A stretch of 64,000 bases of DNA from a virus (IMGVR_UViG_3300032030_000024:32001-96000), one strand, 5' to 3'; shown: positions 1 to 64,000, numbered from the stretch's first letter. The notes: generated from the sequence alone by a model not told the origin. Made by a program: numbers and translations.

Positions 1-190
1 CCAGCGGGCTTCCCGTCCCACCTCCCCCGCCGCCCTGCGGCAGGTTCTCCACGTCCTCGATCAGGCTGTTGAGGACATCCTGCGTCTCTGACACGGACTG
101 TGACAGCGCATTCCATTCAGACGCGCTGCAGGTGTCACCGCTACTCTTCTCAACGTGGACGTATGTCGGTATTATCTTCTCTGTTTCCAT
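1..190 (-). CDS. Partial ORF running off the window (METEKIIPTYVHVEKSSGD...), probable tail/virion-associated protein
   Basis: ATG at 190, open to the window edge, directly downstream of tail-fibre-associated genes. Confidence 0.5.
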   Translation of the reverse strand, partial: METEKIIPTYVHVEKSSGDTCSASEWNALSQSVSETQDVLNSLIEDVENLPQGGGGGGTGSPL

Positions 191-196
191 GATTTC

Positions 197-628
197 TTAT
201 GTTAGTATAATCGGGAATGCGCACCCAAAAGTCCATTCGTGTACTCTGCTGTTACAGTTTGTCGCCATCACACGCTCATAGCGGACGGCCATCCCGTCCG
301 TACCCGCACAGCGGCAGCTCCTTGGCTCACACGGGCATACGCCGACATCCACGAGGTGCCGCATGTCGGTCACGCCCTGTGTGCCGTCGGCAAAGTCCGT
401 ATCTCTCAGGTGACACGTCAGCGTGGCATAGTAGGAGCCATTGCGGACTTCCGGCATGACGAAATACCATCTGCCGTCGGTGTCACGCAGGAAGTCCCTC
501 TTGCCGATGACGTATCTCGGCTGGCCATACCTGTTGCGTATGGTCAGCGAGAAGTCGTCATGGTCAAGGGTGAACCCGTCCAGCTCTACCGACAGCCTGT
601 ACTTCAGATCAGTTCCCGGTGCTATCAT
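197..628 (-). CDS. Hypothetical tail-associated protein (likely start MIAPGTDLKY at 628)
   Basis: ORF track 197..748; the ATG at 628 lies just after the stop of the upstream gene. Confidence 0.55.
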   Translation of the reverse strand: MIAPGTDLKYRLSVELDGFTLDHDDFSLTIRNRYGQPRYVIGKRDFLRDTDGRWYFVMPEVRNGSYYATLTCHLRDTDFADGTQGVTDMRHLVDVGVCPCEPRSCRCAGTDGMAVRYERVMATNCNSRVHEWTFGCAFPIILT

Positions 629-632
629 AGGT

Positions 633-1139
633 TCACTCGATGTATTTTTCGTAAACAGACCAGTCGATGCTGTCCTTCTCAGCCCAGCCGTCGGCCAGCT
701 GCTGGTTCTTGTAGTCCATCCACGTGCCGAAGAAGTCAATAAGGGCATTGACGCTCGTGAAGGTGTGATAGACGGGCGTTCCGTCAGGCTGCTCGCCGAT
801 CTTCCGCTTCATGGGGAGGGTCGCCCCCTCGGTCTGCAGGGCACGGTCGTAGTCTGCCTTCCAGTTCATCTGGTTCTCCTCGGAGAGCCATACCGGCTTG
901 CCGTTCCATGTGAGGCCGCTGGTGATGCGCTCCCTGACACGCTGGTTGATGTCTTCCGTGATGGCGGCCTTGACGGCCTTCATGTCCGGCTCGCCGTCAC
1001 GCTTGTGATAGAAATACACCTCATGCCACGTGGCATGAATACCGTCTGGCTCCGGCTGCTGTCCGTAGCAGACCACGGTGCGACTACGCTCCTTTCTGAC
1101 AGGGGCGTACAGTGCTGATATTCCATAAACTTTGCTCAT
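633..1139 (-). CDS. DUF4376-like tail-fibre-associated protein
   Basis: I-x-SGLTWNG-x-PVWLS-x-ENQ-x-N and C-terminal GW-x-EKDSIDWSVY pattern typical of Bacteroidales phage proteins beside fibre genes. Confidence 0.6.
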   Translation of the reverse strand: MSKVYGISALYAPVRKERSRTVVCYGQQPEPDGIHATWHEVYFYHKRDGEPDMKAVKAAITEDINQRVRERITSGLTWNGKPVWLSEENQMNWKADYDRALQTEGATLPMKRKIGEQPDGTPVYHTFTSVNALIDFFGTWMDYKNQQLADGWAEKDSIDWSVYEKYIE

Positions 1140-1201
1140 CGTTCTATGAATCTTTTATCGTTTGATAATATCTTTTCGAAAGTGCGGGCCGGCGTGTAAG
1201 G

Positions 1202-3013
1202 CTACACGACGGCACGCATGGGAAATCCCTGTGACGCGCGGTGGAAACCGACTTCGCGTGTTCCGTCAGCCGAGCCCTTGAAACCGTATGCGAACAGCTT
1301 GTCGTTCTCGTCGACTTGGTGAAACGTTGACGACCAGTATTGGACGAACTCGTTGGGTTTGGCGACTTCATTGCCTCCATTTGCCCATCCACAGGCAGGC
1401 AAGAAGATGGAACTGTTGTTCACTCTTGACGTGAACCGGATGCCATTCCTGCTGTCCACCTGTACATACTCGGCCTCACAGTTGGCGATGAGCTCTTCAA
1501 ACTCAGCCTTCGTCGGCATGCGGCAAGGTGTACCCAGGGCTGCCAGAACGGCATCATGGCTTGCGTCGTTGCTGGCTATGCTTGCCCTCAAGGAGCATCC
1601 AGGCGAGTCAGGATAATACTCGGTGTCGGCGAACTTGACACCGTCAACGAATCTCGTCCCGCTCAGAAGATGGCCGTCGATGTTACCCCATGAGTAGAAG
1701 CATCCGGGTTCGGTCGGCTGGCCGATAGTGTAATTTCCCTGGCCGTCCTTGGTGATGTTTCCCTCGGCCCACAGCGTCCCGGAGGGCAGGCCAAGGTCGA
1801 CAAAGCCTGTCGGCACCACTTTCAGCCGCACAGTCTTCGTGGCCGAGACAGTACCGCCGCCTTCGAGCGTCGCCGTGATGGTCAGTGTCACTTCCATCGT
1901 GTTGGACGGCATCGAGGAGACCGTAAGCGTTGCGCCTGCCACCCCGTTGGCAGATACGATGATGTTACCGCCATACGACGTGTTGACGCTGGCGGCCAGC
2001 GAGGCGATGCCACGGTTGTAGTTGGCAGGAAGGATGCTTCCGATGGTGTAGGCGTATGTCCCTGCTGCGATAATCGTCTCATCACCGCTGATGGCGAACG
2101 ACGAGACGGGGATGCTCTGCACCGTCAGCGTCTCCGTCTGTGTATAGACATTGCCCTTGGCATCGGTGGCCGTAATCAGGAGCGAGTACTCCCGCGTGGC
2201 TGCCGGAATGCTGATGACGGTTGCCTTCAGCCGCAGGTTCTGGAGGCTGTCGAGGGCTACTGACAGGTACGCGTCCGAGCTGGCGCTGCTGCCTCCGTAG
2301 GACAGCTCTGCCCTGACGGATACCACGGGAACGGTGTACTCCGCGTTGACGGGTATCAGGACAAGGTTGCTGTCACCCGTCTCCGTCAGGGTCTCCGTAC
2401 CGCTCACGGTGAATCCTCCCATGAGCACCAGCTTCCTTGCCGTCACAGTGACCTTCTCAGACTCGATGCCTCCTGGGATAAACGCAGAGATTCCTACGTT
2501 CACGTCAGTGTTCACGGACGGGACTGTCAGGACACCCGTGCTGCAGTTCAGCGAGAACCCGTTGAGCGTGGCCGTGCCGTTATTCTCTTCGACGGGTGTG
2601 TTCCCGTTCCAGAGGCGGAAGTGTGCAGTGCCCGACGTGTTGGAGATGGTGGCCGCGAATCTTACGGTGTCCCCGCCGAAGACCACACACGCATTGCCGT
2701 GGATGGTGGTGTCGCTCGAAGTGACGGTGATGCTCGGAGTGAACGTTGCAGCGATGTCATCCTCGTGCAGCAGCTTGGACGTGTTGCCTGCATCGTATGC
2801 GACGGCATCCGCTTCGCTGTGGAAGAACTGCAGCTTCCCGTGATGGACGCGGGAGTACCCGTAGCTCTCTTTGATTTCCTCATTGTTGGCGGCGATTGCC
2901 TCTGGAATCCCATTCAGGAAGGTACGGTCGTGTACGTCATCAAGAAGACCTTGAACCTCCTGCTTGTTATAGCTGAGGTAGCGTGGGTCGATGTTTACTT
3001 TTCTGGTTGCCAT
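1202..3013 (-). CDS. Tail fibre/adhesin: Ig-like beta-rich repeats plus a C-terminal 'VDLGLPSGTLWA' (C-type-lectin-like) domain
   Basis: Thr/Ser/Val-rich repeated beta segments; C-terminal motifs VDLGLPSGTLWA, FYSWG, RMPT-x-AEFEEL, IFLPA-x-G, YWSST, G-x-P-x-RAV. Confidence 0.7.
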   Translation of the reverse strand: MATRKVNIDPRYLSYNKQEVQGLLDDVHDRTFLNGIPEAIAANNEEIKESYGYSRVHHGKLQFFHSEADAVAYDAGNTSKLLHEDDIAATFTPSITVTSSDTTIHGNACVVFGGDTVRFAATISNTSGTAHFRLWNGNTPVEENNGTATLNGFSLNCSTGVLTVPSVNTDVNVGISAFIPGGIESEKVTVTARKLVLMGGFTVSGTETLTETGDSNLVLIPVNAEYTVPVVSVRAELSYGGSSASSDAYLSVALDSLQNLRLKATVISIPAATREYSLLITATDAKGNVYTQTETLTVQSIPVSSFAISGDETIIAAGTYAYTIGSILPANYNRGIASLAASVNTSYGGNIIVSANGVAGATLTVSSMPSNTMEVTLTITATLEGGGTVSATKTVRLKVVPTGFVDLGLPSGTLWAEGNITKDGQGNYTIGQPTEPGCFYSWGNIDGHLLSGTRFVDGVKFADTEYYPDSPGCSLRASIASNDASHDAVLAALGTPCRMPTKAEFEELIANCEAEYVQVDSRNGIRFTSRVNNSSIFLPACGWANGGNEVAKPNEFVQYWSSTFHQVDENDKLFAYGFKGSADGTREVGFHRASQGFPMRAVV

Positions 3014-3258
3014 TATCTTTTTGTTTTTGGTTGGTGTTTATGGGAATATTGGTTTTCTTGCCATAACTCTTATGTTTGATGAATAAATATTAATCAGCGG
3101 CAAATTTATCGAAAAGTATTTATCCAACAAACGTTTTAACAAATATTATGTGAATTTTTTAAGTTAAAAATATGACATATATGCGCAAAAGCGGCTTTTT
3201 AGTTGCATATATGGCAATTATCTGCTGATTGCTGGTGCAAGGGTACAAAAACAAGAAA

Positions 3259-3289
3259 AGGGGCGGCAACCACATCGGTTATCGCCCCT
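3259..3289 (-). terminator. Putative intrinsic terminator hairpin
   Basis: AGGGGCGGCAACC / GGTTATCGCCCCT imperfect inverted repeat followed by a T-rich run on the minus strand. Confidence 0.45.
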
Positions 3290-3407
3290 AAAACGAAATT
3301 ACCCTTAGTGCGGCCTTTTACGGCCTTTTCTTTTGCGGGGGTGACACAGTTGCCAACCCAGTATATTTTGTGCGCCCTACGGCCTTTTCTGTGCGTCGTG
3401 CGGCCGT

Positions 3408-3635
3408 CTATTCGAAATACATGCTGTCACAGATAATGCTTACGCCGCCATGCCAGTCGAGTCCTTGTATCGATGATGCCTCTTGAAAGGTGAACTCGCC
3501 GCAGACGTACTCCTCGGCATAACTGCCGTTGATGCTGTACTCGTCGACGGCTGCTGCGAAATACGGTGCGGCCACGAGTGCCATGCCACCGCAATAGCCG
3601 TGCCTGCTTTTTGGCCTTAACTGAAATACATCCAT
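3408..3635 (-). CDS. Small hypothetical protein
   Basis: Tightly packed after 3640..4080 in the same short operon. Confidence 0.55.
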   Translation of the reverse strand: MDVFQLRPKSRHGYCGGMALVAAPYFAAAVDEYSINGSYAEEYVCGEFTFQEASSIQGLDWHGGVSIICDSMYFE

Positions 3636-3639
3636 ACCT

Positions 3640-4080
3640 TTATATGCTCAGTCCTTCTACCTTGCGGATGAACATGTCTGGCTTTGCCCATTTATTCTCG
3701 TCAAAGGACTTTGGCAGCTCTTTGTCTACCAAAAACACCATGCGGCCAATGCTGCAGATGTTACTGCCACCGTCGAAGTGGTCGTACTTATAGTCAAGAT
3801 TGACTGATACCACGTAATACTTCTCACTTGCCTTGTAATAGCGGTCTTTCTCGTCCTTCGGTGTGATGGCCACCATGAAGCCGTCTACTACAAGCTTCTC
3901 GAACATCATGGGCATCTGCCGAATCGGTGCACTCTCAAACCGATATAGCAGAAGGTCTTGATGCTTGTTCTCGAATACCTCCGTATCTTTTACCTGCTCA
4001 CTTACGCCAAGCCGTGCCAGTGTCATGTTTACCTCACTGAGGATATACTCTCTAACGTCGTTTCTGATTAATGTCTTCAT
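3640..4080 (-). CDS. Hypothetical protein
   Basis: 146-aa ORF with the same ACGAGT-ATG start context seen at other early genes. Confidence 0.6.
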   Translation of the reverse strand: MKTLIRNDVREYILSEVNMTLARLGVSEQVKDTEVFENKHQDLLLYRFESAPIRQMPMMFEKLVVDGFMVAITPKDEKDRYYKASEKYYVVSVNLDYKYDHFDGGSNICSIGRMVFLVDKELPKSFDENKWAKPDMFIRKVEGLSI

Positions 4081-4123
4081 ACTCGTATATTATAAAGGTG
4101 ATACTTCTTTATCGTGGTGGGGC

Positions 4124-4525
4124 TTAGTTGTATAAGCCCATCCTCTTCAACTTCTTTGTCACGCCATCGCTGATGTCTTTCAGTTCAAAGGCTCTGCTGA
4201 CGTGCTCGCCCGTTGCCCTCTCATATACATAAGGCTCTGCGCCATCGTAGGGGCTGTAAAGGTTAGCCATATAGATGTCTGCGTAATCCGTGCCGCAATT
4301 CTCTACGGCGTACTTGTTGGCCTCGTAGATTCTCTTGGCCTCGGCCTCGGTCAGCCCCTTGGCGATAATCACCTCATCGGGTGCTTTTGCGCCGCAAGGC
4401 AGCTCGTTGAAGCAGTCGGTATATACGAACCAGCTGTGCTTGTAGGTCTCGCTCTTCTCAACCTTGTCGGTGAACCTGTACCAATCCTGCCAAGTGTTGA
4501 TGCTGTTGATGATGTTCTGTACCAT
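4124..4525 (-). CDS. Hypothetical protein (likely start MVQNIINS at 4525)
   Basis: The longer ORF-track start runs into the promoter module; ATG 4525 follows the conserved GACGAGT leader. Confidence 0.6.
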   Translation of the reverse strand: MVQNIINSINTWQDWYRFTDKVEKSETYKHSWFVYTDCFNELPCGAKAPDEVIIAKGLTEAEAKRIYEANKYAVENCGTDYADIYMANLYSPYDGAEPYVYERATGEHVSRAFELKDISDGVTKKLKRMGLYN

Positions 4526-4680
4526 ACTCGTCTTGCGCCGTGTTTGGGTCTTGCGCTCTTGACCTCTAAGGGGGTGTTTCGTTTGTTGGTACAAAGATAC
4601 GAAAAGAATGGCAATGGTGCAAGAAAGACCGCCATTTCTTAGCTTTAGTTAGCTATAAAGGCGGTCTTTTAGCTTTTGTA
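4526..4680 (-). promoter_or_regulatory. Repeated promoter module, copy 1 (Bacteroidetes sigma-A promoter, upstream TTAGCTTTAGTTAGC box, conserved 5' UTR)
   Basis: TATCTTTG on the minus strand at 4592-4599; box at 4639-4653; UTR nearly identical to 15072-15118. Confidence 0.7.
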
Positions 4681-4699
4681 ACCAAAAAGACGATAGCAC

Positions 4700-4867
4700 T
4701 CACCGCCTTTTCAGCGTCAGCCTAATAAGGTCGTTGCTGGAGAAGAAACCGTCCACGGCTCCTTCCTTGCAGTCTCTCTTTGCCCTTGCCAGCTGCTCCT
4801 CCGACAAGTCCTTTACGGACAGCCCGTAGGTCGCCAGCCGCTGCTTTAACTCGTTGTCCTTTGCCAT
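4700..4867 (-). CDS. 55-aa hypothetical protein (MAKDNELKQRLATYG...), last gene of the array operon, without the leader
   Basis: Translated by hand; ATG 4867, TGA 4700-4702; below the ORF-track cutoff. Confidence 0.5.
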   Translation of the reverse strand: MAKDNELKQRLATYGLSVKDLSEEQLARAKRDCKEGAVDGFFSSNDLIRLTLKRR

Positions 4868-4870
4868 AGC

Positions 4871-5101
4871 CTACCTCCTTTCCAGTTGTCCTATCTTCCT
4901 GTTCAGTACGTTCATCCGTGAGCTGTATTCTGCCTCGGATAACTCACCACGGGCATACATCTGCATCACCCCGGCCTTCTGCTGACGGTACAGGTCGAGA
5001 TAGTCACTCACCGTGTGGCCGCTTGCACGTGCCTTGTCGCTGCGCATGGCGTTCAACGGGCTAACGCTCGATTCCCTTGCCACAGTGCTTTCTTTTGCCA
5101 T
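4871..5101 (-). CDS. Leader-tagged array protein (MAKESTVARESSVSPLNAM)
   Basis: Full match to the shared leader; short basic helical body. Confidence 0.75.
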   Translation of the reverse strand: MAKESTVARESSVSPLNAMRSDKARASGHTVSDYLDLYRQQKAGVMQMYARGELSEAEYSSRMNVLNRKIGQLERR

Positions 5102-5102
5102 A

Positions 5103-5705
5103 TTAACCTCCTATTTTTTTGATTATTCGTTTTATTCTTTCCTTAAATGCCTTGTCATCGCGATTCACCCTTGCCTCGGCATAGTCTATCTTCTGACCTT
5201 TGTGGTCAACGCGATAGACGTGCTTTTCCATATCTCGGTTCACCTGCGAGCGGATGGACTCAAACTGCGTCGGGTTGTCCCGAAAACGCTCCGCCACCTT
5301 CTTTCCTTTCGGTGTGTTTCTAATGTCACCCCATTTTCTGTCAAGTGCCTCGGCTACGTTGCGAAGCTTGGTGCTTCCGTAGTAGTCGTTGATATCATCC
5401 TCACCACCCTTGTTGAACCACCCGTCAGGGTCAAGTCCGAAGAACGGATACCATTTACCGCTTTCCACGCTGTACTTCCTTCCTTGGCCAGTCGAGAGGT
5501 AGAATGGCATATCCACACCATTGATGTTGACGATGACTATCTTTCTGTCAGCGAGGTCTATCATGCCTTGATACACACCATCTATTTTCATCTTGTGAAA
5601 GTGTGTTCCCTCTGGCAGACCATCGGATTTTATCCTGGGTGCAGTGCCCATTGCATTCAATGGGCTGACACTTCCCTCTCGCACTGCTACTACTTCTGCA
5701 CTCAT
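5103..5705 (-). CDS. Leader-tagged array protein (MSAEVVAVREGSVSPLNAM) with an uncharacterised globular domain
   Basis: Shared leader; body contains PFYLSTG...GKWYPFFG...GWFNKG. Confidence 0.75.
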   Translation of the reverse strand: MSAEVVAVREGSVSPLNAMGTAPRIKSDGLPEGTHFHKMKIDGVYQGMIDLADRKIVIVNINGVDMPFYLSTGQGRKYSVESGKWYPFFGLDPDGWFNKGGEDDINDYYGSTKLRNVAEALDRKWGDIRNTPKGKKVAERFRDNPTQFESIRSQVNRDMEKHVYRVDHKGQKIDYAEARVNRDDKAFKERIKRIIKKIGG

Positions 5706-5708
5706 AGC

Positions 5709-6338
5709 TTACCCTTTCTTCTTAGTATATTTCCAACCAAGCTCATCAGCCACAAGTTTGTTTATCTTGTGAAAGAATGTCACTGCATAGCGGTTATAGG
5801 CCGTCTGCGAGCCTCGCATGAGGTCGTAGTACGTCTGTCCGTTCACCGTCACCTCGTCAGCCGCCTTTTTGTACGCCCTGCGGACAGCCGCCTGCGTCAC
5901 GCCCCACTTGTCACCGTTCCGCTTGATGGAGAAGGTATAGGTTGGAGTGACGGCACGTATCTCCTTCGCATTGAACTTCACTGCAAGCACGGCATCCTCC
6001 GCAGAGAAGGAGTTGCCGATGCGCATATAGCCGCGTTCCGAGAGCGCCGACGGGTGGTTGTGCGTCATGATGAGGTTCTCGCCCGGCACGTCACTGTCGC
6101 GGAGTGACACGCGGTCGCGCTTCCCCTGCTTGCGGTTGAGCTGGTTGCCTGCATCGTCGTAGAAGGCCATCGCCTCGTTCTCCTCCTGCCGCTGGCGGTT
6201 CTCGTAGGAGAGGATGGCACGTTTCAGCGAAGCGGAATAGCCGTTCTCCGTCACCCCGCCTACCGTCCTCACGTCACCGCGCACGGCGTTGCCAGCGTTT
6301 GCCGTGGAGTGCTCCCTTGCCGATGTTACCTCTTTCAT
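5709..6338 (-). CDS. Leader-tagged array protein with a JAB/MPN-like metal-binding domain
   Basis: Leader MKEVTSAREHSTANAGNAV; upstream E, THNHP and SFS-x-x-D motif. Confidence 0.7.
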   Translation of the reverse strand: MKEVTSAREHSTANAGNAVRGDVRTVGGVTENGYSASLKRAILSYENRQRQEENEAMAFYDDAGNQLNRKQGKRDRVSLRDSDVPGENLIMTHNHPSALSERGYMRIGNSFSAEDAVLAVKFNAKEIRAVTPTYTFSIKRNGDKWGVTQAAVRRAYKKAADEVTVNGQTYYDLMRGSQTAYNRYAVTFFHKINKLVADELGWKYTKKKG

Positions 6339-6344
6339 ACCTTA

Positions 6345-6692
6345 TTACCTGCTTACTATTTCATCCCACGCGAGCTTTCGCCACTTGCGGACATTAGCCC
6401 TTGCCGAATCGGAAATACGATAACTCGTGCTGAAATGCTCTGCCACGGCATAGAAATTGCCAAGCTGCCTGTCGGTCATTGCTTCACGCTCCAGATACTT
6501 GAAAGCATCCGCATTATCGGCATTCCTCTTTTCAAGATGCCGCGTTATGGCGTTGTACTCCTTGTCGGGAATCTTGTTCACGTCACGTGGGACACGTATC
6601 TTGCCGATATACCGCGTCCGTGAATTGCTCGGCCTTACCGCGTTTAACGGCTTTGCCGAACTTTCTCTTGCTGTTGTCACCTCCTGTGCCAT
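6345..6692 (-). CDS. Leader-tagged array protein (MAQEVTTARESSAKPLNAV)
   Basis: Full leader match; Arg/Lys-rich body. Confidence 0.75.
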   Translation of the reverse strand: MAQEVTTARESSAKPLNAVRPSNSRTRYIGKIRVPRDVNKIPDKEYNAITRHLEKRNADNADAFKYLEREAMTDRQLGNFYAVAEHFSTSYRISDSARANVRKWRKLAWDEIVSR

Positions 6693-6703
6693 ACTACCAA
6701 CAT

Positions 6704-6973
6704 TTAAGCTGTCATGTTTATGTATTTCATATTAGCCTCCATTTCCCTGATGCGAAAGTTCAGGTACTCGATGCTTTTCTCAGCTGCATAACGCTCACGG
6801 TTGTCTGAGGCGTATGTGTAGCGGTCTTCCGCTTCTTGCAGCTGCCCACGGTACTTGTCACGCAGCTGCGCATACTCACGGTACGCTCTCTGCCTGCGGG
6901 CTTTGTCACCGTCCGATACTGCGTTGAGCGTCTTCGCCCTTGCTTCCCTTGCAATATATGCCTCTGCTGCCAT
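6704..6973 (-). CDS. Leader-tagged array protein (MAAEAYIAREARAKTLNAV), coiled-coil body
   Basis: Leader match. Confidence 0.75.
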   Translation of the reverse strand: MAAEAYIAREARAKTLNAVSDGDKARRQRAYREYAQLRDKYRGQLQEAEDRYTYASDNRERYAAEKSIEYLNFRIREMEANMKYINMTA

Positions 6974-6979
6974 AGCCCT

Positions 6980-7408
6980 TTACTTTTTGGTCTTTTTTCG
7001 GATTATCAGCCGATGCTCGTTCTTCCACGGGTCTGTCGAGCGCAGCTCTAAGATTCCATCGGTGCGGTCAGCTGCTTTCCAGTTGGTCTCTCCCAAGCCA
7101 GAACGGTTAAGAGCCTCTGCCACCTTTTTTGCACCACCGCCAACGGAATTTCCTACGACATAGTCAAACGCTCGTCTCTGGTCTTCCGTTCCAATATTCT
7201 TCAAGAACGGATATTTTTCACGCCTCAGTTTCTCGGTTAGGGCAAACGTGTGATTAGTGACGGCCATAGGAGTGCCATCTTTCCCCACTACCGTTGCCCT
7301 GTAGTTGCTTCTGAAATCACTTATGACTCTATCGGCTCTCCCAGGAGACCCTGTTGCGTTGAGCGGCCTTGCCTTGCTCTCACGCGCTATCGATACCTCT
7401 GCTGCCAT
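6980..7408 (-). CDS. Leader-tagged array protein (MAAEVSIARESKARPLNAT)
   Basis: Full leader match. Confidence 0.75.
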   Translation of the reverse strand: MAAEVSIARESKARPLNATGSPGRADRVISDFRSNYRATVVGKDGTPMAVTNHTFALTEKLRREKYPFLKNIGTEDQRRAFDYVVGNSVGGGAKKVAEALNRSGLGETNWKAADRTDGILELRSTDPWKNEHRLIIRKKTKK

Positions 7409-7412
7409 AACA

Positions 7413-7724
7413 CTATACTATTATGCCGTTACTACGCCATATCTTCTTCTGAAGATCATCTATTTCCGCTTGTACCCTTGCTCTTTGCGGAGGAGGGTAG
7501 CTTGATACGCTTCTTCTCAGTGCGTCAAGACGCTGCTGCATCTGCCGCTGGGAAGAAGTCTGCGGCATGGTCAGCGCATCGAAATAGTCCTGCCTGCCAC
7601 CGTTCTTGTTCTGTGACGGGTAGGTTGCACGCCCAAGGCTTCTGTCTGTGCGCCTGCTGACGGCATTTGCTGCCCGCAGTCCCATCACTTTTGTTTACCT
7701 TGCAATTGTTGCTTCTTTAGCCAT
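7413..7724 (-). pseudogene. Leader-tagged array gene with an in-frame TAA at the conserved Glu (MAKEATIAR*TKVMGLRAANAV...)
   Basis: ATG 7724 is in frame with ORF 7413..7688; TAA at 7697-7695 sits where GAA is expected. Confidence 0.7.
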
Positions 7725-7729
7725 AGTAC

Positions 7730-7993
7730 TTAGTTTTTAATAACCAGTTTATAACCGTGCGGAAGGTCATAGTTCCCGTCCGCATTGTTCCACTTAGTAG
7801 GCTCATCGCGGTATGCTGAGTAGTCCCACAGACCGCTCTCCACGACCTTGCCCTTCTCGTTGTAGACCTTGACGTAGGAATCATCGTAGAATCCCCTGTC
7901 ACTCTTCGGCACTTTTGATGATCGCCGTGCCGTTCCCGTTGCGTTAAGGGGTCTGGCACCACCCTCTCTTGCTACTGTTGTCTCTTTTGCCAT
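7730..7993 (-). CDS. Leader-tagged array protein (MAKETTVAREGGARPLNAT)
   Basis: Full leader match. Confidence 0.75.
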   Translation of the reverse strand: MAKETTVAREGGARPLNATGTARRSSKVPKSDRGFYDDSYVKVYNEKGKVVESGLWDYSAYRDEPTKWNNADGNYDLPHGYKLVIKN

Positions 7994-8017
7994 AGAAAAT
8001 ATTTTTAAAGTTCTTTA

Positions 8018-8512
8018 CTACGCATCCGCAAAAACACGTCCGTCACTGAGCGTTACCTGTAATTTTGTGTACTCGGAATGGAAGTCGTTCTTCAGACGCT
8101 CCAGATACCGCCTGCACTCCAACTTGCACATGTATAGGTTATGGAGAAGGAAATTGCCGCACGTCTCTGGAGTCGTAGCGGGGACTTCCTTCTGCGTGAG
8201 TATCCACTCCATACACTCGATAGTAAGCCGCCTCATATCCTCAACGATGTAGCTGCCCGTCATTATGACGTACATTCCCGTGAGGCATCCCATCGGTCCC
8301 ACATACACCACATCGTCCTTGACCTCGCTGTTGCGGAACCACGTTGCCATCAGATGCTCCATGCTGTGCATCGCTGCTGGCGCAACAGCAGGCTCCATGT
8401 TCGGCTCGGTGATGCGCAGGTCAAAGGTGGTGAAGCCTCTGTCCTGCCGCGACACGTAGATGCCAGGCTTCAGATGCGTGTGGTCGATGGTGAAACTCTG
8501 TATAACTTCCAT
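8018..8512 (-). CDS. luxS: S-ribosylhomocysteine lyase (AI-2 synthase)
   Basis: SFTIDHT N-terminus, TFDLR-x-x-x-PN, H-x-x-EH (HSMEH), GPMGC-x-TG, C-terminal CGN. Confidence 0.9.
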   Translation of the reverse strand: MEVIQSFTIDHTHLKPGIYVSRQDRGFTTFDLRITEPNMEPAVAPAAMHSMEHLMATWFRNSEVKDDVVYVGPMGCLTGMYVIMTGSYIVEDMRRLTIECMEWILTQKEVPATTPETCGNFLLHNLYMCKLECRRYLERLKNDFHSEYTKLQVTLSDGRVFADA

Positions 8513-8527
8513 AATTGTATTTTTTAC

Positions 8528-8761
8528 TTAACGGTTACCAAGCATCCTGTCTACTGCCCTGCGGATGCGAGTGTTGTTACGCTGCTGGTTGGCGGGAACG
8601 TATGGCATATTGCCAGAAATATTGCCGTAATGCCTCTGGAGGTTGTAGGCACGGAGCCTTACCGCCTGCTCTGCGGTACTTAGACCGTTGCGGCGTGCCT
8701 CCTCGCGGTTCATGAATGCCCGTGTGCGGCTGCTCATCGCTACTGTTGCTTCTCTTGCCAT
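8528..8761 (-). CDS. Arg-rich array protein with a partial leader (MAREATVA...)
   Basis: First 8 residues match the leader; the ARE and PLNA parts are degenerate. Confidence 0.6.
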   Translation of the reverse strand: MAREATVAMSSRTRAFMNREEARRNGLSTAEQAVRLRAYNLQRHYGNISGNMPYVPANQQRNNTRIRRAVDRMLGNR

Positions 8762-8828
8762 AATCTTCAACTTTTATTGTTCAACGTTTTATATTATGCT
8801 AAATCTTACTAAATTTATTGCGTTTTAC

Positions 8829-8859
8829 TTGCATTGTTCAGATATTACGCTTATCTTTG
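8829..8859 (+). promoter_or_regulatory. Plus-strand Bacteroidetes sigma-A promoter, convergent to the array
   Basis: TTG at 8829-8831, 20-nt spacer, TATCTTTG at 8852-8859. Confidence 0.65.
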
Positions 8860-8862
8860 CAG

Positions 8863-8965
8863 TGTCATTGATGCCGATATGACTTTAATACAATCGGACA
8901 AGGCTGTGTTACGCTTCGGGCGGCTCGGACTACCCTCGCCTCGGACTTCGGTTCGGGGCGTTGAT
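8863..8965 (+). ncRNA. Putative ~100-nt small RNA: 5' H-type pseudoknot and 3' cUUCGg hairpin
   Basis: GTCAT 8864-68 pairs with ATGAC 8879-83; CCGAT 8874-78 pairs with ATCGG 8893-97; hairpin 8937-8960 has G.U pairs that work only on the plus strand. Confidence 0.5.
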
Positions 8966-8968
8966 ATT

Positions 8969-9460
8969 TTAGAAAGTCTTCAACTTTAATTCGTCCGTCA
9001 AGAAGTAGTAGCCGTGAATACCTCTTTTTGTAAGCTTTTCCACCTCTGTTTTCATTCTCTCATTCCATTTATCAAACTGAAACACTACTAAGTCTGCGCC
9101 TTGCCTGCCTATGGCATCATCCGCATGACGTTTTATGTTGTTATGGCTACCAAGCCTTTTTAAGTCTGCAAGGACACCATTTATCCTTATATCCGGCGAT
9201 GGTATGCCGGGAATCTCATTCAGATGCTCAACGGTAAAACCTTGTGAAGCGAGGAATTTAGCCATCTGCTGCTCCTTCCTGTACTTATAGTATTCGGTCT
9301 TATTTGTCTGCCCGAAATTATACCTACGTTCATCAGTAAGGAGTTGACCGCCATTTTCGTAATAGACAACAGGTGTATATACGTTTGAGCGATTGGCTAC
9401 ACCCATGACGTTCTGTGGCACCCAATCTTCTTCCTTGTATATATACGTTTCTCTTGCCAT
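8969..9460 (-). CDS. Array protein with a diverged leader and a CdiA-C-like (PD-(D/E)xK-type, putative tRNase) toxin domain
   Basis: Leader MARETYIYKEEDWVPQNVM keeps E4, E10, P15 and N17; body has E..MA..LA..G..VEHL.E, PDIRING..ADLK and QGADLVVF. Confidence 0.65.
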   Translation of the reverse strand: MARETYIYKEEDWVPQNVMGVANRSNVYTPVVYYENGGQLLTDERRYNFGQTNKTEYYKYRKEQQMAKFLASQGFTVEHLNEIPGIPSPDIRINGVLADLKRLGSHNNIKRHADDAIGRQGADLVVFQFDKWNERMKTEVEKLTKRGIHGYYFLTDELKLKTF

Positions 9461-9463
9461 ACG

Positions 9464-10672
9464 TTACTCTTTCTTCTCCTGCTTCTCCTTCTGAGCGTAG
9501 TCGTGGCATACTCTCCGAAGAGATTGTTGGATACAATCGTGACTGCCGCTTTGGATAACCTCTGAGGTCTTACCATCACTCTCCAATTCGTAGATGCCCC
9601 TACGAAGTATGTTGTTAGCCGCCAGCAGGTCGCGGTCGTGAATCGTTCCGCATTCATGGCATACCCATTGCCTGTCCGACAACTTCAACTCTTTGTTTAT
9701 ATATCCGCACTCGCAGGTCTTGGAAGATGGGTAGAAGCGGTCTATCTTGTGAACCACAACACCGTACTTCGTGGCAATGTACTCCAACTTCTGAACGAAA
9801 TCCGCATGGGCGAGGTCGTGCATCTTCCTTCCCCAACGTCTGTTCATCCCTTCAAGGTTCAAGTCCTCGATGAAGATGGTGTCGTACTTTCGGCATAGTT
9901 CGTGGGCGAGTTTCCATTGGAAATCGCTGCGCCTATTGCAGATGTCGTTCATAAGATGGTCTAAATCCTTACGCTTGCGCTCACGGTTGCTGCTGCCCTT
10001 CTTACACTTGCTGAGATTGCGGCTTCTCCTGCGTAACTCGACAAGGCTTCCTTTCAAGAACTGAGGATTGTCGTAGGCCGTGCCGTCCGACAAGGTTAGG
10101 TACTTCTTCAAACCGAAGTCAATGCCAACGGATGCACCTTTGAGTGTCTTTCCGTACTTGCTCGGCTCTGCATCTGTGACAATAAATATATAATATTCTC
10201 CGATACGGCTTCTGTATAAAACTACTCTCTTAATTCTTCCTTCATATTGTCTACTTTTGTAATATTTGAATGACTTTCCTAATTGTACAAACGATATACT
10301 ATTTTCTTTTAAATCACACACATTTACACTCCATTTTCCATGATTACAAACGCCTTTAAAAACAATACTTGAGAAGTCCTTTGCTTTCTTAAATTTTGGA
10401 GGACGACTTGCAATATGGTTAAAAAATCTTTTGCAAGATTCATCAAGACGCTCAAGGATTTCTTGTACAGCCATAGCACTAAGCAGTTTCCTTTTTATTC
10501 TTTTTGCTTGATGCTTCTGCATATCATAGAGCGATATATATTTTCCAAATAACCTATAATATCTTTTATATAATGCCAAAGCATGATTCCATACAAAGCA
10601 AGCCTCGTTCATCATCGCATCAAGATACTTGGTGCGATGTGTCCGATAGAGTTTATACTTGTACGTCATCAT
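9464..10672 (-). CDS. tnpB: RNA-guided endonuclease TnpB (IS200/IS605 family)
   Basis: N-terminal YKYKLY, RuvC-I GIDFG, RuvC-II FIEDL, SSKTC..C / C..C zinc finger, RuvC-III DRD..AA.NI. Confidence 0.92.
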   Translation of the reverse strand: MMTYKYKLYRTHRTKYLDAMMNEACFVWNHALALYKRYYRLFGKYISLYDMQKHQAKRIKRKLLSAMAVQEILERLDESCKRFFNHIASRPPKFKKAKDFSSIVFKGVCNHGKWSVNVCDLKENSISFVQLGKSFKYYKSRQYEGRIKRVVLYRSRIGEYYIFIVTDAEPSKYGKTLKGASVGIDFGLKKYLTLSDGTAYDNPQFLKGSLVELRRRSRNLSKCKKGSSNRERKRKDLDHLMNDICNRRSDFQWKLAHELCRKYDTIFIEDLNLEGMNRRWGRKMHDLAHADFVQKLEYIATKYGVVVHKIDRFYPSSKTCECGYINKELKLSDRQWVCHECGTIHDRDLLAANNILRRGIYELESDGKTSEVIQSGSHDCIQQSLRRVCHDYAQKEKQEKKE

Positions 10673-10761
10673 ACTGCAAAGATAATATTTATGTGTTTAG
10701 TAAACAAATACTTTAGACATCTTTAGCTTCTTTTTCTGATTCGTTTTTTTTCTTCCAATCG
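9504..10761 (-). mobile_element. TnpB-only IS200/605-like element inserted in the 3' end of the PAPS-reductase-family gene
   Basis: Right end TCTC-TTCG-GAGA-GTATGCCA ending at 9504; no tnpA; the left boundary is approximate. Confidence 0.6.
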
Positions 10762-11429
10762 TATTCAAACAACAACCTCTCACAATCCGGGTACTCCGAG
10801 TATATGCGCTGCAAGTCCTTCGGGAACTTCTCACGGATGTACAGCAGGTAGTCGAGGTCGCTGATGTTCTGCCCGTTGCTCTGGCCTTTTGCGCCGTATT
10901 TCTCTGGCGGTATCAGGCCGTTCCTGTCAATGTACTCCAAGATGTCCTTGTTCTTGTAGTGCGAGAGAGGATAGCACTTCTTCGATTTCTCGCAGATGGC
11001 CTCCATCGTGTACGTCCGCAGCATACAGCGGCGGTTTAGACTGTCGCTCTGCTTGAAGCCGTAGAAAGCCCACTCGATTCCGAACTTCTGCCGCAGCATG
11101 TCTGTGAGGCTCGCCATCGTCTGTAGCTTCATCTTCGGATTCTTCTCATGCCCCATGTAGCCGTACTTCACGTATGAGAAAACGGCGAAGTGGGGAATCT
11201 GGTAGAACTCGCAGTTCGCGTACTTCTTGCGGGCGTAGTTGATGTAGCGGCTGATGTGCTCCATGTCCTTCACGATGTACATGAACACACAGACCACCCG
11301 CTTGAACCTCGGTGCGAGTATGTCGAGCAGTGCTATGGAGTCCTTGCCCGACGCGGAATGGAAGAGTATCACCTCCTCCACGCCGCGCTTGGCTATCTCA
11401 TCACAGATTAGAAGTGCCTTGTCTAACAT
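10713..11429 (-). CDS. PAPS-reductase-family (PP-loop) protein
   Basis: ILFHS-ASGKDS PP-loop, FYGFKQSDSLNRR, YPLS-x-Y-x-x-x-D. Confidence 0.8.
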   Translation of the reverse strand: MLDKALLICDEIAKRGVEEVILFHSASGKDSIALLDILAPRFKRVVCVFMYIVKDMEHISRYINYARKKYANCEFYQIPHFAVFSYVKYGYMGHEKNPKMKLQTMASLTDMLRQKFGIEWAFYGFKQSDSLNRRCMLRTYTMEAICEKSKKCYPLSHYKNKDILEYIDRNGLIPPEKYGAKGQSNGQNISDLDYLLYIREKFPKDLQRIYSEYPDCERLLFEYDWKKKNESEKEAKDV

Positions 11430-11434
11430 GAGTT

Positions 11435-11540
11435 TTAACTTCTATAACTTTGAATGTCCTTCATAGTGAAACCATTCCGTTTCAGCCTCTTGATGGCCTT
11501 TGAGCCTTCGCCTCTTGAAGATTGTTGCTTCGCTTGCCAT
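11435..11540 (-). pseudogene. Collapsed array cassette (MASEATI... followed by an out-of-frame basic tail)
   Basis: The leader start gives only a 32-aa ORF; another frame reads GEGSKAIKRLKRNGFTMKDIQSYRS*. Confidence 0.45.
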
Positions 11541-11561
11541 AATTTTATCCTTTCTTTGTTT

Positions 11562-12053
11562 TTATAAACTTCTTGTTTGTTTTCTTGGTTTTCTTAACAT
11601 TTGCGAGGAGAAATCCTTTATATCTTGTGTATAACCACGACCTTCGCCTGTTCTTATTCTAATGGTCTTGTCTGCCATATCACCGTTAACGCTAAACCTA
11701 TATCCTTCTACCACGCCTTTCCTGTAGCCTTTCTGGTTTTTGCTTACCTTAAAATCAACCTCGTCACCGACTTTGAACTTCTTAGCAGCAACTTTAAATG
11801 CTAAAGCCTCTTTTATCTCCTTTTTGATTTCCTTACGGTGGTAATCGGCATTACTTTTTATCTTTTCCGTTCCGCCCTTGAGTATGGCCTTGCCTGCAAA
11901 ATCCTCGTCTGGAGCCTTTAATGCAGCTTTGCTGTCATTAATAAACTTAGATACATCTTGCAGTACCTTATTATTGTTGCTTCTATTGGCATTGCCAACC
12001 GCATTTATAGGATTTATATTTCCCTCACGTGCTGAAAATACCTCACTTGCCAT
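11562..12053 (-). CDS. Leader-tagged array protein (MASEVFSAREGNINPINAV), Lys-rich, with an SH3/KOW-like C-terminus
   Basis: The leader defines the true start at 12053; FKVGDEV...KGVV motif; more AT-rich than its neighbours. Confidence 0.75.
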   Translation of the reverse strand: MASEVFSAREGNINPINAVGNANRSNNNKVLQDVSKFINDSKAALKAPDEDFAGKAILKGGTEKIKSNADYHRKEIKKEIKEALAFKVAAKKFKVGDEVDFKVSKNQKGYRKGVVEGYRFSVNGDMADKTIRIRTGEGRGYTQDIKDFSSQMLRKPRKQTRSL

Positions 12054-12078
12054 AATTCTAAAACTTTTAAATTGTATT

Positions 12079-12486
12079 TTACTTTCTCTTGGCCGCTGCC
12101 GCAAGCCTCTTGAGCCTGCGCACACCCTGATTCAGCTCACGGTTGTAGGCCGCACGTTCAGCCTTTGCCTGTGCAAGGAGGGCGCGGTCTGTCGTGAACG
12201 AAGAGTTGGCATAATTGCCAAGCGGGTACTTCTCACGGAGTTCACTCCGCAAGTTCTGTACCTGCGTCTCATACTCATCATCAATCCTCCTGTCACGCTC
12301 GTCACGCCGCAGGCTTTCATAGATGCGCATGTTCACACCCTGCTCCTCCAGCTCCCGTCTGTAAGAGTCACTGACTGGACGTGTGGTGATACTGCGGAAC
12401 GGGTTAGCCCTCCGCTGTGTGCCACTGCTGACGGCATTTAGCGGGTTTGCACTACTCTCCCGCGCCACGTATGATTCTTGTGCCAT
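12079..12486 (-). CDS. Leader-tagged array protein (MAQESYVARESSANPLNAV)
   Basis: Full leader match; Arg-rich helical body. Confidence 0.75.
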   Translation of the reverse strand: MAQESYVARESSANPLNAVSSGTQRRANPFRSITTRPVSDSYRRELEEQGVNMRIYESLRRDERDRRIDDEYETQVQNLRSELREKYPLGNYANSSFTTDRALLAQAKAERAAYNRELNQGVRRLKRLAAAAKRK

Positions 12487-12513
12487 AATTATTAAATATA
12501 TGAGTTACTTATA

Positions 12514-12547
12514 AAAAATTGCAAAGAGAGGGGCACCCGTGCCCCTC
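12514..12547 (-). terminator. Putative intrinsic terminator
   Basis: GAGGGGCA / TGCCCCTC stem followed by TCTTTGCAATTTTTT on the minus strand. Confidence 0.55.
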
Positions 12548-12559
12548 CCGTATTGCTGC

Positions 12560-12784
12560 TTAACGCCCGAAGGCTTGGCGGGTACGCCGCGCTTGACGTG
12601 CACCAGAGGTGGAGATGACGTTCTGCACTCGGCTTGCTCGGTTGTTGGCGTTGTTGCTGTTACGGCCACGGCCATAACCACCTGCTGTGCCTTGAAACGA
12701 ACCGTCTGCACCGAAACGAGCATAGCCTGCGTAGGTACGTGCTCCAGTGCTCTGATTCACCTGATAGACTTCTCTTGTTGGCAT
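12560..12784 (-). CDS. Small Gly/Arg/Asn-rich protein
   Basis: 74-aa low-complexity basic ORF between the tRNA region and a hairpin. Confidence 0.6.
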   Translation of the reverse strand: MPTREVYQVNQSTGARTYAGYARFGADGSFQGTAGGYGRGRNSNNANNRASRVQNVISTSGARQARRTRQAFGR

Positions 12785-12836
12785 AATCCTTAGAAAATTA
12801 CCGATTCAAAAACTCATATATTCTCTTTGTCGTTTG

Positions 12837-12900
12837 TGCGGAAGGCGAAGGATTCTAACCTCCCGTATAATAAACCTACTTCGTTTCGCAACGGTTCGGT
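12837..12900 (-). pseudogene. Possible degenerate tRNA remnant (Ser-like 3' half)
   Basis: GGAGGTTAGAATCCTTCGCCTTCCGCA resembles a T-arm plus acceptor 3' strand; no matching 5' half found. Confidence 0.3.
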
Positions 12901-12933
12901 GTCGTGATATTATGAAAATAATAAAGACTGTTG

Positions 12934-13006
12934 TGGAGCTTGACGGAATCGAACCGACGACCTTCTGCTTGCAAAACAGACGCTCTCCCAACTGAGCTAA
13001 AACCCC
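12934..13006 (-). tRNA. tRNA-Ala(UGC), CCA not encoded
   Basis: GGGGTTT/AAGCTCC acceptor stem with G3:U70, D-arm TAGCTCAGTTGGGAGAGC, anticodon loop TT-TGC-AA, T-loop GTTCGATT. Confidence 0.92.
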
Positions 13007-13009
13007 GTT

Positions 13010-13256
13010 ACGGCATCCCATCCTTGCCTCTGTACGACTGCCCGATGTGGATGGTAAGGCCGCTTTCGCGTGTCGCTTCCTTTATGCCGTTTGTATTTCA
13101 AAGAACTCTGTTTAAGGGGTACGGGGAGGGTTTGCTTTTACGCCTGCCTTATCTCCCGTTTGCGGTGGCCGGCGAACACCACCTTTCAACCCTTCGCAGT
13201 CCCTATCGTTTAAAGGGTGGGGCTATCGCATCAGCCGTAGCAGCGACTCGCCCCAT
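13010..13256 (-). ncRNA. Putative structured RNA/leader upstream of tRNA-Ala, with a boxA-like motif
   Basis: Helices TGGGGC/GCCCCA, GGTGG/CCACC, ACGGGAG/CTCCCCGT, ACGGCAT/ATGCCGT, CGC-GAAA-GCG, CCATCC/GGATGG; GAGTTCTTTGAAAT at about 13095-13108. Confidence 0.4.
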
Positions 13257-13263
13257 TGCCCTT

Positions 13264-13806
13264 TTATTTCTCTGTTTTGATGTCCGTGCCAATCACGTCA
13301 CCTATGACGAAGTAGTAGTACAACGGGCGGTTCGGGTCTTTCTTAGCCTCGAAGCTCGCAAGCATCTCGTCGAACTCATGGCAGTCGAAACGCTCCTGAA
13401 GCTGCTCAACGTTCTGTCTCGTAATACCTATGAGCGCGTTCTCGGTGCAGGTCACGTCCAGGAACCAGCTGTTGTTGTAGTTGTGGAAATGGATCTTCTC
13501 CACGGGGCGGGTGGCGCACATGAACTCCTCGAAAGCCTCCATCGCCTCCTCGTCCTTCTCGTGCTTCTGTCGGAAGTCGCTCATCCACTTGTCAACCTTC
13601 TTGTCCGTCAGGCGGTCGAAGTAGTGGTCTGAGAAGGCGCGAATCTCCACCTTCTTCTCACCCTTGACGATGGCTTCGGCAAAGGGCTTGCGCATAATCA
13701 GGTTCAGGCACTTCACTGGTTCTGGCTGGGGAGCCTGATACTTCTCAAAGAACTCGTCCATCGCAGCGAAATACTGCTCGTCGGTCATTTCTGTGTACTT
13801 ACTCAT
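13264..13806 (-). CDS. ASCH-domain protein
   Basis: L[22 protein letters not shown] = ASCH G-x-K-x-x-E-x-R motif. Confidence 0.7.
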
Positions 13807-13903
13807 ATCTTTAACTTTTTTATTTTACCCGATACGCGGGTTACGTTTGCAAAAATAAAACTTTTCTATTTAATCACCAAACATTTAACGAATATTTTGC
13901 ATA

Positions 13904-14140
13904 TCATTCATAATTTTCGGCATACCAGTCCATTGCCATCTGCTCAAAATGGGCTACGCTGGCTTCTTTCGGCTCGTCACCGCACTTGGCTGCTACCTCG
14001 GCTCTGGAGCAGTGGAACACCCGCACCTTGCCGTCCTTGGTCATAAACCGCATTTCGTACCGTTCATCATTCTTGCAAGACCTCTCCATACTGCAAAGGT
14101 TGTGGTCTGTCATAAATACCAGCCATGTCCTATCGTTCAT
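13904..14140 (-). CDS. Hypothetical protein
   Basis: Co-directional ORF. Confidence 0.5.
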   Translation of the reverse strand: MNDRTWLVFMTDHNLCSMERSCKNDERYEMRFMTKDGKVRVFHCSRAEVAAKCGDEPKEASVAHFEQMAMDWYAENYE

Positions 14141-14252
14141 ATTGTCGCGTTTTTAAGGCCGTGTGGCCGTTTGTTTTCTCTTTGTGGTATAGTTGCCAGC
14201 CTTGGCCGTGAAAAGCGAACCATGACCGCTTTCTGTGCGTCAGCGGGCGTTT

Positions 14253-14450
14253 TTATTTGAAAGGGCAGTTCTTGCACCTGTCCGTCCGCTCTTCTTTGCA
14301 GACAAATGCGTTGTCAATATCTACCTCGATAATCTCCTCACCCCGCACTTGATAGTTGAACGTGCGCTCTAAGTCGCGCCTGTCGGTGGTCAGCGGACAA
14401 ATCATCATGCCGCTGCGGGTTCTCAGACAAAAGCATTTCGTCGTACTCAT
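14253..14450 (-). CDS. Small Cys-rich hypothetical protein
   Basis: Packed behind 14463..15071. Confidence 0.5.
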   Translation of the reverse strand: MSTTKCFCLRTRSGMMICPLTTDRRDLERTFNYQVRGEEIIEVDIDNAFVCKEERTDRCKNCPFK

Positions 14451-14462
14451 ATCGTCTCGTTT

Positions 14463-15071
14463 TTAGTTCATTAATACCGTTATGTCGTATGCGCTCATGG
14501 GGTCTGCCACCGTGCCGCAGAAGCTGGCGATAATCTGTAGGTCTATCAACCTGTCGCAGCCCGTGAGGTCGTACCGCCACACCTTGCGGCACTCTGCGCT
14601 GCCCATCTGCCCTTGGTAGTCGCACTTGGTAAGCAGCATCCTCACGTCGCCCTCGGCGGCTATGGCATCCATCACGTCCTCGACTGCCGACCAGTCGTTA
14701 TCGTAATACTTGTGGCTCGTCAGCGGCTGTATGGCCTTGTAAGCCCTGCGAATGAAAGTCCTCTTGTTCAGCATAGTCGTTTTATTAGCCGTGATACTGC
14801 GTCCACCACTGATATTGAAAGTCCTTTTACTTCTCATGACGGCATTCTTATCGCGCATGGTGTGAAGCCTTGCTCTCACCCCTGCCTGCTGTGCGCTGTA
14901 CCATGCGAGGCTCATCGGCGTACCGCCAAGCTCTCCACATGATGCAAACCAATGACAATCACCGAAGGCGTTCTCGTCGAAGAAGAAGCCCTGCTCTCTC
15001 AGGTTCTCAACTGATGTATTGTAGCGGGTTGCCTCTGCTGTCATCATCTCGTTGCGCTGTGTCATTGTCAT
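14463..15071 (-). CDS. Hypothetical protein (likely start MTMTQRNE at 15071)
   Basis: ATG follows the conserved GACGAGT leader of the promoter module. Confidence 0.6.
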   Translation of the reverse strand: MTMTQRNEMMTAEATRYNTSVENLREQGFFFDENAFGDCHWFASCGELGGTPMSLAWYSAQQAGVRARLHTMRDKNAVMRSKRTFNISGGRSITANKTTMLNKRTFIRRAYKAIQPLTSHKYYDNDWSAVEDVMDAIAAEGDVRMLLTKCDYQGQMGSAECRKVWRYDLTGCDRLIDLQIIASFCGTVADPMSAYDITVLMN

Positions 15072-15211
15072 ACTCGTCTTGCGCCGTGTTATGGCCTTGC
15101 GCTCTTGGCCTCTAAGGGTTTTCGTTGATGCAAAGGTACGAACGACGTGCCATATACGCAAGTTTTTAATCACTCTTTAGCTTAACTCGCCGACCTTTAG
15201 CTTTAGTTAGC
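15072..15211 (-). promoter_or_regulatory. Repeated promoter module, copy 2
   Basis: TACCTTTG at 15131-15138 (minus strand); TTTAGCTTTAGTTAGC at 15196-15211. Confidence 0.7.
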
Positions 15212-15463
15212 TGCCATACCGCCAACACGAAGACTTTCTATCTCATCTTCGAGCTTTTTTATGCGCTCACGGAGGCGGTCGGACTTCAACGTGGAGAAGT
15301 TTATCCTTGCATGGCGCATGCCATAGCCGAAGCCCATGCCGTCAATACGCCTGTGCTCCCTTATAGTCTCATCATGCAGCCTTTCTTCAAGCTCCTTTTT
15401 CTTTTCAAGAAGCCGTTGTGTTCTGTCCGTTTTCCCCATAGCCGTTTTCTCCAGAATCATCAT
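15203..15463 (-). CDS. Hypothetical coiled-coil protein
   Basis: Charged helical ORF in the operon; start uncertain. Confidence 0.5.
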   Translation of the reverse strand: MMILEKTAMGKTDRTQRLLEKKKELEERLHDETIREHRRIDGMGFGYGMRHARINFSTLKSDRLRERIKKLEDEIESLRVGGMAAN

Positions 15464-16169
15464 GTACTATTTTAAATCCATCGAGTTTACAGTTCTCCTC
15501 GAACTTCGCGCTGCGCTGTGTCTGGTCGTCGTAATAGATTGTGTAACGCCCTGCCGACCCTTCCGAGCAGTCCACGTCAAGCAGGTAGCCGCGTTTCAGC
15601 GCCGAACTCCGATGATGGATCTGCGACATCGTATATGCCTTTGTCAAGACCACCTTCAGGTTCGTCTTGCGCTCAAGGCCATACACTACGCGCAGCCTTT
15701 CCTTCCGTATCAGTTCCTTTCGGCTGGCGCTATGCCGCTTCATCAGCTCCTCGTAACGCTTGGGGTCGCTCTCCCTCAGCTTCCCGATGGGACTTTTCCG
15801 CTTGCCGTCCCGCATGTCCTGCCAGTACCTTTGGAGGCCGGCTATCGTTGCCTCACATGGCAAATGCCCGCGCTTGCGGTCATAGCAGCCGTTCCGCTCG
15901 TTGGTCTTGGCTGCACGTCTGTTCCTGCGCTTATGAATCGCCTCCAAGCCCCGCTTGCTCTTCGCCAGCCCGTAAAACGCCCGAAGCTTGCGGAGCGTTT
16001 CTATGCCCACGCCCATTGCCTTGGCTATCCGTTCGTTCTCGGTCACGGGATAATACTTGCAGAGCCATTCCTCTTGTGCCTCGTCGAGCACAATCTTGTT
16101 GTTTTTTGTCTTGTGTAGCGGTTGTGGAAACTTCTTCATAGGTTCGTTCTTTTCCTGTTCAACATCCAC
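15405..16169 (-). CDS. Basic HTH-containing protein
   Basis: E-x-x-WL-x-x-YYP-x-x-x-N-x-x-IA-x-AMGVG-x-x-TLR helix-turn-helix pattern. Confidence 0.6.
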   Translation of the reverse strand: MDVEQEKNEPMKKFPQPLHKTKNNKIVLDEAQEEWLCKYYPVTENERIAKAMGVGIETLRKLRAFYGLAKSKRGLEAIHKRRNRRAAKTNERNGCYDRKRGHLPCEATIAGLQRYWQDMRDGKRKSPIGKLRESDPKRYEELMKRHSASRKELIRKERLRVVYGLERKTNLKVVLTKAYTMSQIHHRSSALKRGYLLDVDCSEGSAGRYTIYYDDQTQRSAKFEENCKLDGFKIVHDDSGENGYGENGQNTTAS

Positions 16170-16359
16170 GTGGGTAGTTCCCGTGGTTCATCTGCGGATG
16201 GTCTAATGCCGCCCTGACGAACCAAAGTCCCTCTGGGCATTTTGCCACGCTCTCTGCCTCTGGGTTGGCGACGTGCAGCAGATACCGCTTGCACCGTCCC
16301 CTGTTCGGGCATTCCCTGCCCCTGCATAGGTTTGATGTCCTCTCTGTCATAGCCTTCAC
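16159..16359 (-). CDS. Small Cys-rich hypothetical protein
   Basis: C-x-G-x-x-CP-x-x-x-x-C-x-RY pattern; overlaps the upstream stop. Confidence 0.45.
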   Translation of the reverse strand: MKAMTERTSNLCRGRECPNRGRCKRYLLHVANPEAESVAKCPEGLWFVRAALDHPQMNHGNYPRGC

Positions 16360-16751
16360 TCAATTATTTCTGGTATGTTTATGTCAAGCCAGCACAATAC
16401 GTCTGGCTGGTTCCAACCACCTTTGCCGTAGCGTTTCGGATGGTATGTGGTGACCTCTCCTGTCTCGACATTCTTCCCCGTCCATGATTCCTGCGGTCTA
16501 TGGGCGAACACCACCTTGCCCTTAGTAGTCAGCGCTATCACTTCGCGGTCGATTTCAGGCAGTTCGTCGCCTTCTGCCATCTTCCACCACATCGAATCGT
16601 CAATGAGCCGTTCCATTTCCTCGGCTCCACAGCTGAAAGCGTCCTTAATGTCTTGCAACGTGAGCGGCTTGAAGGATAGTGCCATTGCGCGGCCTCTCAT
16701 GTAGTTGCTCGCGCCCTCTGCGATTCTTGCTTTTCTTACGTTGTCTGTCAT
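16356..16751 (-). CDS. Hypothetical protein (DUF551-like C-terminus)
   Basis: W...ELPE....VI ... V..W pattern. Confidence 0.5.
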   Translation of the reverse strand: MTDNVRKARIAEGASNYMRGRAMALSFKPLTLQDIKDAFSCGAEEMERLIDDSMWWKMAEGDELPEIDREVIALTTKGKVVFAHRPQESWTGKNVETGEVTTYHPKRYGKGGWNQPDVLCWLDINIPEIIE

Positions 16752-16758
16752 AACTCTA

Positions 16759-16953
16759 TCATTTTTTCGTTATTATCACCTGCCACGGCTTCTGCTTCGG
16801 TGGTTCCGGGCAGAGCTCGCAACGCCTACAGTGGTGCTTGTCATACCACATTTCCCTGATATGCTCCGCATCGTACACGCACACTATCGGATAGTAGCCG
16901 TAGGGCTGACTGCCGTAGATGCAGTTAAGGCAGATGCTTTCCTTCTCGTTCAT
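16759..16953 (-). CDS. Small Cys-rich hypothetical protein
   Basis: CLNC...C...C..C; ATGA-type overlap with the upstream gene. Confidence 0.5.
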   Translation of the reverse strand: MNEKESICLNCIYGSQPYGYYPIVCVYDAEHIREMWYDKHHCRRCELCPEPPKQKPWQVIITKK

Positions 16954-17591
16954 CGCCCAGCCTGTTCACGTAGCGTCTCTGCTGCGAACTCCAATGCGTC
17001 GATGAAGGTTTCAAGCTCGCTGTCACCGCCAAACATAATCTCAACCTTTCCCGTCTCACCGCAGCTTGTCCCCGAAACCTTCACGGCCATATCCGTGCTA
17101 CTAAGGTCTTCGATGCGGAAATACGTCCTGCCTCCATGACCTGAGTCACCTCCGCAATAACCAGTCGTTCCAACCTCCACCTCAATGATGTTGGCGCTTG
17201 TGAACTCCCGTTTCACCGTCTGGACTTCCACACCGTCCACATCCACAGTCCCATGCTTGATACCGTTCCTGTATTCCTTAAACGCGGTGGCAACCTCCTC
17301 GTAAGAAGGTGCTTTTACTCCTATCGCACGTAAAAACTCCATCCCGCGACATTCGCAAAAGTCCATGAAATGGTGATAGTCCTCTGAGTCGGTGTAGCCA
17401 AGAGGAACATAGAAAGGCGAAGGTTCGTTCCGCCCCATCCACGTTTTCTTCTCAACAGGGTTAAAATGAAACATCCCGTGCGCCTGAGAATACTCCAGCA
17501 GGATGTCAAAGTTTCGCTCACGCGCCTCCTCAATGCCGAGGCAGGCTTCTTTCAGCGCCTTCAAATAGGCTGTCAGTCTTTCGTCGTTCAT
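16950..17591 (-). CDS. Hypothetical protein
   Basis: 213-aa ORF after DnaB; C-terminal GTTGYCGGDSGHGGRTYF motif. Confidence 0.6.
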   Translation of the reverse strand: MNDERLTAYLKALKEACLGIEEARERNFDILLEYSQAHGMFHFNPVEKKTWMGRNEPSPFYVPLGYTDSEDYHHFMDFCECRGMEFLRAIGVKAPSYEEVATAFKEYRNGIKHGTVDVDGVEVQTVKREFTSANIIEVEVGTTGYCGGDSGHGGRTYFRIEDLSSTDMAVKVSGTSCGETGKVEIMFGGDSELETFIDALEFAAETLREQAGR

Positions 17592-17603
17592 AATATTTGT
17601 TTA

Positions 17604-19043
17604 TTAAAATGGTTGTTGATTGTTGTTATCTGATGGTGCGGGAAACGGTGTGTCTTCTTTACCATCACAGCCGAATGTAGTGTCAGGTAAACCCATGCCG
17701 CTGTCAGTAAACAGCGTGTACTCTGGGTTGAAGTCCATGAGGAACTCCGAGCCACCAGTGCTGCGTCCCTTGTTGAGTATCAGCAACGCCTTGTTTGTCG
17801 TGTCAGCCACCCATGAGAAGTCGCCAGTGAATTTCTTTCCCTTCGTGTTCGGGTCTGCGTCTGGACGGTCAATCATCACCACCGTGTCTGCGCCCTCCTC
17901 AATCTCACCGCTGCCACGAAGTCCAAACTTTGATATTATTCCTTCCTTCACCCCAGCTCTGTTCATCTGGCTCAATACTATCACGGCTACGTGTAGCTCC
18001 TTGGCAATATTCTTTAGCTCACGCGACATTGTGGCAAGGGAAATGGCCTCGTTCTCATACGTCTTTTCTGATTTGAGAATTTGCAGGTAATCCACCACAA
18101 ACAGCTTCACACCGTACTTCTGACGCATTGTCCTGATGGAGCGTAGCAGTCTCTCAAATTTCACCGTTGCGTCCTCATCGATATACAGTGGATATTTTGC
18201 AAAGTTATTAGTCACCTTCGCCAGCCTGTCAAGCTCAAAGTCCGCAAGTTTCCTGTGCAGTATATCCAACGCCTTCATGCCCATGTCGGCACTTAGCACC
18301 CGCGCCCACAGCTCCTCCACGCCCATCTCAAGGGAATAATATGCCACGCCTATGCCCTTACGGGCAACGTTCACAGCAATATTCATGGCAAGGCTTGACT
18401 TTCCCACTCCAGTTCTGGCCGCGATGATAACAAGCTGGTCATCATGGATGCCGTAGTTGCAGTCAAAAGCCCTAAAACCTGTCATTATGCCTGGCGGCAC
18501 ATTTCCGTCTCTAACGTCAAGAGCATGCTTCTTGATTCGTTCCATTGCCATAGATGCCGTCGTTATGCCGTCCGCACCGTCATTGCCGACAAGCTCCATG
18601 ACGTTCTTCTGCCCGTTGATTATCGTCTCGTCAAGGGAAACGCCCATCTTCACCGCATCATCGGCACACTGCTGGAAGTATAGCCTTGCCATGTTGCGCT
18701 TGTAGTAATCGGACAGCTTGCGGACGTTCTGCGAAAAGGTGTCCTTGTCACTCAAAGCCACCATGCGCTGAATCTCCATCCTGTCGCCACTGTTCCCGCC
18801 ATCGTTAAGCACCGTGGCCACCGTTACGGGTGTTGCCGCCTCGCCTTTGTCAATTAACGATTTTGCGGCATCAAACACAGCCCTGTACTCATCGTGGAAC
18901 ATATCGCCAACAAGCACGTCGGAGTTCTGCCTGTAAAGCTCGTTGTACCTCAGAATCGTACCGATGACGGCACGTTCTGTGTCCTCGCTGCGCAGGACTA
19001 CTGCCTGCATGTTCGTTTTGCTCTGATTCGTCTTATTGTCCAT
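17604..19043 (-). CDS. dnaB: Replicative DNA helicase, DnaB family
   Basis: E-x-AVIG N-terminus, Walker A AARTGVGKS, YYSLEM, VVDYLQ, LSQMNR, LRGSGEIEEGAD, KGRS. Confidence 0.9.
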   Translation of the reverse strand: MDNKTNQSKTNMQAVVLRSEDTERAVIGTILRYNELYRQNSDVLVGDMFHDEYRAVFDAAKSLIDKGEAATPVTVATVLNDGGNSGDRMEIQRMVALSDKDTFSQNVRKLSDYYKRNMARLYFQQCADDAVKMGVSLDETIINGQKNVMELVGNDGADGITTASMAMERIKKHALDVRDGNVPPGIMTGFRAFDCNYGIHDDQLVIIAARTGVGKSSLAMNIAVNVARKGIGVAYYSLEMGVEELWARVLSADMGMKALDILHRKLADFELDRLAKVTNNFAKYPLYIDEDATVKFERLLRSIRTMRQKYGVKLFVVDYLQILKSEKTYENEAISLATMSRELKNIAKELHVAVIVLSQMNRAGVKEGIISKFGLRGSGEIEEGADTVVMIDRPDADPNTKGKKFTGDFSWVADTTNKALLILNKGRSTGGSEFLMDFNPEYTLFTDSGMGLPDTTFGCDGKEDTPFPAPSDNNNQQPF

Positions 19044-19407
19044 CGCAGTATTTTATTAGCTCGTCTATCGCTTCCTCTAACGTCCACTTTACACCCGTTA
19101 TCGGCTTGGCCATTTTGCAGAACTGGATATATATCTCTACAAGAAAGCAGCATATATTGCCGACCTTCTCCGCTGGAGCCTTCTGGTTGTCGATGATGTA
19201 CTGCCCTATATCGTCCGCGCAGGTGCATTCCCATCCAGCCTCGTACATTTCGCAGATGACCCTGTATACCCACCGCAGCTGCCTGTTGGCGAACATGTCG
19301 GGAAGAAGGAAGTCCCTGCACTGCTTGTAGGCAGACATCCCATCGCCAGCCCATATAGACATCAGCTTGGCGATAATGAAGTATTCTATGGCCTCGCGCT
19401 TCGTCAT
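19033..19407 (-). CDS. Hypothetical protein in the replication operon
   Basis: Overlaps both neighbours. Confidence 0.55.
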   Translation of the reverse strand: MTKREAIEYFIIAKLMSIWAGDGMSAYKQCRDFLLPDMFANRQLRWVYRVICEMYEAGWECTCADDIGQYIIDNQKAPAEKVGNICCFLVEIYIQFCKMAKPITGVKWTLEEAIDELIKYCDGQ

Positions 19408-20471
19408 CCTTTATTCACTTTCATGTGTTTGCGGAACACCCCGATAAGCCCGTCCTGCGGCGTTATTGGGCTTTGCAGTAATAAGTCCACCGTGTCAGCC
19501 ATCTTCTTTGCATCACTGCCACACGCATTGAGCATTTCAATGAAGTTGTCAAGCGTGACGTGGAATATAGGCATCACCCTTCCTCTTTCGGATGCATCAA
19601 ACTTGTTAGATAGCCATATTACGAAATTTGAGTGACGCTCCTGAAGGGTTGCCTCCTTCTTCAGCTGTTCGGTATCACTGCTAACTGTTCTCTCGGTTAT
19701 TTCATCATTCCAACACTCGCCGTTCAGATATGTTTCAGGGTGCTTGCGATAGTTCTTGTCTGGTGTTGCTTTTACATAAGCAGCCGTGTGCCAAATTGCC
19801 TTTGCCCATATTTCGGGTGATAGTTTCAGCCATTTTAAACGAGCGGTTTTCCTTCCCTTTTTATTGTCATAAAGCTCCCACCATGCCTCAAAAAGCATTT
19901 CAGGAGGATATTTTTGACAAATGCAGATTATATCTATAATATCTATAATAGCTAAGAGATGTACGCGCGCGATGTGCGCCGCTTCGCCGCCGCTTACTGC
20001 GCCGCTTGGTGCGCCACTTTGTGCGCCGCCAAGTTCTGTAAGTATTTGTAAAACAGTAGGGTTAAGTGCGCCGCTTCCCGCGCCGCTTACTGCGCCGCTT
20101 GGTGCGCCGCATTGTGCGCCGCATTCTTGTTTCGCTTCTTCTATGGTCGTTTTGTCTGCAAGAGAAAGCATTGTTATGACAGTACCATTGACAATGGTAT
20201 GGTAGATAATATGCTCCTTTTTTACAAGCAATTGCAAATATCTCCGAACGTTTGTTTCTGGCCATCCAAAGGCTAATGCAAGTTCTCGTGATGACGTGAC
20301 AAGTTGTCCCTTCTTGCACTTCACCCCATGTACCACATCGTCATCATCAGTATAACGTGCATGGTTGGCGAGATACACAAAAGCTTCCACCTTGCAGAAG
20401 GTGTGTCGCTCCGGGGATAAGTCCTCTATCAAGTCCCAGGGAATCTTTGGAATGTACCGTTTTGCTGCCAT
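19404..20471 (-). CDS. Phage replication initiator (lambda O/DnaD-like)
   Basis: N-terminal wHTH (GQLVTS.RELA..FGW...VRRYL), internal repeats, FE.WW.LY..KKG.K.A...W and KHP.TYLN..CW.DE domain; upstream of DnaB. Confidence 0.75.
   Translation of the reverse strand: MAAKRYIPKIPWDLIEDLSPERHTFCKVEAFVYLANHARYTDDDDVVHGVKCKKGQLVTSSRELALAFGWPETNVRRYLQLLVKKEHIIYHTIVNGTVITMLSLADKTTIEEAKQECGAQCGAPSGAVSGAGSGALNPTVLQILTELGGAQSGAPSGAVSGGEAAHIARVHLLAIIDIIDIICICQKYPPEMLFEAWWELYDNKKGRKTARLKWLKLSPEIWAKAIWHTAAYVKATPDKNYRKHPETYLNGECWNDEITERTVSSDTEQLKKEATLQERHSNFVIWLSNKFDASERGRVMPIFHVTLDNFIEMLNACGSDAKKMADTVDLLLQSPITPQDGLIGVFRKHMKVNKG
19975..20122. repeat. Iteron-like 12-bp-period repeats (core TGCGCCGC), probable replication origin
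   Basis: Two blocks of about five copies separated by an AT-rich spacer, beside an AT-rich tract at about 19926-19953. Confidence 0.65.
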
Positions 20472-20491
20472 ATTTTACTCAACCTTTCCTT

Positions 20492-20650
20492 TTATGCGGG
20501 AACACAGCTCTTTGTGACATTACGACCGCACATCCGGCATGTGTTGTGGTCACGCGCCTTAATCCTTTTACTGATTTCGTACCATTCCTTAGTATGATAC
20601 TGCCGCAAAAAATCTTCTTTTTCCATTTGCATTCCTTTTTTGTTACGCAT
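20492..20650 (-). pseudogene. Truncated HNH endonuclease N-terminal fragment
   Basis: Hand translation ...KEWYEISKRIKARDHNTCRMCGR... stops before any HNH motif. Confidence 0.5.
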
Positions 20651-20665
20651 CCGTTTTTAAGCAAA

Positions 20666-20757
20666 GGATAAGGGCGAATGAAAGACGGAATGCTTAACTT
20701 TCATTTTGGCTTTTGGCGGCAGCTACCCGCCTCACGCCCTAATCCGATGCAAAGATA
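20666..20757 (-). promoter_or_regulatory. Promoter and structured 5' leader of the replication operon
   Basis: TATCTTTG at 20750-20757; closing stem 20666-76/20735-45 encloses two hairpins. Confidence 0.5.
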
Positions 20758-20835
20758 ACAGATATATGCAAAACAACCGCTTCCGTATATGCTAATAATA
20801 TTTAATTAACAAACTATTTAGCATATCGGGGCGCA

Positions 20836-21333
20836 TCATACGCCTGTTGAGCCGAAGCCGTTCTCGCCCCTGTCCGAAGAGGAGGCGATTGCGTCGGTGC
20901 TCTCCAGTTCCACGTCGGGGACTGTCACGACCTGCATCTGTGCAATGCGCATGCCCTTCGGGAGATAGACCATCTGCCCCTCCACAATGCATTCCCTCAC
21001 GTTGATGATGGCACCGACATGCCCCCCGTACCCTGAATCGACAAGCCCCCTGACAACGTCTGCGTCAATGCGGGTCTTGCTTCCGCTCAGGAAGCCCTGT
21101 CCCTCCATGTACACACACTCCATCCCCTTCGATGACAGTCCGCTTCTCGGCTGTATCGTTGCTGCGAACCCCCTCGGCAGCTCAATGGAGAAGCCAAGGT
21201 CAACAACCTGCCTGCCACAGAACAGCTCCGTGTCACGCGGTACGAAAACATCAAACGCAGCATCGCCCTCGTGCTGCTTCTCAGGCATAATGCCATCGTA
21301 AAGTTTTACTTTAATCTTTGTTGGATAATTCAT
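20836..21333 (-). CDS. dut: dUTPase (trimeric)
   Basis: AAFDV, PRSGLS, GLVDSGYGG, RIAQM and RGENGFGSTG motifs. Confidence 0.9.
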   Translation of the reverse strand: MNYPTKIKVKLYDGIMPEKQHEGDAAFDVFVPRDTELFCGRQVVDLGFSIELPRGFAATIQPRSGLSSKGMECVYMEGQGFLSGSKTRIDADVVRGLVDSGYGGHVGAIINVRECIVEGQMVYLPKGMRIAQMQVVTVPDVELESTDAIASSSDRGENGFGSTGV

Positions 21334-21334
21334 G

Positions 21335-21901
21335 TTATATATGTATTTTAATACCTTTTTTCTTACTCAGCCGCCTTGCCTCGGCGGTGTAGTGTCTTAT
21401 CATGTCCTTAAGCTCCGCGTCGCTCCATTTCCGTTCCTGGTTGTGCAGGACGTTAAGTTGTTCAAAACGCTCATCGCCAATCTTTGCAAGGAGATTGTCC
21501 GTATAGCCTTTAAGATGGTTGGAATCATGGCAGTTGCAAATCGCACACTCCGCATTAACGTTTCGTTCATCCCAGCGCGTACTCATACATCGCCGTGAAT
21601 AGTAGTGCCCAGCCTGCATTTGCTCAAACGGTAGCACCCGTCCGCAGGAGATACAGACGGTGTTGCCGCCGTACATGGCATCACGGAGCCTCACGAATGC
21701 CGAGAATACCATGTCGAGCCGCTTGGCGAGGTCTACCTTGTCCCGTCCGTTGCGCCTGTGAGCCTTTTCCTTGCCAGACACGGGCTTTTCTCCGTCCCTC
21801 TTGGGTGTCAGTGCCGCAGGCTTTCTTTTGAACGGTGTGCGCCTTAACACTGCGCCCTTGCTGCGGAGTGGGGTGGTGCGCTTCAATGAGTTCCACGTCA
21901 T
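21335..21901 (-). CDS. NinG/Rap-like recombination endonuclease
   Basis: FS.FVRLRD, CISCG, AGHYYSR, RWDERNVNAEC..CN. Confidence 0.8.
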   Translation of the reverse strand: MTWNSLKRTTPLRSKGAVLRRTPFKRKPAALTPKRDGEKPVSGKEKAHRRNGRDKVDLAKRLDMVFSAFVRLRDAMYGGNTVCISCGRVLPFEQMQAGHYYSRRCMSTRWDERNVNAECAICNCHDSNHLKGYTDNLLAKIGDERFEQLNVLHNQERKWSDAELKDMIRHYTAEARRLSKKKGIKIHI

Positions 21902-22407
21902 ACGGGCTCGGTGGCTTTGGTGACTATTCTCAGGTCGATGCCCTTCAGGTAGTGAAGCATCTTCATCCGCAGCTCGAAGTCGCGGGAAACGGCCTTCAGC
22001 GAGCCCTTGGTGTCCTCCACGACCTCCACGCCGCCCTTCTCGTAGACGAAATCGGCTGTGTAGAACACCCCCGTGTACGTCCTGCGCCTTACCGTCTTGT
22101 CCTTGGTCTTCAGGTGTACCACCACGTCCTCGTACTCATCGGGAAATAGGTCGTACCTCACCTGTAAGCGCAGGTTCTTTATCTCCCCGCGTAACTGGCA
22201 CTCTCTGAGGTATATATACCTGTTCCGTTCAAGCTCCGACGCAAAGCTGATCCCGTTGTATTCGCACCGTCTGTTGCCGTACTTGCTCCTTGCCTCCTTC
22301 TTCACATCCACGAGGAGCCCGCCACCGACGATGGCCGTCTTTTGCCGTTTCCGTGGCTTCTGCCGCAAGAACGCCCTGTACTCCGATACATTTATCCTGT
22401 CCTTCAT
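21898..22407 (-). CDS. DUF1064-family nuclease-like protein
   Basis: SKYGNR...GISF.S.LE..RY, L.LQV.Y.L, YTADFVY, VVEDTKG. Confidence 0.75.
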   Translation of the reverse strand: MKDRINVSEYRAFLRQKPRKRQKTAIVGGGLLVDVKKEARSKYGNRRCEYNGISFASELERNRYIYLRECQLRGEIKNLRLQVRYDLFPDEYEDVVVHLKTKDKTVRRRTYTGVFYTADFVYEKGGVEVVEDTKGSLKAVSRDFELRMKMLHYLKGIDLRIVTKATEPV

Positions 22408-22417
22408 ATCCTTGCCC

Positions 22418-22645
22418 TCACACCGCGCTTTTGACCGTCAGCCCCAGCTCTATCGCCACAGGCTCGTCCTTCCATGTCAGGACGGGAAGCTCGAAGCCCT
22501 CGGACTCCATCTGCATGACGAGAGACGAGAAGCAGGCAAGCTGCTCCCCGCACCACACACGGAAATGCTCGTTTCTCTCTGGCAGGCCGGTGAACACGCA
22601 CCCCTGCCCGCTGCCGCTGACGGCATAATACAGTGTCTTTGTCAT
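22418..22645 (-). CDS. Hypothetical protein
   Basis: Co-directional ORF; ends LP.LTWKDEPV. Confidence 0.5.
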   Translation of the reverse strand: MTKTLYYAVSGSGQGCVFTGLPERNEHFRVWCGEQLACFSSLVMQMESEGFELPVLTWKDEPVAIELGLTVKSAV

Positions 22646-22685
22646 AAATACCGTTATTTGCTATATTTTCTCTTTAATCTTTCTT

Positions 22686-23030
22686 TTACAGGTTACTGAA
22701 CGTTTTCATGTATTTGCAGGCAAAGTCCATTGCCTTCCCCAAGTCGGACGGTAGCGGCATCCTGTGCCATGACGGTACATGTCCGCCCCGCCTGTACCTG
22801 TTGGCCTGAATGAGCACGGCCATATAGTGACGCATCTGCCTCCTGCTGACGAAATGCTCCTGTGCCGCACACTCATTGCCGCACTCCTTCACCTCGGCAA
22901 ACAGGAACGGGCAGCAGCCGTAGCCATGCGTGTCCTCGGCGTAGAACCAGGCACACTCACCGCAGCACCGCCCTTCCCCCCTGCCTTTTGCCTTGTCGTT
23001 TCTCTTGCTCATGATATTGCTGTTTACCAC
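22686..23030 (-). CDS. Cys-rich hypothetical protein
   Basis: CCGECAWF..ED..GYG.C pattern; start uncertain. Confidence 0.5.
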   Translation of the reverse strand: MVNSNIMSKRNDKAKGRGEGRCCGECAWFYAEDTHGYGCCPFLFAEVKECGNECAAQEHFVSRRQMRHYMAVLIQANRYRRGGHVPSWHRMPLPSDLGKAMDFACKYMKTFSNL

Positions 23031-23073
23031 AAATTTTATTTGTCATTCTTCCTTGAACACTGCTTCACGGGTC

Positions 23074-23817
23074 TCACGGGAACAGTGACTGCTGGATGAC
23101 CTTCTTGCCATTTGGCAGTTTTGTCTGCCCCAAGCATTCTCTGTTAAATCTCTCTATACTTTTCTCGTAATATTCTCTATCCAACTCACAACCTACAAAA
23201 TCAAACCCCAATTTATAAGCTGCAATTCTTGAAGAGCCGCTTCCTGTCATCGGGTCGAATATCCTGTCGCCCTCCTTGGCGTAGTTCTTCAGCAGCCATG
23301 CGTACAAGGCAACGGGCTTCTGGGTGGGATGGATGCGCACCTCGTTCTTCTGCTTGTTGCCCTGCTGACGATTGGCGATGTTCACGTCAGTACTGCAGCA
23401 CTCGCCTTGGAACATTCCCTGCCACATATAGTGTACGATGTCCGTCCGCTGATTGAACGACTGATAGGCGATTTCGCAGCCGTATTGGTCACTGTCGCCG
23501 TTCATCTTGTCCCACACAATCATACCGCCTGCCAGTCCGAAGTAGTTGGCTCCCCATATAATGACGTTCCTGCTTATCCTCATAATTTCGTTGAAGAAGT
23601 CCTGCTCAGGTGGCCGTGCGTCCCAATCCTTCTTGCCGTAGTCAGGTGATTCGACCCGCAGATACGAGCCGTTCCGCTGCCGAACCACGCAAGGCTTCTT
23701 GGATGGCTTGTCCGCGCCTATCCCATACGGAGGATCTGCAATGGTTAGCTCGAACGCCTTGTCGGGCAGCGTCCTCATATAATCCATACAATCAACGTTA
23801 AATACTTCGCTTGTCAT
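23074..23817 (-). CDS. DNA methyltransferase (N6-adenine/N4-cytosine, beta class)
   Basis: DPPY catalytic motif, HPTQKP, FDPMTGSGS SAM-binding motif, GCELD. Confidence 0.88.
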   Translation of the reverse strand: MTSEVFNVDCMDYMRTLPDKAFELTIADPPYGIGADKPSKKPCVVRQRNGSYLRVESPDYGKKDWDARPPEQDFFNEIMRISRNVIIWGANYFGLAGGMIVWDKMNGDSDQYGCEIAYQSFNQRTDIVHYMWQGMFQGECCSTDVNIANRQQGNKQKNEVRIHPTQKPVALYAWLLKNYAKEGDRIFDPMTGSGSSRIAAYKLGFDFVGCELDREYYEKSIERFNRECLGQTKLPNGKKVIQQSLFP

Positions 23818-23850
23818 CGTCCGTAAATCTTATATGAATATCTTTTGTCG

Positions 23851-24123
23851 TTAAGCCACCCTAAAACCCTGCTCGTTCCTGTACGACAGGTCATAGGAGC
23901 ATGTGAACATCCTTTCAACTTTCATCTTGCGGTCATATCCCACGCAGGTGAAGCCAAGCGCAGAGCCGAAACACTCAAATACCGAGTCGCCCCATCTTAC
24001 CGCAATGCGCATCAGCTCACCGTCCCTCACCGCACACTCGACATAGATAGGAGTGGTGAAGGTAAAGTGCCAGTACCATAGCCTGTCACCCTTCCGCAAG
24101 TCCTTCAGCTTCTTGTTCGTCAT
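23851..24123 (-). CDS. Hypothetical protein (likely start MTNKKLKDL)
   Basis: Internal ATG just after the upstream stop. Confidence 0.5.
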   Translation of the reverse strand: MTNKKLKDLRKGDRLWYWHFTFTTPIYVECAVRDGELMRIAVRWGDSVFECFGSALGFTCVGYDRKMKVERMFTCSYDLSYRNEQGFRVA

Positions 24124-24127
24124 ACCA

Positions 24128-24598
24128 TTATCGTTCCTTTCTCCTAATGATGGCCAGCGGCTCGTCGCCAACAGGAGAAGTGGGGCTTTCAGCATCTACA
24201 GTCCATCGGGACTTCTCACCGTCCGGCCTGTCAAGCCACAGCTGGTGACGTAGAACAAAATGAATATCAATGAGGATGTCGGCTGTGTCGTCATAGTGGA
24301 TGCCATACATCGAATTACTCTCACGGCCCCAGAAACGACGCTTTATCCACTTGCACAGGGATTCCGCTTCATGGCGCATGTTATACCAGCCTCCATCCCA
24401 TTCCTTATCCATGCCGTGACCACCAACGGCCTCCTTGCAGCGCTTCTCCCAAGCCGCCTCAAACAGCTCTTGGAATGCACCGTCCTGCCCCTGAATGCAA
24501 CGCGCAAACTGGTCACAGGCATAGGAAAGAATTTTAACCTGCCGCTCGGTCAGCTCTACCTGATAGGTACGCTGCTCTTTCCCCTTCTCCTTCGTCAT
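24128..24598 (-). CDS. Hypothetical protein
   Basis: 156-aa ORF with ATGA overlap. Confidence 0.55.
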   Translation of the reverse strand: MTKEKGKEQRTYQVELTERQVKILSYACDQFARCIQGQDGAFQELFEAAWEKRCKEAVGGHGMDKEWDGGWYNMRHEAESLCKWIKRRFWGRESNSMYGIHYDDTADILIDIHFVLRHQLWLDRPDGEKSRWTVDAESPTSPVGDEPLAIIRRKER

Positions 24599-25428
24599 CC
24601 CTTTATCACATTCTTAATATCACCGACAATCTCTCCACCGTAGTATGCCTTGTAGGGAACAACCTCCATACGCTTCTCCGTCAGTGACTCAAGCTTGCTC
24701 GCCGTGTAGAGCCTCCCAGGGTCATTGGCACTCATGCGCTTGGCAGACATGAAGGCAAGACCCCTGTCAAGACCTCGCTCCACACAGGTCATCGTACTGC
24801 TTCCGTCGGGTTGGTCGGAACGCATCACCGCCCATTCCTCACGGTCGTCAAGCACAACGTCGCACTCTGCAACATCACGGTACACACGCCATATCCTGTC
24901 CTCACGGTCTATCTCTATCAGAGGCTCCGTGTCACGCGGCGCTTCCTGCCTGTCACCGAGGCTCCACCGTATAGGCAGCTGTGCCCAGCGGAAGAACTGC
25001 TCGTAAAGGTCGGCAGACTCATTATCCATTTCCCTTGCGCCGTCAGCGGTCTGATAGCTCTCCCAGAACTTGAACCAACGGTCGCAGGCTTTCTGATACT
25101 CAGCGCAAGCCCGCTTCAGCTCGTGCTTGTTCATGCCGCAGGCATCAAAAAGGACTGCAGCCTGCTCGTAGACAAGCTGGGAAACAGTGGTCAGGGCATG
25201 CATGGCACAAAGGAGGTTGCTGACACGGGTGATGACCCCCTGCTTCTCAGCATCGTCATAGCTGAGACCCTTCACCCCCAAGCCCTTCAAGCGCCCAAGG
25301 ACGGCTTCCTTGTCAATAGCCCTGTGTATAGGTACAACAATCTCGTTCTTCATCGCATCAATACCATTGGAAAGTGTATGTATCAACGGTGGGATACTTG
25401 TCACACCCAACGCACTCCTCGCGTTCAT
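24595..25428 (-). CDS. Hypothetical protein
   Basis: 277-aa co-directional ORF. Confidence 0.55.
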   Translation of the reverse strand: MNARSALGVTSIPPLIHTLSNGIDAMKNEIVVPIHRAIDKEAVLGRLKGLGVKGLSYDDAEKQGVITRVSNLLCAMHALTTVSQLVYEQAAVLFDACGMNKHELKRACAEYQKACDRWFKFWESYQTADGAREMDNESADLYEQFFRWAQLPIRWSLGDRQEAPRDTEPLIEIDREDRIWRVYRDVAECDVVLDDREEWAVMRSDQPDGSSTMTCVERGLDRGLAFMSAKRMSANDPGRLYTASKLESLTEKRMEVVPYKAYYGGEIVGDIKNVIKG

Positions 25429-25447
25429 ATCTGTCCTCTCTCATGGC

Positions 25448-25786
25448 CTACTTGAATTTAGTGAGCTTGCTTATTCCCATAGCTTCCTCGAAATAAACGT
25501 CAAGACCGATGGCGGTAGCCACGTCAAACTCCACCTTGCAGCCCTTGCTGTGAACGAACCTGCTCATCATGTAGATAGCATCGCACGACAGCAGCAGCTC
25601 AATGTCACGCTTCATGTGGGCGTGGGTGCCTGCGTCAACAGGCAGGCCGTTCTCCATAGGACTGACAACCTCCCATCCCAAACCCTCCAGCTCTTCCTTC
25701 TTCTTGCGGAAGGTCTCGCGCCTCTCCTCGATGTCGTAACCGCTTATGGGCGCACTCAAGTAAATCTTCTTGGAATAATTCTCCAT
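25448..25786 (-). CDS. DUF4406-family (nucleoside deoxyribosyltransferase-like) protein
   Basis: KIYLS.PISG, V.SP, HM..DI.LL..CDAIY, S.GC..E...A. Confidence 0.75.
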   Translation of the reverse strand: MENYSKKIYLSAPISGYDIEERRETFRKKKEELEGLGWEVVSPMENGLPVDAGTHAHMKRDIELLLSCDAIYMMSRFVHSKGCKVEFDVATAIGLDVYFEEAMGISKLTKFK

Positions 25787-25917
25787 AATTGTTAATTTTG
25801 ATAGTTTTTTATTCTGTTTAGTTGTTATTTTATCAACTATTCTTCTGCTTTTTCAAAAACGCTGTTAAAATTTAACGTTCCCCGCTGCATGGTTGTGCAA
25901 ACGATTGCACAGCCCCT

Positions 25918-28176
25918 TTACGTTATTCTCACGTTAGTCAGCTGCCGTCCTTTGGAGAACACCGCCCATCGTTCCGTTCCCAGCTTTTCGAGTCCGATTT
26001 TTAGGTCTGCGACGGCTCCGAATCGTCGGTAGTTGCCAGCGAGGTCTATGACCCAAGCGTCTTTTTTGTCCTTGTGGGGACGTATTGCCCGGCCACAATT
26101 TCCCGTAATAAGAATTTTCCCGTTTCGTCTTGTTACGATTGTCCCTATTTCGTTTCGCACGCACCATATTTCTTCTCCTTGACTCTCCTCTATGATTGGC
26201 TTGGCTCGATGATACCCTTTCTTTGAAATGCTGATACTTCCATCCTTAACGTTATACCCAGCGATAGAAGCATGTTTCATTTTTTTTAAATAGAGCGTGT
26301 AAGCCTCGTTTCCATAATTGTTGACATAAGTGGTTATTTTTGCCCTATAACCTCGTCTTAATGCGAGACTTTGAAGTCTGTCACAGTAGTTTTTGTGAAT
26401 GCCTCCGCAAATACACAATGTATCTTTCTTGTAGCCTATAGGGTTAGAATGATCACCATCTGCCATATAGATGGTTTCGAGAAACACGTCAAACTGATGT
26501 TCGTTGAATTGCTCATACATCTCTGACCATGTCTTACAGCCGAGAATATACCCGTCATATTTATTCCAACCACGCAATCCTTTCGCCTTATCAATATTCT
26601 TGCGAGGGTCTCCATGCGAAATCATAAAACGTACTGTTCCCGCAAATTTTGCTGCCTCCCCTTTTCTTTGCTGGTAACATTTACCGTAGCGTAGTCCACA
26701 AACTTTTATAACCCTTTCAATTTCTTTTATATATTGTTGATTTTTAAGTGACTGAACAATATGTACGCATTTAGTATTTTTGTTAACTGAACCGTCAGAA
26801 ATACACCATCCAAGAAAGCGTATCTCGTCATCAGTAAGGTTAACTCCATCCATCTTTTCAATCCCACTTACGGGAACTTCATAGAATCCCCTCCTGTTGA
26901 AGATTTTGAGTGCTTCCTCTTTTTTGTACTCTAAAGCCCCTTTCGCCTTAACCAGTAGTTCATGCTCGCCTGTTACTTTGAAATCAAGATGCTGGTTTTT
27001 AAAGGATACAAACAGCTCTCCATCATAAGTTTTTCTATGAACCATCTGCTGGATGGGAACAAATAAAATTTCCCCGTTTCTGTATGCGGCTACGAGGTCA
27101 TCTTGCTTTATGCTTTCGTAGTCCATAAAGCCGCGTTTTGTAAGTATTTCTGTTTTCATATCTAAACACATTTGGTAATACAAAGCGAGTGACTTTGTCG
27201 GTCTTGCGAGGATTACGGTGTCAAGTTCTGGGTAGTCGAATCCTGTGGAAAGGCATGCTGCGTTTGTGACCACCTGTATTCTGCCTTCTTTGAAGTCGTT
27301 AATAATCTTTTCCCGTTCTTTCTTCGGTGTCTCGCCTGTGACGATAGCCGCCTTTACGCCTTGCTGGAGCAGTACGTTTCGGAGGTGTTCGCTTTCTTTA
27401 ACGAATCGTGTGAACACGAGGATTCCCTTGCGCGGTATGCCGCTTTTTGGGTTCAGGGCGCGTAGTGTGGTGTAGGCGAGCTTGTCGTAGAATCCGCTGC
27501 GTTCGTACTCGGCTACGAGTGATTTGTCGTCGTAGTCGCTTCCTGTGGAGTTGCTTCGGACGTTTTGCAGGTCTATTGTGGTGAGGTCGTGGTACTTCAG
27601 CTCTGCGAGGTAGCCTTTGGAAAGGAGGTCTGTTATCTGGCAGTAGTATAGAACCTTGTCGAAGATGCGGGGTCTTGTGCGTGTTATGAACTCAAGGACG
27701 GAAGAGCCGTTGGATGCTTGTGTCAGGCGATAAGGCGTGGCTGTCAGCCCTATTACCCTGCGGTCTTTCCTGCGATGGATAAAACGCTCGTACATCCCGC
27801 CTTTTGCTTCCACTCCGTGTGCCTCGTCCACGATAATGTATTTGAAGAGGTCGAAATCTGCTGGGTGGTTGTTCACGCTGCCTATGGTGGCAAACGTGAC
27901 CATTGATATTTTCTTTTGCCCTACCGAAGCGGAATACATGGTGCTGATACCTTTCTCCACCTTCTCCATCTTGTCGTGGTTTTGTTGTAAGATTTCACGG
28001 CTGGGACAGAAGATAAGGATTGGTGCTCCGAGCCTGTGGGCTATGTCGGCTATCAAGACAGACTTTCCGCTGCCAGTGGGCATGATAATGAGACCGTTAC
28101 CATCTGTAGTGCTTTGCAGGAATGTCACGGCAGCGTCCGATGCTGCTTTTTGGTATTCACGCAGTACAATAGCCAT
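25918..28176 (-). CDS. SF2 DEAD/DEAH helicase (RadD/YejH-like) containing an intein
   Basis: LREYQ, MPTGSGKS, DEAH, GLTATP, TGFDYP, QM-[intein]-CGRAIR. Confidence 0.9.
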   Translation of the reverse strand: MAIVLREYQKAASDAAVTFLQSTTDGNGLIIMPTGSGKSVLIADIAHRLGAPILIFCPSREILQQNHDKMEKVEKGISTMYSASVGQKKISMVTFATIGSVNNHPADFDLFKYIIVDEAHGVEAKGGMYERFIHRRKDRRVIGLTATPYRLTQASNGSSVLEFITRTRPRIFDKVLYYCQITDLLSKGYLAELKYHDLTTIDLQNVRSNSTGSDYDDKSLVAEYERSGFYDKLAYTTLRALNPKSGIPRKGILVFTRFVKESEHLRNVLLQQGVKAAIVTGETPKKEREKIINDFKEGRIQVVTNAACLSTGFDYPELDTVILARPTKSLALYYQMCLDMKTEILTKRGFMDYESIKQDDLVAAYRNGEILFVPIQQMVHRKTYDGELFVSFKNQHLDFKVTGEHELLVKAKGALEYKKEEALKIFNRRGFYEVPVSGIEKMDGVNLTDDEIRFLGWCISDGSVNKNTKCVHIVQSLKNQQYIKEIERVIKVCGLRYGKCYQQRKGEAAKFAGTVRFMISHGDPRKNIDKAKGLRGWNKYDGYILGCKTWSEMYEQFNEHQFDVFLETIYMADGDHSNPIGYKKDTLCICGGIHKNYCDRLQSLALRRGYRAKITTYVNNYGNEAYTLYLKKMKHASIAGYNVKDGSISISKKGYHRAKPIIEESQGEEIWCVRNEIGTIVTRRNGKILITGNCGRAIRPHKDKKDAWVIDLAGNYRRFGAVADLKIGLEKLGTERWAVFSKGRQLTNVRIT
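26098..27168 (-). mobile_element. 357-aa intein with a LAGLIDADG homing endonuclease
   Basis: Starts CLDMKTEILT, ends ILITGN before a +1 Cys; FLGWCISDGS and IYMADGD motifs; more AT-rich than the exteins. Confidence 0.88.
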
Positions 28177-28177
28177 A

Positions 28178-28870
28178 TCACCAAGCAGTCATGTTTTTTA
28201 TCTGTTTTCGGCAATGAGCGCAAAGCTGTTCGTTGGTTGGTACGGCTTCGCGCTTTGCATCGAACTCCTGTCGCTGCAATCCCGTTGCCATGTCGTAGGT
28301 GATGAATGTCTTGGCGATAAAGGCATCATCCTTGCGTTCCCCGAGAAGTACTCCGTCGTTGATGCTTAGGCAGATGTTGTCGTGCCCGTTGTAGCGGACG
28401 GAGCGCCCGACGAACTGACTGCCTTCCGTTTCCTCCCCGTAGCCGTTGTTGGTGAAGTACTGCTTCATCAGCTCTATGCCCGTCTTGTACGTGTTGATGC
28501 GTTCTCTGTACCGTTTCCACATGTGGGCGGTAAACACCATCCTGTCCATGAAGTGCATCCAGTTCAGCTTCTGCGTGTATGCGGTAAGGCCAGCAGGTGT
28601 GTGCTGCAATGCGAGTATGCACATGCCGTTCTGCTTCAGGTACTTCCTGCCGTATGCAGCAGCCATGACAAGGTAGCTGTTCTTGCGCGGTGACGTGTAC
28701 TGCCACCACACGGTCATGGGGAAACGCGCACATTTCAGTGCCCGCTTCTTCATGTCCTCGCGCTTGTGCACCCACCACCCTGAGACGTTGTCCCTGTCGG
28801 CTTCAAGCTCCCGGAACACCTCTGCGGTTGTCATCGTGTCTACTATCATGGTCTTGGCATTTGTTTCCAC
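28178..28870 (-). CDS. Hypothetical protein
   Basis: 230-aa ORF; H-x-x-x-RY-x-ER motif. Confidence 0.55.
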   Translation of the reverse strand: METNAKTMIVDTMTTAEVFRELEADRDNVSGWWVHKREDMKKRALKCARFPMTVWWQYTSPRKNSYLVMAAAYGRKYLKQNGMCILALQHTPAGLTAYTQKLNWMHFMDRMVFTAHMWKRYRERINTYKTGIELMKQYFTNNGYGEETEGSQFVGRSVRYNGHDNICLSINDGVLLGERKDDAFIAKTFITYDMATGLQRQEFDAKREAVPTNEQLCAHCRKQIKNMTAW

Positions 28871-29583
28871 TCCCTGCCGTCGAGCAGTGAGCCGTTCTTA
28901 TACTTAGACCGCTTCACTCCGTCCTCGCCCCATGCGCCCCATTGCTTGAAGAAGAAATCAACGAAGTTGCGCTGGCAGGCATCACGGAGGGTACGGAACC
29001 ACTCTACGGGCGTTCTGCGGGCATTTGTGCCGCTTTCACCACCTGTTATAACCCAATCAATGCCACGGAGGTTTATGCCCCACAAATCGCCCAGCAATGG
29101 CTCACAGCTCAAGAATCGCACCTTCGCGCCATTTATGTTTCTGAGGTGGTTGATGCGGTCGAAATGCTTGTCACTCTCGCACGTCACACCGAGCCAGACA
29201 TTCGTCGGAACACCGCGTAGCGGGTTGAAGTATTCAGCCATGCGTTCAGCCCGTTTAGTCAGTATCTGATAGGTATGCTGTGGCGTGTTGCGTATCACGT
29301 CCATTACCTTGTCGATATATTCAAAGGGCACGTCCTCGTGGAAAAGGTCGCCCATAGAACACACGAACACCATGCGGGGCTTCTTCCACTTATACGGCTC
29401 GTTAATGCACTCTGGGTGAAGCGTTACCTTGAAACCGTTCTTGTACTTTTCCTTGCTTGCTGGCATGGCCTGTAGCCGCTTCGCCATTACCTCGGCGTAG
29501 CAGTTGCGACAGGCTTCGCTGACCTTAGAACAGCCCGATATAGGATTCCATACAGATTCAGTCCATTCGATTTTTGTTGCCAT
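28846..29583 (-). CDS. Phage Gp37/Gp68 (DUF5131) family protein
   Basis: TKIEWT..VWNP..GC.KVS..C.NCYA, FVCSMGDLFH, QILTKR, RFLSCEPLL, WVITGGESG, FFFKQWG. Confidence 0.85.
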   Translation of the reverse strand: MATKIEWTESVWNPISGCSKVSEACRNCYAEVMAKRLQAMPASKEKYKNGFKVTLHPECINEPYKWKKPRMVFVCSMGDLFHEDVPFEYIDKVMDVIRNTPQHTYQILTKRAERMAEYFNPLRGVPTNVWLGVTCESDKHFDRINHLRNINGAKVRFLSCEPLLGDLWGINLRGIDWVITGGESGTNARRTPVEWFRTLRDACQRNFVDFFFKQWGAWGEDGVKRSKYKNGSLLDGREWKQMPRP

Positions 29584-29732
29584 ATTGATATGCGTAATAT
29601 TTTGATGCAAAGGTACAAAAAATATCCCAAAAATTTAATAAACAAATATAATTCTGTGCTAAACATTCTTAATATGCGCATACAAGCGCATATTAGAACA
29701 CCATTTTTACATTTTACTTATTATTTAAAGGG

Positions 29733-30026
29733 TTAAAATATTGATGTTAACTTGTTATTTTCGGCATCATGCCCAGTTAGATAGCACCACTCAAACTCAT
29801 TGAATGGGAAATACTCATTGTGTGTCATCTTCCCAATAGGATTACCATTATATACAAATCCATATCTAAATGCAGGATCAGTCTCACTCATATACCACAT
29901 CAGGATAAAATAGCCCATTCTCAATGAAATTCTACTCTTGGCTCTAACCAGTACTTCAGCAGCCTCACACTGTGGTAACTCTTCAGGATAATGATACCAC
30001 TTGATTTCTTTTGTTTCAGTTCTCAT
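29733..30026 (-). CDS. Hypothetical protein
   Basis: AT-rich co-directional ORF. Confidence 0.5.
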   Translation of the reverse strand: MRTETKEIKWYHYPEELPQCEAAEVLVRAKSRISLRMGYFILMWYMSETDPAFRYGFVYNGNPIGKMTHNEYFPFNEFEWCYLTGHDAENNKLTSIF

Positions 30027-30038
30027 AATTCTTATTGT

Positions 30039-30281
30039 TTAAAGGGTTAGTCTTTTATCTGCGGGAAGCGAATGGTAGTAGGCATAGTCCGTACATTGAT
30101 GGACGTACTCAAGAATCATCGTCTGTTTTTCTGTAGGACTTTCGGCTTTAGCCGCCTCTGCCCATTCCTTTCGCATCTGCCAGTACTCGTCAGACCGCTT
30201 GCGACCTAACAGGTGGTTGCCCGTCTCGTTGTCGTATGCTACTTGTAACAGCAGCTCTCTTTCTTTTTTGGTTAGTTCCAT
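30039..30281 (-). CDS. Hypothetical protein
   Basis: Tightly packed ORF. Confidence 0.5.
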   Translation of the reverse strand: MELTKKERELLLQVAYDNETGNHLLGRKRSDEYWQMRKEWAEAAKAESPTEKQTMILEYVHQCTDYAYYHSLPADKRLTL

Positions 30282-30285
30282 ATTT

Positions 30286-30720
30286 CTATAAGATTTTATC
30301 TAATGCGTATTCGATAGCTTTCTCGCATGCTTCCTCGTAAGTGTCGCAGTGCTCGTCAAGGCCGTTATTGAGATAACTGGTCAGTATCTGGTACTTGCAA
30401 TGGGGCAGCGGCTTGATGAACGGCACCCAATGGTAGTATGGCTTTGGATTCCGCTTTATTCCATCGCAGAAGCACTTGTACTCGGCATGGATGTGGAGCA
30501 AGCGCTCTTCGCGTAGCCAGCTTACTATGCTATATAATGGTATTCGCATTGGATTTACATAAACAATACCGTCATAGCCTTTTCGTAAAACCATGTCGGT
30601 AAGCTTTTCTCCTGCACAACGGGTGTACTTGTCATTGCGCACGTCCCTTACAAGGATTGTTTCAAAACGGCTTACGATGCAATCGTTTTCGTCTATTTCC
30701 AAACAAATTTTCTGTCTCAT
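30286..30720 (-). CDS. Hypothetical protein
   Basis: WLRE...LHI and TYEEA.E.AI.YAL pattern common in Bacteroidales phages. Confidence 0.55.
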   Translation of the reverse strand: MRQKICLEIDENDCIVSRFETILVRDVRNDKYTRCAGEKLTDMVLRKGYDGIVYVNPMRIPLYSIVSWLREERLLHIHAEYKCFCDGIKRNPKPYYHWVPFIKPLPHCKYQILTSYLNNGLDEHCDTYEEACEKAIEYALDKIL

Positions 30721-31055
30721 ACACTTTCATTGCTTAATTTGATTACAAAATACTCTACTCCAGGCTCTGCGCCCCATTCGGGCTTCCCTGTACCAATCAT
30801 AATTTCCTTAATCTTCTTCACCATGTGACTGTCGGCATCATCCTGCCTTGGATAGCCGAGGGTGAAGTGAGCGTGAGTGTAGCCTTTCACGTTGCAAGAC
30901 TGATAGTTGTTTCTGTACGAGAAAAGAGCATATTCAATTCCGAGCAGCCTCTTGCACCAATACGGCGTAATATTGCGGTATTCTTCGGGCTTCTCACCGC
31001 TGCGAATCATATCATACCATTTCCGCTTTAATGGCAGGTGCAGTTCTTTATTCAT
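30717..31055 (-). CDS. ASCH-domain protein
   Basis: LHLPLKRKWYDMIRSGEKPEEYR...YW..RL. Confidence 0.7.
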   Translation of the reverse strand: MNKELHLPLKRKWYDMIRSGEKPEEYRNITPYWCKRLLGIEYALFSYRNNYQSCNVKGYTHAHFTLGYPRQDDADSHMVKKIKEIMIGTGKPEWGAEPGVEYFVIKLSNESV

Positions 31056-31058
31056 ACG

Positions 31059-31253
31059 CTAATCCTCCTCAACAATTAGTTTCTTTGGGCTATTCTCATA
31101 TTTCACTTCTGGATATAAATCTGAGGGGATATGCTTCAAAAAGCTTTCTTCGTCTTTCTCGTCAATAAACTCACCTGTTCCATGTACTTTCACAGGCTTG
31201 TTTTTATAGAGATACAAACTACCGTTATCGTCTCTTGCAATCCAAATGTTCAT
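31059..31253 (-). CDS. Hypothetical protein (MNIWIARDDNGSLYLY..KP)
   Basis: WIARD..G.L.LY..KP motif; internal ATG. Confidence 0.5.
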   Translation of the reverse strand: MNIWIARDDNGSLYLYKNKPVKVHGTGEFIDEKDEESFLKHIPSDLYPEVKYENSPKKLIVEED

Positions 31254-31255
31254 AT

Positions 31256-31552
31256 TCAGCCCTCCTTTTGAAAAATATGTCTTACAAAATCTACGACCTT
31301 CTTTTCCACCTGTTGCATGGTTATCAGTTCGCCCAGCTCTTCCTTTGTGGCGAGAGCGAAGCAATGCAACTGTTCGTTGTATTCTCGCATAAGGCTCTCT
31401 ACCGTGTCACAGCCAGCAATGCGGATCGTCGCACCGTTCCATCTGAGGAACACGTCCTCGCGCATCTCTCTTGCCTTTGCGATAAGCTCTGGAAGAACAA
31501 GGTCTATGCTCTTGTCGCCAACTTGTCCTTCAAATAATACTCTCTGTCTCAT
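31256..31552 (-). CDS. Hypothetical protein
   Basis: Co-directional ORF. Confidence 0.5.
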   Translation of the reverse strand: MRQRVLFEGQVGDKSIDLVLPELIAKAREMREDVFLRWNGATIRIAGCDTVESLMREYNEQLHCFALATKEELGELITMQQVEKKVVDFVRHIFQKEG

Positions 31553-31827
31553 ACGCTTTTTTGTGTTACAATAACTTTGTCCCCACCTTCCAAAGGTGAC
31601 AGGCCATTCTCTTTTCGCAATTCATTGACCGTCCTGTCCTTTGAGCAATACCAAGCAAAGAAAGCAAGGCCGAGCATTCCGCTTAATCCTCTAAACGCCT
31701 TGAACGGCTCGCTTTTTTCGCTCATAGTTCTTTATTGTCTGTTTCTTTTACGAACCTGTCAACGCTCTCAGCATCATACGATAGCACTAAGCCTACTGGA
31801 TAAATTTCATTCTCGTAGTATTTCATA

Positions 31828-33087
31828 TCATTTTGCGTTTAGCCTTTCCTTCAACCTTGTGTTTCTCTTCGTCACCGTCTGGTTCTTCACCGCCATAGCA
31901 AGAGCCTTCTTGCAACCGATGATAATACACAGCTTCTTTGCCCGCGTAATACCCGTATAGACGAGGTTCCGCTGAAGCATGATGAAGTGGGGCATCATCA
32001 GCGGCATGACAACCACAGGGTACTCGCTGCCCTGCGACTTGTGGATGGTGCAGGCGTAGGAGAGGGTCAGCTCGCCAAGCTCGTTCTTCTCGTATTCCAC
32101 AAGCCCCGTGTCGAAGCGCACCGTGAGCGTGTTCTCCTCGGTGTCGACGCTCTCCACCGTGCCGATGTCACCGTTGAAAACACCCTTATCGTAGTTGTTC
32201 CGTATCTGCATCACCTTGTCGTCCTTGCGGTACTTGTTCGCCCCGCTCTGTAGGCAGTCACCCACGGGGTTGATGGCCTCCTGCAAGGCTGCGTTAAGGC
32301 TTATAGAGCCTACTACGCTCTTCCGCATGGGAACGAGCACCTGAATGTCACCGATGCCGTAGCCGTAAGCCTTGGGGATGCGGTTCTTCACGATGTTCAC
32401 TATCTCCGCAGCGGCGTGTTCCGGGTCTTCGTCCTTGATGAAGAAGAAGTCACCTTCTTTGTCATTGCTCACGTCGGGGAACTCTCCACGGTTCACCTTG
32501 TGGGCGTTGGTGACGATACGGCTGGTGAGAGCCTGTCGGAAGATGCGGGTGAGCCTAACGACAGGCACTGCCCCGCTGTCGATGATGTCACGCAGGACGT
32601 TGCCTGCCCCCACGCTTGGCAGCTGGTCGATGTCACCCACAAGGATAAGCCGCATTTCGGCGGGAACGGCCTTCAGCAGCGAGTTCATCAGCAGAATGTC
32701 TATCATGCTCGACTCGTCCACTATCAGCACGTCACCGTCCAGCGGGTTCGCCTCGTTGCGCCCGAAGCCGCCCTTGGGGTTGAACTCCAGCAGGCGGTGG
32801 ATGGTCTTTGCCTCCTTCCCCGTGGCCTCGCTCATGCGTTTGGCGGCGCGTCCCGTCGGTGCGGCGCAGACGATTTGCAATTTGAACGATTCAAAAGCCG
32901 CAATAATACCGAGAAGCGTTGTAGTCTTACCTGTGCCGGGATTGCCCGTCAGCACCATCACCTTCGAGCGCAGAGCCTCCTTGATGGCGGCTACCTGTAC
33001 GTCGTCATACGTGATGCCCGTTTCCTCGGAAATCTTGCCGATGTCAAGCTGGTGCAAGGGAAGGGTGGTGGTTTGTTTGTTTGGCAT
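31828..33087 (-). CDS. recD2: RecD2-like SF1B helicase, C-terminal (motor) half
   Basis: LTGNPGTGKTT, AAPTGRAAKR, TIHRLL, IVDESSM, GDIDQLPSVG, IFRQA, YACTIHKSQGSE, YTGITRAK. Confidence 0.85.
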   Translation of the reverse strand: MPNKQTTTLPLHQLDIGKISEETGITYDDVQVAAIKEALRSKVMVLTGNPGTGKTTTLLGIIAAFESFKLQIVCAAPTGRAAKRMSEATGKEAKTIHRLLEFNPKGGFGRNEANPLDGDVLIVDESSMIDILLMNSLLKAVPAEMRLILVGDIDQLPSVGAGNVLRDIIDSGAVPVVRLTRIFRQALTSRIVTNAHKVNRGEFPDVSNDKEGDFFFIKDEDPEHAAAEIVNIVKNRIPKAYGYGIGDIQVLVPMRKSVVGSISLNAALQEAINPVGDCLQSGANKYRKDDKVMQIRNNYDKGVFNGDIGTVESVDTEENTLTVRFDTGLVEYEKNELGELTLSYACTIHKSQGSEYPVVVMPLMMPHFIMLQRNLVYTGITRAKKLCIIIGCKKALAMAVKNQTVTKRNTRLKERLNAK

Positions 33088-33107
33088 AGTCTGATTGATG
33101 TTGCGGT

Positions 33108-33560
33108 TTACTTCTTATTCTGAATCTGAATCAATGCCAGCTCCCTGTCAAGCAATTTCACCTCTTCGATGGTTTCAAGCTTGTGACTTGGATGCGAACA
33201 GAATGTCTCAATGGCCTTCTCGATCGTCTCAGCAGCCACAAGCCGCTTGTTCACCTTGTAGACGTAGCCAAGATAGTGAGACGCTTGCTCCTTCGGTTCT
33301 TCATTGACTCTTTGCGTTTCATCCTCAATAAATCCCATCTTTAGGCCAGTTCCAACAATATCGTGTTCGATGGCAGTCACACAGATGTCATTATCCTGTG
33401 TGTTGAGGATATACACGTTGTTGCCGTCCCAGAATCGGAACACCACGACCAAATCCTTCATGTAAGCCTTGTCCGGGAATCCCGGAGGCGTTACCGACAT
33501 TCCATCTTTGAAGTCAACAATGTCGCCGACCTCAAACTTATAACTTCCTTTTTCTTTCAT
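33108..33560 (-). CDS. Hypothetical protein inserted between the RecD2 halves
   Basis: KFEVGDIV N-terminus; unrelated to RecD2. Confidence 0.55.
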   Translation of the reverse strand: MKEKGSYKFEVGDIVDFKDGMSVTPPGFPDKAYMKDLVVVFRFWDGNNVYILNTQDNDICVTAIEHDIVGTGLKMGFIEDETQRVNEEPKEQASHYLGYVYKVNKRLVAAETIEKAIETFCSHPSHKLETIEEVKLLDRELALIQIQNKK

Positions 33561-33563
33561 AGT

Positions 33564-33935
33564 TCAGTTCTCCTTTTTTAGCTCTGCTTCTATTTTCGCT
33601 ATCTCTTTTTTCAGTCGTTCTACCTGTTCTTTTTTGGCTACCTCGGAAGGACACGAAACGATCCTAATCTCAAAGTTTTTCCCTTTGTTTCTCCACTCGA
33701 TTTTGTCATTCGTATGCTCCCACTGCATTCTCTCAATCACCTTCTTGGCAATCATCTTGTTTTCCTGTGGTGAGTCATAATGGTCAACGATGCGAACCCA
33801 GATGCCTATGTTGTCATACATTTTCTGAATGTATGTGTCAACGTAGCGTGTCGTGCGACCGCTATACCTTCTGCCGAGTTCTAAGACTTGCATCCTTAAC
33901 TCATGGGCTCTGTATTTTTTCTCAATCCTATCCAT
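33564..33935 (-). CDS. Hypothetical protein inserted between the RecD2 halves
   Basis: R-x-SGRTTR motif; unrelated to RecD2. Confidence 0.55.
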   Translation of the reverse strand: MDRIEKKYRAHELRMQVLELGRRYSGRTTRYVDTYIQKMYDNIGIWVRIVDHYDSPQENKMIAKKVIERMQWEHTNDKIEWRNKGKNFEIRIVSCPSEVAKKEQVERLKKEIAKIEAELKKEN

Positions 33936-33960
33936 TGCACTTTTATTTGGTTATAATACT

Positions 33961-34842
33961 TCATTCACTCCCCATCAGCGTTCTCAGCTTATTCGCCACC
34001 CCGCACTCCGCGTAGTAGTACATCGGGAGGTAGATAGCCTCACCGTCAATAATTAGGCTGTTGTCCGCAATCATGCCACGGAGGGCTTCACCGAGGGGCT
34101 GCCCGTCGGCCTGTAGCAGTTCCGTGGCCGCTTTCGTCAGCTGCCCGCTCTCAGCGAAGCAGTGGCCGTCGGTGGCCAGCAGGTTGAGGGTGTAGAGGAT
34201 GCCCGCCCGCAGCCTCCGTGGGTCGTTCTTGCCGTAGCCCAGCGTGGAAGCTATCGCGTCGGCCATCTTGAAGCCTATGCCGAAGATGTCGTCAGCGAGG
34301 CAATAGGGGTTCTCCTTCACCTTTTGAATGCTGTCCTTCCCGTACTCCTTGTATATCTTCACCGCGTATGCCGGGCTGACCCCGTGGCCTTGCAGGAACA
34401 CCATCACGTCCTTCACGCCCCGCTGCTTCTGCCACGAAGCCTTTATCTTTTCTATGCGCTTCTTGCCGATGCCCTCCACATCCGCGAGCCTTTCAGGGTG
34501 CTTCTCTATCACGTCGAAGGTCTGTAGACCGAAGTGCGCTACAATGTTTCTTGCATGCGTCCTGCCGATGCCCTGTATAAGTCCGCTGCCGAGGTACTTC
34601 TCCATGCCGAGCAGCGTTGCGGGAAGCTCCTCGTGCCACGACACAGCCGCGAACTGCCGCCCGTACTTCTTGTCGTTGCGCCAGTCGCCATCGATGACGA
34701 GGGTGCTGCCCACGCCCACCTCCACGAACGTCCCCACGACCGTCTGCCAGCCCATATCTTCAACGTCTACCTGTAGGACGGAATAACCGTTGTCGGGGTT
34801 GGAGAATACTATTTGTTGCACTACGGCTTTTATTGTTTCCAT
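33961..34842 (-). CDS. recD2: RecD2-like helicase, N-terminal half (OB plus HhH domains)
   Basis: F.NPDNGYSVL, YG.QF, YLGSGLI.GIG, V.GIGKK, ENPY.L..DI.GIGFK.AD; ends IYLP.YYYAE.GVA.KL. Confidence 0.85.
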   Translation of the reverse strand: METIKAVVQQIVFSNPDNGYSVLQVDVEDMGWQTVVGTFVEVGVGSTLVIDGDWRNDKKYGRQFAAVSWHEELPATLLGMEKYLGSGLIQGIGRTHARNIVAHFGLQTFDVIEKHPERLADVEGIGKKRIEKIKASWQKQRGVKDVMVFLQGHGVSPAYAVKIYKEYGKDSIQKVKENPYCLADDIFGIGFKMADAIASTLGYGKNDPRRLRAGILYTLNLLATDGHCFAESGQLTKAATELLQADGQPLGEALRGMIADNSLIIDGEAIYLPMYYYAECGVANKLRTLMGSE

Positions 34843-34962
34843 TTTTGTTTTGTTTCTGTATTCCTGTATTCTGCATGACAATTGCCACACCATTCAGTAT
34901 CACCGTTTACGTAAGCCACACAAAGCTCGCACTCACCTTTGGCATAAGCATAAGCACTCATA

Positions 34963-35259
34963 CTATTCAGTTTTGTCGTTGTACCTTACCACTACTCCAG
35001 GATGCTCCACATGGTCTACATTCGGCTCAAAATGCACTTTTCCGCTGTGCAAAGTGACGTCATGCAACTTGTTACTGTCGCCGTTGCAGTTGATATACAG
35101 CTCCCTGTCCCAGTACAGGTTGAAGTCGGGAACCTTCTGGCTCACCTCGTATATGAGGGCGTTTATCTTGTCCTTGTCCTCCGTACCCTTTATGGGAATG
35201 AGGGCGTTCAGCTGCTTGCACAGCGGCTTCATAAGCCTGTCGTAGTCTCGTCGGTTCAT
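34963..35259 (-). CDS. Hypothetical protein
   Basis: ATGA overlap with the upstream gene. Confidence 0.5.
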   Translation of the reverse strand: MNRRDYDRLMKPLCKQLNALIPIKGTEDKDKINALIYEVSQKVPDFNLYWDRELYINCNGDSNKLHDVTLHSGKVHFEPNVDHVEHPGVVVRYNDKTE

Positions 35260-35690
35260 AACTTATCTAATTTGAATCTGTAACACTTGTCATTCTCGTA
35301 GTGGCTACTGCACCATTCGCTGTTGCTCGTCGTGCCGAAGCGGTGCTGGCAGCGGTCGCAGCACGGGCCGCAGAACTTCTGCTTGCGCGTCACCGTTGGC
35401 GGCATCATGTCGAGGTATGGCCGTGCCATGATTTCAAACGTCCGCTCGTCAACGGGTTTGTCGTTGACGGCCTTGTAGTCACCATTCTCGAAAGCGGCCA
35501 TCAAATAAACTTCCTCTATCTCATCATCGAAAGGTTCGCCCTGCTTGGGGTGCGCAGTGGTCAGCACCATGTCGCGCTCGGCATCATAGCCGCGAATCTC
35601 GAAATATTCTATATCGGAATCGAACGTCGGTCGGAAGCGTCGGCCTACAACATCGGCATACTCAGCCACCTTGTCTTTTTGTTCTTTCAT
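35256..35690 (-). CDS. Hypothetical protein with a Cys-rich C-terminus
   Basis: First gene after a promoter module. Confidence 0.55.
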   Translation of the reverse strand: MKEQKDKVAEYADVVGRRFRPTFDSDIEYFEIRGYDAERDMVLTTAHPKQGEPFDDEIEEVYLMAAFENGDYKAVNDKPVDERTFEIMARPYLDMMPPTVTRKQKFCGPCCDRCQHRFGTTSNSEWCSSHYENDKCYRFKLDKL

Positions 35691-35800
35691 ACTCGTCTTA
35701 TTAAGTGCTTAATATGATACAAAGGTACGAAATATATGCAATATATGCAAACCAATAATCATTATTTAGCATATATGCCGCATATTTAGCTTTAGGTAGC
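35691..35800 (-). promoter_or_regulatory. Repeated promoter module, diverged copy
   Basis: GACGAGT-ATG start, TACCTTTG at 35720-35727, TTTAGCTTTAGGTAGC at 35785-35800. Confidence 0.6.
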
Positions 35801-35805
35801 ATATC

Positions 35806-36018
35806 CTACCACAGCGACAGCGAAATGGGGTCGTGTTTGTGCCATTTCCACTCCTTTTCCGGGTGCTTCTCCCTGTACCTCCGCTGGCATTTCTTGCAAT
35901 AAGACTGGAGCCCGTCAGCGGAAGAACGGCTGGAGTAGAAGTTGAAAGCCTCCAGCTCCTTTCCGCATGACGGGCATCGCTTCGTTTTTACGCTTTGAAA
36001 GAGGTCAGAAATCGGCAT
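35806..36018 (-). CDS. Small zinc-finger protein
   Basis: K.C..CG......F......DGL.SYCK.C. Confidence 0.55.
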   Translation of the reverse strand: MPISDLFQSVKTKRCPSCGKELEAFNFYSSRSSADGLQSYCKKCQRRYREKHPEKEWKWHKHDPISLSLW

Positions 36019-36628
36019 CAGGGTACTCTACGTCTTTCTTTTCGGGGTAGGGAAAATCACAGCCCCATAGCTCCATCATCATCTTGCGGTTGTTCTCATC
36101 GCTCGACCATACGTCCGTGCAGTCGGGTATTTCCTCGCCCTTGGCCAGCATAAACGTCTGTGTGGCCTCGTTCCACGTATAGGTGAGGTAGTAGCCCGCA
36201 AGGGCAATCTTGAACGTCTCTGAGCCTTTCAGCTTCGTCTCGATGATGCCCTGCTTCACCTCGGCGGCGTATGCGTACACCTCCTGCAAGGCGGCTGCAT
36301 AGCGTTCCTCGGCCTCCTTCTTCATGCGCTTCGCCTCCTCCAAGGCTTCTTCAAGCTCGCGCTTGCGCTGGGGTAGGGTGTTCTCCACAAGTACGCAGTA
36401 TTCCTCACGGATGGCACGTTTCTCGAAGTCATCCATCCTGCGCTCCACATACTCGTTCTCGGGGAATACGGCGGTGAACTTCGCACCGATGTACCTCATT
36501 GCGTCTCTCTTTGTCTGTGCCCCCTCCACGGCCTTGAAGTCCAGCTCTAAGGGGAACTCCTCGCGCACCACGTCGGTAAGGACGTACTCAGGCTGCGCAG
36601 GAGCATAAGTTTCCAAATCTTGTTTCAT
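36005..36628 (-). CDS. Hypothetical protein
   Basis: 207-aa acidic ORF with a central coiled coil. Confidence 0.55.
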   Translation of the reverse strand: MKQDLETYAPAQPEYVLTDVVREEFPLELDFKAVEGAQTKRDAMRYIGAKFTAVFPENEYVERRMDDFEKRAIREEYCVLVENTLPQRKRELEEALEEAKRMKKEAEERYAAALQEVYAYAAEVKQGIIETKLKGSETFKIALAGYYLTYTWNEATQTFMLAKGEEIPDCTDVWSSDENNRKMMMELWGCDFPYPEKKDVEYPDADF

Positions 36629-36629
36629 A

Positions 36630-37128
36630 CTATTCGTAATTAATAAAATTTTCCACGTCCATATAGTCTATGCCGAAGTTTTCAGCACATTTCTTGTCCG
36701 AGTCAGAGAACTGTCCTTCTTTGCCGCTTGCATCGCCTATCATAAGGCAATCCTCTTTTGTGTAATCCCTTCCAAGCCATTCATCCCATGCTTCCTGTAG
36801 CATCCCCGGATTTGGTTTTCTACGCGGGTCGGAATCCTCTAAAGATTTACAATAATAAGAGTAGCACGATATGCCAGTATATTGCGAAATAAAATACTTT
36901 ATTGCAAGTAGTTTCGCGTTAAAATCCGTCTCTGTTATATATTGCGGAATACCACCTTGGTTTGTAACGATGTTGACACAAACAAGGTCTTTCGCTATTA
37001 TTTTGATTTTGTCAAGCACTTCTTTCCTAATACGGAAATCAGTACAATCTTCAGTAAATGTTTTTTCCGCTTGCTGTTTTTATTAAAGTGCCGTCTAAGT
37101 CGGCAAACAATACTTTATACTTTTTCAT
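36630..37128 (-). pseudogene. HAD-IIIA phosphatase (PNK 3'-phosphatase-like) with a +1 frameshift
   Basis: MKKYKVLFADLDGTLIKTASGK starts at 37128; an extra A in the A6 run (37061-37066) breaks the frame to TFTEDCTDF...VTNQGG...RKPNPGM...MIGD. Confidence 0.75.
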
Positions 37129-37139
37129 TGTTTTTTGTT

Positions 37140-37592
37140 TTACATATATTCCACATAGCTTTCTATAACCTTCTGAGCGTGAAGCAAAGCCTCCTGTTCG
37201 TTAGGATTCGGCAAATACACACCTACCTCGGAGCTTGAAAACGCACGAAACCTGTCAATTGCAAGACTCATTTCAGCCGTGTCCAAGAATCGGGTACTAC
37301 GGAGCGTCTCTATTTCCATAGACTTGCCGCTTTTTCCGATATTCTTCTTGTTGCAGAATATTTCGGGGTTGCACATCTTCTTGAACACTTGTTCCTTAAC
37401 ATCGTCGAGTGTCATGCCCGTTTCGGCAGCGAATAAGCCCAAAATGACATGAAGGTATGCGTTTTGGGCCATCGTCCTCTGCGGGTGCTTCTTCTTCAGC
37501 TCCACGACACCCTCCTTGGCGGCAAGAAGGGAATCGACACGCTCACGCATCTTCTGCCTGTCGTAAGGATTACTCAACACATAGATTGCCAT
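37140..37592 (-). CDS. NinB/Orf-like recombination protein
   Basis: RT.AQNAYLH, LRST..LDT.EM..AID.FR, YLP.P. Confidence 0.6.
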   Translation of the reverse strand: MAIYVLSNPYDRQKMRERVDSLLAAKEGVVELKKKHPQRTMAQNAYLHVILGLFAAETGMTLDDVKEQVFKKMCNPEIFCNKKNIGKSGKSMEIETLRSTRFLDTAEMSLAIDRFRAFSSSEVGVYLPNPNEQEALLHAQKVIESYVEYM

Positions 37593-37595
37593 AGA

Positions 37596-38066
37596 CTACC
37601 CTCCCTGTCTTTTTTCACCGACATACATACTTCCGTTGACGATGATACCAGGCCATCGGCTTTCCTCGTCTACTTCTATCGTAACGGCTTGTTTTGCCTG
37701 CTCGAAAAGTTCTTGCAAACAACGCTTCTTTGCCTCCTTTACCATAAAGTCAACGGTGTACCTGGGAGGGCAGGGCATACCGTTACGATGTGCTATCTCT
37801 TCCTGCATCCTTGCCTCGCATACGTCACTCTCACTAAGATAAATCCGACTTTCAACCTTTACTGCGCAGAAGGTCGCTTCCTCGATGTAGATTGGCTGGT
37901 GTTCCGTTCTTGCGTAATACTCTATCGGATAGAAATAGTTGCTTGCCCTTTCAAGCCATTTGCCAAGTGCTTTCTTCCAAAGCGGTTTAACGTCTTGACC
38001 ATCCAATACGCAAGCCACCATGTAAAGCACTCCGCAAACGATACAGATTATTCCGAATGTTGTCAT
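37596..38066 (-). CDS. Hypothetical protein with an N-terminal TM segment
   Basis: Hydrophobic N-terminus. Confidence 0.5.
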   Translation of the reverse strand: MTTFGIICIVCGVLYMVACVLDGQDVKPLWKKALGKWLERASNYFYPIEYYARTEHQPIYIEEATFCAVKVESRIYLSESDVCEARMQEEIAHRNGMPCPPRYTVDFMVKEAKKRCLQELFEQAKQAVTIEVDEESRWPGIIVNGSMYVGEKRQGG

Positions 38067-38067
38067 A

Positions 38068-38349
38068 CTACAAAGCAGATAGTCTTATCTTCTGAACGTA
38101 TGTAATCTCGCCGTCATACCCGCGCAGCTTCAGCTCCTCCATAAGCTGACGCGGCGTGTACTTCGCAAGCGGACGGTCAGGGTTGGCCATCTGCCCCTTC
38201 TTCCGAAGATACGGTAGCCGCTTGTTTTCAGTGAGACAGCGCTTACACAGGTGCGAATGACCGTCACTTGCATTCTTGTTAGCGGGGAACTCCGACAGCG
38301 GAAGATACTCGCCACACTTCTTGCATTTCTTTCCTTCCATGTTGCTCAT
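38068..38349 (-). CDS. Small zinc-finger protein
   Basis: KKC..CG..LPLSEF......DG....CK.C and TPRQLMEELK.RGY.G. Confidence 0.6.
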   Translation of the reverse strand: MSNMEGKKCKKCGEYLPLSEFPANKNASDGHSHLCKRCLTENKRLPYLRKKGQMANPDRPLAKYTPRQLMEELKLRGYDGEITYVQKIRLSAL

Positions 38350-38401
38350 TGGTTATTAGTTAAGGACTGCCCGCCTTTCAGCAAGGCAGTCCGTGGGTAC
38401 G

Positions 38402-38986
38402 TTAAAATGGTAACTGCGAGTCGTCCTGTGCGTTATTCTGCGGTGCAGGTGCAGCCTGTGGTACAGTGGTAGGAGCAGGTGCAGGAGCAGGTGCTGCCTG
38501 TACGGGTGCGGGTGCAGTTGGAGCCTGCGGTGCTTGGGGAGCCTGTGCGACTTGCCCACCGTCCACGCGCTCGATGCCGAAGCCTATCACGTCGTTGAAG
38601 TATTTGCCCTGATACTCTCGACCCGTCAAGCGGAACTTCACCTCCACCTTCTCACCGACGGCAAAGCCGTTGAGGTCATCACAGTGCTTCTGCGTGAAGC
38701 TCAACTGCACGTAGTTCTCAATCTTCGTCCCGTCATCGGGGTTGTAGCGGGAACAGTCAAGGACAAGCTCGCGCTTCAGGAACTCGTTGCCTGTCTTGGA
38801 TACGTTCACCGTCTGTCCGACGGCCTTTATCGTGCCTGTCACGCTGTTGCCCGCAGCGCTCTGCTTCAGAATGTTCAGCGTTGCGGAAACGAGGCCGTTC
38901 AGGGCTTGGTTGTTAAGCTGGTTAAGCATACTTGCAAGGCCGCTCTGCTTGCAAGCCTCACGGAATTTTAATTCAATGTTTGCCAT
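38402..38986 (-). CDS. DUF3127-family SSB-like protein
   Basis: OB-fold-like core (F.KRELVL, V.V.F.L.GREY.GKYFN), Pro/Ala/Gln linker, acidic tail ending DDSQLPF. Confidence 0.75.
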   Translation of the reverse strand: MANIELKFREACKQSGLASMLNQLNNQALNGLVSATLNILKQSAAGNSVTGTIKAVGQTVNVSKTGNEFLKRELVLDCSRYNPDDGTKIENYVQLSFTQKHCDDLNGFAVGEKVEVKFRLTGREYQGKYFNDVIGFGIERVDGGQVAQAPQAPQAPTAPAPVQAAPAPAPAPTTVPQAAPAPQNNAQDDSQLPF

Positions 38987-39126
38987 ATTTGTTTTACTTT
39001 AATACTTTTAGAATAATCTTCCATCCACTTGTCGCAGTGTTCCACTCTTGGGTGGTTATCTTACCCAGCGACAAAGCATTAAAAAGCTTCTCGACCACTT
39101 CGGTAGTTTTTATTGTATTTGCCATA

Positions 39127-40008
39127 TTAAGCTGCTTTTTTCTCACCACCTAAGATTTTTTCGTCTTTTATGAGGTGCCTATTGTTAATAAGGAACTGCG
39201 CGAACTGCTGACATATCCCGCGCAGCATCTTCGTACTACGCTCGTGGTCGTAGGTATATACCTCTGGGTACATGTCACCGTAGAGCAGAGGGGAACGCGT
39301 CGTACCGCCCTTCATGGCGAAGGCAGTGAACTCGAACGCCGTAATGTCCGTACACTTGCCGCTCTCAATCAAGGCGTAGGGGTACACATGCTGCTGCCAA
39401 TACTTGGCATACTTGCCGAACTCATACCTGCTCGTGGTCTTTAGGTCATAGACCATATCACCGCGCACATAGTCGGGATAGCCGTACAGGAGCACCGTGC
39501 CGTAATCGGTCTCAATGGGAGCCTCGACGTATATCTGACACAGGGAATCCTCAAAGTACTTCGCGAGCTGCTTGCAGAACTCGATGTCGAAGTAGAACTC
39601 GTTGTCGCCCTTCTTGGCGTATATGCACGGCTGCTTGATTGTCTCAAACCACCGCTCGTAGGCCAGCGGCTTGTTGTTCACCATGTCCCAAGCACCATCC
39701 TCGCACATCTTCTCGAAGGATGCGAGCGTCTTTACCTTGATGTCATCCCGTGTGCTCTTGGTACGCATGACGATGCAGTCCACCACCTCATTCAAACATG
39801 AGCCCCGGTCAGCTGCTTCGCTCTCAAAGGGCACTCTGTTGATTTTATCAATGAGTTCTTGGAACTGCTTCTGCTCGTACTCCTCGCACGTCAACGAGGG
39901 TTCTTCGGTCGAACCGAAGAACTTCTCGTATAACACGTCGCTGTCGAGGAAATCCTGAAAAGATTGCAACAGCGATGGTGTAAACTTGAAAGCAAACTGC
40001 TTGTTCAT
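39127..40008 (-). CDS. PD-(D/E)xK (Cas4/RecB-like) exonuclease
   Basis: AADRG, LYGYPD, VYDLKTT, Q.HVY motifs; adjacent to the Sak4-like ATPase and SSB-like genes. Confidence 0.65.
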   Translation of the reverse strand: MNKQFAFKFTPSLLQSFQDFLDSDVLYEKFFGSTEEPSLTCEEYEQKQFQELIDKINRVPFESEAADRGSCLNEVVDCIVMRTKSTRDDIKVKTLASFEKMCEDGAWDMVNNKPLAYERWFETIKQPCIYAKKGDNEFYFDIEFCKQLAKYFEDSLCQIYVEAPIETDYGTVLLYGYPDYVRGDMVYDLKTTSRYEFGKYAKYWQQHVYPYALIESGKCTDITAFEFTAFAMKGGTTRSPLLYGDMYPEVYTYDHERSTKMLRGICQQFAQFLINNRHLIKDEKILGGEKKAA

Positions 40009-40988
40009 GCTACAGCCTCGTATTTATTGTCGATAGCGTTGAACTTCAGCCCAAGCTCGCCACACTTGGCGGCAAGCAGCTTCTCAGTACGCAGCTTGGA
40101 ATCCCACACGTGCTTGGCGTAGGTCTCAATCTTCTCAAAGACCTTGTTGGCACTCTCGGCATCCTTCACCTCGGCAATGCCCTTGCCAAAGGAATCAAGC
40201 AGTTTGTCGTATGTCGCACGGGTGTTGGCCGTATTCTTCAAGTTACCCTCGAAGATGGCAAACACATTTGTCAGGAAGTTATTCTCACCGATGATATTGC
40301 CCTGTTCGTCAATATTGGTGGCAACGGCATGAACAGGAGGCAGGTTGCAGGTGTTCTTGCCGTAGAACTTCTGCGTCGGCGACCAGCTCACGGTACGGTC
40401 AACGATGATAACGTGCTTGCCGTCCTTCGTGGCCTCGTAGGAGAACGACTGCATATATCCGACAAGGTCAAGCTCCTTGATAAGGTCACCAGCGGAACTA
40501 CCGCCGATTTCGGGACGGATAACCTTTATCTCGCCCTCCTTCTCCTCACGCTCATGGGCTACAAACACAAGGTGCTTGCCCATGATAGCTACACGCTTAA
40601 GGAAATTGATGAACATACTCTTGCGGACACCGTAGCCTTGCAGGGTCAGCGAACCGTCTGCCTTGCCATACTTCGGCTGGCTCTTGATGATGTCGGCTCC
40701 CATGTAGTCGAGCATCTTGCCTGCCGTGTCGATTACGATGGTATCGCAGGGAAACTCGCCCTTCTCAATTTCTGCGAGGGCATCATTTACCTGTGTCCAG
40801 TTCTCCACCTGCAAGGTAGGAACTTGGAAAGCACCGTTCACGCGCTGCACACCGCCGTCAAAGTCCAAGAGGACAGGGTTTGGAGCGGAAAGTGCCAATG
40901 ATGACTTGCCAACACCAGGTTGACCGTAAATCAAGGCTTTTACCTTGGGGCTGACCTTCAAGTCAGCGGGCTTACTAAAAAGACTCAT
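40005..40988 (-). CDS. AAA_24/Sak4-like ATPase (recombinase)
   Basis: LIYGQPGVGKS, LLDFDGG, IVIDT, FVAH, DLVGY. Confidence 0.8.
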   Translation of the reverse strand: MSLFSKPADLKVSPKVKALIYGQPGVGKSSLALSAPNPVLLDFDGGVQRVNGAFQVPTLQVENWTQVNDALAEIEKGEFPCDTIVIDTAGKMLDYMGADIIKSQPKYGKADGSLTLQGYGVRKSMFINFLKRVAIMGKHLVFVAHEREEKEGEIKVIRPEIGGSSAGDLIKELDLVGYMQSFSYEATKDGKHVIIVDRTVSWSPTQKFYGKNTCNLPPVHAVATNIDEQGNIIGENNFLTNVFAIFEGNLKNTANTRATYDKLLDSFGKGIAEVKDAESANKVFEKIETYAKHVWDSKLRTEKLLAAKCGELGLKFNAIDNKYEAVA

Positions 40989-41021
40989 AATACATTAAAA
41001 ATTAAAGGGTGAAACCTAAGT

Positions 41022-41567
41022 TTATTGAAAAATATTGTTGTCTTTCGCATACTTCACGAACTCCGCACGGTTTCTCGCGCCAACCTTGATATAAGAGGTG
41101 CTGACATGCCGTTTGACCGTGTTCGGGGAAAGGTACAGCTCGCTTGCTATCTCCGCATTGCTGCGCCCCTCGCATACGAGCCGCATGACGCGTTTCTCGG
41201 CCTCACTGAGCCGCGAATCCATCTTAGGCATACAGATGATGCCCTCATACTGACACTCACCACGTAGAGGGCAGGAAACGCGCTCAAAGTTGAACGCACC
41301 GCAGTCTATGTCCTCCTTGGTGTGGTCGAGCGTACCGAAGTTGCACTTGCAGAACCGTCGCGCACGTAGATATTTATAATAAGGTATGTTAAAGGAACTG
41401 CTCCTGTAGCAGTCCTCTAAAGCCTTCGCTGCCTGCGGGTACATGTCACCCACCTCGTCCAGCAGCTCGCTCACAATCTGCGAACCCTCCTCAAGGCGGG
41501 AAGCACCGTTGGCATCCTTGTACCATACCTCGGTATCGTCCGTGTAGAACTCAATCACTCGCTCCAT
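41022..41567 (-). CDS. LuxR-type HTH regulator
   Basis: C-terminal LSEAEKRV..L..EG.SN.EIA.ELYLSPNTVK.H; Cys cluster upstream. Confidence 0.8.
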   Translation of the reverse strand: MERVIEFYTDDTEVWYKDANGASRLEEGSQIVSELLDEVGDMYPQAAKALEDCYRSSSFNIPYYKYLRARRFCKCNFGTLDHTKEDIDCGAFNFERVSCPLRGECQYEGIICMPKMDSRLSEAEKRVMRLVCEGRSNAEIASELYLSPNTVKRHVSTSYIKVGARNRAEFVKYAKDNNIFQ

Positions 41568-41782
41568 AGCTCATCCTCATCTATGCCAGTCAGCTTCACA
41601 AGTACCTTAACATCCGCATACGTATGCGGACGTATGCCATATAAGCACCAATTCCGAACCGTCTGCTCAGACTTGCCCGTCTGCGCCATAACCTCGCTGA
41701 TAAAGGCTTGGAGAGGCGTTTTCTGCTCGGAAAGCTGCCTGAAGTAGCACTTTAGGGTCATTTTTTCTTTTTTTTTCTCCAT
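41555..41782 (-). CDS. Cro-like HTH protein
   Basis: Divergent from the repressor; KSEQTVRNW..G..P. Confidence 0.6.
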   Translation of the reverse strand: MEKKKEKMTLKCYFRQLSEQKTPLQAFISEVMAQTGKSEQTVRNWCLYGIRPHTYADVKVLVKLTGIDEDELWSE

Positions 41783-41916
41783 TTTATTTGATTATAAAAT
41801 TATTTTTACTACTTTTGTGCTCGATAATAAATATTTTTATGCAAAGGTATAAACAATATGCGTGATATGCAAGCAAATGCGCATATATTTAGCTTTATTT
41901 AATAAATAAATACATC

Positions 41917-42312
41917 ATGGAGTTTAGATTAAAGGATTTTAGGGAGGCGCAAAAAAAATTCCAGTCGGACATGGCCGCTGTCCTTGGGATAAACCAGTCT
42001 AACGTATCGCGTATGGAACTGAAGGGCGTATGCATCATTTCTTACCAGCAATACAAGGCATTGTGCGATAATTTCGGGAAGGAGGCCGTTGAAAAGTTCG
42101 TGGTGAGGGATAACGAGCAGGCCGTGGTTGTTGCCAACAACAAGAACGAGGGAAACGGTACGCAGGACAACAGCGTGAACATAAGCGACGCAGACGCGAT
42201 GGCCGTAATCCACACGCAGGCGAAAGCGTTGTCCGACGCTCTCAGGAAACAGTCGGAACAGGCCGACCGTATGATGACCTTGCTGGAGAAACTAACGGAG
42301 AAGCTGTCATGA
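41917..42312 (+). CDS. XRE-family (CI-like) repressor
   Basis: LK.FR......QSDMA.VLGINQSNVSRME; divergent arrangement next to the integrase. Confidence 0.7.
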   Translation: MEFRLKDFREAQKKFQSDMAAVLGINQSNVSRMELKGVCIISYQQYKALCDNFGKEAVEKFVVRDNEQAVVVANNKNEGNGTQDNSVNISDADAMAVIHTQAKALSDALRKQSEQADRMMTLLEKLTEKLS

Positions 42313-42590
42313 GCAGGAACATCGGTGACACAGAGACGGCAATTGCCGACAGGTTCTTCTACGCCATTGAAGAGCTGCACAGGCGCAGGGTCATTCGCGG
42401 GCTACAGACCTTCACACGCAGGCACGGGCTGAACTACGGCAACATGAACACCCTTAAGAACAACCGCGAGAGACATTCCGTGAAGACGGAGTATCTATCA
42501 TGGCTGGCACAGGACTACGGTGTGTCGTGTGAGTGGCTTCTGCTCGGTAACGGGGAAATGTTCGTGGAGGGCTCACCTGCCCTTTATTGA
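42309..42590 (+). CDS. HTH-like protein
   Basis: YGVS.EWLLLG.GEM; ATGA overlap with the repressor. Confidence 0.6.
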   Translation: MSRNIGDTETAIADRFFYAIEELHRRRVIRGLQTFTRRHGLNYGNMNTLKNNRERHSVKTEYLSWLAQDYGVSCEWLLLGNGEMFVEGSPALY

Positions 42591-42851
42591 CAGCAGCTCG
42601 TTCTCGTCAAAGTACACGCATCCCCCAATATGCCGTGTGTGCAGTATTCCCGCCTTGGCATAAGCGTCGATGGTCGGGAGTGAGCGGCCTATCAGACGTG
42701 CCGCGTCCTTCCTTCGCACAAGAACTGGCGGCTTCGCCTTGACGCGCTCGTAGAACTCCTGCATACGCTTATCCACGGCACGGCTGACCATAGCCTCTAT
42801 GTCTGCAAGGGTAGCGCCTTGTATAAGTACGGCATTGCTAATATTATCCAT
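42573..42851 (-). CDS. Excisionase-like HTH protein (likely start MDNISNAV)
   Basis: R.DAA.LIG.SLPTI..Y...G.L....IGG.VYF; TACCTTTG promoter just upstream. Confidence 0.65.
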   Translation of the reverse strand: MDNISNAVLIQGATLADIEAMVSRAVDKRMQEFYERVKAKPPVLVRRKDAARLIGRSLPTIDAYAKAGILHTRHIGGCVYFDENELLSIKGR

Positions 42852-43181
42852 ATCTTTGCTTTTATTTTCCGCAAAGGTATGCGAAAATATGCTGCATATA
42901 ACAAATATATGCAAAGATTTAATCAAAATTTGCTGTTTAGTATTTTGTAGACAAATATATTTAACGTTTCGAGCGTCATACCCTTGTAAACCCAGCATTT
43001 GGACGGTGACTCAGTCGCCCCAGCCTTACGGGTTGCCTCCATGATGGTACACACCTCCCCGTTGAAAATCACAAGGCCGTCAACGGTGGTGGTGACAAAC
43101 ACCTTCGGATTCCGTCGCAGGGACAGATGCCTGTCCGCGCCTATAGCCTGTATGGGCGCATCAGGAGCAATGGAGGCGAAC

Positions 43182-44432
43182 TTACACATTCCCGCTCTCC
43201 CTCCAGTGCTTGGCCAGCAGCTCCGCATGCTCCTCGCGCGTTACCTTTATGTATTTCAGGAATGCCGCCTCCGTCCTGTGCCCTGTAATGGCCATGATGG
43301 AAATGGATGGGAAGCCTGACTTGTACAGGTTCGTGGCAAAGCTGCGCCTTGCGGTATGGGCAGACACAAGCTGCCATTTCTCATAGTTGGTGGTTATGCG
43401 CCGCCCGCCCTTCGTGATGGACTTCTGAACCACCGTCCTTATCCTTGCCGCCTTGCAGACAAGCTTCACATACTCGTTGAACTTCTGGTTGCTGATGACC
43501 CTCGGCAGTTTCCCGTCGTACCTGTCCCATATCCTCCTGAACTCAGGATGCACGGGTATGACAACGGGCTTGTCGGTCTTATGCTGCCTGAGCGTTATCA
43601 TGTCACCCGATATGTTCACGGGGCTAAGGCTTGACAGGTCGGAGAAGCGCAAGCCCGTCCAGCAGTCGGCGATGAAGAGGTCACGCACCCTCTCCAGCTT
43701 CGGATGCCGCCGCAGGTTACAACGTGCCACCCTGCCAAGCTCCTCGCCGTCAAGGGCAACGGTGTCGCTCTCCTCCGCAATGGCACGGAAGGACTTGTAT
43801 TTGATGTTATCAGTAAGCCCACGGCTGTATGCGGCCTCCATCAGGGCTTTCAGGAAGGTGATCTTGTTCCCGATGGTGTTCGTCGCGAGGTTGAGCGACT
43901 GAAGGTAAGCCACGAAGTCCTCGTAGAAGTTCATGTCTATCTTGTCAAACTCAAGACGTACCTTCCTGTCCCTCTCATACTCCTCAATATAATATAATGT
44001 ACGCGCGTACTCACGCTTGCCTTTATAGCTTATCGTCTGACCCCCTCTCTGCCCGTTGAGCCTCGTATCGCAAAGCTTAATATAGTAGTTGAAGAAGGAA
44101 TGGAAGTCGTCGTTGGACTGCTTCTTCTTGAAATGCCTGTCTAAGAGCTCTTTGAGCGCATCCTTGTTGAGCGGCAGGCCGTCGCGCGACGCATCTATTA
44201 TATACTGCTCTATCAGTGTGCCGATGGCAGACAGCGCGGAATTGACCTCGTCCGTGTACCTGCAATAGCGTGAGGGCTTCACCCGCATGCGCTCCGCATC
44301 CCAGAACAGTGCCTCCACCTTAAGCGGGGTGGCATAGCATAGCTTCTCATTCCGTCCGAAACGGTATGATATATATATCGTCTGCGGCAACTCCTGTTCG
44401 GGTTGCCTTATCAAGAACTTAATGTTTGCCAT
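43182..44432 (-). CDS. int: Tyrosine integrase
   Basis: TGLRFSD, K, HTARRSFAT, ITGH and catalytic Y (KYIK); Bacteroidales arm-binding N-terminus. Confidence 0.92.
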   Translation of the reverse strand: MANIKFLIRQPEQELPQTIYISYRFGRNEKLCYATPLKVEALFWDAERMRVKPSRYCRYTDEVNSALSAIGTLIEQYIIDASRDGLPLNKDALKELLDRHFKKKQSNDDFHSFFNYYIKLCDTRLNGQRGGQTISYKGKREYARTLYYIEEYERDRKVRLEFDKIDMNFYEDFVAYLQSLNLATNTIGNKITFLKALMEAAYSRGLTDNIKYKSFRAIAEESDTVALDGEELGRVARCNLRRHPKLERVRDLFIADCWTGLRFSDLSSLSPVNISGDMITLRQHKTDKPVVIPVHPEFRRIWDRYDGKLPRVISNQKFNEYVKLVCKAARIRTVVQKSITKGGRRITTNYEKWQLVSAHTARRSFATNLYKSGFPSISIMAITGHRTEAAFLKYIKVTREEHAELLAKHWRESGNV

Positions 44433-44469
44433 AAGAGATATTCCTGCGGCAAAGATAGCAAAAAAAAAG

Positions 44470-44709
44470 CTGTTCCGTTTTTGTTCCGCTAAATTTTGGT
44501 TTTTCTTTCTTTTTTTTAATTTTTATTGGTATCTTTGCAACACCAAAAATGTGGAAAACCGCCCTATTTACGGGATTTTCACAAAAATTGGCAAAGTATT
44601 GAAAAAGCAGGTGGGAGTCCTGTCACCTCGACAACAGAAAATACGTAAGTGGCTGACAAACATAGCGTTAGCCACTTTTCTTTTGCCTCTCTGTTCCGTT
44701 TTTGTTCCG
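44470..44709. other. Putative attP
   Basis: Identical 19-bp CTGTTCCGTTTTTGTTCCG at 44470-44488 and 44691-44709 flanking GAGTCCTGTCACCTCGACA (44615-44633, like a tRNA-Pro 3' end) and a hairpin at 44647-44677. Confidence 0.65.
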
Positions 44710-44786
44710 TTTGACTGTTAATATTTGTTACAAACCCTATCTTACACTCTCTTTTCTCCGTTGCCGTAGAGCAGGCAGATGACAAC

Positions 44787-44823
44787 AAAAAACGGGGTGG
44801 CTGTCCGTCACGGATGGCCACCC
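44787..44823 (-). terminator. Intrinsic terminator after the lysis genes
   Basis: GGGTGGCCATCCG-TGA-CGGACAGCCACCC followed by a T-run on the minus strand. Confidence 0.65.
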
Positions 44824-44930
44824 GGCACCTAACTAAAAAAAATAAAAACACTCGATTCCTGCCGCCGCAGGGAAACAATAAAAACACCTAATACTAACAT
44901 TCTATAAAAGCAAACATTCATGCGCGATGG

Positions 44931-45443
44931 TTAAGGTGGCAGATTATAGGTGATGCCAATTCCGAGGCCGGGCTGCAAGCCCCTCGGTGTGATGTAAAAG
45001 CCGCCCTGCAAGCCGAGCGACCATTTTTTCGCTGATTCCATCGAAACGGTCTTCGTCACATAGACGGTCTGCCTGTAGGTGCGTATGCTGTCGAGCCGTG
45101 CGCTGTAGCCGCTGACCCACGCGGTGTATGTGGTGTCGTCGGTGTAGGTTGTCTGCGTGATGGGCACGATGATGGAGTCGCCCGATGCGTAGAGGCTGTC
45201 GGGCTGCAAGGTTACTAACACGGTGTCGTGCAGGATGACAGGCTTCCTTATGACATGGGTGATGACGGAGTCTTTCACGGGCACGGGCTTGTCAACGAAG
45301 AGGGTGTCGGTCACGCGCAGCGTGTCCGTGGATGTCGTTGGGGTGATGCCTGCTCTCTCACACTTCAGGAGAAACAGGTGTGCGACCATCATCAGGAATG
45401 CCCCGATGACGATGCCTTCGAAGAATCTGCTTCTGTGTTCCAT
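44931..45443 (-). CDS. DUF6808-like membrane-anchored lysis-cassette protein
   Basis: N-terminal TM, DT repeats, YTAWVSGY...LDSI; follows the endolysin. Confidence 0.6.
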   Translation of the reverse strand: MEHRSRFFEGIVIGAFLMMVAHLFLLKCERAGITPTTSTDTLRVTDTLFVDKPVPVKDSVITHVIRKPVILHDTVLVTLQPDSLYASGDSIIVPITQTTYTDDTTYTAWVSGYSARLDSIRTYRQTVYVTKTVSMESAKKWSLGLQGGFYITPRGLQPGLGIGITYNLPP

Positions 45444-45455
45444 AGTCGTTTTTCG

Positions 45456-46157
45456 TTACTGGTTGTTGATGTATCTTAATATCCCCTCCACATGAATACG
45501 CGTGATGGCATGTCTGCCTTCGTCGGAGAGCAGGAAGTCTGTGTCGCGGACGTTGTCCATGAACAGGTTCTCAGTGAGCACGGCAGGGCATGCGGTCTTG
45601 CGGATGACGTAGAGGTCGGCCTCTAAGTCACGGTCGCCGTCGCTCATATCCATGCGGAAGGGTGTCTGTTTCTCGCCGTATTCGCCCTTGCGCTTCCCCT
45701 CGTCCATGAGCAGGACGTAGGGCTTCAGGTTGGTGAAGGCAGCGTCGTAGAGGCATTCGGCAAGACGGTCGGCACGGGTCTTGCCGCGCGACGTGTAGCA
45801 GCACCAGCCGCCAGCGTCGCGCCAGCGTGTACCGTCGCCTGCGGCATTGAGGTGGATGCTCACGTATAGGCAGTTCTCCTTCCCGTGGTAGTCACACCAG
45901 GCGTTCACGCGCTGTACACGGTAGGACAGCTCCTTAGACTGCTCCGCTCCATAGCCTGCCTTCTGCCGTGCCTGCGTCCATTCGGGCTTCGGCTCCAGCG
46001 GCTCGTAGTCGACGAGCACATCATGGCCGTAGCTTGTAAGTATGGCCTTGCAGTCGGTGACAATCTCACGACCGTAGACGGCCTCGCGCAGCCGCCCGTC
46101 GGGACTCTGCTTGCCAGGGGTGCTGCCAAGGTGGGGTGTTCCGAGGATGATCTTCAT
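45456..46157 (-). CDS. Endolysin, N-acetylmuramoyl-L-alanine amidase (Amidase_3)
   Basis: H...TPGK.SPDG..RE, VSIHLNA, PAVLTENLFMDN. Confidence 0.85.
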   Translation of the reverse strand: MKIILGTPHLGSTPGKQSPDGRLREAVYGREIVTDCKAILTSYGHDVLVDYEPLEPKPEWTQARQKAGYGAEQSKELSYRVQRVNAWCDYHGKENCLYVSIHLNAAGDGTRWRDAGGWCCYTSRGKTRADRLAECLYDAAFTNLKPYVLLMDEGKRKGEYGEKQTPFRMDMSDGDRDLEADLYVIRKTACPAVLTENLFMDNVRDTDFLLSDEGRHAITRIHVEGILRYINNQ

Positions 46158-46624
46158 TCTGCTGCCTCCTTTCCCTGTCCTTTGGTCAGTGCTACGGTCA
46201 GCGCCTTGGCAATGATGTCGGCCAGCTCGTTCTTGTCTATCATGTGGCTTGCGGCTGCAACGATGGCCTCTGCCTTGCGCCGCTGCTTCTGCTCGGCCTT
46301 TTCATAGACGCTCCACAGCTCGATGCCGCAAAGGATGATGGCCAGCAGCAGCGTGACGCAGGGAACGAGGTAGTCCGCATCGGAAAACTGCCACAGGCCG
46401 AAGTGAAGCATCACGTCGATGCAGGTGGAGATAAGCAGGATACCTTCATAGATGAGGAACTTCGTCAGTGTGCGCGAGAGCCCGTAGCTTGTGTGCGCAT
46501 CGCCCATGAGCGTTGCCTTGCGCCATCCTGACACGAGGTCTACGCCCATTGCCACAATGACCAGCAGCATGGCCACGACTGCTATCATAAGCAGAGAGCC
46601 GAGAGAGAAAATTAGTTCTTTCAT
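46154..46624 (-). CDS. Holin
   Basis: Three TM segments, DLVSGWRKA, S.GL.RT..K, E..SV.E; overlaps the endolysin start. Confidence 0.75.
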   Translation of the reverse strand: MKELIFSLGSLLMIAVVAMLLVIVAMGVDLVSGWRKATLMGDAHTSYGLSRTLTKFLIYEGILLISTCIDVMLHFGLWQFSDADYLVPCVTLLLAIILCGIELWSVYEKAEQKQRRKAEAIVAAASHMIDKNELADIIAKALTVALTKGQGKEAAE

Positions 46625-46646
46625 TTCAGTGTATATGTTTTGACAG

Positions 46647-46754
46647 TTATTCCGTTTCGTTTGCCGCCTGTCCGTCGTTCCTGCCGTTGGAACTCCGCGA
46701 CGCATTGGCTGCTGCCTTTGCTGCCTTCATTATCCGTCGTCTGAACTCGCTCAT
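46647..46754 (-). pseudogene. 35-aa ORF MSEFRRRIM..., possible remnant of a tail accessory/receptor-binding gene
   Basis: Hand translation; lies directly after a tail gene. Confidence 0.35.
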
Positions 46755-46766
46755 ACCCGTTCCTGT

Positions 46767-47363
46767 TTAGAAGGCCGCATAGACGGCGTTGTTGTTGATG
46801 ATGCTAATCTCATAGGTCTTTTCACCCTCGAACGTCGGTGCCTCGCCGCCAGCCCATCTCACGCCAGCGGGAAGCGTCAGCGTGAAGGGAGTGGTAACGA
46901 CACGAACCCGCAGCATGTACTCGTTGACCTTTCCTGACACGCCAGCGTTGAACGCAACGGTAAGCGAGGTCATGCCCTCCGTGTCGGTGTCCCATGTGTT
47001 CAGCACGTTCGGGTCGATGGTCACGTTGTTCGTGGGCTGCGGTACGACGGGCGTAGCCATGTCTTCGGGCGTGATGTGAGAGGCGGCTGCGATGGCAAGT
47101 GCACGGATGCGAGCCTGTATGAATCGGACGGGAATGCCGCTGTTGTCTACCTCCGCAAGAGGGATGGTTGTGCTGTTTTCGTTGAGCTCGCTGTCTGCGA
47201 TGAGGGGCACTTCACCGTCCGAGCCGTTGTCCTCAAGCGGTGCGGCCATCTCCTGTAGCACCGAACGAACAATACGGGCGATGTCCTGCGGGGACTGTTC
47301 AATTAGCTCGGTGATGTATGCGTCGAGCTCTGCTGTTGTCTGTGGAAATGTTCTTTCTGCCAT
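46767..47363 (-). CDS. Tail-associated protein
   Basis: C-terminal NEYM...LTLP.GV.W.GG.AP.F...KTYEISI domain; position after the large tail gene. Confidence 0.6.
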   Translation of the reverse strand: MAERTFPQTTAELDAYITELIEQSPQDIARIVRSVLQEMAAPLEDNGSDGEVPLIADSELNENSTTIPLAEVDNSGIPVRFIQARIRALAIAAASHITPEDMATPVVPQPTNNVTIDPNVLNTWDTDTEGMTSLTVAFNAGVSGKVNEYMLRVRVVTTPFTLTLPAGVRWAGGEAPTFEGEKTYEISIINNNAVYAAF

Positions 47364-47379
47364 ATTTTATTTTTTTGTT

Positions 47380-50300
47380 TTATAATGCAAGCCAGTACCA
47401 TGTGGTGACGTTGCTTTGCGTGAGAGGGACGGACATAAAGTCTCGCGTGTAGCCCGCGTTGACGGTCACGTTGCCCATTGGCGTGTCAGACCTGACTCCT
47501 ATCAGTGCGAGTCCTTCAAACATAAAACGGTTCCTGCCTTCTGTCTCTATGACCGATATGCTGTCTGTCGTTCGCTGATTGAAGACATGCACGAGCATGC
47601 CGTGGAAGTCCTCTGGCCGGGGAAGTGCCACAAGTATGTTGTTGTCCTGTGACTTGAACCCGCTGCCCCTGACATAGACCATCTGGCTGTTGTAGGAGCA
47701 CGGGATGCAGCAGTAGGGCTGTGTCAGGTCGCTTGCAAAGGTGCTCACATCCAGTTGGTAGCCCCAGCTTTCTATTTGACGGAAAGACACGTAGCCGCCT
47801 TGGAATGTGCCTGGCACCGTACCCCCACCATCACGAACAATGGCCGTGAAACCTGACAGGTCGGTGACATAGAACCACTGTCCCTTGCCGTCGTCGTTGT
47901 CGAAGTTATGGTAGTTCACCATCCCCCACCACTGGCATGCAGGACGGAAGAGGTCGGTCGCCTTGACAGACCCTTCAAACACACCGTCTACGGCATGCAG
48001 CGTACCCGTAGTGGGGTCGATGCTTATCTTTCCGCTGACCGTTCCTGCCGTGTTCGTAAACGTCACTTTATCACCGCGCAGCTCGACGGTCTGGCGGTCG
48101 ATGTCAACACCTGTCGAGCCAAGGTCGCTCTTCACGGCAAGTGTAATCCTGTCGGCTGTCTGCTTGATGACCGACGATACCTCTTCCTGTGACACAACAA
48201 ACTCCGTGGCGTTCACTCCGACCTCCAACTGCGGGTAGCGTAGCTTTGGCGTGTTGATGTTGATGTAAACACTTATAGTGCCTGTGCCCGTGATTTGGAA
48301 TGTCACCGTTTTGCGCTTGCCGCTCGTTGTTGGCTTGAACACGGCGGGCTGCTCCTGATAATGGCTTGGGTCAAAGACATAGATATTCACGCTGCCCGTT
48401 GTCTCGCCCTCGAAAGACAGGGTGTAGTCTGTTCCTTTCTGTAAGGTGATGAGCGGGCTGCTGACGTGCTTGTCGTTGATAGAGGTGTCGCATACGAAGA
48501 AGCTGTCATCATCAACACTTACTGGCACAATCTGATGTGTCGGGAACGTGTGGCTTGACTCGCTTCTCCACTTGTCGCCTGTGAGCACTCCCGTCAGCAG
48601 GTTCTTCCCCTCCTTCAGCTGTCGCACCTCGGCTGTGATGCCGTCCATCGTCACCTTGAGGCTTGACTTGGCTTCGTCTACGAGACCACGGTCTTCCCAA
48701 CCCGTCTGTGTGGCCACATACAGATGCCCGTTGACATCGAGCACATAACCGTCGCCAAGACTTGCCGAAAGAGACTCGTAGACGGGCAGCGTGATTTCCC
48801 CGCCCTGACTGCTTCCTGCCGCCGTACAGCGGAGCAGGTGAGTACCCGTGGCCGTCCATGAGGCGTATTTCACAAGCAGGATGTCGCCCACTCTGCCCGT
48901 CGTGATGTATGGTGTGTCGGGACGGAAGTCTACCGCCGTGCCTTTCTCAACAACGTTATACAGCTTTTCCGTTGCGCCTCCTGTGGTCTCAATCTCGAAC
49001 GAGGGTGCGACGAACCTGTTGCCGGCCACGGGGCTTATTCTCGTGCGCTCACATCCTTCAAGACTCCACCGTGGCACTATGCCGTCGTCATAGCCCACAC
49101 CCAACAGCTCGCGGATGCAGGGGGCTTCGCTGCCCACCGTCTCAATAGTAATCAAGTTTGACAGCTCCCGGTTCAGGTAGTTGCCGAAGCAGGCGATGCT
49201 GTCACCTGCCGACGGACGGTCGCTGCCCGTGTCGTAAAACGGGCTTGTGTTGGCCAGGTCGATATAGTGATGTCCCAGTCCGTCGTCGAGCACCTTCGTC
49301 AGCTTCGTGTACGTCTGCCGTGTCACGTTCTCTCCCTTGGCTGTCACTGCTCGCCAGTAGTACTTGCTCTGGGTGGCCGTGCTGCCTGCCTCGCCCGTAT
49401 GGGTGCCGTCGGGCGATGCTGCCACGTCATACGTCTGACAGCGGGCCATCATGCCCGTCTGCCAGGTGTTGATGGTGCGCGTCGTGCCGTCGTCGGCCTT
49501 CAGCCAGCAGCGGAAGATGCTCACCTGTGCCCAGTCTTCGTCTGTCATCGTAGAACGGAACAGCTTGCGCCTTGACAGCAGCTTGTTCTGAAGCGACAAC
49601 GGGACGAGACGAAGCACCCAAGGCACACTCAGGTATTCGTAGCCCAACACCGTCTCGGTGTACACGTCTACCTCCCCCGGCACAGGTGCCAGCTTGATAT
49701 AGTCTACCTCCTCGATGATTGATGCAGCAGGGGAAAAGGCGTAGTTGCCGCCAATGGCCACCATTTTACGCACCTCCACTTCGTTGAACATAGCCTTCTT
49801 GCGCACAAAGAGCTTGTCAACCACCAATCGTGAACTGTCCGAACCGTCATCATCCGTCAGCTGCCAGCCCGTGCCGAACATTGAGTCACCGCCAGAGAAG
49901 CCGATGCTCTGGATGGTGCGGGTGAGGATGCTCTGTGCCACACGGAGTATGCCGCCTATAACGCCGCTCTCCGTCACCTCAAGCCCTAAGCCCTTTGTCT
50001 GCCCAGACGCGTCGGTCGTCGTGCCGCTTCCCGCACCTGTGGCCTTCAGCGAGCGCACCGTGGCATCACCGTCGGCACTGATGCCGAAGAGGTTCTGTGC
50101 CTTCACCCACAAGCCTCGCAGGAAGCCTATGGTACCCTCAGTAGTATCATCATACAGCTTTGAGAGAAACCGTGGCGTGACCCAGTTAGAGACAATCATG
50201 CGGATGTAGCTGTCTGACACCACCGTGCCAACGCTCATGTTACCAGAGACGATGGCCTCTACGTTCTCCTTTGTCTTCGTCTGACTGCCCTTTAAGACCT

Positions 50301-52407
50301 CGTTGCCAACGGATATTTCCTGCTCGAACTCATAATCGAGCTTCGTGACGAGCTTCATCACCCTTGTTTCAAGGATATGTGCCGAGCGGTCTTGGCTATC
50401 CATGTCGAGGCCATCGTCAAAGAACACCTTCTGTCCGATGAATAGGTTGGGGTTGGCCGTGTGGAATGCTACGGGGTTGCTCTTGACCGTGTACGTGTTC
50501 CTGTCCTTTGTCAGCTTCGTGATGTACTCCATTGTCTTGCTCGCAAGCTCTGCCTGTGCAGCTGTCTCGACCTCACGCCCCATAGCGACATTGTAGAGAT
50601 TCACCTTGTTGCCGAAGAGTGACGGACGGCTGTTGTCCCTGCTATCTCCCTTTGGGATGATTCCCTGTGCTATGGTAGACGGGATGATTACCGTGTCATT
50701 CTGCCCAAACTCTACCTCGTAGTCGTGCGAGCTGATAACGGCACGTCTGCCTGTTATGGCATCGAGCACTCCCGTGTCACCGTCTTCCGTCGGTTCCTCG
50801 TTGGCCTTTCTCACATAGTTAGACCCTTCAATCCCCATGTATCTGACAGGGAAGCCGTAGTGCCCGTTGCCGTCGCCTGCACCCAATCCTGCAAGTGGCG
50901 TGCTCTCGGCATACTCATATATGTCTGCCCCGTTAGCATCAGTACCTGTCTTCACCTTGTAGTTGTTCGGCTGGAAAGCCACGACAGGCTTCTTGCCGTC
51001 AATTATCTGGCTTACCCTGTTCTCTTTCGGGAACTTGGTAATGTCGATGTTGTCGATGAACTCAAGACCGGCGCCTATACGTAACAGAGCCACAAAGCTA
51101 TTATACGCACCTGCATTGCTGGCTCTGTCAACATAGAACCGCAGGCTGTTGCTGACAAGAAAAAAGGGAATATTTATCCCCTTTACGGTTACGGTGCTGT
51201 CTGCGACCCTCAGCTTAAACCATAAGCCAACCATCCCATCCGTGTATCGAATGTCCGTGAACACAGTCACACCGTTTGTACCTTCTGTGAACGACACAAC
51301 ACTTCCTACGGCATATTCGCTGATGGCGTAGTCACTCCACGCAACGGCCTCCCCCTGAGCATTCTTCGTTGGGACGGCAAGACGGAAGTACCACTTTGCA
51401 TAACGCAGGTAGTGCTCCGTCCCGTCATCATCGGTGTACGACACGACCTTGTTGCCGTTGTCGTCTGTTAGGTAGCACTCCCTGTACTTGACATCGTACA
51501 CATACATATCCATTCTTGGGTACACATCTTCGAGGATAAGCGGCTTCAGGAACAGCTTTCCCGTGAAGTTGTCCTTGCTTACCTCGTGACCCTTTCCGTC
51601 CGTATAGATGATGCCGTCAGGGTACACCTCGCGGTTGAGGGACAGCCTCACGTCGCTCTGCACAAGCTCCTGGCTTGCCGTCCTTCGCAGGATGTTCCGT
51701 GTGCTTCCCTGCGGCTCAAAGGCATTCCAGTAGCCTTCTTTCGAATTTCGCATGGACGGGACGCTAACATTCCAGCCAGCGGTCAGCGTTGGTGTGGCAA
51801 GGCCGTTGTCAAGGGATATATGGCCGAAGTATAGCGTTTTCTCCTCCCATCCGATATGCCATTCGCATTCACATATATTGGCCACCGTGCTAAGTGCGGA
51901 AAGGATGTCGGTCGAATCGAAGTTGGCAGTGATAACCCTGTCATCAAAATCTTTCAGGACTACACCGAACTCATCTACGCCATTGAGCGAGAGCTCCCTG
52001 TTTATTGCGGGGATGACGAAGCCGTTTAGCAGCGAAGAGACGGAGCCTGTGAACGGCCAGTCTATCTTGTCGATGTCGTTGTCCTGCGTGTCTTTCACCG
52101 CCACGCGGAACGTGACCTTTCCAAGATACATCTTCGGATGATGGAAATGGGGTTCATAGTGCCATTCTGCCTCCGACTGCTGTTCAGGCTCATACGGCTC
52201 TAAGAGGGAGTATTGTATGCCGTCATCGTAGGGGATGACATACGCATCGACAGGAATGGTTCTCTTCTCTGTGTCACTCCATGACAGCTTCACGAAGTCG
52301 GACTTCATCAGCTCCTCTTCGTGTTCTGCCTCCTGAAGGACTGGCACTGCCCATTCCTGCACCGTGCCATTCTCCTTGTAGTATATCTTTATCGTGCTCG
52401 TCCTCAT
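47380..52407 (-). CDS. Large tail tip/baseplate hub-central fibre protein
   Basis: 1675 aa, follows Dit; N-terminal ELM..D.V.LSW and ECEW motifs; late SVIKQTADRI and carbohydrate-binding-like segment. Confidence 0.8.
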   Translation of the reverse strand: MRTSTIKIYYKENGTVQEWAVPVLQEAEHEEELMKSDFVKLSWSDTEKRTIPVDAYVIPYDDGIQYSLLEPYEPEQQSEAEWHYEPHFHHPKMYLGKVTFRVAVKDTQDNDIDKIDWPFTGSVSSLLNGFVIPAINRELSLNGVDEFGVVLKDFDDRVITANFDSTDILSALSTVANICECEWHIGWEEKTLYFGHISLDNGLATPTLTAGWNVSVPSMRNSKEGYWNAFEPQGSTRNILRRTASQELVQSDVRLSLNREVYPDGIIYTDGKGHEVSKDNFTGKLFLKPLILEDVYPRMDMYVYDVKYRECYLTDDNGNKVVSYTDDDGTEHYLRYAKWYFRLAVPTKNAQGEAVAWSDYAISEYAVGSVVSFTEGTNGVTVFTDIRYTDGMVGLWFKLRVADSTVTVKGINIPFFLVSNSLRFYVDRASNAGAYNSFVALLRIGAGLEFIDNIDITKFPKENRVSQIIDGKKPVVAFQPNNYKVKTGTDANGADIYEYAESTPLAGLGAGDGNGHYGFPVRYMGIEGSNYVRKANEEPTEDGDTGVLDAITGRRAVISSHDYEVEFGQNDTVIIPSTIAQGIIPKGDSRDNSRPSLFGNKVNLYNVAMGREVETAAQAELASKTMEYITKLTKDRNTYTVKSNPVAFHTANPNLFIGQKVFFDDGLDMDSQDRSAHILETRVMKLVTKLDYEFEQEISVGNEVLKGSQTKTKENVEAIVSGNMSVGTVVSDSYIRMIVSNWVTPRFLSKLYDDTTEGTIGFLRGLWVKAQNLFGISADGDATVRSLKATGAGSGTTTDASGQTKGLGLEVTESGVIGGILRVAQSILTRTIQSIGFSGGDSMFGTGWQLTDDDGSDSSRLVVDKLFVRKKAMFNEVEVRKMVAIGGNYAFSPAASIIEEVDYIKLAPVPGEVDVYTETVLGYEYLSVPWVLRLVPLSLQNKLLSRRKLFRSTMTDEDWAQVSIFRCWLKADDGTTRTINTWQTGMMARCQTYDVAASPDGTHTGEAGSTATQSKYYWRAVTAKGENVTRQTYTKLTKVLDDGLGHHYIDLANTSPFYDTGSDRPSAGDSIACFGNYLNRELSNLITIETVGSEAPCIRELLGVGYDDGIVPRWSLEGCERTRISPVAGNRFVAPSFEIETTGGATEKLYNVVEKGTAVDFRPDTPYITTGRVGDILLVKYASWTATGTHLLRCTAAGSSQGGEITLPVYESLSASLGDGYVLDVNGHLYVATQTGWEDRGLVDEAKSSLKVTMDGITAEVRQLKEGKNLLTGVLTGDKWRSESSHTFPTHQIVPVSVDDDSFFVCDTSINDKHVSSPLITLQKGTDYTLSFEGETTGSVNIYVFDPSHYQEQPAVFKPTTSGKRKTVTFQITGTGTISVYININTPKLRYPQLEVGVNATEFVVSQEEVSSVIKQTADRITLAVKSDLGSTGVDIDRQTVELRGDKVTFTNTAGTVSGKISIDPTTGTLHAVDGVFEGSVKATDLFRPACQWWGMVNYHNFDNDDGKGQWFYVTDLSGFTAIVRDGGGTVPGTFQGGYVSFRQIESWGYQLDVSTFASDLTQPYCCIPCSYNSQMVYVRGSGFKSQDNNILVALPRPEDFHGMLVHVFNQRTTDSISVIETEGRNRFMFEGLALIGVRSDTPMGNVTVNAGYTRDFMSVPLTQSNVTTWYWLAL

Positions 52408-52409
52408 AT

Positions 52410-52889
52410 CTATCCTTGTTGTGCTTCCGTCCTGTCCGCTGGGTTCGGCTCGTTCAGCCGCAGCGAGAACTTCGCCATTTCCTGCATGAACTCAGAGAAC
52501 TGCGAACAGCTCTCATACGTCATGTGGAACACCTTTCCGCTCACATAGCCGCTCTTGATGTCAATGAACTGCCTGTCAAGCACCTGCTCACAGAAACTGT
52601 TGTACCGCTGCCAGAACACAGCCTTGCTCTTCGCATGTACGTGCATCTCAAGGGACACGTTGCGCTCGTCCTTCTTTACGTATGTCTGTGAAGAGACGAC
52701 CCGCTTCCCGTCCTGTATGCGACTTTTGTTCTCCACGGGCGCTTTCATCGGTGCCGGAGTTATGAGCTCCGACAATGAAGCATCGGTAAAAGAGACGCCC
52801 CATGTGTCGTATGCATCCACCCACCCGTTGACGTTGCCCGTGATGGATGACGTTGCGCTCGTCTTGATGTATAGTTCTCCCCTTGCCAT
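52410..52889 (-). CDS. Distal tail (Dit-like) protein
   Basis: DAY.TWGV, PAP.K..VEN.SR..DG, DER, L.EPNP..R; directly after the tape measure gene. Confidence 0.7.
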   Translation of the reverse strand: MARGELYIKTSATSSITGNVNGWVDAYDTWGVSFTDASLSELITPAPMKAPVENKSRIQDGKRVVSSQTYVKKDERNVSLEMHVHAKSKAVFWQRYNSFCEQVLDRQFIDIKSGYVSGKVFHMTYESCSQFSEFMQEMAKFSLRLNEPNPADRTEAQQG

Positions 52890-52891
52890 TC

Positions 52892-55800
52892 CTATGCCTC
52901 CTGTAATTGCTTGTAGATGTTCGTCAGCTTCGTGTCAAAGCTCTCGTAGTGTTCCTTCATCACCTTCAGCATCGTCTCGCGTGTGCCGTTGGCCTGTATG
53001 GTGAGGTTGCGCAGCTCGTTGAAGGAGCCTTGGAAGCCCGCCTGCATCGTCTGTAGGTTCTGTAATATCAGCTCACTTGTGGCACGGCCTTGCTCGAAGA
53101 GTGCCGTGTGGCCAAGCAGTATTCCTGCAAGAGCGTCTGCCTGCTCGTAGGTGATGTTCTGTGCGGAGTTGACCGTGGCAGACTGCTGCTTCGTCACCTC
53201 GTCGAGTTCTTGTATCACTCCAGCCTCCTGTAGTTCCCTTACCTTGTCAGTGGCACTCTCCAGAGTCTTGCTGTAGGCGTTGTAGAAGGTCTTGTTTGCA
53301 TTGTCAATGGCCTGCCGCCTTTTATTCTCGTCTTCGATATTGTTTGCTTTTTCTACTTCCTTAGCCCACGTGTCGTACTCTTTTTCAAGTTCTTCCCTCA
53401 ACTTCTGGCCTACGATGTTATTAATCATCATACGGTTTATCATCTTCTGCCAGCTTTCCGCTATATCGTCAAACACGTCCTCTGCCCCGTCTGCCATGTC
53501 GTAGAGAGCGTTCATGAAGTCATTGAAGATATTCTCTGCCGTTGTACCGAGAAGCTGTTCGTTGAGCTGGTCTTTCAGCTTCTTGATGTCCTCATAGCTG
53601 TCAGCCCACTCTGTTACGGCCTTGGCTATCTGACCGTTGTCGTAAGAGTCCTTACGCATCAGCTCATACCACACTTTCTGCAATTCCGGTGTTTCTCGTA
53701 TCCTGCTGAGAATTTCTGCTCCCTGGCCATTCTCAAGGCCACCGAGATAGTCAAAGAAGTTCTGCCACGATGTACCTTTGAACGTTCCGTACCCGTTGGC
53801 CTCCATCCATTTTTTTAGCGTGTCTACATATCCGTGTCGAACCTCACCACCGAACGTACGCCAGTCCTCACCACCGTTCTTGTTACGATGCCACCACTCA
53901 GAGTGACGACCACCGTAATCACTGTTGCCTGCCGACAAGACATTTTCCTTGTAGTAGTACTGCTGTTCTTCGAGCAGTTTCTCTATTCCCTTTGCCGTTT
54001 CGACAGCCGACATGCCATACGATTCAGACAGCGTATCGGTCATTCGCTTTACGGAGTCGTTGATGATTTCAAGCTTGCCCATCAACTCCTTCCGATAGTC
54101 CATAATGTCCTCTGCGTTGCTCCGATTCCCAAGCCACGTGTCTAAGCCGCCAAACGTGATAGCATTGCCGACGCTTTGCAGAAGCCCACCGACGCCATCT
54201 GTTATGATTGAGCTCAAAGCGTTGAACAGATTGGCAGGAAGGTCAAAGATTGCTTGCACGAGGTTCCCAATTGATTTGAGAATGCTGTTCACAAGGTCAC
54301 TCAGCCATTCAAACGATATAAGTTCGGTCATCGAGTCAAGGATTCCCGTCACCATCCCCTTGATAGAGTTGGCGAGATTGAGTATAAGCTCTGGCACCTG
54401 CAAGAAGAATCCAACGGAGCTTGACAGCAGACCTTCCATCGTGCCGCCCATGCCACCAAGGAGCTCTTTGACATCAAAAAGGGTTTTTTCCATGCTTGTG
54501 CCGAATGCGCTGACAAGCTGGTTGTCGGCCTGCGCCTGATTGATATCACCGCCAGCCACGGCCTCGGCAAGCTCTTGCTGCATCTGCTCAAAGCCGATGT
54601 TTCCTTTCAGCCTCTCAGCCATATCCTCTGCGGTCTTTTTGTTGACATCGCCGATGAACCTGCTAATATCGCTGGAAGCACTTTGCAAACTATTGAACCC
54701 TTTCGTTCCTGCCCAGGGCGAATCTTTCAGGGCAACATCGAGCTTTGATACGTAATTGACAACGGCATCGCTCGCCTGATTCAGTGCCGTACCAAAGTTC
54801 CTAACGTCCTCCTGCGCTTCAACAACGGATGCGCTTGCCTTGTCGAACGCCTCTTTCATCTTGGCCTCGCTGTCCGTGCCTTTCGCCTGCTCATATTGGG
54901 ACTTTGCGGACTGCTCTTCCCTCTGAGCCGTTTCAAGACGGGTCACGGCATTGTTGAAGTTTATCATAGCAGCCGCGAGGTCGGTCATTGCAGCATCTTC
55001 CGAACCAAGATAGCTTCTCAGCTCTGACATCAGCTGCACCACCTTCTCCTGATTCTCCGCACCGCTTTTCTGGAACTCGTCGGTCTTGGTATAAGACTGA
55101 AGACGGCTCATCATTTCCTGCATCATCTGCTTCGACATTGCACCAATGCCACCAAAAAGCGCCTTCCAGTCTATATCTTTCGATATATTCTCAAAAGTCA
55201 ACTGCCCTTGTATCTTCTGCAGTTCCTTTGTGTACTTCAATGCTGCGCCCTCGTTCTTTTCAGCACGTGCAGCACTTATCTTATCCTCGTACTCCTCGGT
55301 AATAAGCATTCGCTGCTGTTCGAGTGTGCCGTATTCCTTCAAGTAGTCTCGCATGGACTGCAAGCGTTCGCGTGTCAGCGCTGCGTTCGTCTTTGCGGCC
55401 TCGCTTGCCTGCTTCTTCAGGAACTCGCGTAGCATTGCGTTCTCCTGCTCGGTAAGATTTGACACGTTCAGGCTTTCTAACGTCCTGAACGTCCCTTCAA
55501 GCTGTGACGGGTCAATGGTGTCAAGGCTCTGCTGTATCTTCCTGATGGCAGCAATGGCAGGGTCGGGGTCGATGGTGTTGTAGAGCTCCTGTATTCTCTC
55601 TATCTTGTCCGTGGGAAGGTCTGTCAGCTGTTCGTGCAGCTTCTGTAGCTGTGCATCGGGCACGGGGATGTCTACGGCTATCACAAGTTTCTTCTCGTCA
55701 GCTTCGAGAATATTGTCTGCACCTTCAAGCGAATTGCCGATATAATCCTCCAGCTCCTTCTGTGAGAGCACCGTGCCGTCGGGTAGGATAGGGGTGACAA

Positions 55801-58800
55801 GGATCTCGTGGGACTTCCCGTACTTATCCATAACCTCGTAGGATGATGAGAACACGGTAGCGATACCGTCGCCTGCGTCCGTCCATCCTTTCCTGACAAG
55901 CTCTGCGGCATCTATCAGCGGACGGGCAAGCACATCGACGTTGCCGTTGCCGAACTGCTGCTGTAAGGCATCCATGATATCGCCCTTGCCGAACGTGCGG
56001 AGCATCTGCTTCTCTGCGTCCTGTACGGATTCGAGGGAGTTGCGCACAAGCCCCTGCCAGCCGCCCTTTCCCTCGGCTGTCAGCTCGAAGGGCGTGACGT
56101 TCTGCTTGCCCTTGTTGGCGGTCTCGTAGGCGGTCTTGCGGTCTTGGTAGATTTTCTTGTAGATGTCCTCTTCCTGCCGCTTGATGTCCTCTATGGTGCG
56201 CATGTGCTGTGCCTCCCGCTCAGCCCTCTCTCGCTCTGCGGCAGACTTTATCCCCGCAATCCTCGCATCCTCACGGGCACGCTCCGCGTCACCCTCCAGC
56301 TTCACCATCTCCTCGGTGTGCTTCTGAGCCTGCTGCTTCTCCTTGACCTGTGCGGCGGCACGCTGTTTGGCGAGCTCCGAACCTTTCTTCATCAGCTGCT
56401 CAACGTCCTTGTAACGCTGCTTCAGTTCCTCATACTCCTTCTGTGTGAGGTTAGAGAAATCTATAGTGCCATCATCGCTTTGTCCTTTGCCACTTAGAAA
56501 ACGATTGTATTCGGCCATCCGTTTCTTCTGATCCTTTTCTGCTTCGGCTTTCCAATACTTCGTGGATGTAGGAGTGGAGCTGCCTGTTGAGCTGCTGTCG
56601 ATATTTGACTGAGCCGTTTTTCCTTCTGTCTTTCCTCGCTCTGATATATCCGTGCCGTCAGTATTCTCACCTTTTTGTATTATGCCAGCCATTTCCAAGA
56701 GCTTCTTCACCCATCCGGAGACTTTGCCAGTGATGTTTACAAGAATGTTTGCGTCAAACGGATTCTTACAAATATCTAACAACTTTGTTTTGAGGTCATC
56801 GATGTATTGCAGCTGTTCCTGCTTGCGCTGAATCTCCAATTCAAGCGGACGGGCTTCGTTCTCGTCTTTAGCATCTTCTAACTTTTTGCTTAACTCGTCT
56901 ATATCATCCTGTATTTTCTTCTTCGCATTGTCAATATCTTCCTCAACGCTTTGGGACGTTATTCCGTATGCTTCGGCTATCTCTTCTGCGCTGCGACCGC
57001 CTTCACCGCTCATTTCGGCAAACTCCTTCCGTGCTGCACCGAGACGATTCATAAACTCCTGTGCAAGGTCGTCTATTTTTTCGTAGTCCTTCCCTATCTT
57101 AACAAGAGCTTGGTCACCCAGCTGGATGTTTTCTATTTTTCGGTTTATTCGCACTACTACTTCCGTATCTCCTGCCTCTATGAGCTTCATAATGCTCTCG
57201 TATGAGTCAAGGTCTTTTATGGCCTTCTCCCACTTTACCCGTATCTCGGCCTTTCTACTGCCAGATGCTTTGTCCATCTGATTGCCGAGTTCTTCTACTT
57301 TTTCTTTTGCCTTTTGTATCTGCTCCTGAAATTGTGACTTATATTTGTTGGATATTTCAGAAACCTGTGAGTCAATTTCAGACTGATTCCTCTTGATTTC
57401 TTCTATTTTCCCACCTATTTTAGGCAACAAGCCATCTATTTCAAGAAGACGTAGCTGTATTGCACCAGCCTCCCCCGTTGGGTCTTGCTCTTTAAGAGAT
57501 TCCCTTTCATTTTTAAGATTACGCAGTTCTTCTTCGTACTGCTTTAAGCTCTCAATATTTTCCTTTGTTTTGTTGTCGAGTGGTGTTATTTCAGAATACA
57601 AAGACTTAAGAACATCAGTAGCTGTGTTACTGACTTCTGGGGAAGAAAAACCGTTCTTGAATCCTGCAATAATCCCATTTTCTGCTCCTTCTATCAGTTT
57701 ATCTTGTAACTCATTAGCCGCATCTGTCGCTTGACGGTCGAAGAAGTCGCTTAAATCTGTTGTACTGCCAATGTCATCTTTCAGAGACTTCGCCCATTCC
57801 TCGCCAAGATTGTGTTTCTCAGCCATAGCGTCAATTCGCCTATCTGCATCATGGAAGAAAGCGATTCCTGCATCCTTATATTTTTCCTGCAACTCTTGAA
57901 CAGCCTCATAACGACGTTGCTCCCACGACTTCATCTCTTCTTCAGAACTACGGCTTATCAACGCTTCTATTCGTTCAGATGACATTCCTTTAAGTTCTTC
58001 CATCGAATAGTTTGCAAAGATTCCACGCAATTGTATAAGCTTTTTATAGGCTTCCGTCTGAGCTATCAAAGAAGCGGTATTGCTTTGAATAATGCTAATA
58101 TTGCTCCGTATCTCACCTTCCTGGTTTTTCAATTGCTCTGCATATTCAGCTGCTGTATCGTTGAGTAGTTTCTGTGATTCCGCTGCCGTCAATTGACTAT
58201 CATGGTAGGCGTAGCAAGCATAAGCTAAAGCACCCAATGCGGCCACGACAAGGGCGTATGGATGCGCCGCCATGACTGCTTGCAATCTTTGCTGTGCCAA
58301 TGCCAATAGCTGTGTGGCCGAAGCATTCTTTGTCTTTTCAACCGTGTTAAGCCTTGTTCCTGCCGTGTTAGCAGCTTCCGATGCCGTCTCTGCTATCTTT
58401 GCGGCCATTTCACGCTTGGTTGCCAGTTCACTCGCTTTTATAGCAGCCGCGTTGAATGATTTCCAAGCAGCCGATGCTTTCTCTAATGCATTGTTGGCTA
58501 TAAGTGCAGCACGATATATTCCGTATGCTACTACTACATCTTTTATGGTATTAATAATCTTCTGCCAGTTCTCCAGCAAATAGTCAAGTGCGGAATTGGC
58601 TTTTTCAGCCCCCCAGTCAAGTAGTTCATCACTGACAAAGTTTCCGCGACCTTCTGCCATTGCGCTCTGCAATTTGAGCCACTTCACAAAGACTCCTTCG
58701 AACTTCTGGCCGATTTCCTCGTACATTGCGGCGAGGTTATCCTCCAACTGTCCGGACTCTGCGCTAATGTTATCCATCATTGACAGCATGAGGTTGTGGA

Positions 58801-60667
58801 ACATACCGCCCTCACCTGTTACCTTGTCGAGAACCTTGTTAAGCTGATCAAAGGAAATGGTAGTACCAGACACGGTTTCACCCATATCACGCAACACGTC
58901 CTTAATCATTACACCCTTCACAGCCCATTGTTGAATACCTCGTGCATCTACCACACCAGTAGCCTTGGCGCGGTTATAAGCATCGACAAGTTCCATCAGC
59001 GAGCCATGTGTGCCTGTTGCGACATTGGAAAGCTGGTCAAGACGCGGGATGATAGTATCGACGTTGTGACCATAGGAAATCATCTGCTGAGAGGCTTTTG
59101 CCAAGTCCGAGAACTCGGACATATTGTAGTAGGCATAATCCTTCAGCTTGGCGGTGAACTCAGCACCCTTTTCTGCACTGCCGAGGAATACCTTCATAGA
59201 TGATTCGATGTCCTGAAAATATTCTCGCCACTCACGGGCTTTTTCAAAGAAGTCCTTTAGTTCGTTAAGCCCGAGCCCGATGCCTGCAATGGCTGCTACT
59301 TTTCCTACAAGCTCCTTTGCTTGGCTGGTTACGGCGTTTGCGATGTCCGGCCCGTCCGGTGATCCGCCTGCACCACTTTTGTTTATATCATTGCTCAGTT
59401 TCTGTACCTCGCTGACGGCATCCTTCCGCTCTGCCTTGAACTTGGAGAGACTATTTGAACATTCATCAAGCTGTTTCTGCAACCTGTCAACCTCTTCCCG
59501 TGCCTTAGTGATGGCTACGGGGTCTTGGGCTTCGGCAAGCTGCTGTTTGGCTTTCTTTAATGACTCTTCAAGTGCATCGTAACGCTGCTGGTTCAGCTCT
59601 ACCGCTTTATTCATGTCATAGAGCTTTTCTAATGCGCTTTCCACTTTCTTTGCAAGGTCTGAACCAAGTACTTCTGCCGCATGGCGTGCCGCTTCATCCA
59701 ACGCACGGAACTCCTCTTGATTCTTTGCCAGCTCTTCTTGTAGGCTGTTCAGCTTCGGCAAGTCTATGTCATTGTCGGGCATAGACTGAATCTGTGCTTT
59801 CAAGTCCTCTATCGTTCTCGCCAGTTCGTGATAACGGTTGAATACATCCTCACTGATAAATATTTTTGTGGCCGTTGACTCTGCCGTGTCCGCGAATCCC
59901 TTATATACATTATTAAGTTCTTCCACGGAGTGCTTCATCTGCTCGGTGCGGGCGTTTGACTCCGCAATCAGCGCGTCACAGGTTTGTACCTGTGCATTGC
60001 TGTCCTCCCAAGCCTTAGTCCAGTTGGCCACGGCCTCGCGACCACTTTCCAACAGGGCAATGTCTGCCTCGTCGTAGAATCCTTCTGCTGCACCGTTGTA
60101 TTTCTTGCTTAGCCGTTCCTCATACGCTTCAAGCTTTGCCTTGTTACGGTTGATACCCTCGGCATTGATGTTGCGCTGCTGCTCTGCGGCTGCTTTCTGC
60201 TGTTCCAAAACGGTAAGGATGTCGGCTTCAAGTTTTAGACGCTGCTCTAATGCTGGTATGGCTGCTATGGTCGATGTGTTGCCAAGTGGGGCTTCTGTTG
60301 TCTTTATATCGTTAAGGATTGTGGATAGCTCGGTAGCAAACTTCTGAAACTTCGCTTTTGGGCGTTCCGTTGAATTTGCGAAATCGTCCATCGCTTTCTT
60401 AATCCTGTCACGGGCTGCATCAGCAGCATCGCCAGCGAGACCGATGTTTCCAACAAGCTTACTGAAAACATTGGCTATCGACTGTGCCCTGCGCTCGAAA
60501 ACCTCAGTTTGGCCACCGTCTGCCATGCGCTTGAACACATTACCAATGTCACCGCCGGCCTTCTTAACGAAAGCAGACATCCTGTTGACAGCACCAGAAA
60601 TGGCGTTGAATGACTTTACAATCGGGTCGTGATTTGATATAATATCAAATTTTATTCCTATCGGCAT
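52892..60667 (-). CDS. Tape measure protein
   Basis: 2591 aa, helical Ala/Glu/Lys-rich; tape-measure domain (E.SM.V.LGS.EK ... TGEGGMF.NLM ... LEDN). Confidence 0.9.
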   Translation of the reverse strand: MPIGIKFDIISNHDPIVKSFNAISGAVNRMSAFVKKAGGDIGNVFKRMADGGQTEVFERRAQSIANVFSKLVGNIGLAGDAADAARDRIKKAMDDFANSTERPKAKFQKFATELSTILNDIKTTEAPLGNTSTIAAIPALEQRLKLEADILTVLEQQKAAAEQQRNINAEGINRNKAKLEAYEERLSKKYNGAAEGFYDEADIALLESGREAVANWTKAWEDSNAQVQTCDALIAESNARTEQMKHSVEELNNVYKGFADTAESTATKIFISEDVFNRYHELARTIEDLKAQIQSMPDNDIDLPKLNSLQEELAKNQEEFRALDEAARHAAEVLGSDLAKKVESALEKLYDMNKAVELNQQRYDALEESLKKAKQQLAEAQDPVAITKAREEVDRLQKQLDECSNSLSKFKAERKDAVSEVQKLSNDINKSGAGGSPDGPDIANAVTSQAKELVGKVAAIAGIGLGLNELKDFFEKAREWREYFQDIESSMKVFLGSAEKGAEFTAKLKDYAYYNMSEFSDLAKASQQMISYGHNVDTIIPRLDQLSNVATGTHGSLMELVDAYNRAKATGVVDARGIQQWAVKGVMIKDVLRDMGETVSGTTISFDQLNKVLDKVTGEGGMFHNLMLSMMDNISAESGQLEDNLAAMYEEIGQKFEGVFVKWLKLQSAMAEGRGNFVSDELLDWGAEKANSALDYLLENWQKIINTIKDVVVAYGIYRAALIANNALEKASAAWKSFNAAAIKASELATKREMAAKIAETASEAANTAGTRLNTVEKTKNASATQLLALAQQRLQAVMAAHPYALVVAALGALAYACYAYHDSQLTAAESQKLLNDTAAEYAEQLKNQEGEIRSNISIIQSNTASLIAQTEAYKKLIQLRGIFANYSMEELKGMSSERIEALISRSSEEEMKSWEQRRYEAVQELQEKYKDAGIAFFHDADRRIDAMAEKHNLGEEWAKSLKDDIGSTTDLSDFFDRQATDAANELQDKLIEGAENGIIAGFKNGFSSPEVSNTATDVLKSLYSEITPLDNKTKENIESLKQYEEELRNLKNERESLKEQDPTGEAGAIQLRLLEIDGLLPKIGGKIEEIKRNQSEIDSQVSEISNKYKSQFQEQIQKAKEKVEELGNQMDKASGSRKAEIRVKWEKAIKDLDSYESIMKLIEAGDTEVVVRINRKIENIQLGDQALVKIGKDYEKIDDLAQEFMNRLGAARKEFAEMSGEGGRSAEEIAEAYGITSQSVEEDIDNAKKKIQDDIDELSKKLEDAKDENEARPLELEIQRKQEQLQYIDDLKTKLLDICKNPFDANILVNITGKVSGWVKKLLEMAGIIQKGENTDGTDISERGKTEGKTAQSNIDSSSTGSSTPTSTKYWKAEAEKDQKKRMAEYNRFLSGKGQSDDGTIDFSNLTQKEYEELKQRYKDVEQLMKKGSELAKQRAAAQVKEKQQAQKHTEEMVKLEGDAERAREDARIAGIKSAAERERAEREAQHMRTIEDIKRQEEDIYKKIYQDRKTAYETANKGKQNVTPFELTAEGKGGWQGLVRNSLESVQDAEKQMLRTFGKGDIMDALQQQFGNGNVDVLARPLIDAAELVRKGWTDAGDGIATVFSSSYEVMDKYGKSHEILVTPILPDGTVLSQKELEDYIGNSLEGADNILEADEKKLVIAVDIPVPDAQLQKLHEQLTDLPTDKIERIQELYNTIDPDPAIAAIRKIQQSLDTIDPSQLEGTFRTLESLNVSNLTEQENAMLREFLKKQASEAAKTNAALTRERLQSMRDYLKEYGTLEQQRMLITEEYEDKISAARAEKNEGAALKYTKELQKIQGQLTFENISKDIDWKALFGGIGAMSKQMMQEMMSRLQSYTKTDEFQKSGAENQEKVVQLMSELRSYLGSEDAAMTDLAAAMINFNNAVTRLETAQREEQSAKSQYEQAKGTDSEAKMKEAFDKASASVVEAQEDVRNFGTALNQASDAVVNYVSKLDVALKDSPWAGTKGFNSLQSASSDISRFIGDVNKKTAEDMAERLKGNIGFEQMQQELAEAVAGGDINQAQADNQLVSAFGTSMEKTLFDVKELLGGMGGTMEGLLSSSVGFFLQVPELILNLANSIKGMVTGILDSMTELISFEWLSDLVNSILKSIGNLVQAIFDLPANLFNALSSIITDGVGGLLQSVGNAITFGGLDTWLGNRSNAEDIMDYRKELMGKLEIINDSVKRMTDTLSESYGMSAVETAKGIEKLLEEQQYYYKENVLSAGNSDYGGRHSEWWHRNKNGGEDWRTFGGEVRHGYVDTLKKWMEANGYGTFKGTSWQNFFDYLGGLENGQGAEILSRIRETPELQKVWYELMRKDSYDNGQIAKAVTEWADSYEDIKKLKDQLNEQLLGTTAENIFNDFMNALYDMADGAEDVFDDIAESWQKMINRMMINNIVGQKLREELEKEYDTWAKEVEKANNIEDENKRRQAIDNANKTFYNAYSKTLESATDKVRELQEAGVIQELDEVTKQQSATVNSAQNITYEQADALAGILLGHTALFEQGRATSELILQNLQTMQAGFQGSFNELRNLTIQANGTRETMLKVMKEHYESFDTKLTNIYKQLQEA

Positions 60668-60802
60668 GGCTGTTATCCTAAAATATGCCGCAAATTTAGT
60701 AAAAACTATTTAGTAAATAAACGTTCTAACGCATATTAACTTTTTTTTTGCTTAAAGACAATTGGGGAAATGGAAAAGTTTTTATTTTTGCAAATAAAAA
60801 AA

Positions 60803-61045
60803 ATGAAAATTCTAAAAGTTATCTCCGTATTGATTTTCTTGTGTAGCATTGCTTCTATTTGGTTCTTTGTTATGTTTTTGGGTACTATAGGGAAAAGCCG
60901 AGAAACCAACGATTTCCTTTACTTCGCAGTTTCCCTTGTAGCAACGATTCATTTGTGTGTGTGCTACTATGTCACAATGGCTTGTCTCATTTACATCGAC
61001 AAGAATAAAGAGCATTCACTTTCAAAAATCAAAATTGAAGAGTAA
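60803..61045 (+). CDS. Small two-TM membrane protein (moron-like)
   Basis: AT-rich, opposite strand, own TATTTTTG promoter at about 60782-60789. Confidence 0.55.
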   Translation: MKILKVISVLIFLCSIASIWFFVMFLGTIGKSRETNDFLYFAVSLVATIHLCVCYYVTMACLIYIDKNKEHSLSKIKIEE

Positions 61046-61472
61046 CTATGGATCTCAACGCTCACACTTGGCGGCTCTTCAAGGAGCACCCGGACGGACA
61101 GGCGGTGATAAAGCTGAAAACGATGAGAATTGGCAGAAATGGCGCTCTTTAATAGCTTTCCCTTGTATAAAAGTATTGGGTAACTAAGCATTATGCAGAC
61201 GAACCGATGGTTGATATTTGACCCTTACGCCGCGAGCCACAGCCCGCTATCCATAACGGATGAAGGCCGAAAGATGATGCAAAGGCTTGGCGTGGCAGGA
61301 AACCTTGCACCGCCCCCTTTTGTGTAAAAGCTGCCAACAACCTGTCTGTCAGCCGCCATCGCCCGCAATACAGGCTCGTTTCGTTTTATGGGGTCTGTTT
61401 TGCTTCTGTCGGCCTTTCGGCATTCGGTTGAACAACTATGCCACCGCAAGTGTTTCTCGCCGACGTGCGGCC

Positions 61473-61718
61473 TCATTTTCGCATAGACACCTCGCAGTAG
61501 TAGTCGCACCCGTCCTTGGCGCGTATCTTCATAATGAAGCCTTTTGCAGAAGGGGTCTCAAAGATGTCGTGTACCTCCCAGCCCTGCTCCACCTGTAAGT
61601 CCTTCACCTTGTCAATCATCGCCCTGAAAGCCTGTTCGTTTGTCAGAGGCAGGCTCTCGTATTTCTTCGGACTTACCCGTGCGCTGAAAATGATATTCTT
61701 GATTACTAACTGTGCCAT
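61473..61718 (-). CDS. Hypothetical protein
   Basis: In the short operon after promoter module copy 3. Confidence 0.55.
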   Translation of the reverse strand: MAQLVIKNIIFSARVSPKKYESLPLTNEQAFRAMIDKVKDLQVEQGWEVHDIFETPSAKGFIMKIRAKDGCDYYCEVSMRK

Positions 61719-61834
61719 ATCCGTACCTCCTGTTTCTATTTATTGATATATGCTTCGTAACCTCTGTGGCTTGACGTGTGACGGATGTCAAACAAGGTAG
61801 CCTTTGCGAATGCGATACTGTTCTGTCTCTTCAT

Positions 61835-61968
61835 ACTCATTGTGCCGCTTACCTTATCGCGGTCGGGTTCTAAGGGTTTTGTTGGTACAAAGATACAAAA
61901 AGGACGGCAATGGTGCAAGTATTTTATCTCTCTTTAGCTTAACCCACCGACCTTTAGCTTTAGTTAGC
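61835..61968 (-). promoter_or_regulatory. Repeated promoter module, copy 3
   Basis: TATCTTTG at 61888-61895; 61930-61968 nearly identical to 15173-15211; GTTGGTACAAAGATAC...GGCAATGGTGCAAG shared with copy 1. Confidence 0.7.
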
Positions 61969-62050
61969 GAAAATCGGGCTGGCACGGCACTAACAATGCA
62001 ATAAGACATACCGGCCAGCCCGCTTACAATGAACTAAAGAAAGAAAAGAA

Positions 62051-62368
62051 TCAAGTTTCGTTCGTACCCGTCATCCACTTGCCGTTCTTCTTCAGCCTGC
62101 GGACGCGGTTATAGACGCTGTTGGCATCCGCACACTTCAGCCGCCTTGCGATATACTCTGCCGTGTAGGTTCCCCAAAGCTTCATCAGCACGGCATCCTC
62201 CTCCGCAGTCCACTTATGGATGCGGTGGAGGTTCATGGCCGCGCAATGGTTCCGCACGGCCTCGTATGACCGTCCGAGAGCCAAGGCGATATCACCGATG
62301 CTCATATCCGAGAAGTGCTCCTTGATGTAGGCCTTCTCAGCCTTTGTTATTCCGTCAGTCCATCCCAT
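62051..62368 (-). CDS. Tandem Myb/SANT-like HTH protein
   Basis: T..E..YI..H......IA..LGRS..AV and WTAEED..L......IA..L repeats. Confidence 0.6.
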   Translation of the reverse strand: MGWTDGITKAEKAYIKEHFSDMSIGDIALALGRSYEAVRNHCAAMNLHRIHKWTAEEDAVLMKLWGTYTAEYIARRLKCADANSVYNRVRRLKKNGKWMTGTNET

Positions 62369-62371
62369 AGG

Positions 62372-63589
62372 CTAAAACTTCTTGTGGTTAAGCAGCTCGT
62401 CCTTTGTCATCACGTCCTCCCACGGGAAGAAGCGCATGCCGTCCTTGGTGTACGGTGTGCGTCCGAAGTGGCCGTAGGCGGCTGTCGGCTCGTAGATGGG
62501 ATTCTTCAGGTGAAGCATCTGCTCGATGCCCCACGGCGTGAGGTCGAAGTGTTCCTTGATGAACTGTGCCGTATACTCGTCCTTCCATCCGTGCGACCAC
62601 GTCCCGAAGGTGTCAACGCAGATGCTCACAGGCTCTGCCACACCGATAGCGTAGGCCAGCTGAATCTGCATCTTCTCAGCGATTCCGTTGGCCACGAAGT
62701 TCTTTGCCAGATAGCGGGCTGCATTGGCAGCGGAACGGTCTACCTTAGACGAGTCCTTGCCCGAAAAGGCGCCGCCACCGTGAGCAGCATGTCCCCCGTA
62801 GGTGTCAACGATAATCTTCCTTCCCGTCAGTCCCGTGTCACCTGCTGGCCCGCCGATGACGAACTTTCCCGTCGGATTGACGTGGTAGGTGATGTTGTCG
62901 TTGAACAGCTTCAGCACCCGCCCGTCGGTAATCTTCGCCTTGACATAGGGGATGAGCGTGTTGATGACATCATGCCGTATCTGTTCCTGCATGGCCTTGT
63001 CGGAGCCGAAATCGTCATGCTGTGTGCTCACTACGATGGTGTCAATGCGTGACGGCTTGCCCGTCACGTCATACTCCACCGTCACCTGACTCTTCGCATC
63101 GGGACGCAGGTAGCGCATCAGCATGCCTTCCCTGCGAATCTCCGCAAGTGCCTGTACTATCCTTGTGGCAAGGTAGTGCTCCACGGGCATGAAGGTGTCC
63201 GTCTCGTTGGTGGCATAGCCGAACATCAAGCCCTGGTCACCAGCCCCCTGCAAGCGTCCAAGGTCGGAGGTCGTTCCACGGTCAATGTCGGGCGACTGCT
63301 CGTGTATGGCGGTGAGTATTCCGCAGCTGTCTGCCTCGAAGCCGTACTCAGGCTTGGTGTAGCCTATCCTGCGGATGGTGTTCCTTACTACGGTGGGCAC
63401 GTCGACGTATGCCGTCGAGCTGACCTCTCCAGCCACAATCACCTGACCCGTCGTCACCAACGTCTCTACTGCCACATGCGCCTCCCTGTCCTGAATGAGG
63501 AACGCATCAAGGATGGCATCGGAGCACGCATCACAGCACTTGTCTGGATGCCCCTCGCTAACGCTTTCTGATGTAAATAGTTTCTTCAT
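62372..63589 (-). CDS. metK: S-adenosylmethionine synthetase
   Basis: [61 protein letters not shown]. Confidence 0.95.
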
Positions 63590-63609
63590 ACTTTTTGTGT
63601 TTTTGTAAT

Positions 63610-63978
63610 CTATTCTTTAATAAAGTCGATATATTCAACTGTTATCCTGTCGGCATCAACATCCTCGCGGAGCAGCTTGTGCAGCTTGGCAGGCGGAAAC
63701 GCAGACTTCCATCGGAGAGGACAGAACACGGTGTAGTTTGCCCCTTTCTCCGTAAGGTCATCAAGGCGGTACGGAAAACCGTAGTTCGACACGAAACCGC
63801 TTGTTTCCTGCTTGAACCTTTTCAGCTCATCGGGATTGTTGATGTTAATCTTTCTCATATACTTTGAGCTTGCTCCGCTTCTTGGTTTCCATGATATACA
63901 TTCCTTCGGTGGCCTCCAATGCAAGACCTTTTTCAATGAGACCACGATAGTCAAAATAATGAGCATTAAGCCAATCAA
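63610..63978 (-). CDS. Hypothetical protein (start uncertain)
   Basis: ORF upstream of metK. Confidence 0.4.
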
Positions 63979-64000
63979 AAATTTCGATTGATGAAATTAG

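What the first reader, a model, noticed from the sequence alone, without database searches (positions are those of the whole stretch)
4871..12486. Array of ~13 unrelated small proteins sharing a conserved N-terminal leader (MAxExxxARExxxxPLNA): candidate undescribed phage effector-targeting system
Seen: ORFs starting at 12486, 12053, 7993, 7724, 7408, 6973, 6692, 6338, 5705 and 5101 all begin with close variants of M-A-x-E-x-x-x-A-R-E-x-x-x-x-P-L-N-A-[VMT]; diverged versions start at 11540, 9460 and 8761. After about residue 19 the proteins show no visible similarity, differ in length (about 76-209 aa) and GC content, and are mostly Arg/Lys-rich. The conserved Arg is encoded by AGG, CGT, AGA, CGG and CGA in different copies, so selection acts on the peptide and not on a DNA repeat. 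The leader is not hydrophobic, so it is not a Sec or lipoprotein signal. Established: T4 internal proteins share a 10-aa N-terminal capsid-targeting sequence removed after Glu by the prohead protease, and the phiKZ prohead protease cuts after S/A/G-x-E; this leader has A-x-E at positions 2-4 and 8-10. Inference: a portable tag that loads interchangeable cargo (anti-defence, toxin or DNA-binding proteins) into the capsid for injection. Alternatively it docks onto a shared partner or modifying enzyme, such as the co-located PAPS-reductase-family protein. I know of no description of this leader but could not search.
Basis: partly seen in the sequence, partly recalled or inferred. Interest (0 to 1): 0.92.

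Follow-up and report, generated by a model that had tools for sequence, protein, structure and literature searches.

The report
Shared address tag on phage cargo proteins
A group of large phages of gut and rumen Bacteroidales puts the same 19-residue peptide at the start of 10 to 17 otherwise unrelated small proteins per genome, most likely to load enzymes and other cargo into the phage head for delivery with the DNA, but packaging has not been shown.

Summary
Nine intact minus-strand genes in the window, plus one elsewhere in the same 123.6-kb phage record, begin with M-A-x-E-x-x-x-A-R-E-x-x-x-x-P-L-N-A. Four more copies are decayed.

- **Selection:** it acts on the peptide. Third codon positions are 40% identical and Arg9 uses five codons.
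- **Spread:** a profile search of 1.84 billion proteins found 70 clusters. In 67 the match starts at residue 1 of a 69-253 aa protein. 81 tagged proteins fall into 61 body families.
- **Lineage:** all loci examined belong to one phage lineage, with 10-17 tagged genes each.
- **Key result:** the one universally conserved tagged protein (5709-6338) is a JAB/MPN+ fold. In other Bacteroidales phages it is the C-terminal passenger of portal-MuF or MuF head proteins. A tagged ADP-ribosyltransferase-like body matches the C-terminus of a Porphyromonas phage minor capsid protein. Here the tag sits where MuF sits elsewhere.
- **Not supported:** a prohead protease (none found) and the PAPS-reductase link (79 of 80 homologous loci lack the tag).

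Best reading, about 50%: a head-packaging address tag, a new variant of the T4 and P1 capsid-targeting principle. The scan has noted analogous shared leaders, with other sequences, on other phage DNA.

The parts
12079..12486 (-). Leader protein, 135 aa (MAQESYVARESSANPLNAV...), basic body
   Evidence: orthologues in 4 of 6 related phages (family F8)
11562..12053 (-). Leader protein, 163 aa from the ATG at 12053, GC 0.39
   Evidence: identical to representative P0001
11442..11540 (-). 32-aa remnant keeping only the first 7 leader residues (MASEATI)
10713..11429 (-). PAPS_reduct-family gene embedded in the array; conserved neighbour, probably not the tag's partner
   Evidence: PF01507 E 1.2e-9, 38.9 bits against cut-off 22.5; 79 of 80 homologous loci lack the leader
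9464..10672 (-). TnpB/IS605-type insertion inside the array
   Evidence: OrfB_IS605 and Cas12f1-like_TNB; absent in a related strain, joint 9493/10765
8969..9460 (-). Decayed leader (MARETYIYKEEDWVPQNVM) on a CdiA_C-like nuclease body, 163 aa
   Evidence: PF18451 E 3.9e-5, 24.2 bits, under the 26.6 cut-off; paralogue of genome 10962-11522, which has an intact leader
8528..8761 (-). Decayed leader (MAREATVAMSS...), 77 aa, pI 11.7
   Evidence: family F6 in 4 related phages
8018..8512 (-). LuxS gene embedded in the array (no leader)
   Evidence: PF02664 E 5e-45
7730..7993 (-). Leader protein, 87 aa
7413..7724 (-). Leader gene interrupted by an in-frame TAA at the Glu10 codon (7695-7697); orthologues elsewhere are intact
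   Evidence: family F7 (MAREITLARESS...) in 5 related phages
6980..7408 (-). Leader protein, 142 aa
6704..6973 (-). Leader protein, 89 aa
6345..6692 (-). Leader protein, 115 aa
5709..6338 (-). F0: leader variant plus JAB/MPN+ metallopeptidase-like body, 209 aa; the one tagged protein present in all related phages
   Evidence: AF2 pLDDT 87; PfJAMM1 Z 7.3, Cap3 Z 6.8, RadC Z 6.5; invariant H93-N-H95-P and D115; fused to Portal_Mu and Phage_Mu_F elsewhere
5103..5705 (-). Leader protein, 200 aa
   Evidence: weak match to a 1,957-position PHROG profile, phrog_32390, E 2.9e-5
4871..5101 (-). Leader protein, 76 aa
4700..4867 (-). F3: untagged 55-aa protein that closes the array in all six related phages and follows F0 in distant lineages
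13850..13881 (-). Bacteroidota-type promoter-like site (TTTG-N-TAnnTTTG) upstream of the tRNA-Ala gene and the array
   Evidence: 5 matches in the window against 0.85 expected

Best explanation
The 19-residue N-terminus (consensus MAKEVTVAREGSVNPLNAV, followed by a Gly/Ser/Arg-rich linker) is a lineage-specific, portable address tag. It marks a polymorphic set of accessory proteins, mostly small and basic and some of them enzymes, for incorporation into the assembling phage head. They would then enter the next host cell with the DNA.

In this lineage the tag would do the job that an N-terminal MuF (or portal-MuF) domain does for the same passenger domains in other Bacteroidota phages, and that the 10-residue capsid-targeting sequence does for T4 internal proteins.

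Shown:
- The tag is real and modular, strictly N-terminal, under peptide-level selection and predicted disordered.
- The cargo set is hypervariable.
- Two cargo types are head-protein passengers elsewhere.

Inferred:
- The tag binds a head component.
- The tagged proteins are packaged and injected.

The docking partner (scaffold, portal or capsid interior) is unknown. No cleavage is required by the evidence.
For: 1. Modularity.
- 70 representative clusters match the leader profile. In 67 the match starts at residue 1 of a 69-253 aa protein; the other three are one FN3-repeat false positive and two small proteins in which it starts at residue 3 or 46.
- There are 61 body families among 81 tagged proteins, and almost none has a Pfam family.
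- F0 homologues outside the lineage lack the tag.
- P0016 is the tag prepended to a body whose homologues in another phage begin at that point.

2. Passenger homology.
- The F0 body is the C-terminal domain of 897-901 aa Portal_Mu + Phage_Mu_F proteins. In P0337 the portal domain is at 80-402, MuF at 568-660 and F0 at 730-899. It is also the C-terminal domain of 455-470 aa MuF proteins.
- The ART-like tagged body P0042 matches the last ~200 aa of the 591-aa protein annotated 'minor capsid protein', encoded just after TerL and the portal gene in Porphyromonas phage 005b (E 4e-12). An ADP-ribosylglycohydrolase gene lies two genes downstream on the opposite strand.
- The P0028 and P0042 bodies hit PHROG 16619 'minor head protein' (best E 5e-12, P0028).
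- The own record has no MuF domain.

3. Cargo types match those of virion-delivered polyvalent proteins (PMC5512222): JAB/RadC-like, CdiA_C-like nuclease, ParB-like nuclease and R-S-ExE ART-like.

4. The tag is disordered in the F0 model (the low-confidence P0042 model is not used) and is followed by an R/S/G-rich linker. Bodies are basic.

5. Precedent: T4 Ip1-3 share only an N-terminal packaging leader (PMC12373910), and the first 30 residues of P1 DarB suffice for capsid targeting (PMC9024508).

6. In other F0-bearing lineages, F0 and an unrelated neighbour share other short N-termini with differing codons: MGRNSGGV/MGRNSAGV and MAKTSGGVR.
Against: - There is no direct evidence that any tagged protein is in virions.
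- No recognisable prohead protease is present, so the T4-style 'target then cut' mechanism is not supported.
- The leader matches nothing internal in structural proteins of the genome.
- The passenger argument rests on two of 61 body families.
- Expression timing is unknown. A promoter-like site at 13850-13881 suggests the array may be a transcription unit of its own rather than part of the head operon.
- All tagged loci come from one lineage, so co-occurrence with any gene of that lineage cannot be separated from synteny.
Confidence: 0.5

Rival explanations
1. The leader is a docking or recognition peptide for a shared non-virion partner in the infected cell. Candidates are a chaperone or inhibitor that keeps the effectors inert, the co-conserved 55-aa protein F3, the JAB-like F0 peptidase acting as a leader peptidase, or a modifying enzyme such as the PAPS-reductase-family protein.
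For: - Glu4, Glu10 and Asn17 are invariant in 76 leaders, which fits a specific recognition or reaction site.
- PAPS_reduct, F0 and F3 are present in all six related arrays.
- An earlier finding of this scan (e1-127136) read a shared phage tag as an enzyme's recognition site rather than a capsid signal.
- In other lineages F0 shares its N-terminus with a neighbour, and those tags contain Gly-Gly, the usual JAMM cleavage context.
Against: - 79 of the 80 best PAPS_reduct-homologous loci (41-63% identity) lack the leader and any other strongly shared N-terminus.
- F0 and F3 also occur together in lineages without the leader.
- F0 itself carries the tag, and elsewhere it is a MuF passenger. That fits cargo better than a cytoplasmic processing enzyme.
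Confidence: 0.2
2. The leader is a stability or timing tag (an N-terminal degron, or a protective cap) that gives all accessory proteins the same lifetime in the host.
For: It is a short disordered N-terminal peptide on many unrelated proteins. Met-Ala at the start predicts methionine removal (established knowledge, not tested).
Against: Nothing links the motif to a known protease adaptor. It would not explain why the same bodies are fused to portal/MuF proteins in other phages.
Confidence: 0.07
3. The conserved gene starts persist mainly as recombination handles that let related phages swap cassettes. The peptide itself would have little function.
For: A related sheep-gut strain carries other sequence in place of several cassettes. 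Its junctions at 7714 and 12030 fall inside leader-coding segments, and one at 5709 lies 4 bases upstream of a leader start. Gene GC ranges from 0.39 to 0.58.
Against: Third codon positions are only 40% identical. Identical residues use the same codon in 40% of cases. The longest shared exact run is 14 bases, which is too little for homology-driven exchange between paralogues and is the signature of selection on the peptide.
Confidence: 0.05
4. The proteins are ordinary paralogues whose bodies diverged beyond recognition while the N-terminus stayed conserved.
For: One body pair is paralogous. The MATRKKS-type array of a distant 165-kb phage is partly a true paralogue family.
Against: - Bodies differ in size (69-253 aa) and in kind (JAB fold, nuclease-like, ART-like, ParB-like).
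- F0 has more than 130 homologues, most of them without the leader.
- There are 61 BLAST-unrelated body families.
Confidence: 0.03

Closest known systems
Capsid-targeting sequence (CTS) of phage T4 internal proteins Ip1-3 and Alt, and the polymorphic ip loci of T-even phages
   Same: A short N-terminal leader is the only similarity among otherwise unrelated, non-essential, mostly small basic proteins encoded in a hypervariable locus. In T4 the leader directs packaging and the proteins are injected and block host defences (PMC12373910). Alt is a packaged ART (PMC5512222), and an ART-like body is among the tagged proteins here.
   Different: - There is no sequence resemblance to the T4 leader.
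- This leader is about twice as long and has two conserved blocks (MAxExxxARE and P-[LI]-N-A) with variable spacing.
- No gp21-type protease was detected (inconclusive control).
- The major capsid protein is lambda-E-type with a separate scaffold, so this is not a T4-like phage.
- There are 10-17 tagged genes per genome instead of 3-4.
N-terminal packaging signal of phage P1 DarB (Dar antirestriction system)
   Same: An N-terminal stretch of under 30 residues is sufficient to send a heterologous protein into the capsid. The cargo protects incoming DNA (PMC9024508).
   Different: In P1 no consensus is shared among the Dar proteins (PMC9024508). Here one consensus is shared by all cargo, and packaging is untested.
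MuF- and portal-MuF-fused effector domains (polyvalent proteins; MuF polymorphic toxins)
   Same: The same passenger domains occur: the F0 JAB-like domain and the ART-like domain. The same logic applies: a conserved N-terminal delivery module with variable C-terminal effectors (PMC5512222).
   Different: The delivery module here is a 19-residue disordered peptide, not a folded MuF domain. No MuF was found in the record. The effectors are separate genes rather than one polyprotein.
Encapsulin cargo-loading peptides (from general knowledge, not tested here)
   Same: A short conserved peptide plus a flexible linker addresses varied cargo to the interior of an HK97-fold shell.
   Different: Encapsulin tags are usually C-terminal and bind the shell protein directly. 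No binding partner is known here.
One-enzyme, many-substrate leader systems (RiPP-like), including the radical-SAM-linked phage tag noted earlier in this scan (e1-127136)
   Same: There is a shared N-terminal recognition sequence on diverse bodies, and a conserved enzyme gene (PAPS_reduct) lies inside the array.
   Different: The two-way linkage fails: the enzyme family is common in phages without the tag. The bodies are full-size proteins and enzymes.

Membership tests
T4-type capsid-targeting sequence / internal proteins | One short N-terminal leader shared by otherwise unrelated small proteins of one phage | tested here: met
   10 intact copies in the genome and 61 body families
T4-type capsid-targeting sequence / internal proteins | The phage encodes a gp21-type (Peptidase_S77) prohead protease that removes the leader after (L/I)-x-E | tested here: inconclusive
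   No S77 match in the own record or in 4 related records. In one search the control matched nothing anywhere; it matched only below the cut-off. The own record is 85% complete. The leader has A-x-E and A-R-E, not (L/I)-x-E.
T4-type capsid-targeting sequence / internal proteins | The proteins are present in virions and are injected | not testable with these tools
   No cultured member was found; the phage collection gave only unannotated or distant matches.
MuF-delivered effectors | N-terminal Phage_Mu_F (PF04233) domain on the effector protein | tested here: not met
   No PF04233 match in the own record at E <= 1. The tagged proteins are 76-209 aa with a disordered N-terminus.
MuF-delivered effectors | The effector domain is homologous to known MuF passenger domains | tested here: met
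   The F0 body aligns to residues 730-899 of the Portal_Mu + MuF protein P0337 (36% identity, E 4e-25) and to the C-termini of the MuF proteins P0323 and P0334.
JAB/MPN+ (JAMM, RadC-like) metallopeptidases, for 5709-6338 | MPN fold | tested here: met
   In the wide VIA search, 15 of the top 15 PDB representatives are JAB/MPN-fold proteins, one of them (2kks, Z 5.8) an uncharacterised structural-genomics target. Best are PfJAMM1 (Z 7.3, rmsd 3.3, 109 aligned), Cap3 (Z 6.8) and RadC (Z 6.5). Z values are middling. Foldseek's top hits are BRCC36 and RadC at E 0.02-0.07.
JAB/MPN+ (JAMM, RadC-like) metallopeptidases, for 5709-6338 | Metal-binding motif E...H-x-H...S-x-x-D | tested here: met
   H93, H95 and D115 are invariant; S112 and E55 are at least 90% conserved in 58 homologues. 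The spacer between H-x-H and S-x-x-D is longer than usual. Activity is untested.
CdiA_C nuclease domain (PF18451), for 8969-9460 | Score above the Pfam gathering threshold | tested here: inconclusive
   24.2 bits against a cut-off of 26.6, E 3.9e-5. The match to PDB 4g6v is E 0.71.
R-S-ExE ADP-ribosyltransferases, for the tagged relatives P0028 and P0042 | Arg, Ser-x-Ser-like and E-x-E motifs in order; similarity to solved ARTs | tested here: inconclusive
   YRG, WS[ST] and E-x-E are conserved between the two proteins. The best PDB match is the Vis ART 4xzj, E 0.024. There is no Pfam match. The AF2 model is too poor to use (pLDDT 52).
Leader-dependent modification system with the PAPS_reduct enzyme | Two-way genomic linkage of tag and enzyme | tested here: not met
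   All tagged loci have the enzyme, but only 1 of the 80 best enzyme loci has the tag.

The most novel reading that the evidence does not exclude
Head loading in this phage group works without MuF and without a maturation protease. A short disordered peptide would plug varied cargo directly into a head component, much as encapsulins load cargo.

This may be general. The JAB-like protein F0 and its neighbours carry different lineage-specific N-terminal addresses (MAxExxxARE..PLNA here; MxKxSGGV in other gut phages). If so, the tag could be used both to list the injected arsenal of uncultured Bacteroidales phages and to load chosen proteins into them.
Probability: 0.3. Interest if true: 0.85.

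Novelty: new variant of a known kind. Interest (0 to 1): 0.68.

Why it matters
If the tag is a packaging signal, it gives a sequence-based way to list candidate injected proteins of an uncultured, abundant group of rumen and gut Bacteroidales phages. At least 61 families are listed so far, nearly all without known function, and they are likely anti-defence and host-takeover factors.

It would also show that a 19-residue peptide can take the place of the folded MuF delivery domain for the same passenger enzymes.

It would offer a simple handle for loading chosen proteins into such phages in ordinary phage-host laboratory work.

Even if the tag has another role, it marks a large lineage-specific set of co-regulated accessory proteins.

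Tried and rejected
- **Co-folding.** The leader (residues 1-40, 69-row alignment) was co-folded with the major capsid protein (42-row alignment) and the scaffold protein. The result was no answer (score 0.00, mark 0.32), so it counts neither for nor against binding. Portal, PAPS_reduct and F3 could not be tried because only one job was allowed.
- **Degenerate DNA patterns of the leader against IMG/VR.** These found only one other record. The protein profile search was far more productive.
- **Pfam and PHROGs on the tagged proteins.** There were almost no significant families.
- **AF2 model of the ART-like P0042.** With a two-row alignment it gave pLDDT 52, too poor for a fold search, and was not used.
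- **Protease searches.** S77, S78 and ClpP gave no hits. This is not proof of absence, and the S77 control was silent.
- **Leader HMM on the MuF-F0 fusion proteins.** No leader-like segment was found at the domain junction.
- **The 603-aa protein at 1202-3013.** It was considered as a portal. Atlas neighbours instead point to BACON/Ig-like receptor-binding proteins. The portal lies at genome 99607-101037.
- **RNA contigs.** Two metatranscriptome runs of one sheep-gut sample cover parts of the array and the structural genes, while replication genes at 15.3-20 kb have almost no cover. Contig depth cannot rank genes and gaps prove nothing, so no claim about timing or level is made.
- **The 'MATRKKS' array of the 165-kb phage (L061).** It was first read as a second independent leader system. 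Its members are partly true paralogues, so it is reported only as a lead.
- **Lasso-like N-terminal macrolactam.** An Ala2-to-Glu10 ring made by the ATP-pyrophosphatase-family enzyme was considered. It was dropped for lack of any support and because the enzyme is common without the tag.

Full report
**What and where**

The window is bases 32001-96000 of a 123,590-bp IMG/VR phage record, estimated 85% complete.
- The record encodes a large terminase, a ParB-methyltransferase, a lambda-E-type major capsid protein preceded by a highly charged helical scaffold-like protein, tail proteins and a portal. It also encodes DnaB and other replication genes, an integrase, and two giant proteins of 1,675 and 2,591 aa.
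- Capsid homologues are named from Bacteroides and Parabacteroides.
- The DNA occurs in sheep gut metagenomes.
- The host is therefore most likely a Bacteroidales bacterium of the rumen or gut.

- *Intact copies.* On the minus strand, genes starting at 12486, 12053, 7993, 7408, 6973, 6692, 5705 and 5101 begin with M-A-x-E-x-x-x-A-R-E-x-x-x-x-P-L-N-A. The gene at 6338 has the same leader with small indels.
- *Interrupted copy.* The copy at 7724 has an in-frame TAA in place of the conserved Glu10 codon.
- *Decayed copies.* 11540 is a 32-aa remnant. 9460 and 8761 have decayed leaders.
- *Tenth copy.* One more intact copy lies outside the window, between the ParB-methyltransferase and a ParB-like gene (genome 10962-11522).
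- *Not chance.* A leader HMM separates the ten copies (E 1e-13 to 1.4e-8) from everything else in the six-frame translation (next best E 1.4). It finds no internal copy in any structural protein.
- *Selection on the peptide.* Leader identity is 58% at the amino-acid level but 40% at third codon positions. Arg9 uses five codons, Leu16 five and Pro15 four. No two leaders share more than 14 identical bases in a row.
- *Bodies.* They are unrelated except for the 9460/11522 pair. GC ranges from 0.39 to 0.58. Bodies are basic, with median pI 9.6.

**Spread**

- A 30-column profile of the leader found 70 clusters at E <= 0.001 among 1.84 billion representative proteins. In 67 the match starts at residue 1 of a 69-253 aa protein. 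The other three are one FN3-repeat false positive and two small proteins in which it starts at residue 3 or 46.
- With the window's own proteins this gives 81 tagged proteins in 61 BLAST-unrelated body families. Almost none has a Pfam or PHROG family.
- In 76 leaders, M1, E4, E10 and N17 are invariant, and A2, A8, R9 and A18 nearly so. A subclass has 2-3 extra residues between the ARE block and the N-A-[VI] block. Residues 20-34 are rich in Arg, Ser and Gly.

**Genomic setting**

- Every locus that could be examined (sheep, bovine and other gut assemblies; IMG/VR records of 119-124 kb) belongs to one phage lineage and has 10-17 tagged genes.
- In the relatives the genes fill a hyperplastic stretch between a PAPS_reduct gene with its ParB-like partner and a ParB-methyltransferase, followed by DUF5681 and the large terminase.
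- In the window's phage the stretch is rearranged. It also holds a TnpB element and LuxS, and is followed by receptor-binding and head genes.
- Only six gene families are common to all six arrays compared: PAPS_reduct, the ParB-like protein, ParB-methyltransferase, DUF5681, an untagged 55-65 aa protein (F3, 4700-4867) and one tagged protein (F0, 5709-6338).
- A related strain in another sheep sample has other sequence in place of several cassettes and lacks the TnpB element. Two of its junctions fall inside leader-coding segments.

**What the cargo is**

- *F0.* It folds with high confidence (pLDDT 87), and its leader is disordered (residues 1-24 below pLDDT 50). The best structural matches are almost all JAB/MPN proteins: PfJAMM1 Z 7.3, Cap3 Z 6.8, RadC Z 6.5, then Rpn11, AMSH and BRCC36. 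The Z values are middling. H-N-H-P and a downstream S-x-x-D are conserved in 58 homologues.
- *Nuclease-like bodies.* The 9460 and 11522 bodies resemble the CdiA_C nuclease domain, just under the Pfam cut-off.
- *Bodies in relatives.* One is a ParB-like nuclease. P0028 and P0042 keep an Arg / Ser / Glu-x-Glu pattern, and their best solved relative is the Vis ADP-ribosyltransferase at E 0.024.
- These are the domain types listed for virion-delivered polyvalent proteins (PMC5512222).

**The result that bears most on function**

- F0 has more than 130 homologues. Those outside this lineage lack the leader.
- Among longer proteins, the F0 domain is the C-terminal passenger of Portal_Mu + Phage_Mu_F proteins of about 900 aa. 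One example is P0337, named a phage portal family protein of Bacteroides acidifaciens, with F0 at residues 730-899. It is also the passenger of MuF proteins of 455-470 aa.
- The ART-like body matches the C-terminal ~200 residues of the protein annotated 'minor capsid protein', encoded just after the terminase and portal genes in Porphyromonas phage 005b. A true ADP-ribosylglycohydrolase gene lies two genes downstream on the opposite strand. The same body hits a PHROG of minor head proteins.
- MuF proteins are head components known to carry effector domains for delivery (PMC5512222).
- The window's phage has no detectable MuF. In its versions of these passengers, the 19-residue leader stands at the N-terminus where MuF stands elsewhere.
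- This is contextual evidence, not proof, that the leader is a head-loading address.

**What is not supported**

- *Protease.* No Peptidase_S77, S78 or ClpP was found in the record. No S77 or S78 was found in two near-complete F0-carrying phages. The S77 control was silent, so that result is inconclusive. The head module looks like scaffold plus capsid protein without a protease. The A-x-E and A-R-E triplets therefore cannot be read as cleavage sites on present evidence.
- *PAPS reductase.* This gene is not a dedicated partner. Homologues at 41-63% identity are common in IMG/VR (more than 442 loci). Of the 80 best, only one has the leader, and it is a member of the same lineage. The others show no other strongly shared N-termini either. 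With its ParB-like neighbour it resembles a widespread phage gene pair (IbrA/IbrB-like, from general knowledge) into which the array has been inserted.

**A lead beyond this lineage**

- In other F0-bearing phages, F0 and an unrelated neighbour share different short N-termini with differing codons.
- In about 50-kb human-gut phages the pair is MGRNSGGV and MGRNSAGV. In another group it is MAKTSGGVR, nine identical residues with seven of the eight non-start codons differing.
- A 165-kb phage (capsid protein 33% identical, PAPS_reduct 37% identical) has twelve small genes starting MATR/MAKTR around PAPS_reduct, ParB and F0. Part of that set is truly paralogous.
- One protein of the window's lineage (P0016) is the MAxE leader placed in front of such a body.
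- This fits lineage-specific addresses on a shared kind of cargo, but the sample is small.

**Conclusion**

- The most likely reading (about 0.5) is a portable head-packaging tag for a polymorphic set of injected accessory proteins. It is a new variant of the principle known from the T4 internal proteins (PMC12373910) and P1 DarB (PMC9024508).
- It occurs in an unrelated phage type, has an unrelated and longer leader, shows no sign of proteolytic removal, and has a much larger cargo repertoire.
- The main rival (about 0.2) is docking to a non-virion partner such as F3 or the JAB-like F0.
- Earlier notes of this scan describe analogous shared leaders with other sequences on other phage DNA, mostly T4-like or jumbo phages. 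One case was later read as an enzyme recognition site. That case prompted the two-way linkage test with PAPS_reduct made here.

Noticed in passing
window 7695-7697 (minus-strand codon 10 of the gene starting at 7724): An in-frame TAA replaces the invariant Glu10 codon of the leader. The frame stays open afterwards, and orthologues in five related phages are intact. It may be a recent nonsense mutation or an assembly variant. The body could restart at the GTG/ATG at 7688/7685 without a leader.
   Followed up: partly
window 9464-10672: A TnpB (OrfB_IS605 + Cas12f1-like TNB) element sits inside the array with its own Bacteroidota-type promoter-like site at 10677-10708. A related sheep-gut strain lacks it, with 13 other bases at the joint 9493/10765.
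   Followed up: partly
window 8969-9460 and 12933-13006; genome 10962-11522: There are two CdiA_C-like nuclease paralogues. The weak PDB match is to 4g6v, the Burkholderia CdiA-CT that by general knowledge cuts tRNA-Ala. The phage carries a tRNA-Ala(UGC) gene at the head of the array. Other first-reader notes report a conserved convergent small RNA beside each nuclease. A link between these three things was not tested.
   Followed up: no
window 4700-4867; L029:8558-8725; L044:3816-4028: F3, a 55-70 aa protein, immediately follows the F0 JAB-like gene in distant phage lineages and closes the array here. It may be a partner or inhibitor of F0.
   Followed up: partly
L029:7932-9337; L044:3215-4552; L015:8001-8903: In other gut phage lineages, F0 and an unrelated neighbour share other short N-termini (MGRNSGGV/MGRNSAGV; MAKTSGGVR; a 32-aa ORF starting MKRNSGG) with different codons. 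All contain Gly-Gly.
   Followed up: partly
L061:30-13264 (IMGVR_UViG_3300028833_000070, 165 kb): Twelve small genes starting MATR/MAKTR, most continuing MATR[KR]K-S-x-x-D-[IL]-x-x-Q-x-x-R-I, surround PAPS_reduct, a ParB-like gene and F0. The set is partly a paralogue family and partly other bodies.
   Followed up: partly
window 8018-8512 and 62372-63589: The phage carries LuxS and S-adenosylmethionine synthetase, two enzymes of the activated methyl cycle, alongside several DNA methyltransferase genes.
   Followed up: no
window 47380-52407 and 52892-60667: Two adjacent giant ORFs of 1,675 and 2,591 aa. The larger has a weak tape-measure (TMP_3) match at residues 483-653. The smaller matches only PHROGs of unknown function.
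   Followed up: no
genome 1497-2543 (outside the window): A gene matching an amidoligase PHROG (phrog_2443, E 1.5e-50). Other notes on this genome report a Cas12f-like gene with CRISPR arrays nearby.
   Followed up: no
genome 6704-9091; L013:19293-20384: The large terminase is 795 aa here against 473 aa in one relative. Another relative's terminase carries intein and LAGLIDADG domains, so the window phage's terminase may also hold an intein.
   Followed up: no
window 3101-3131, 10677-10708, 13850-13881, 35720-35751 (minus strand) and 41787-41817 (plus strand): There are five matches to the Bacteroidota promoter pattern TTTG-N17-21-TAnnTTTG against 0.85 expected. They suggest transcription units starting upstream of the array, of TnpB and of the receptor-binding gene.
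   Followed up: partly
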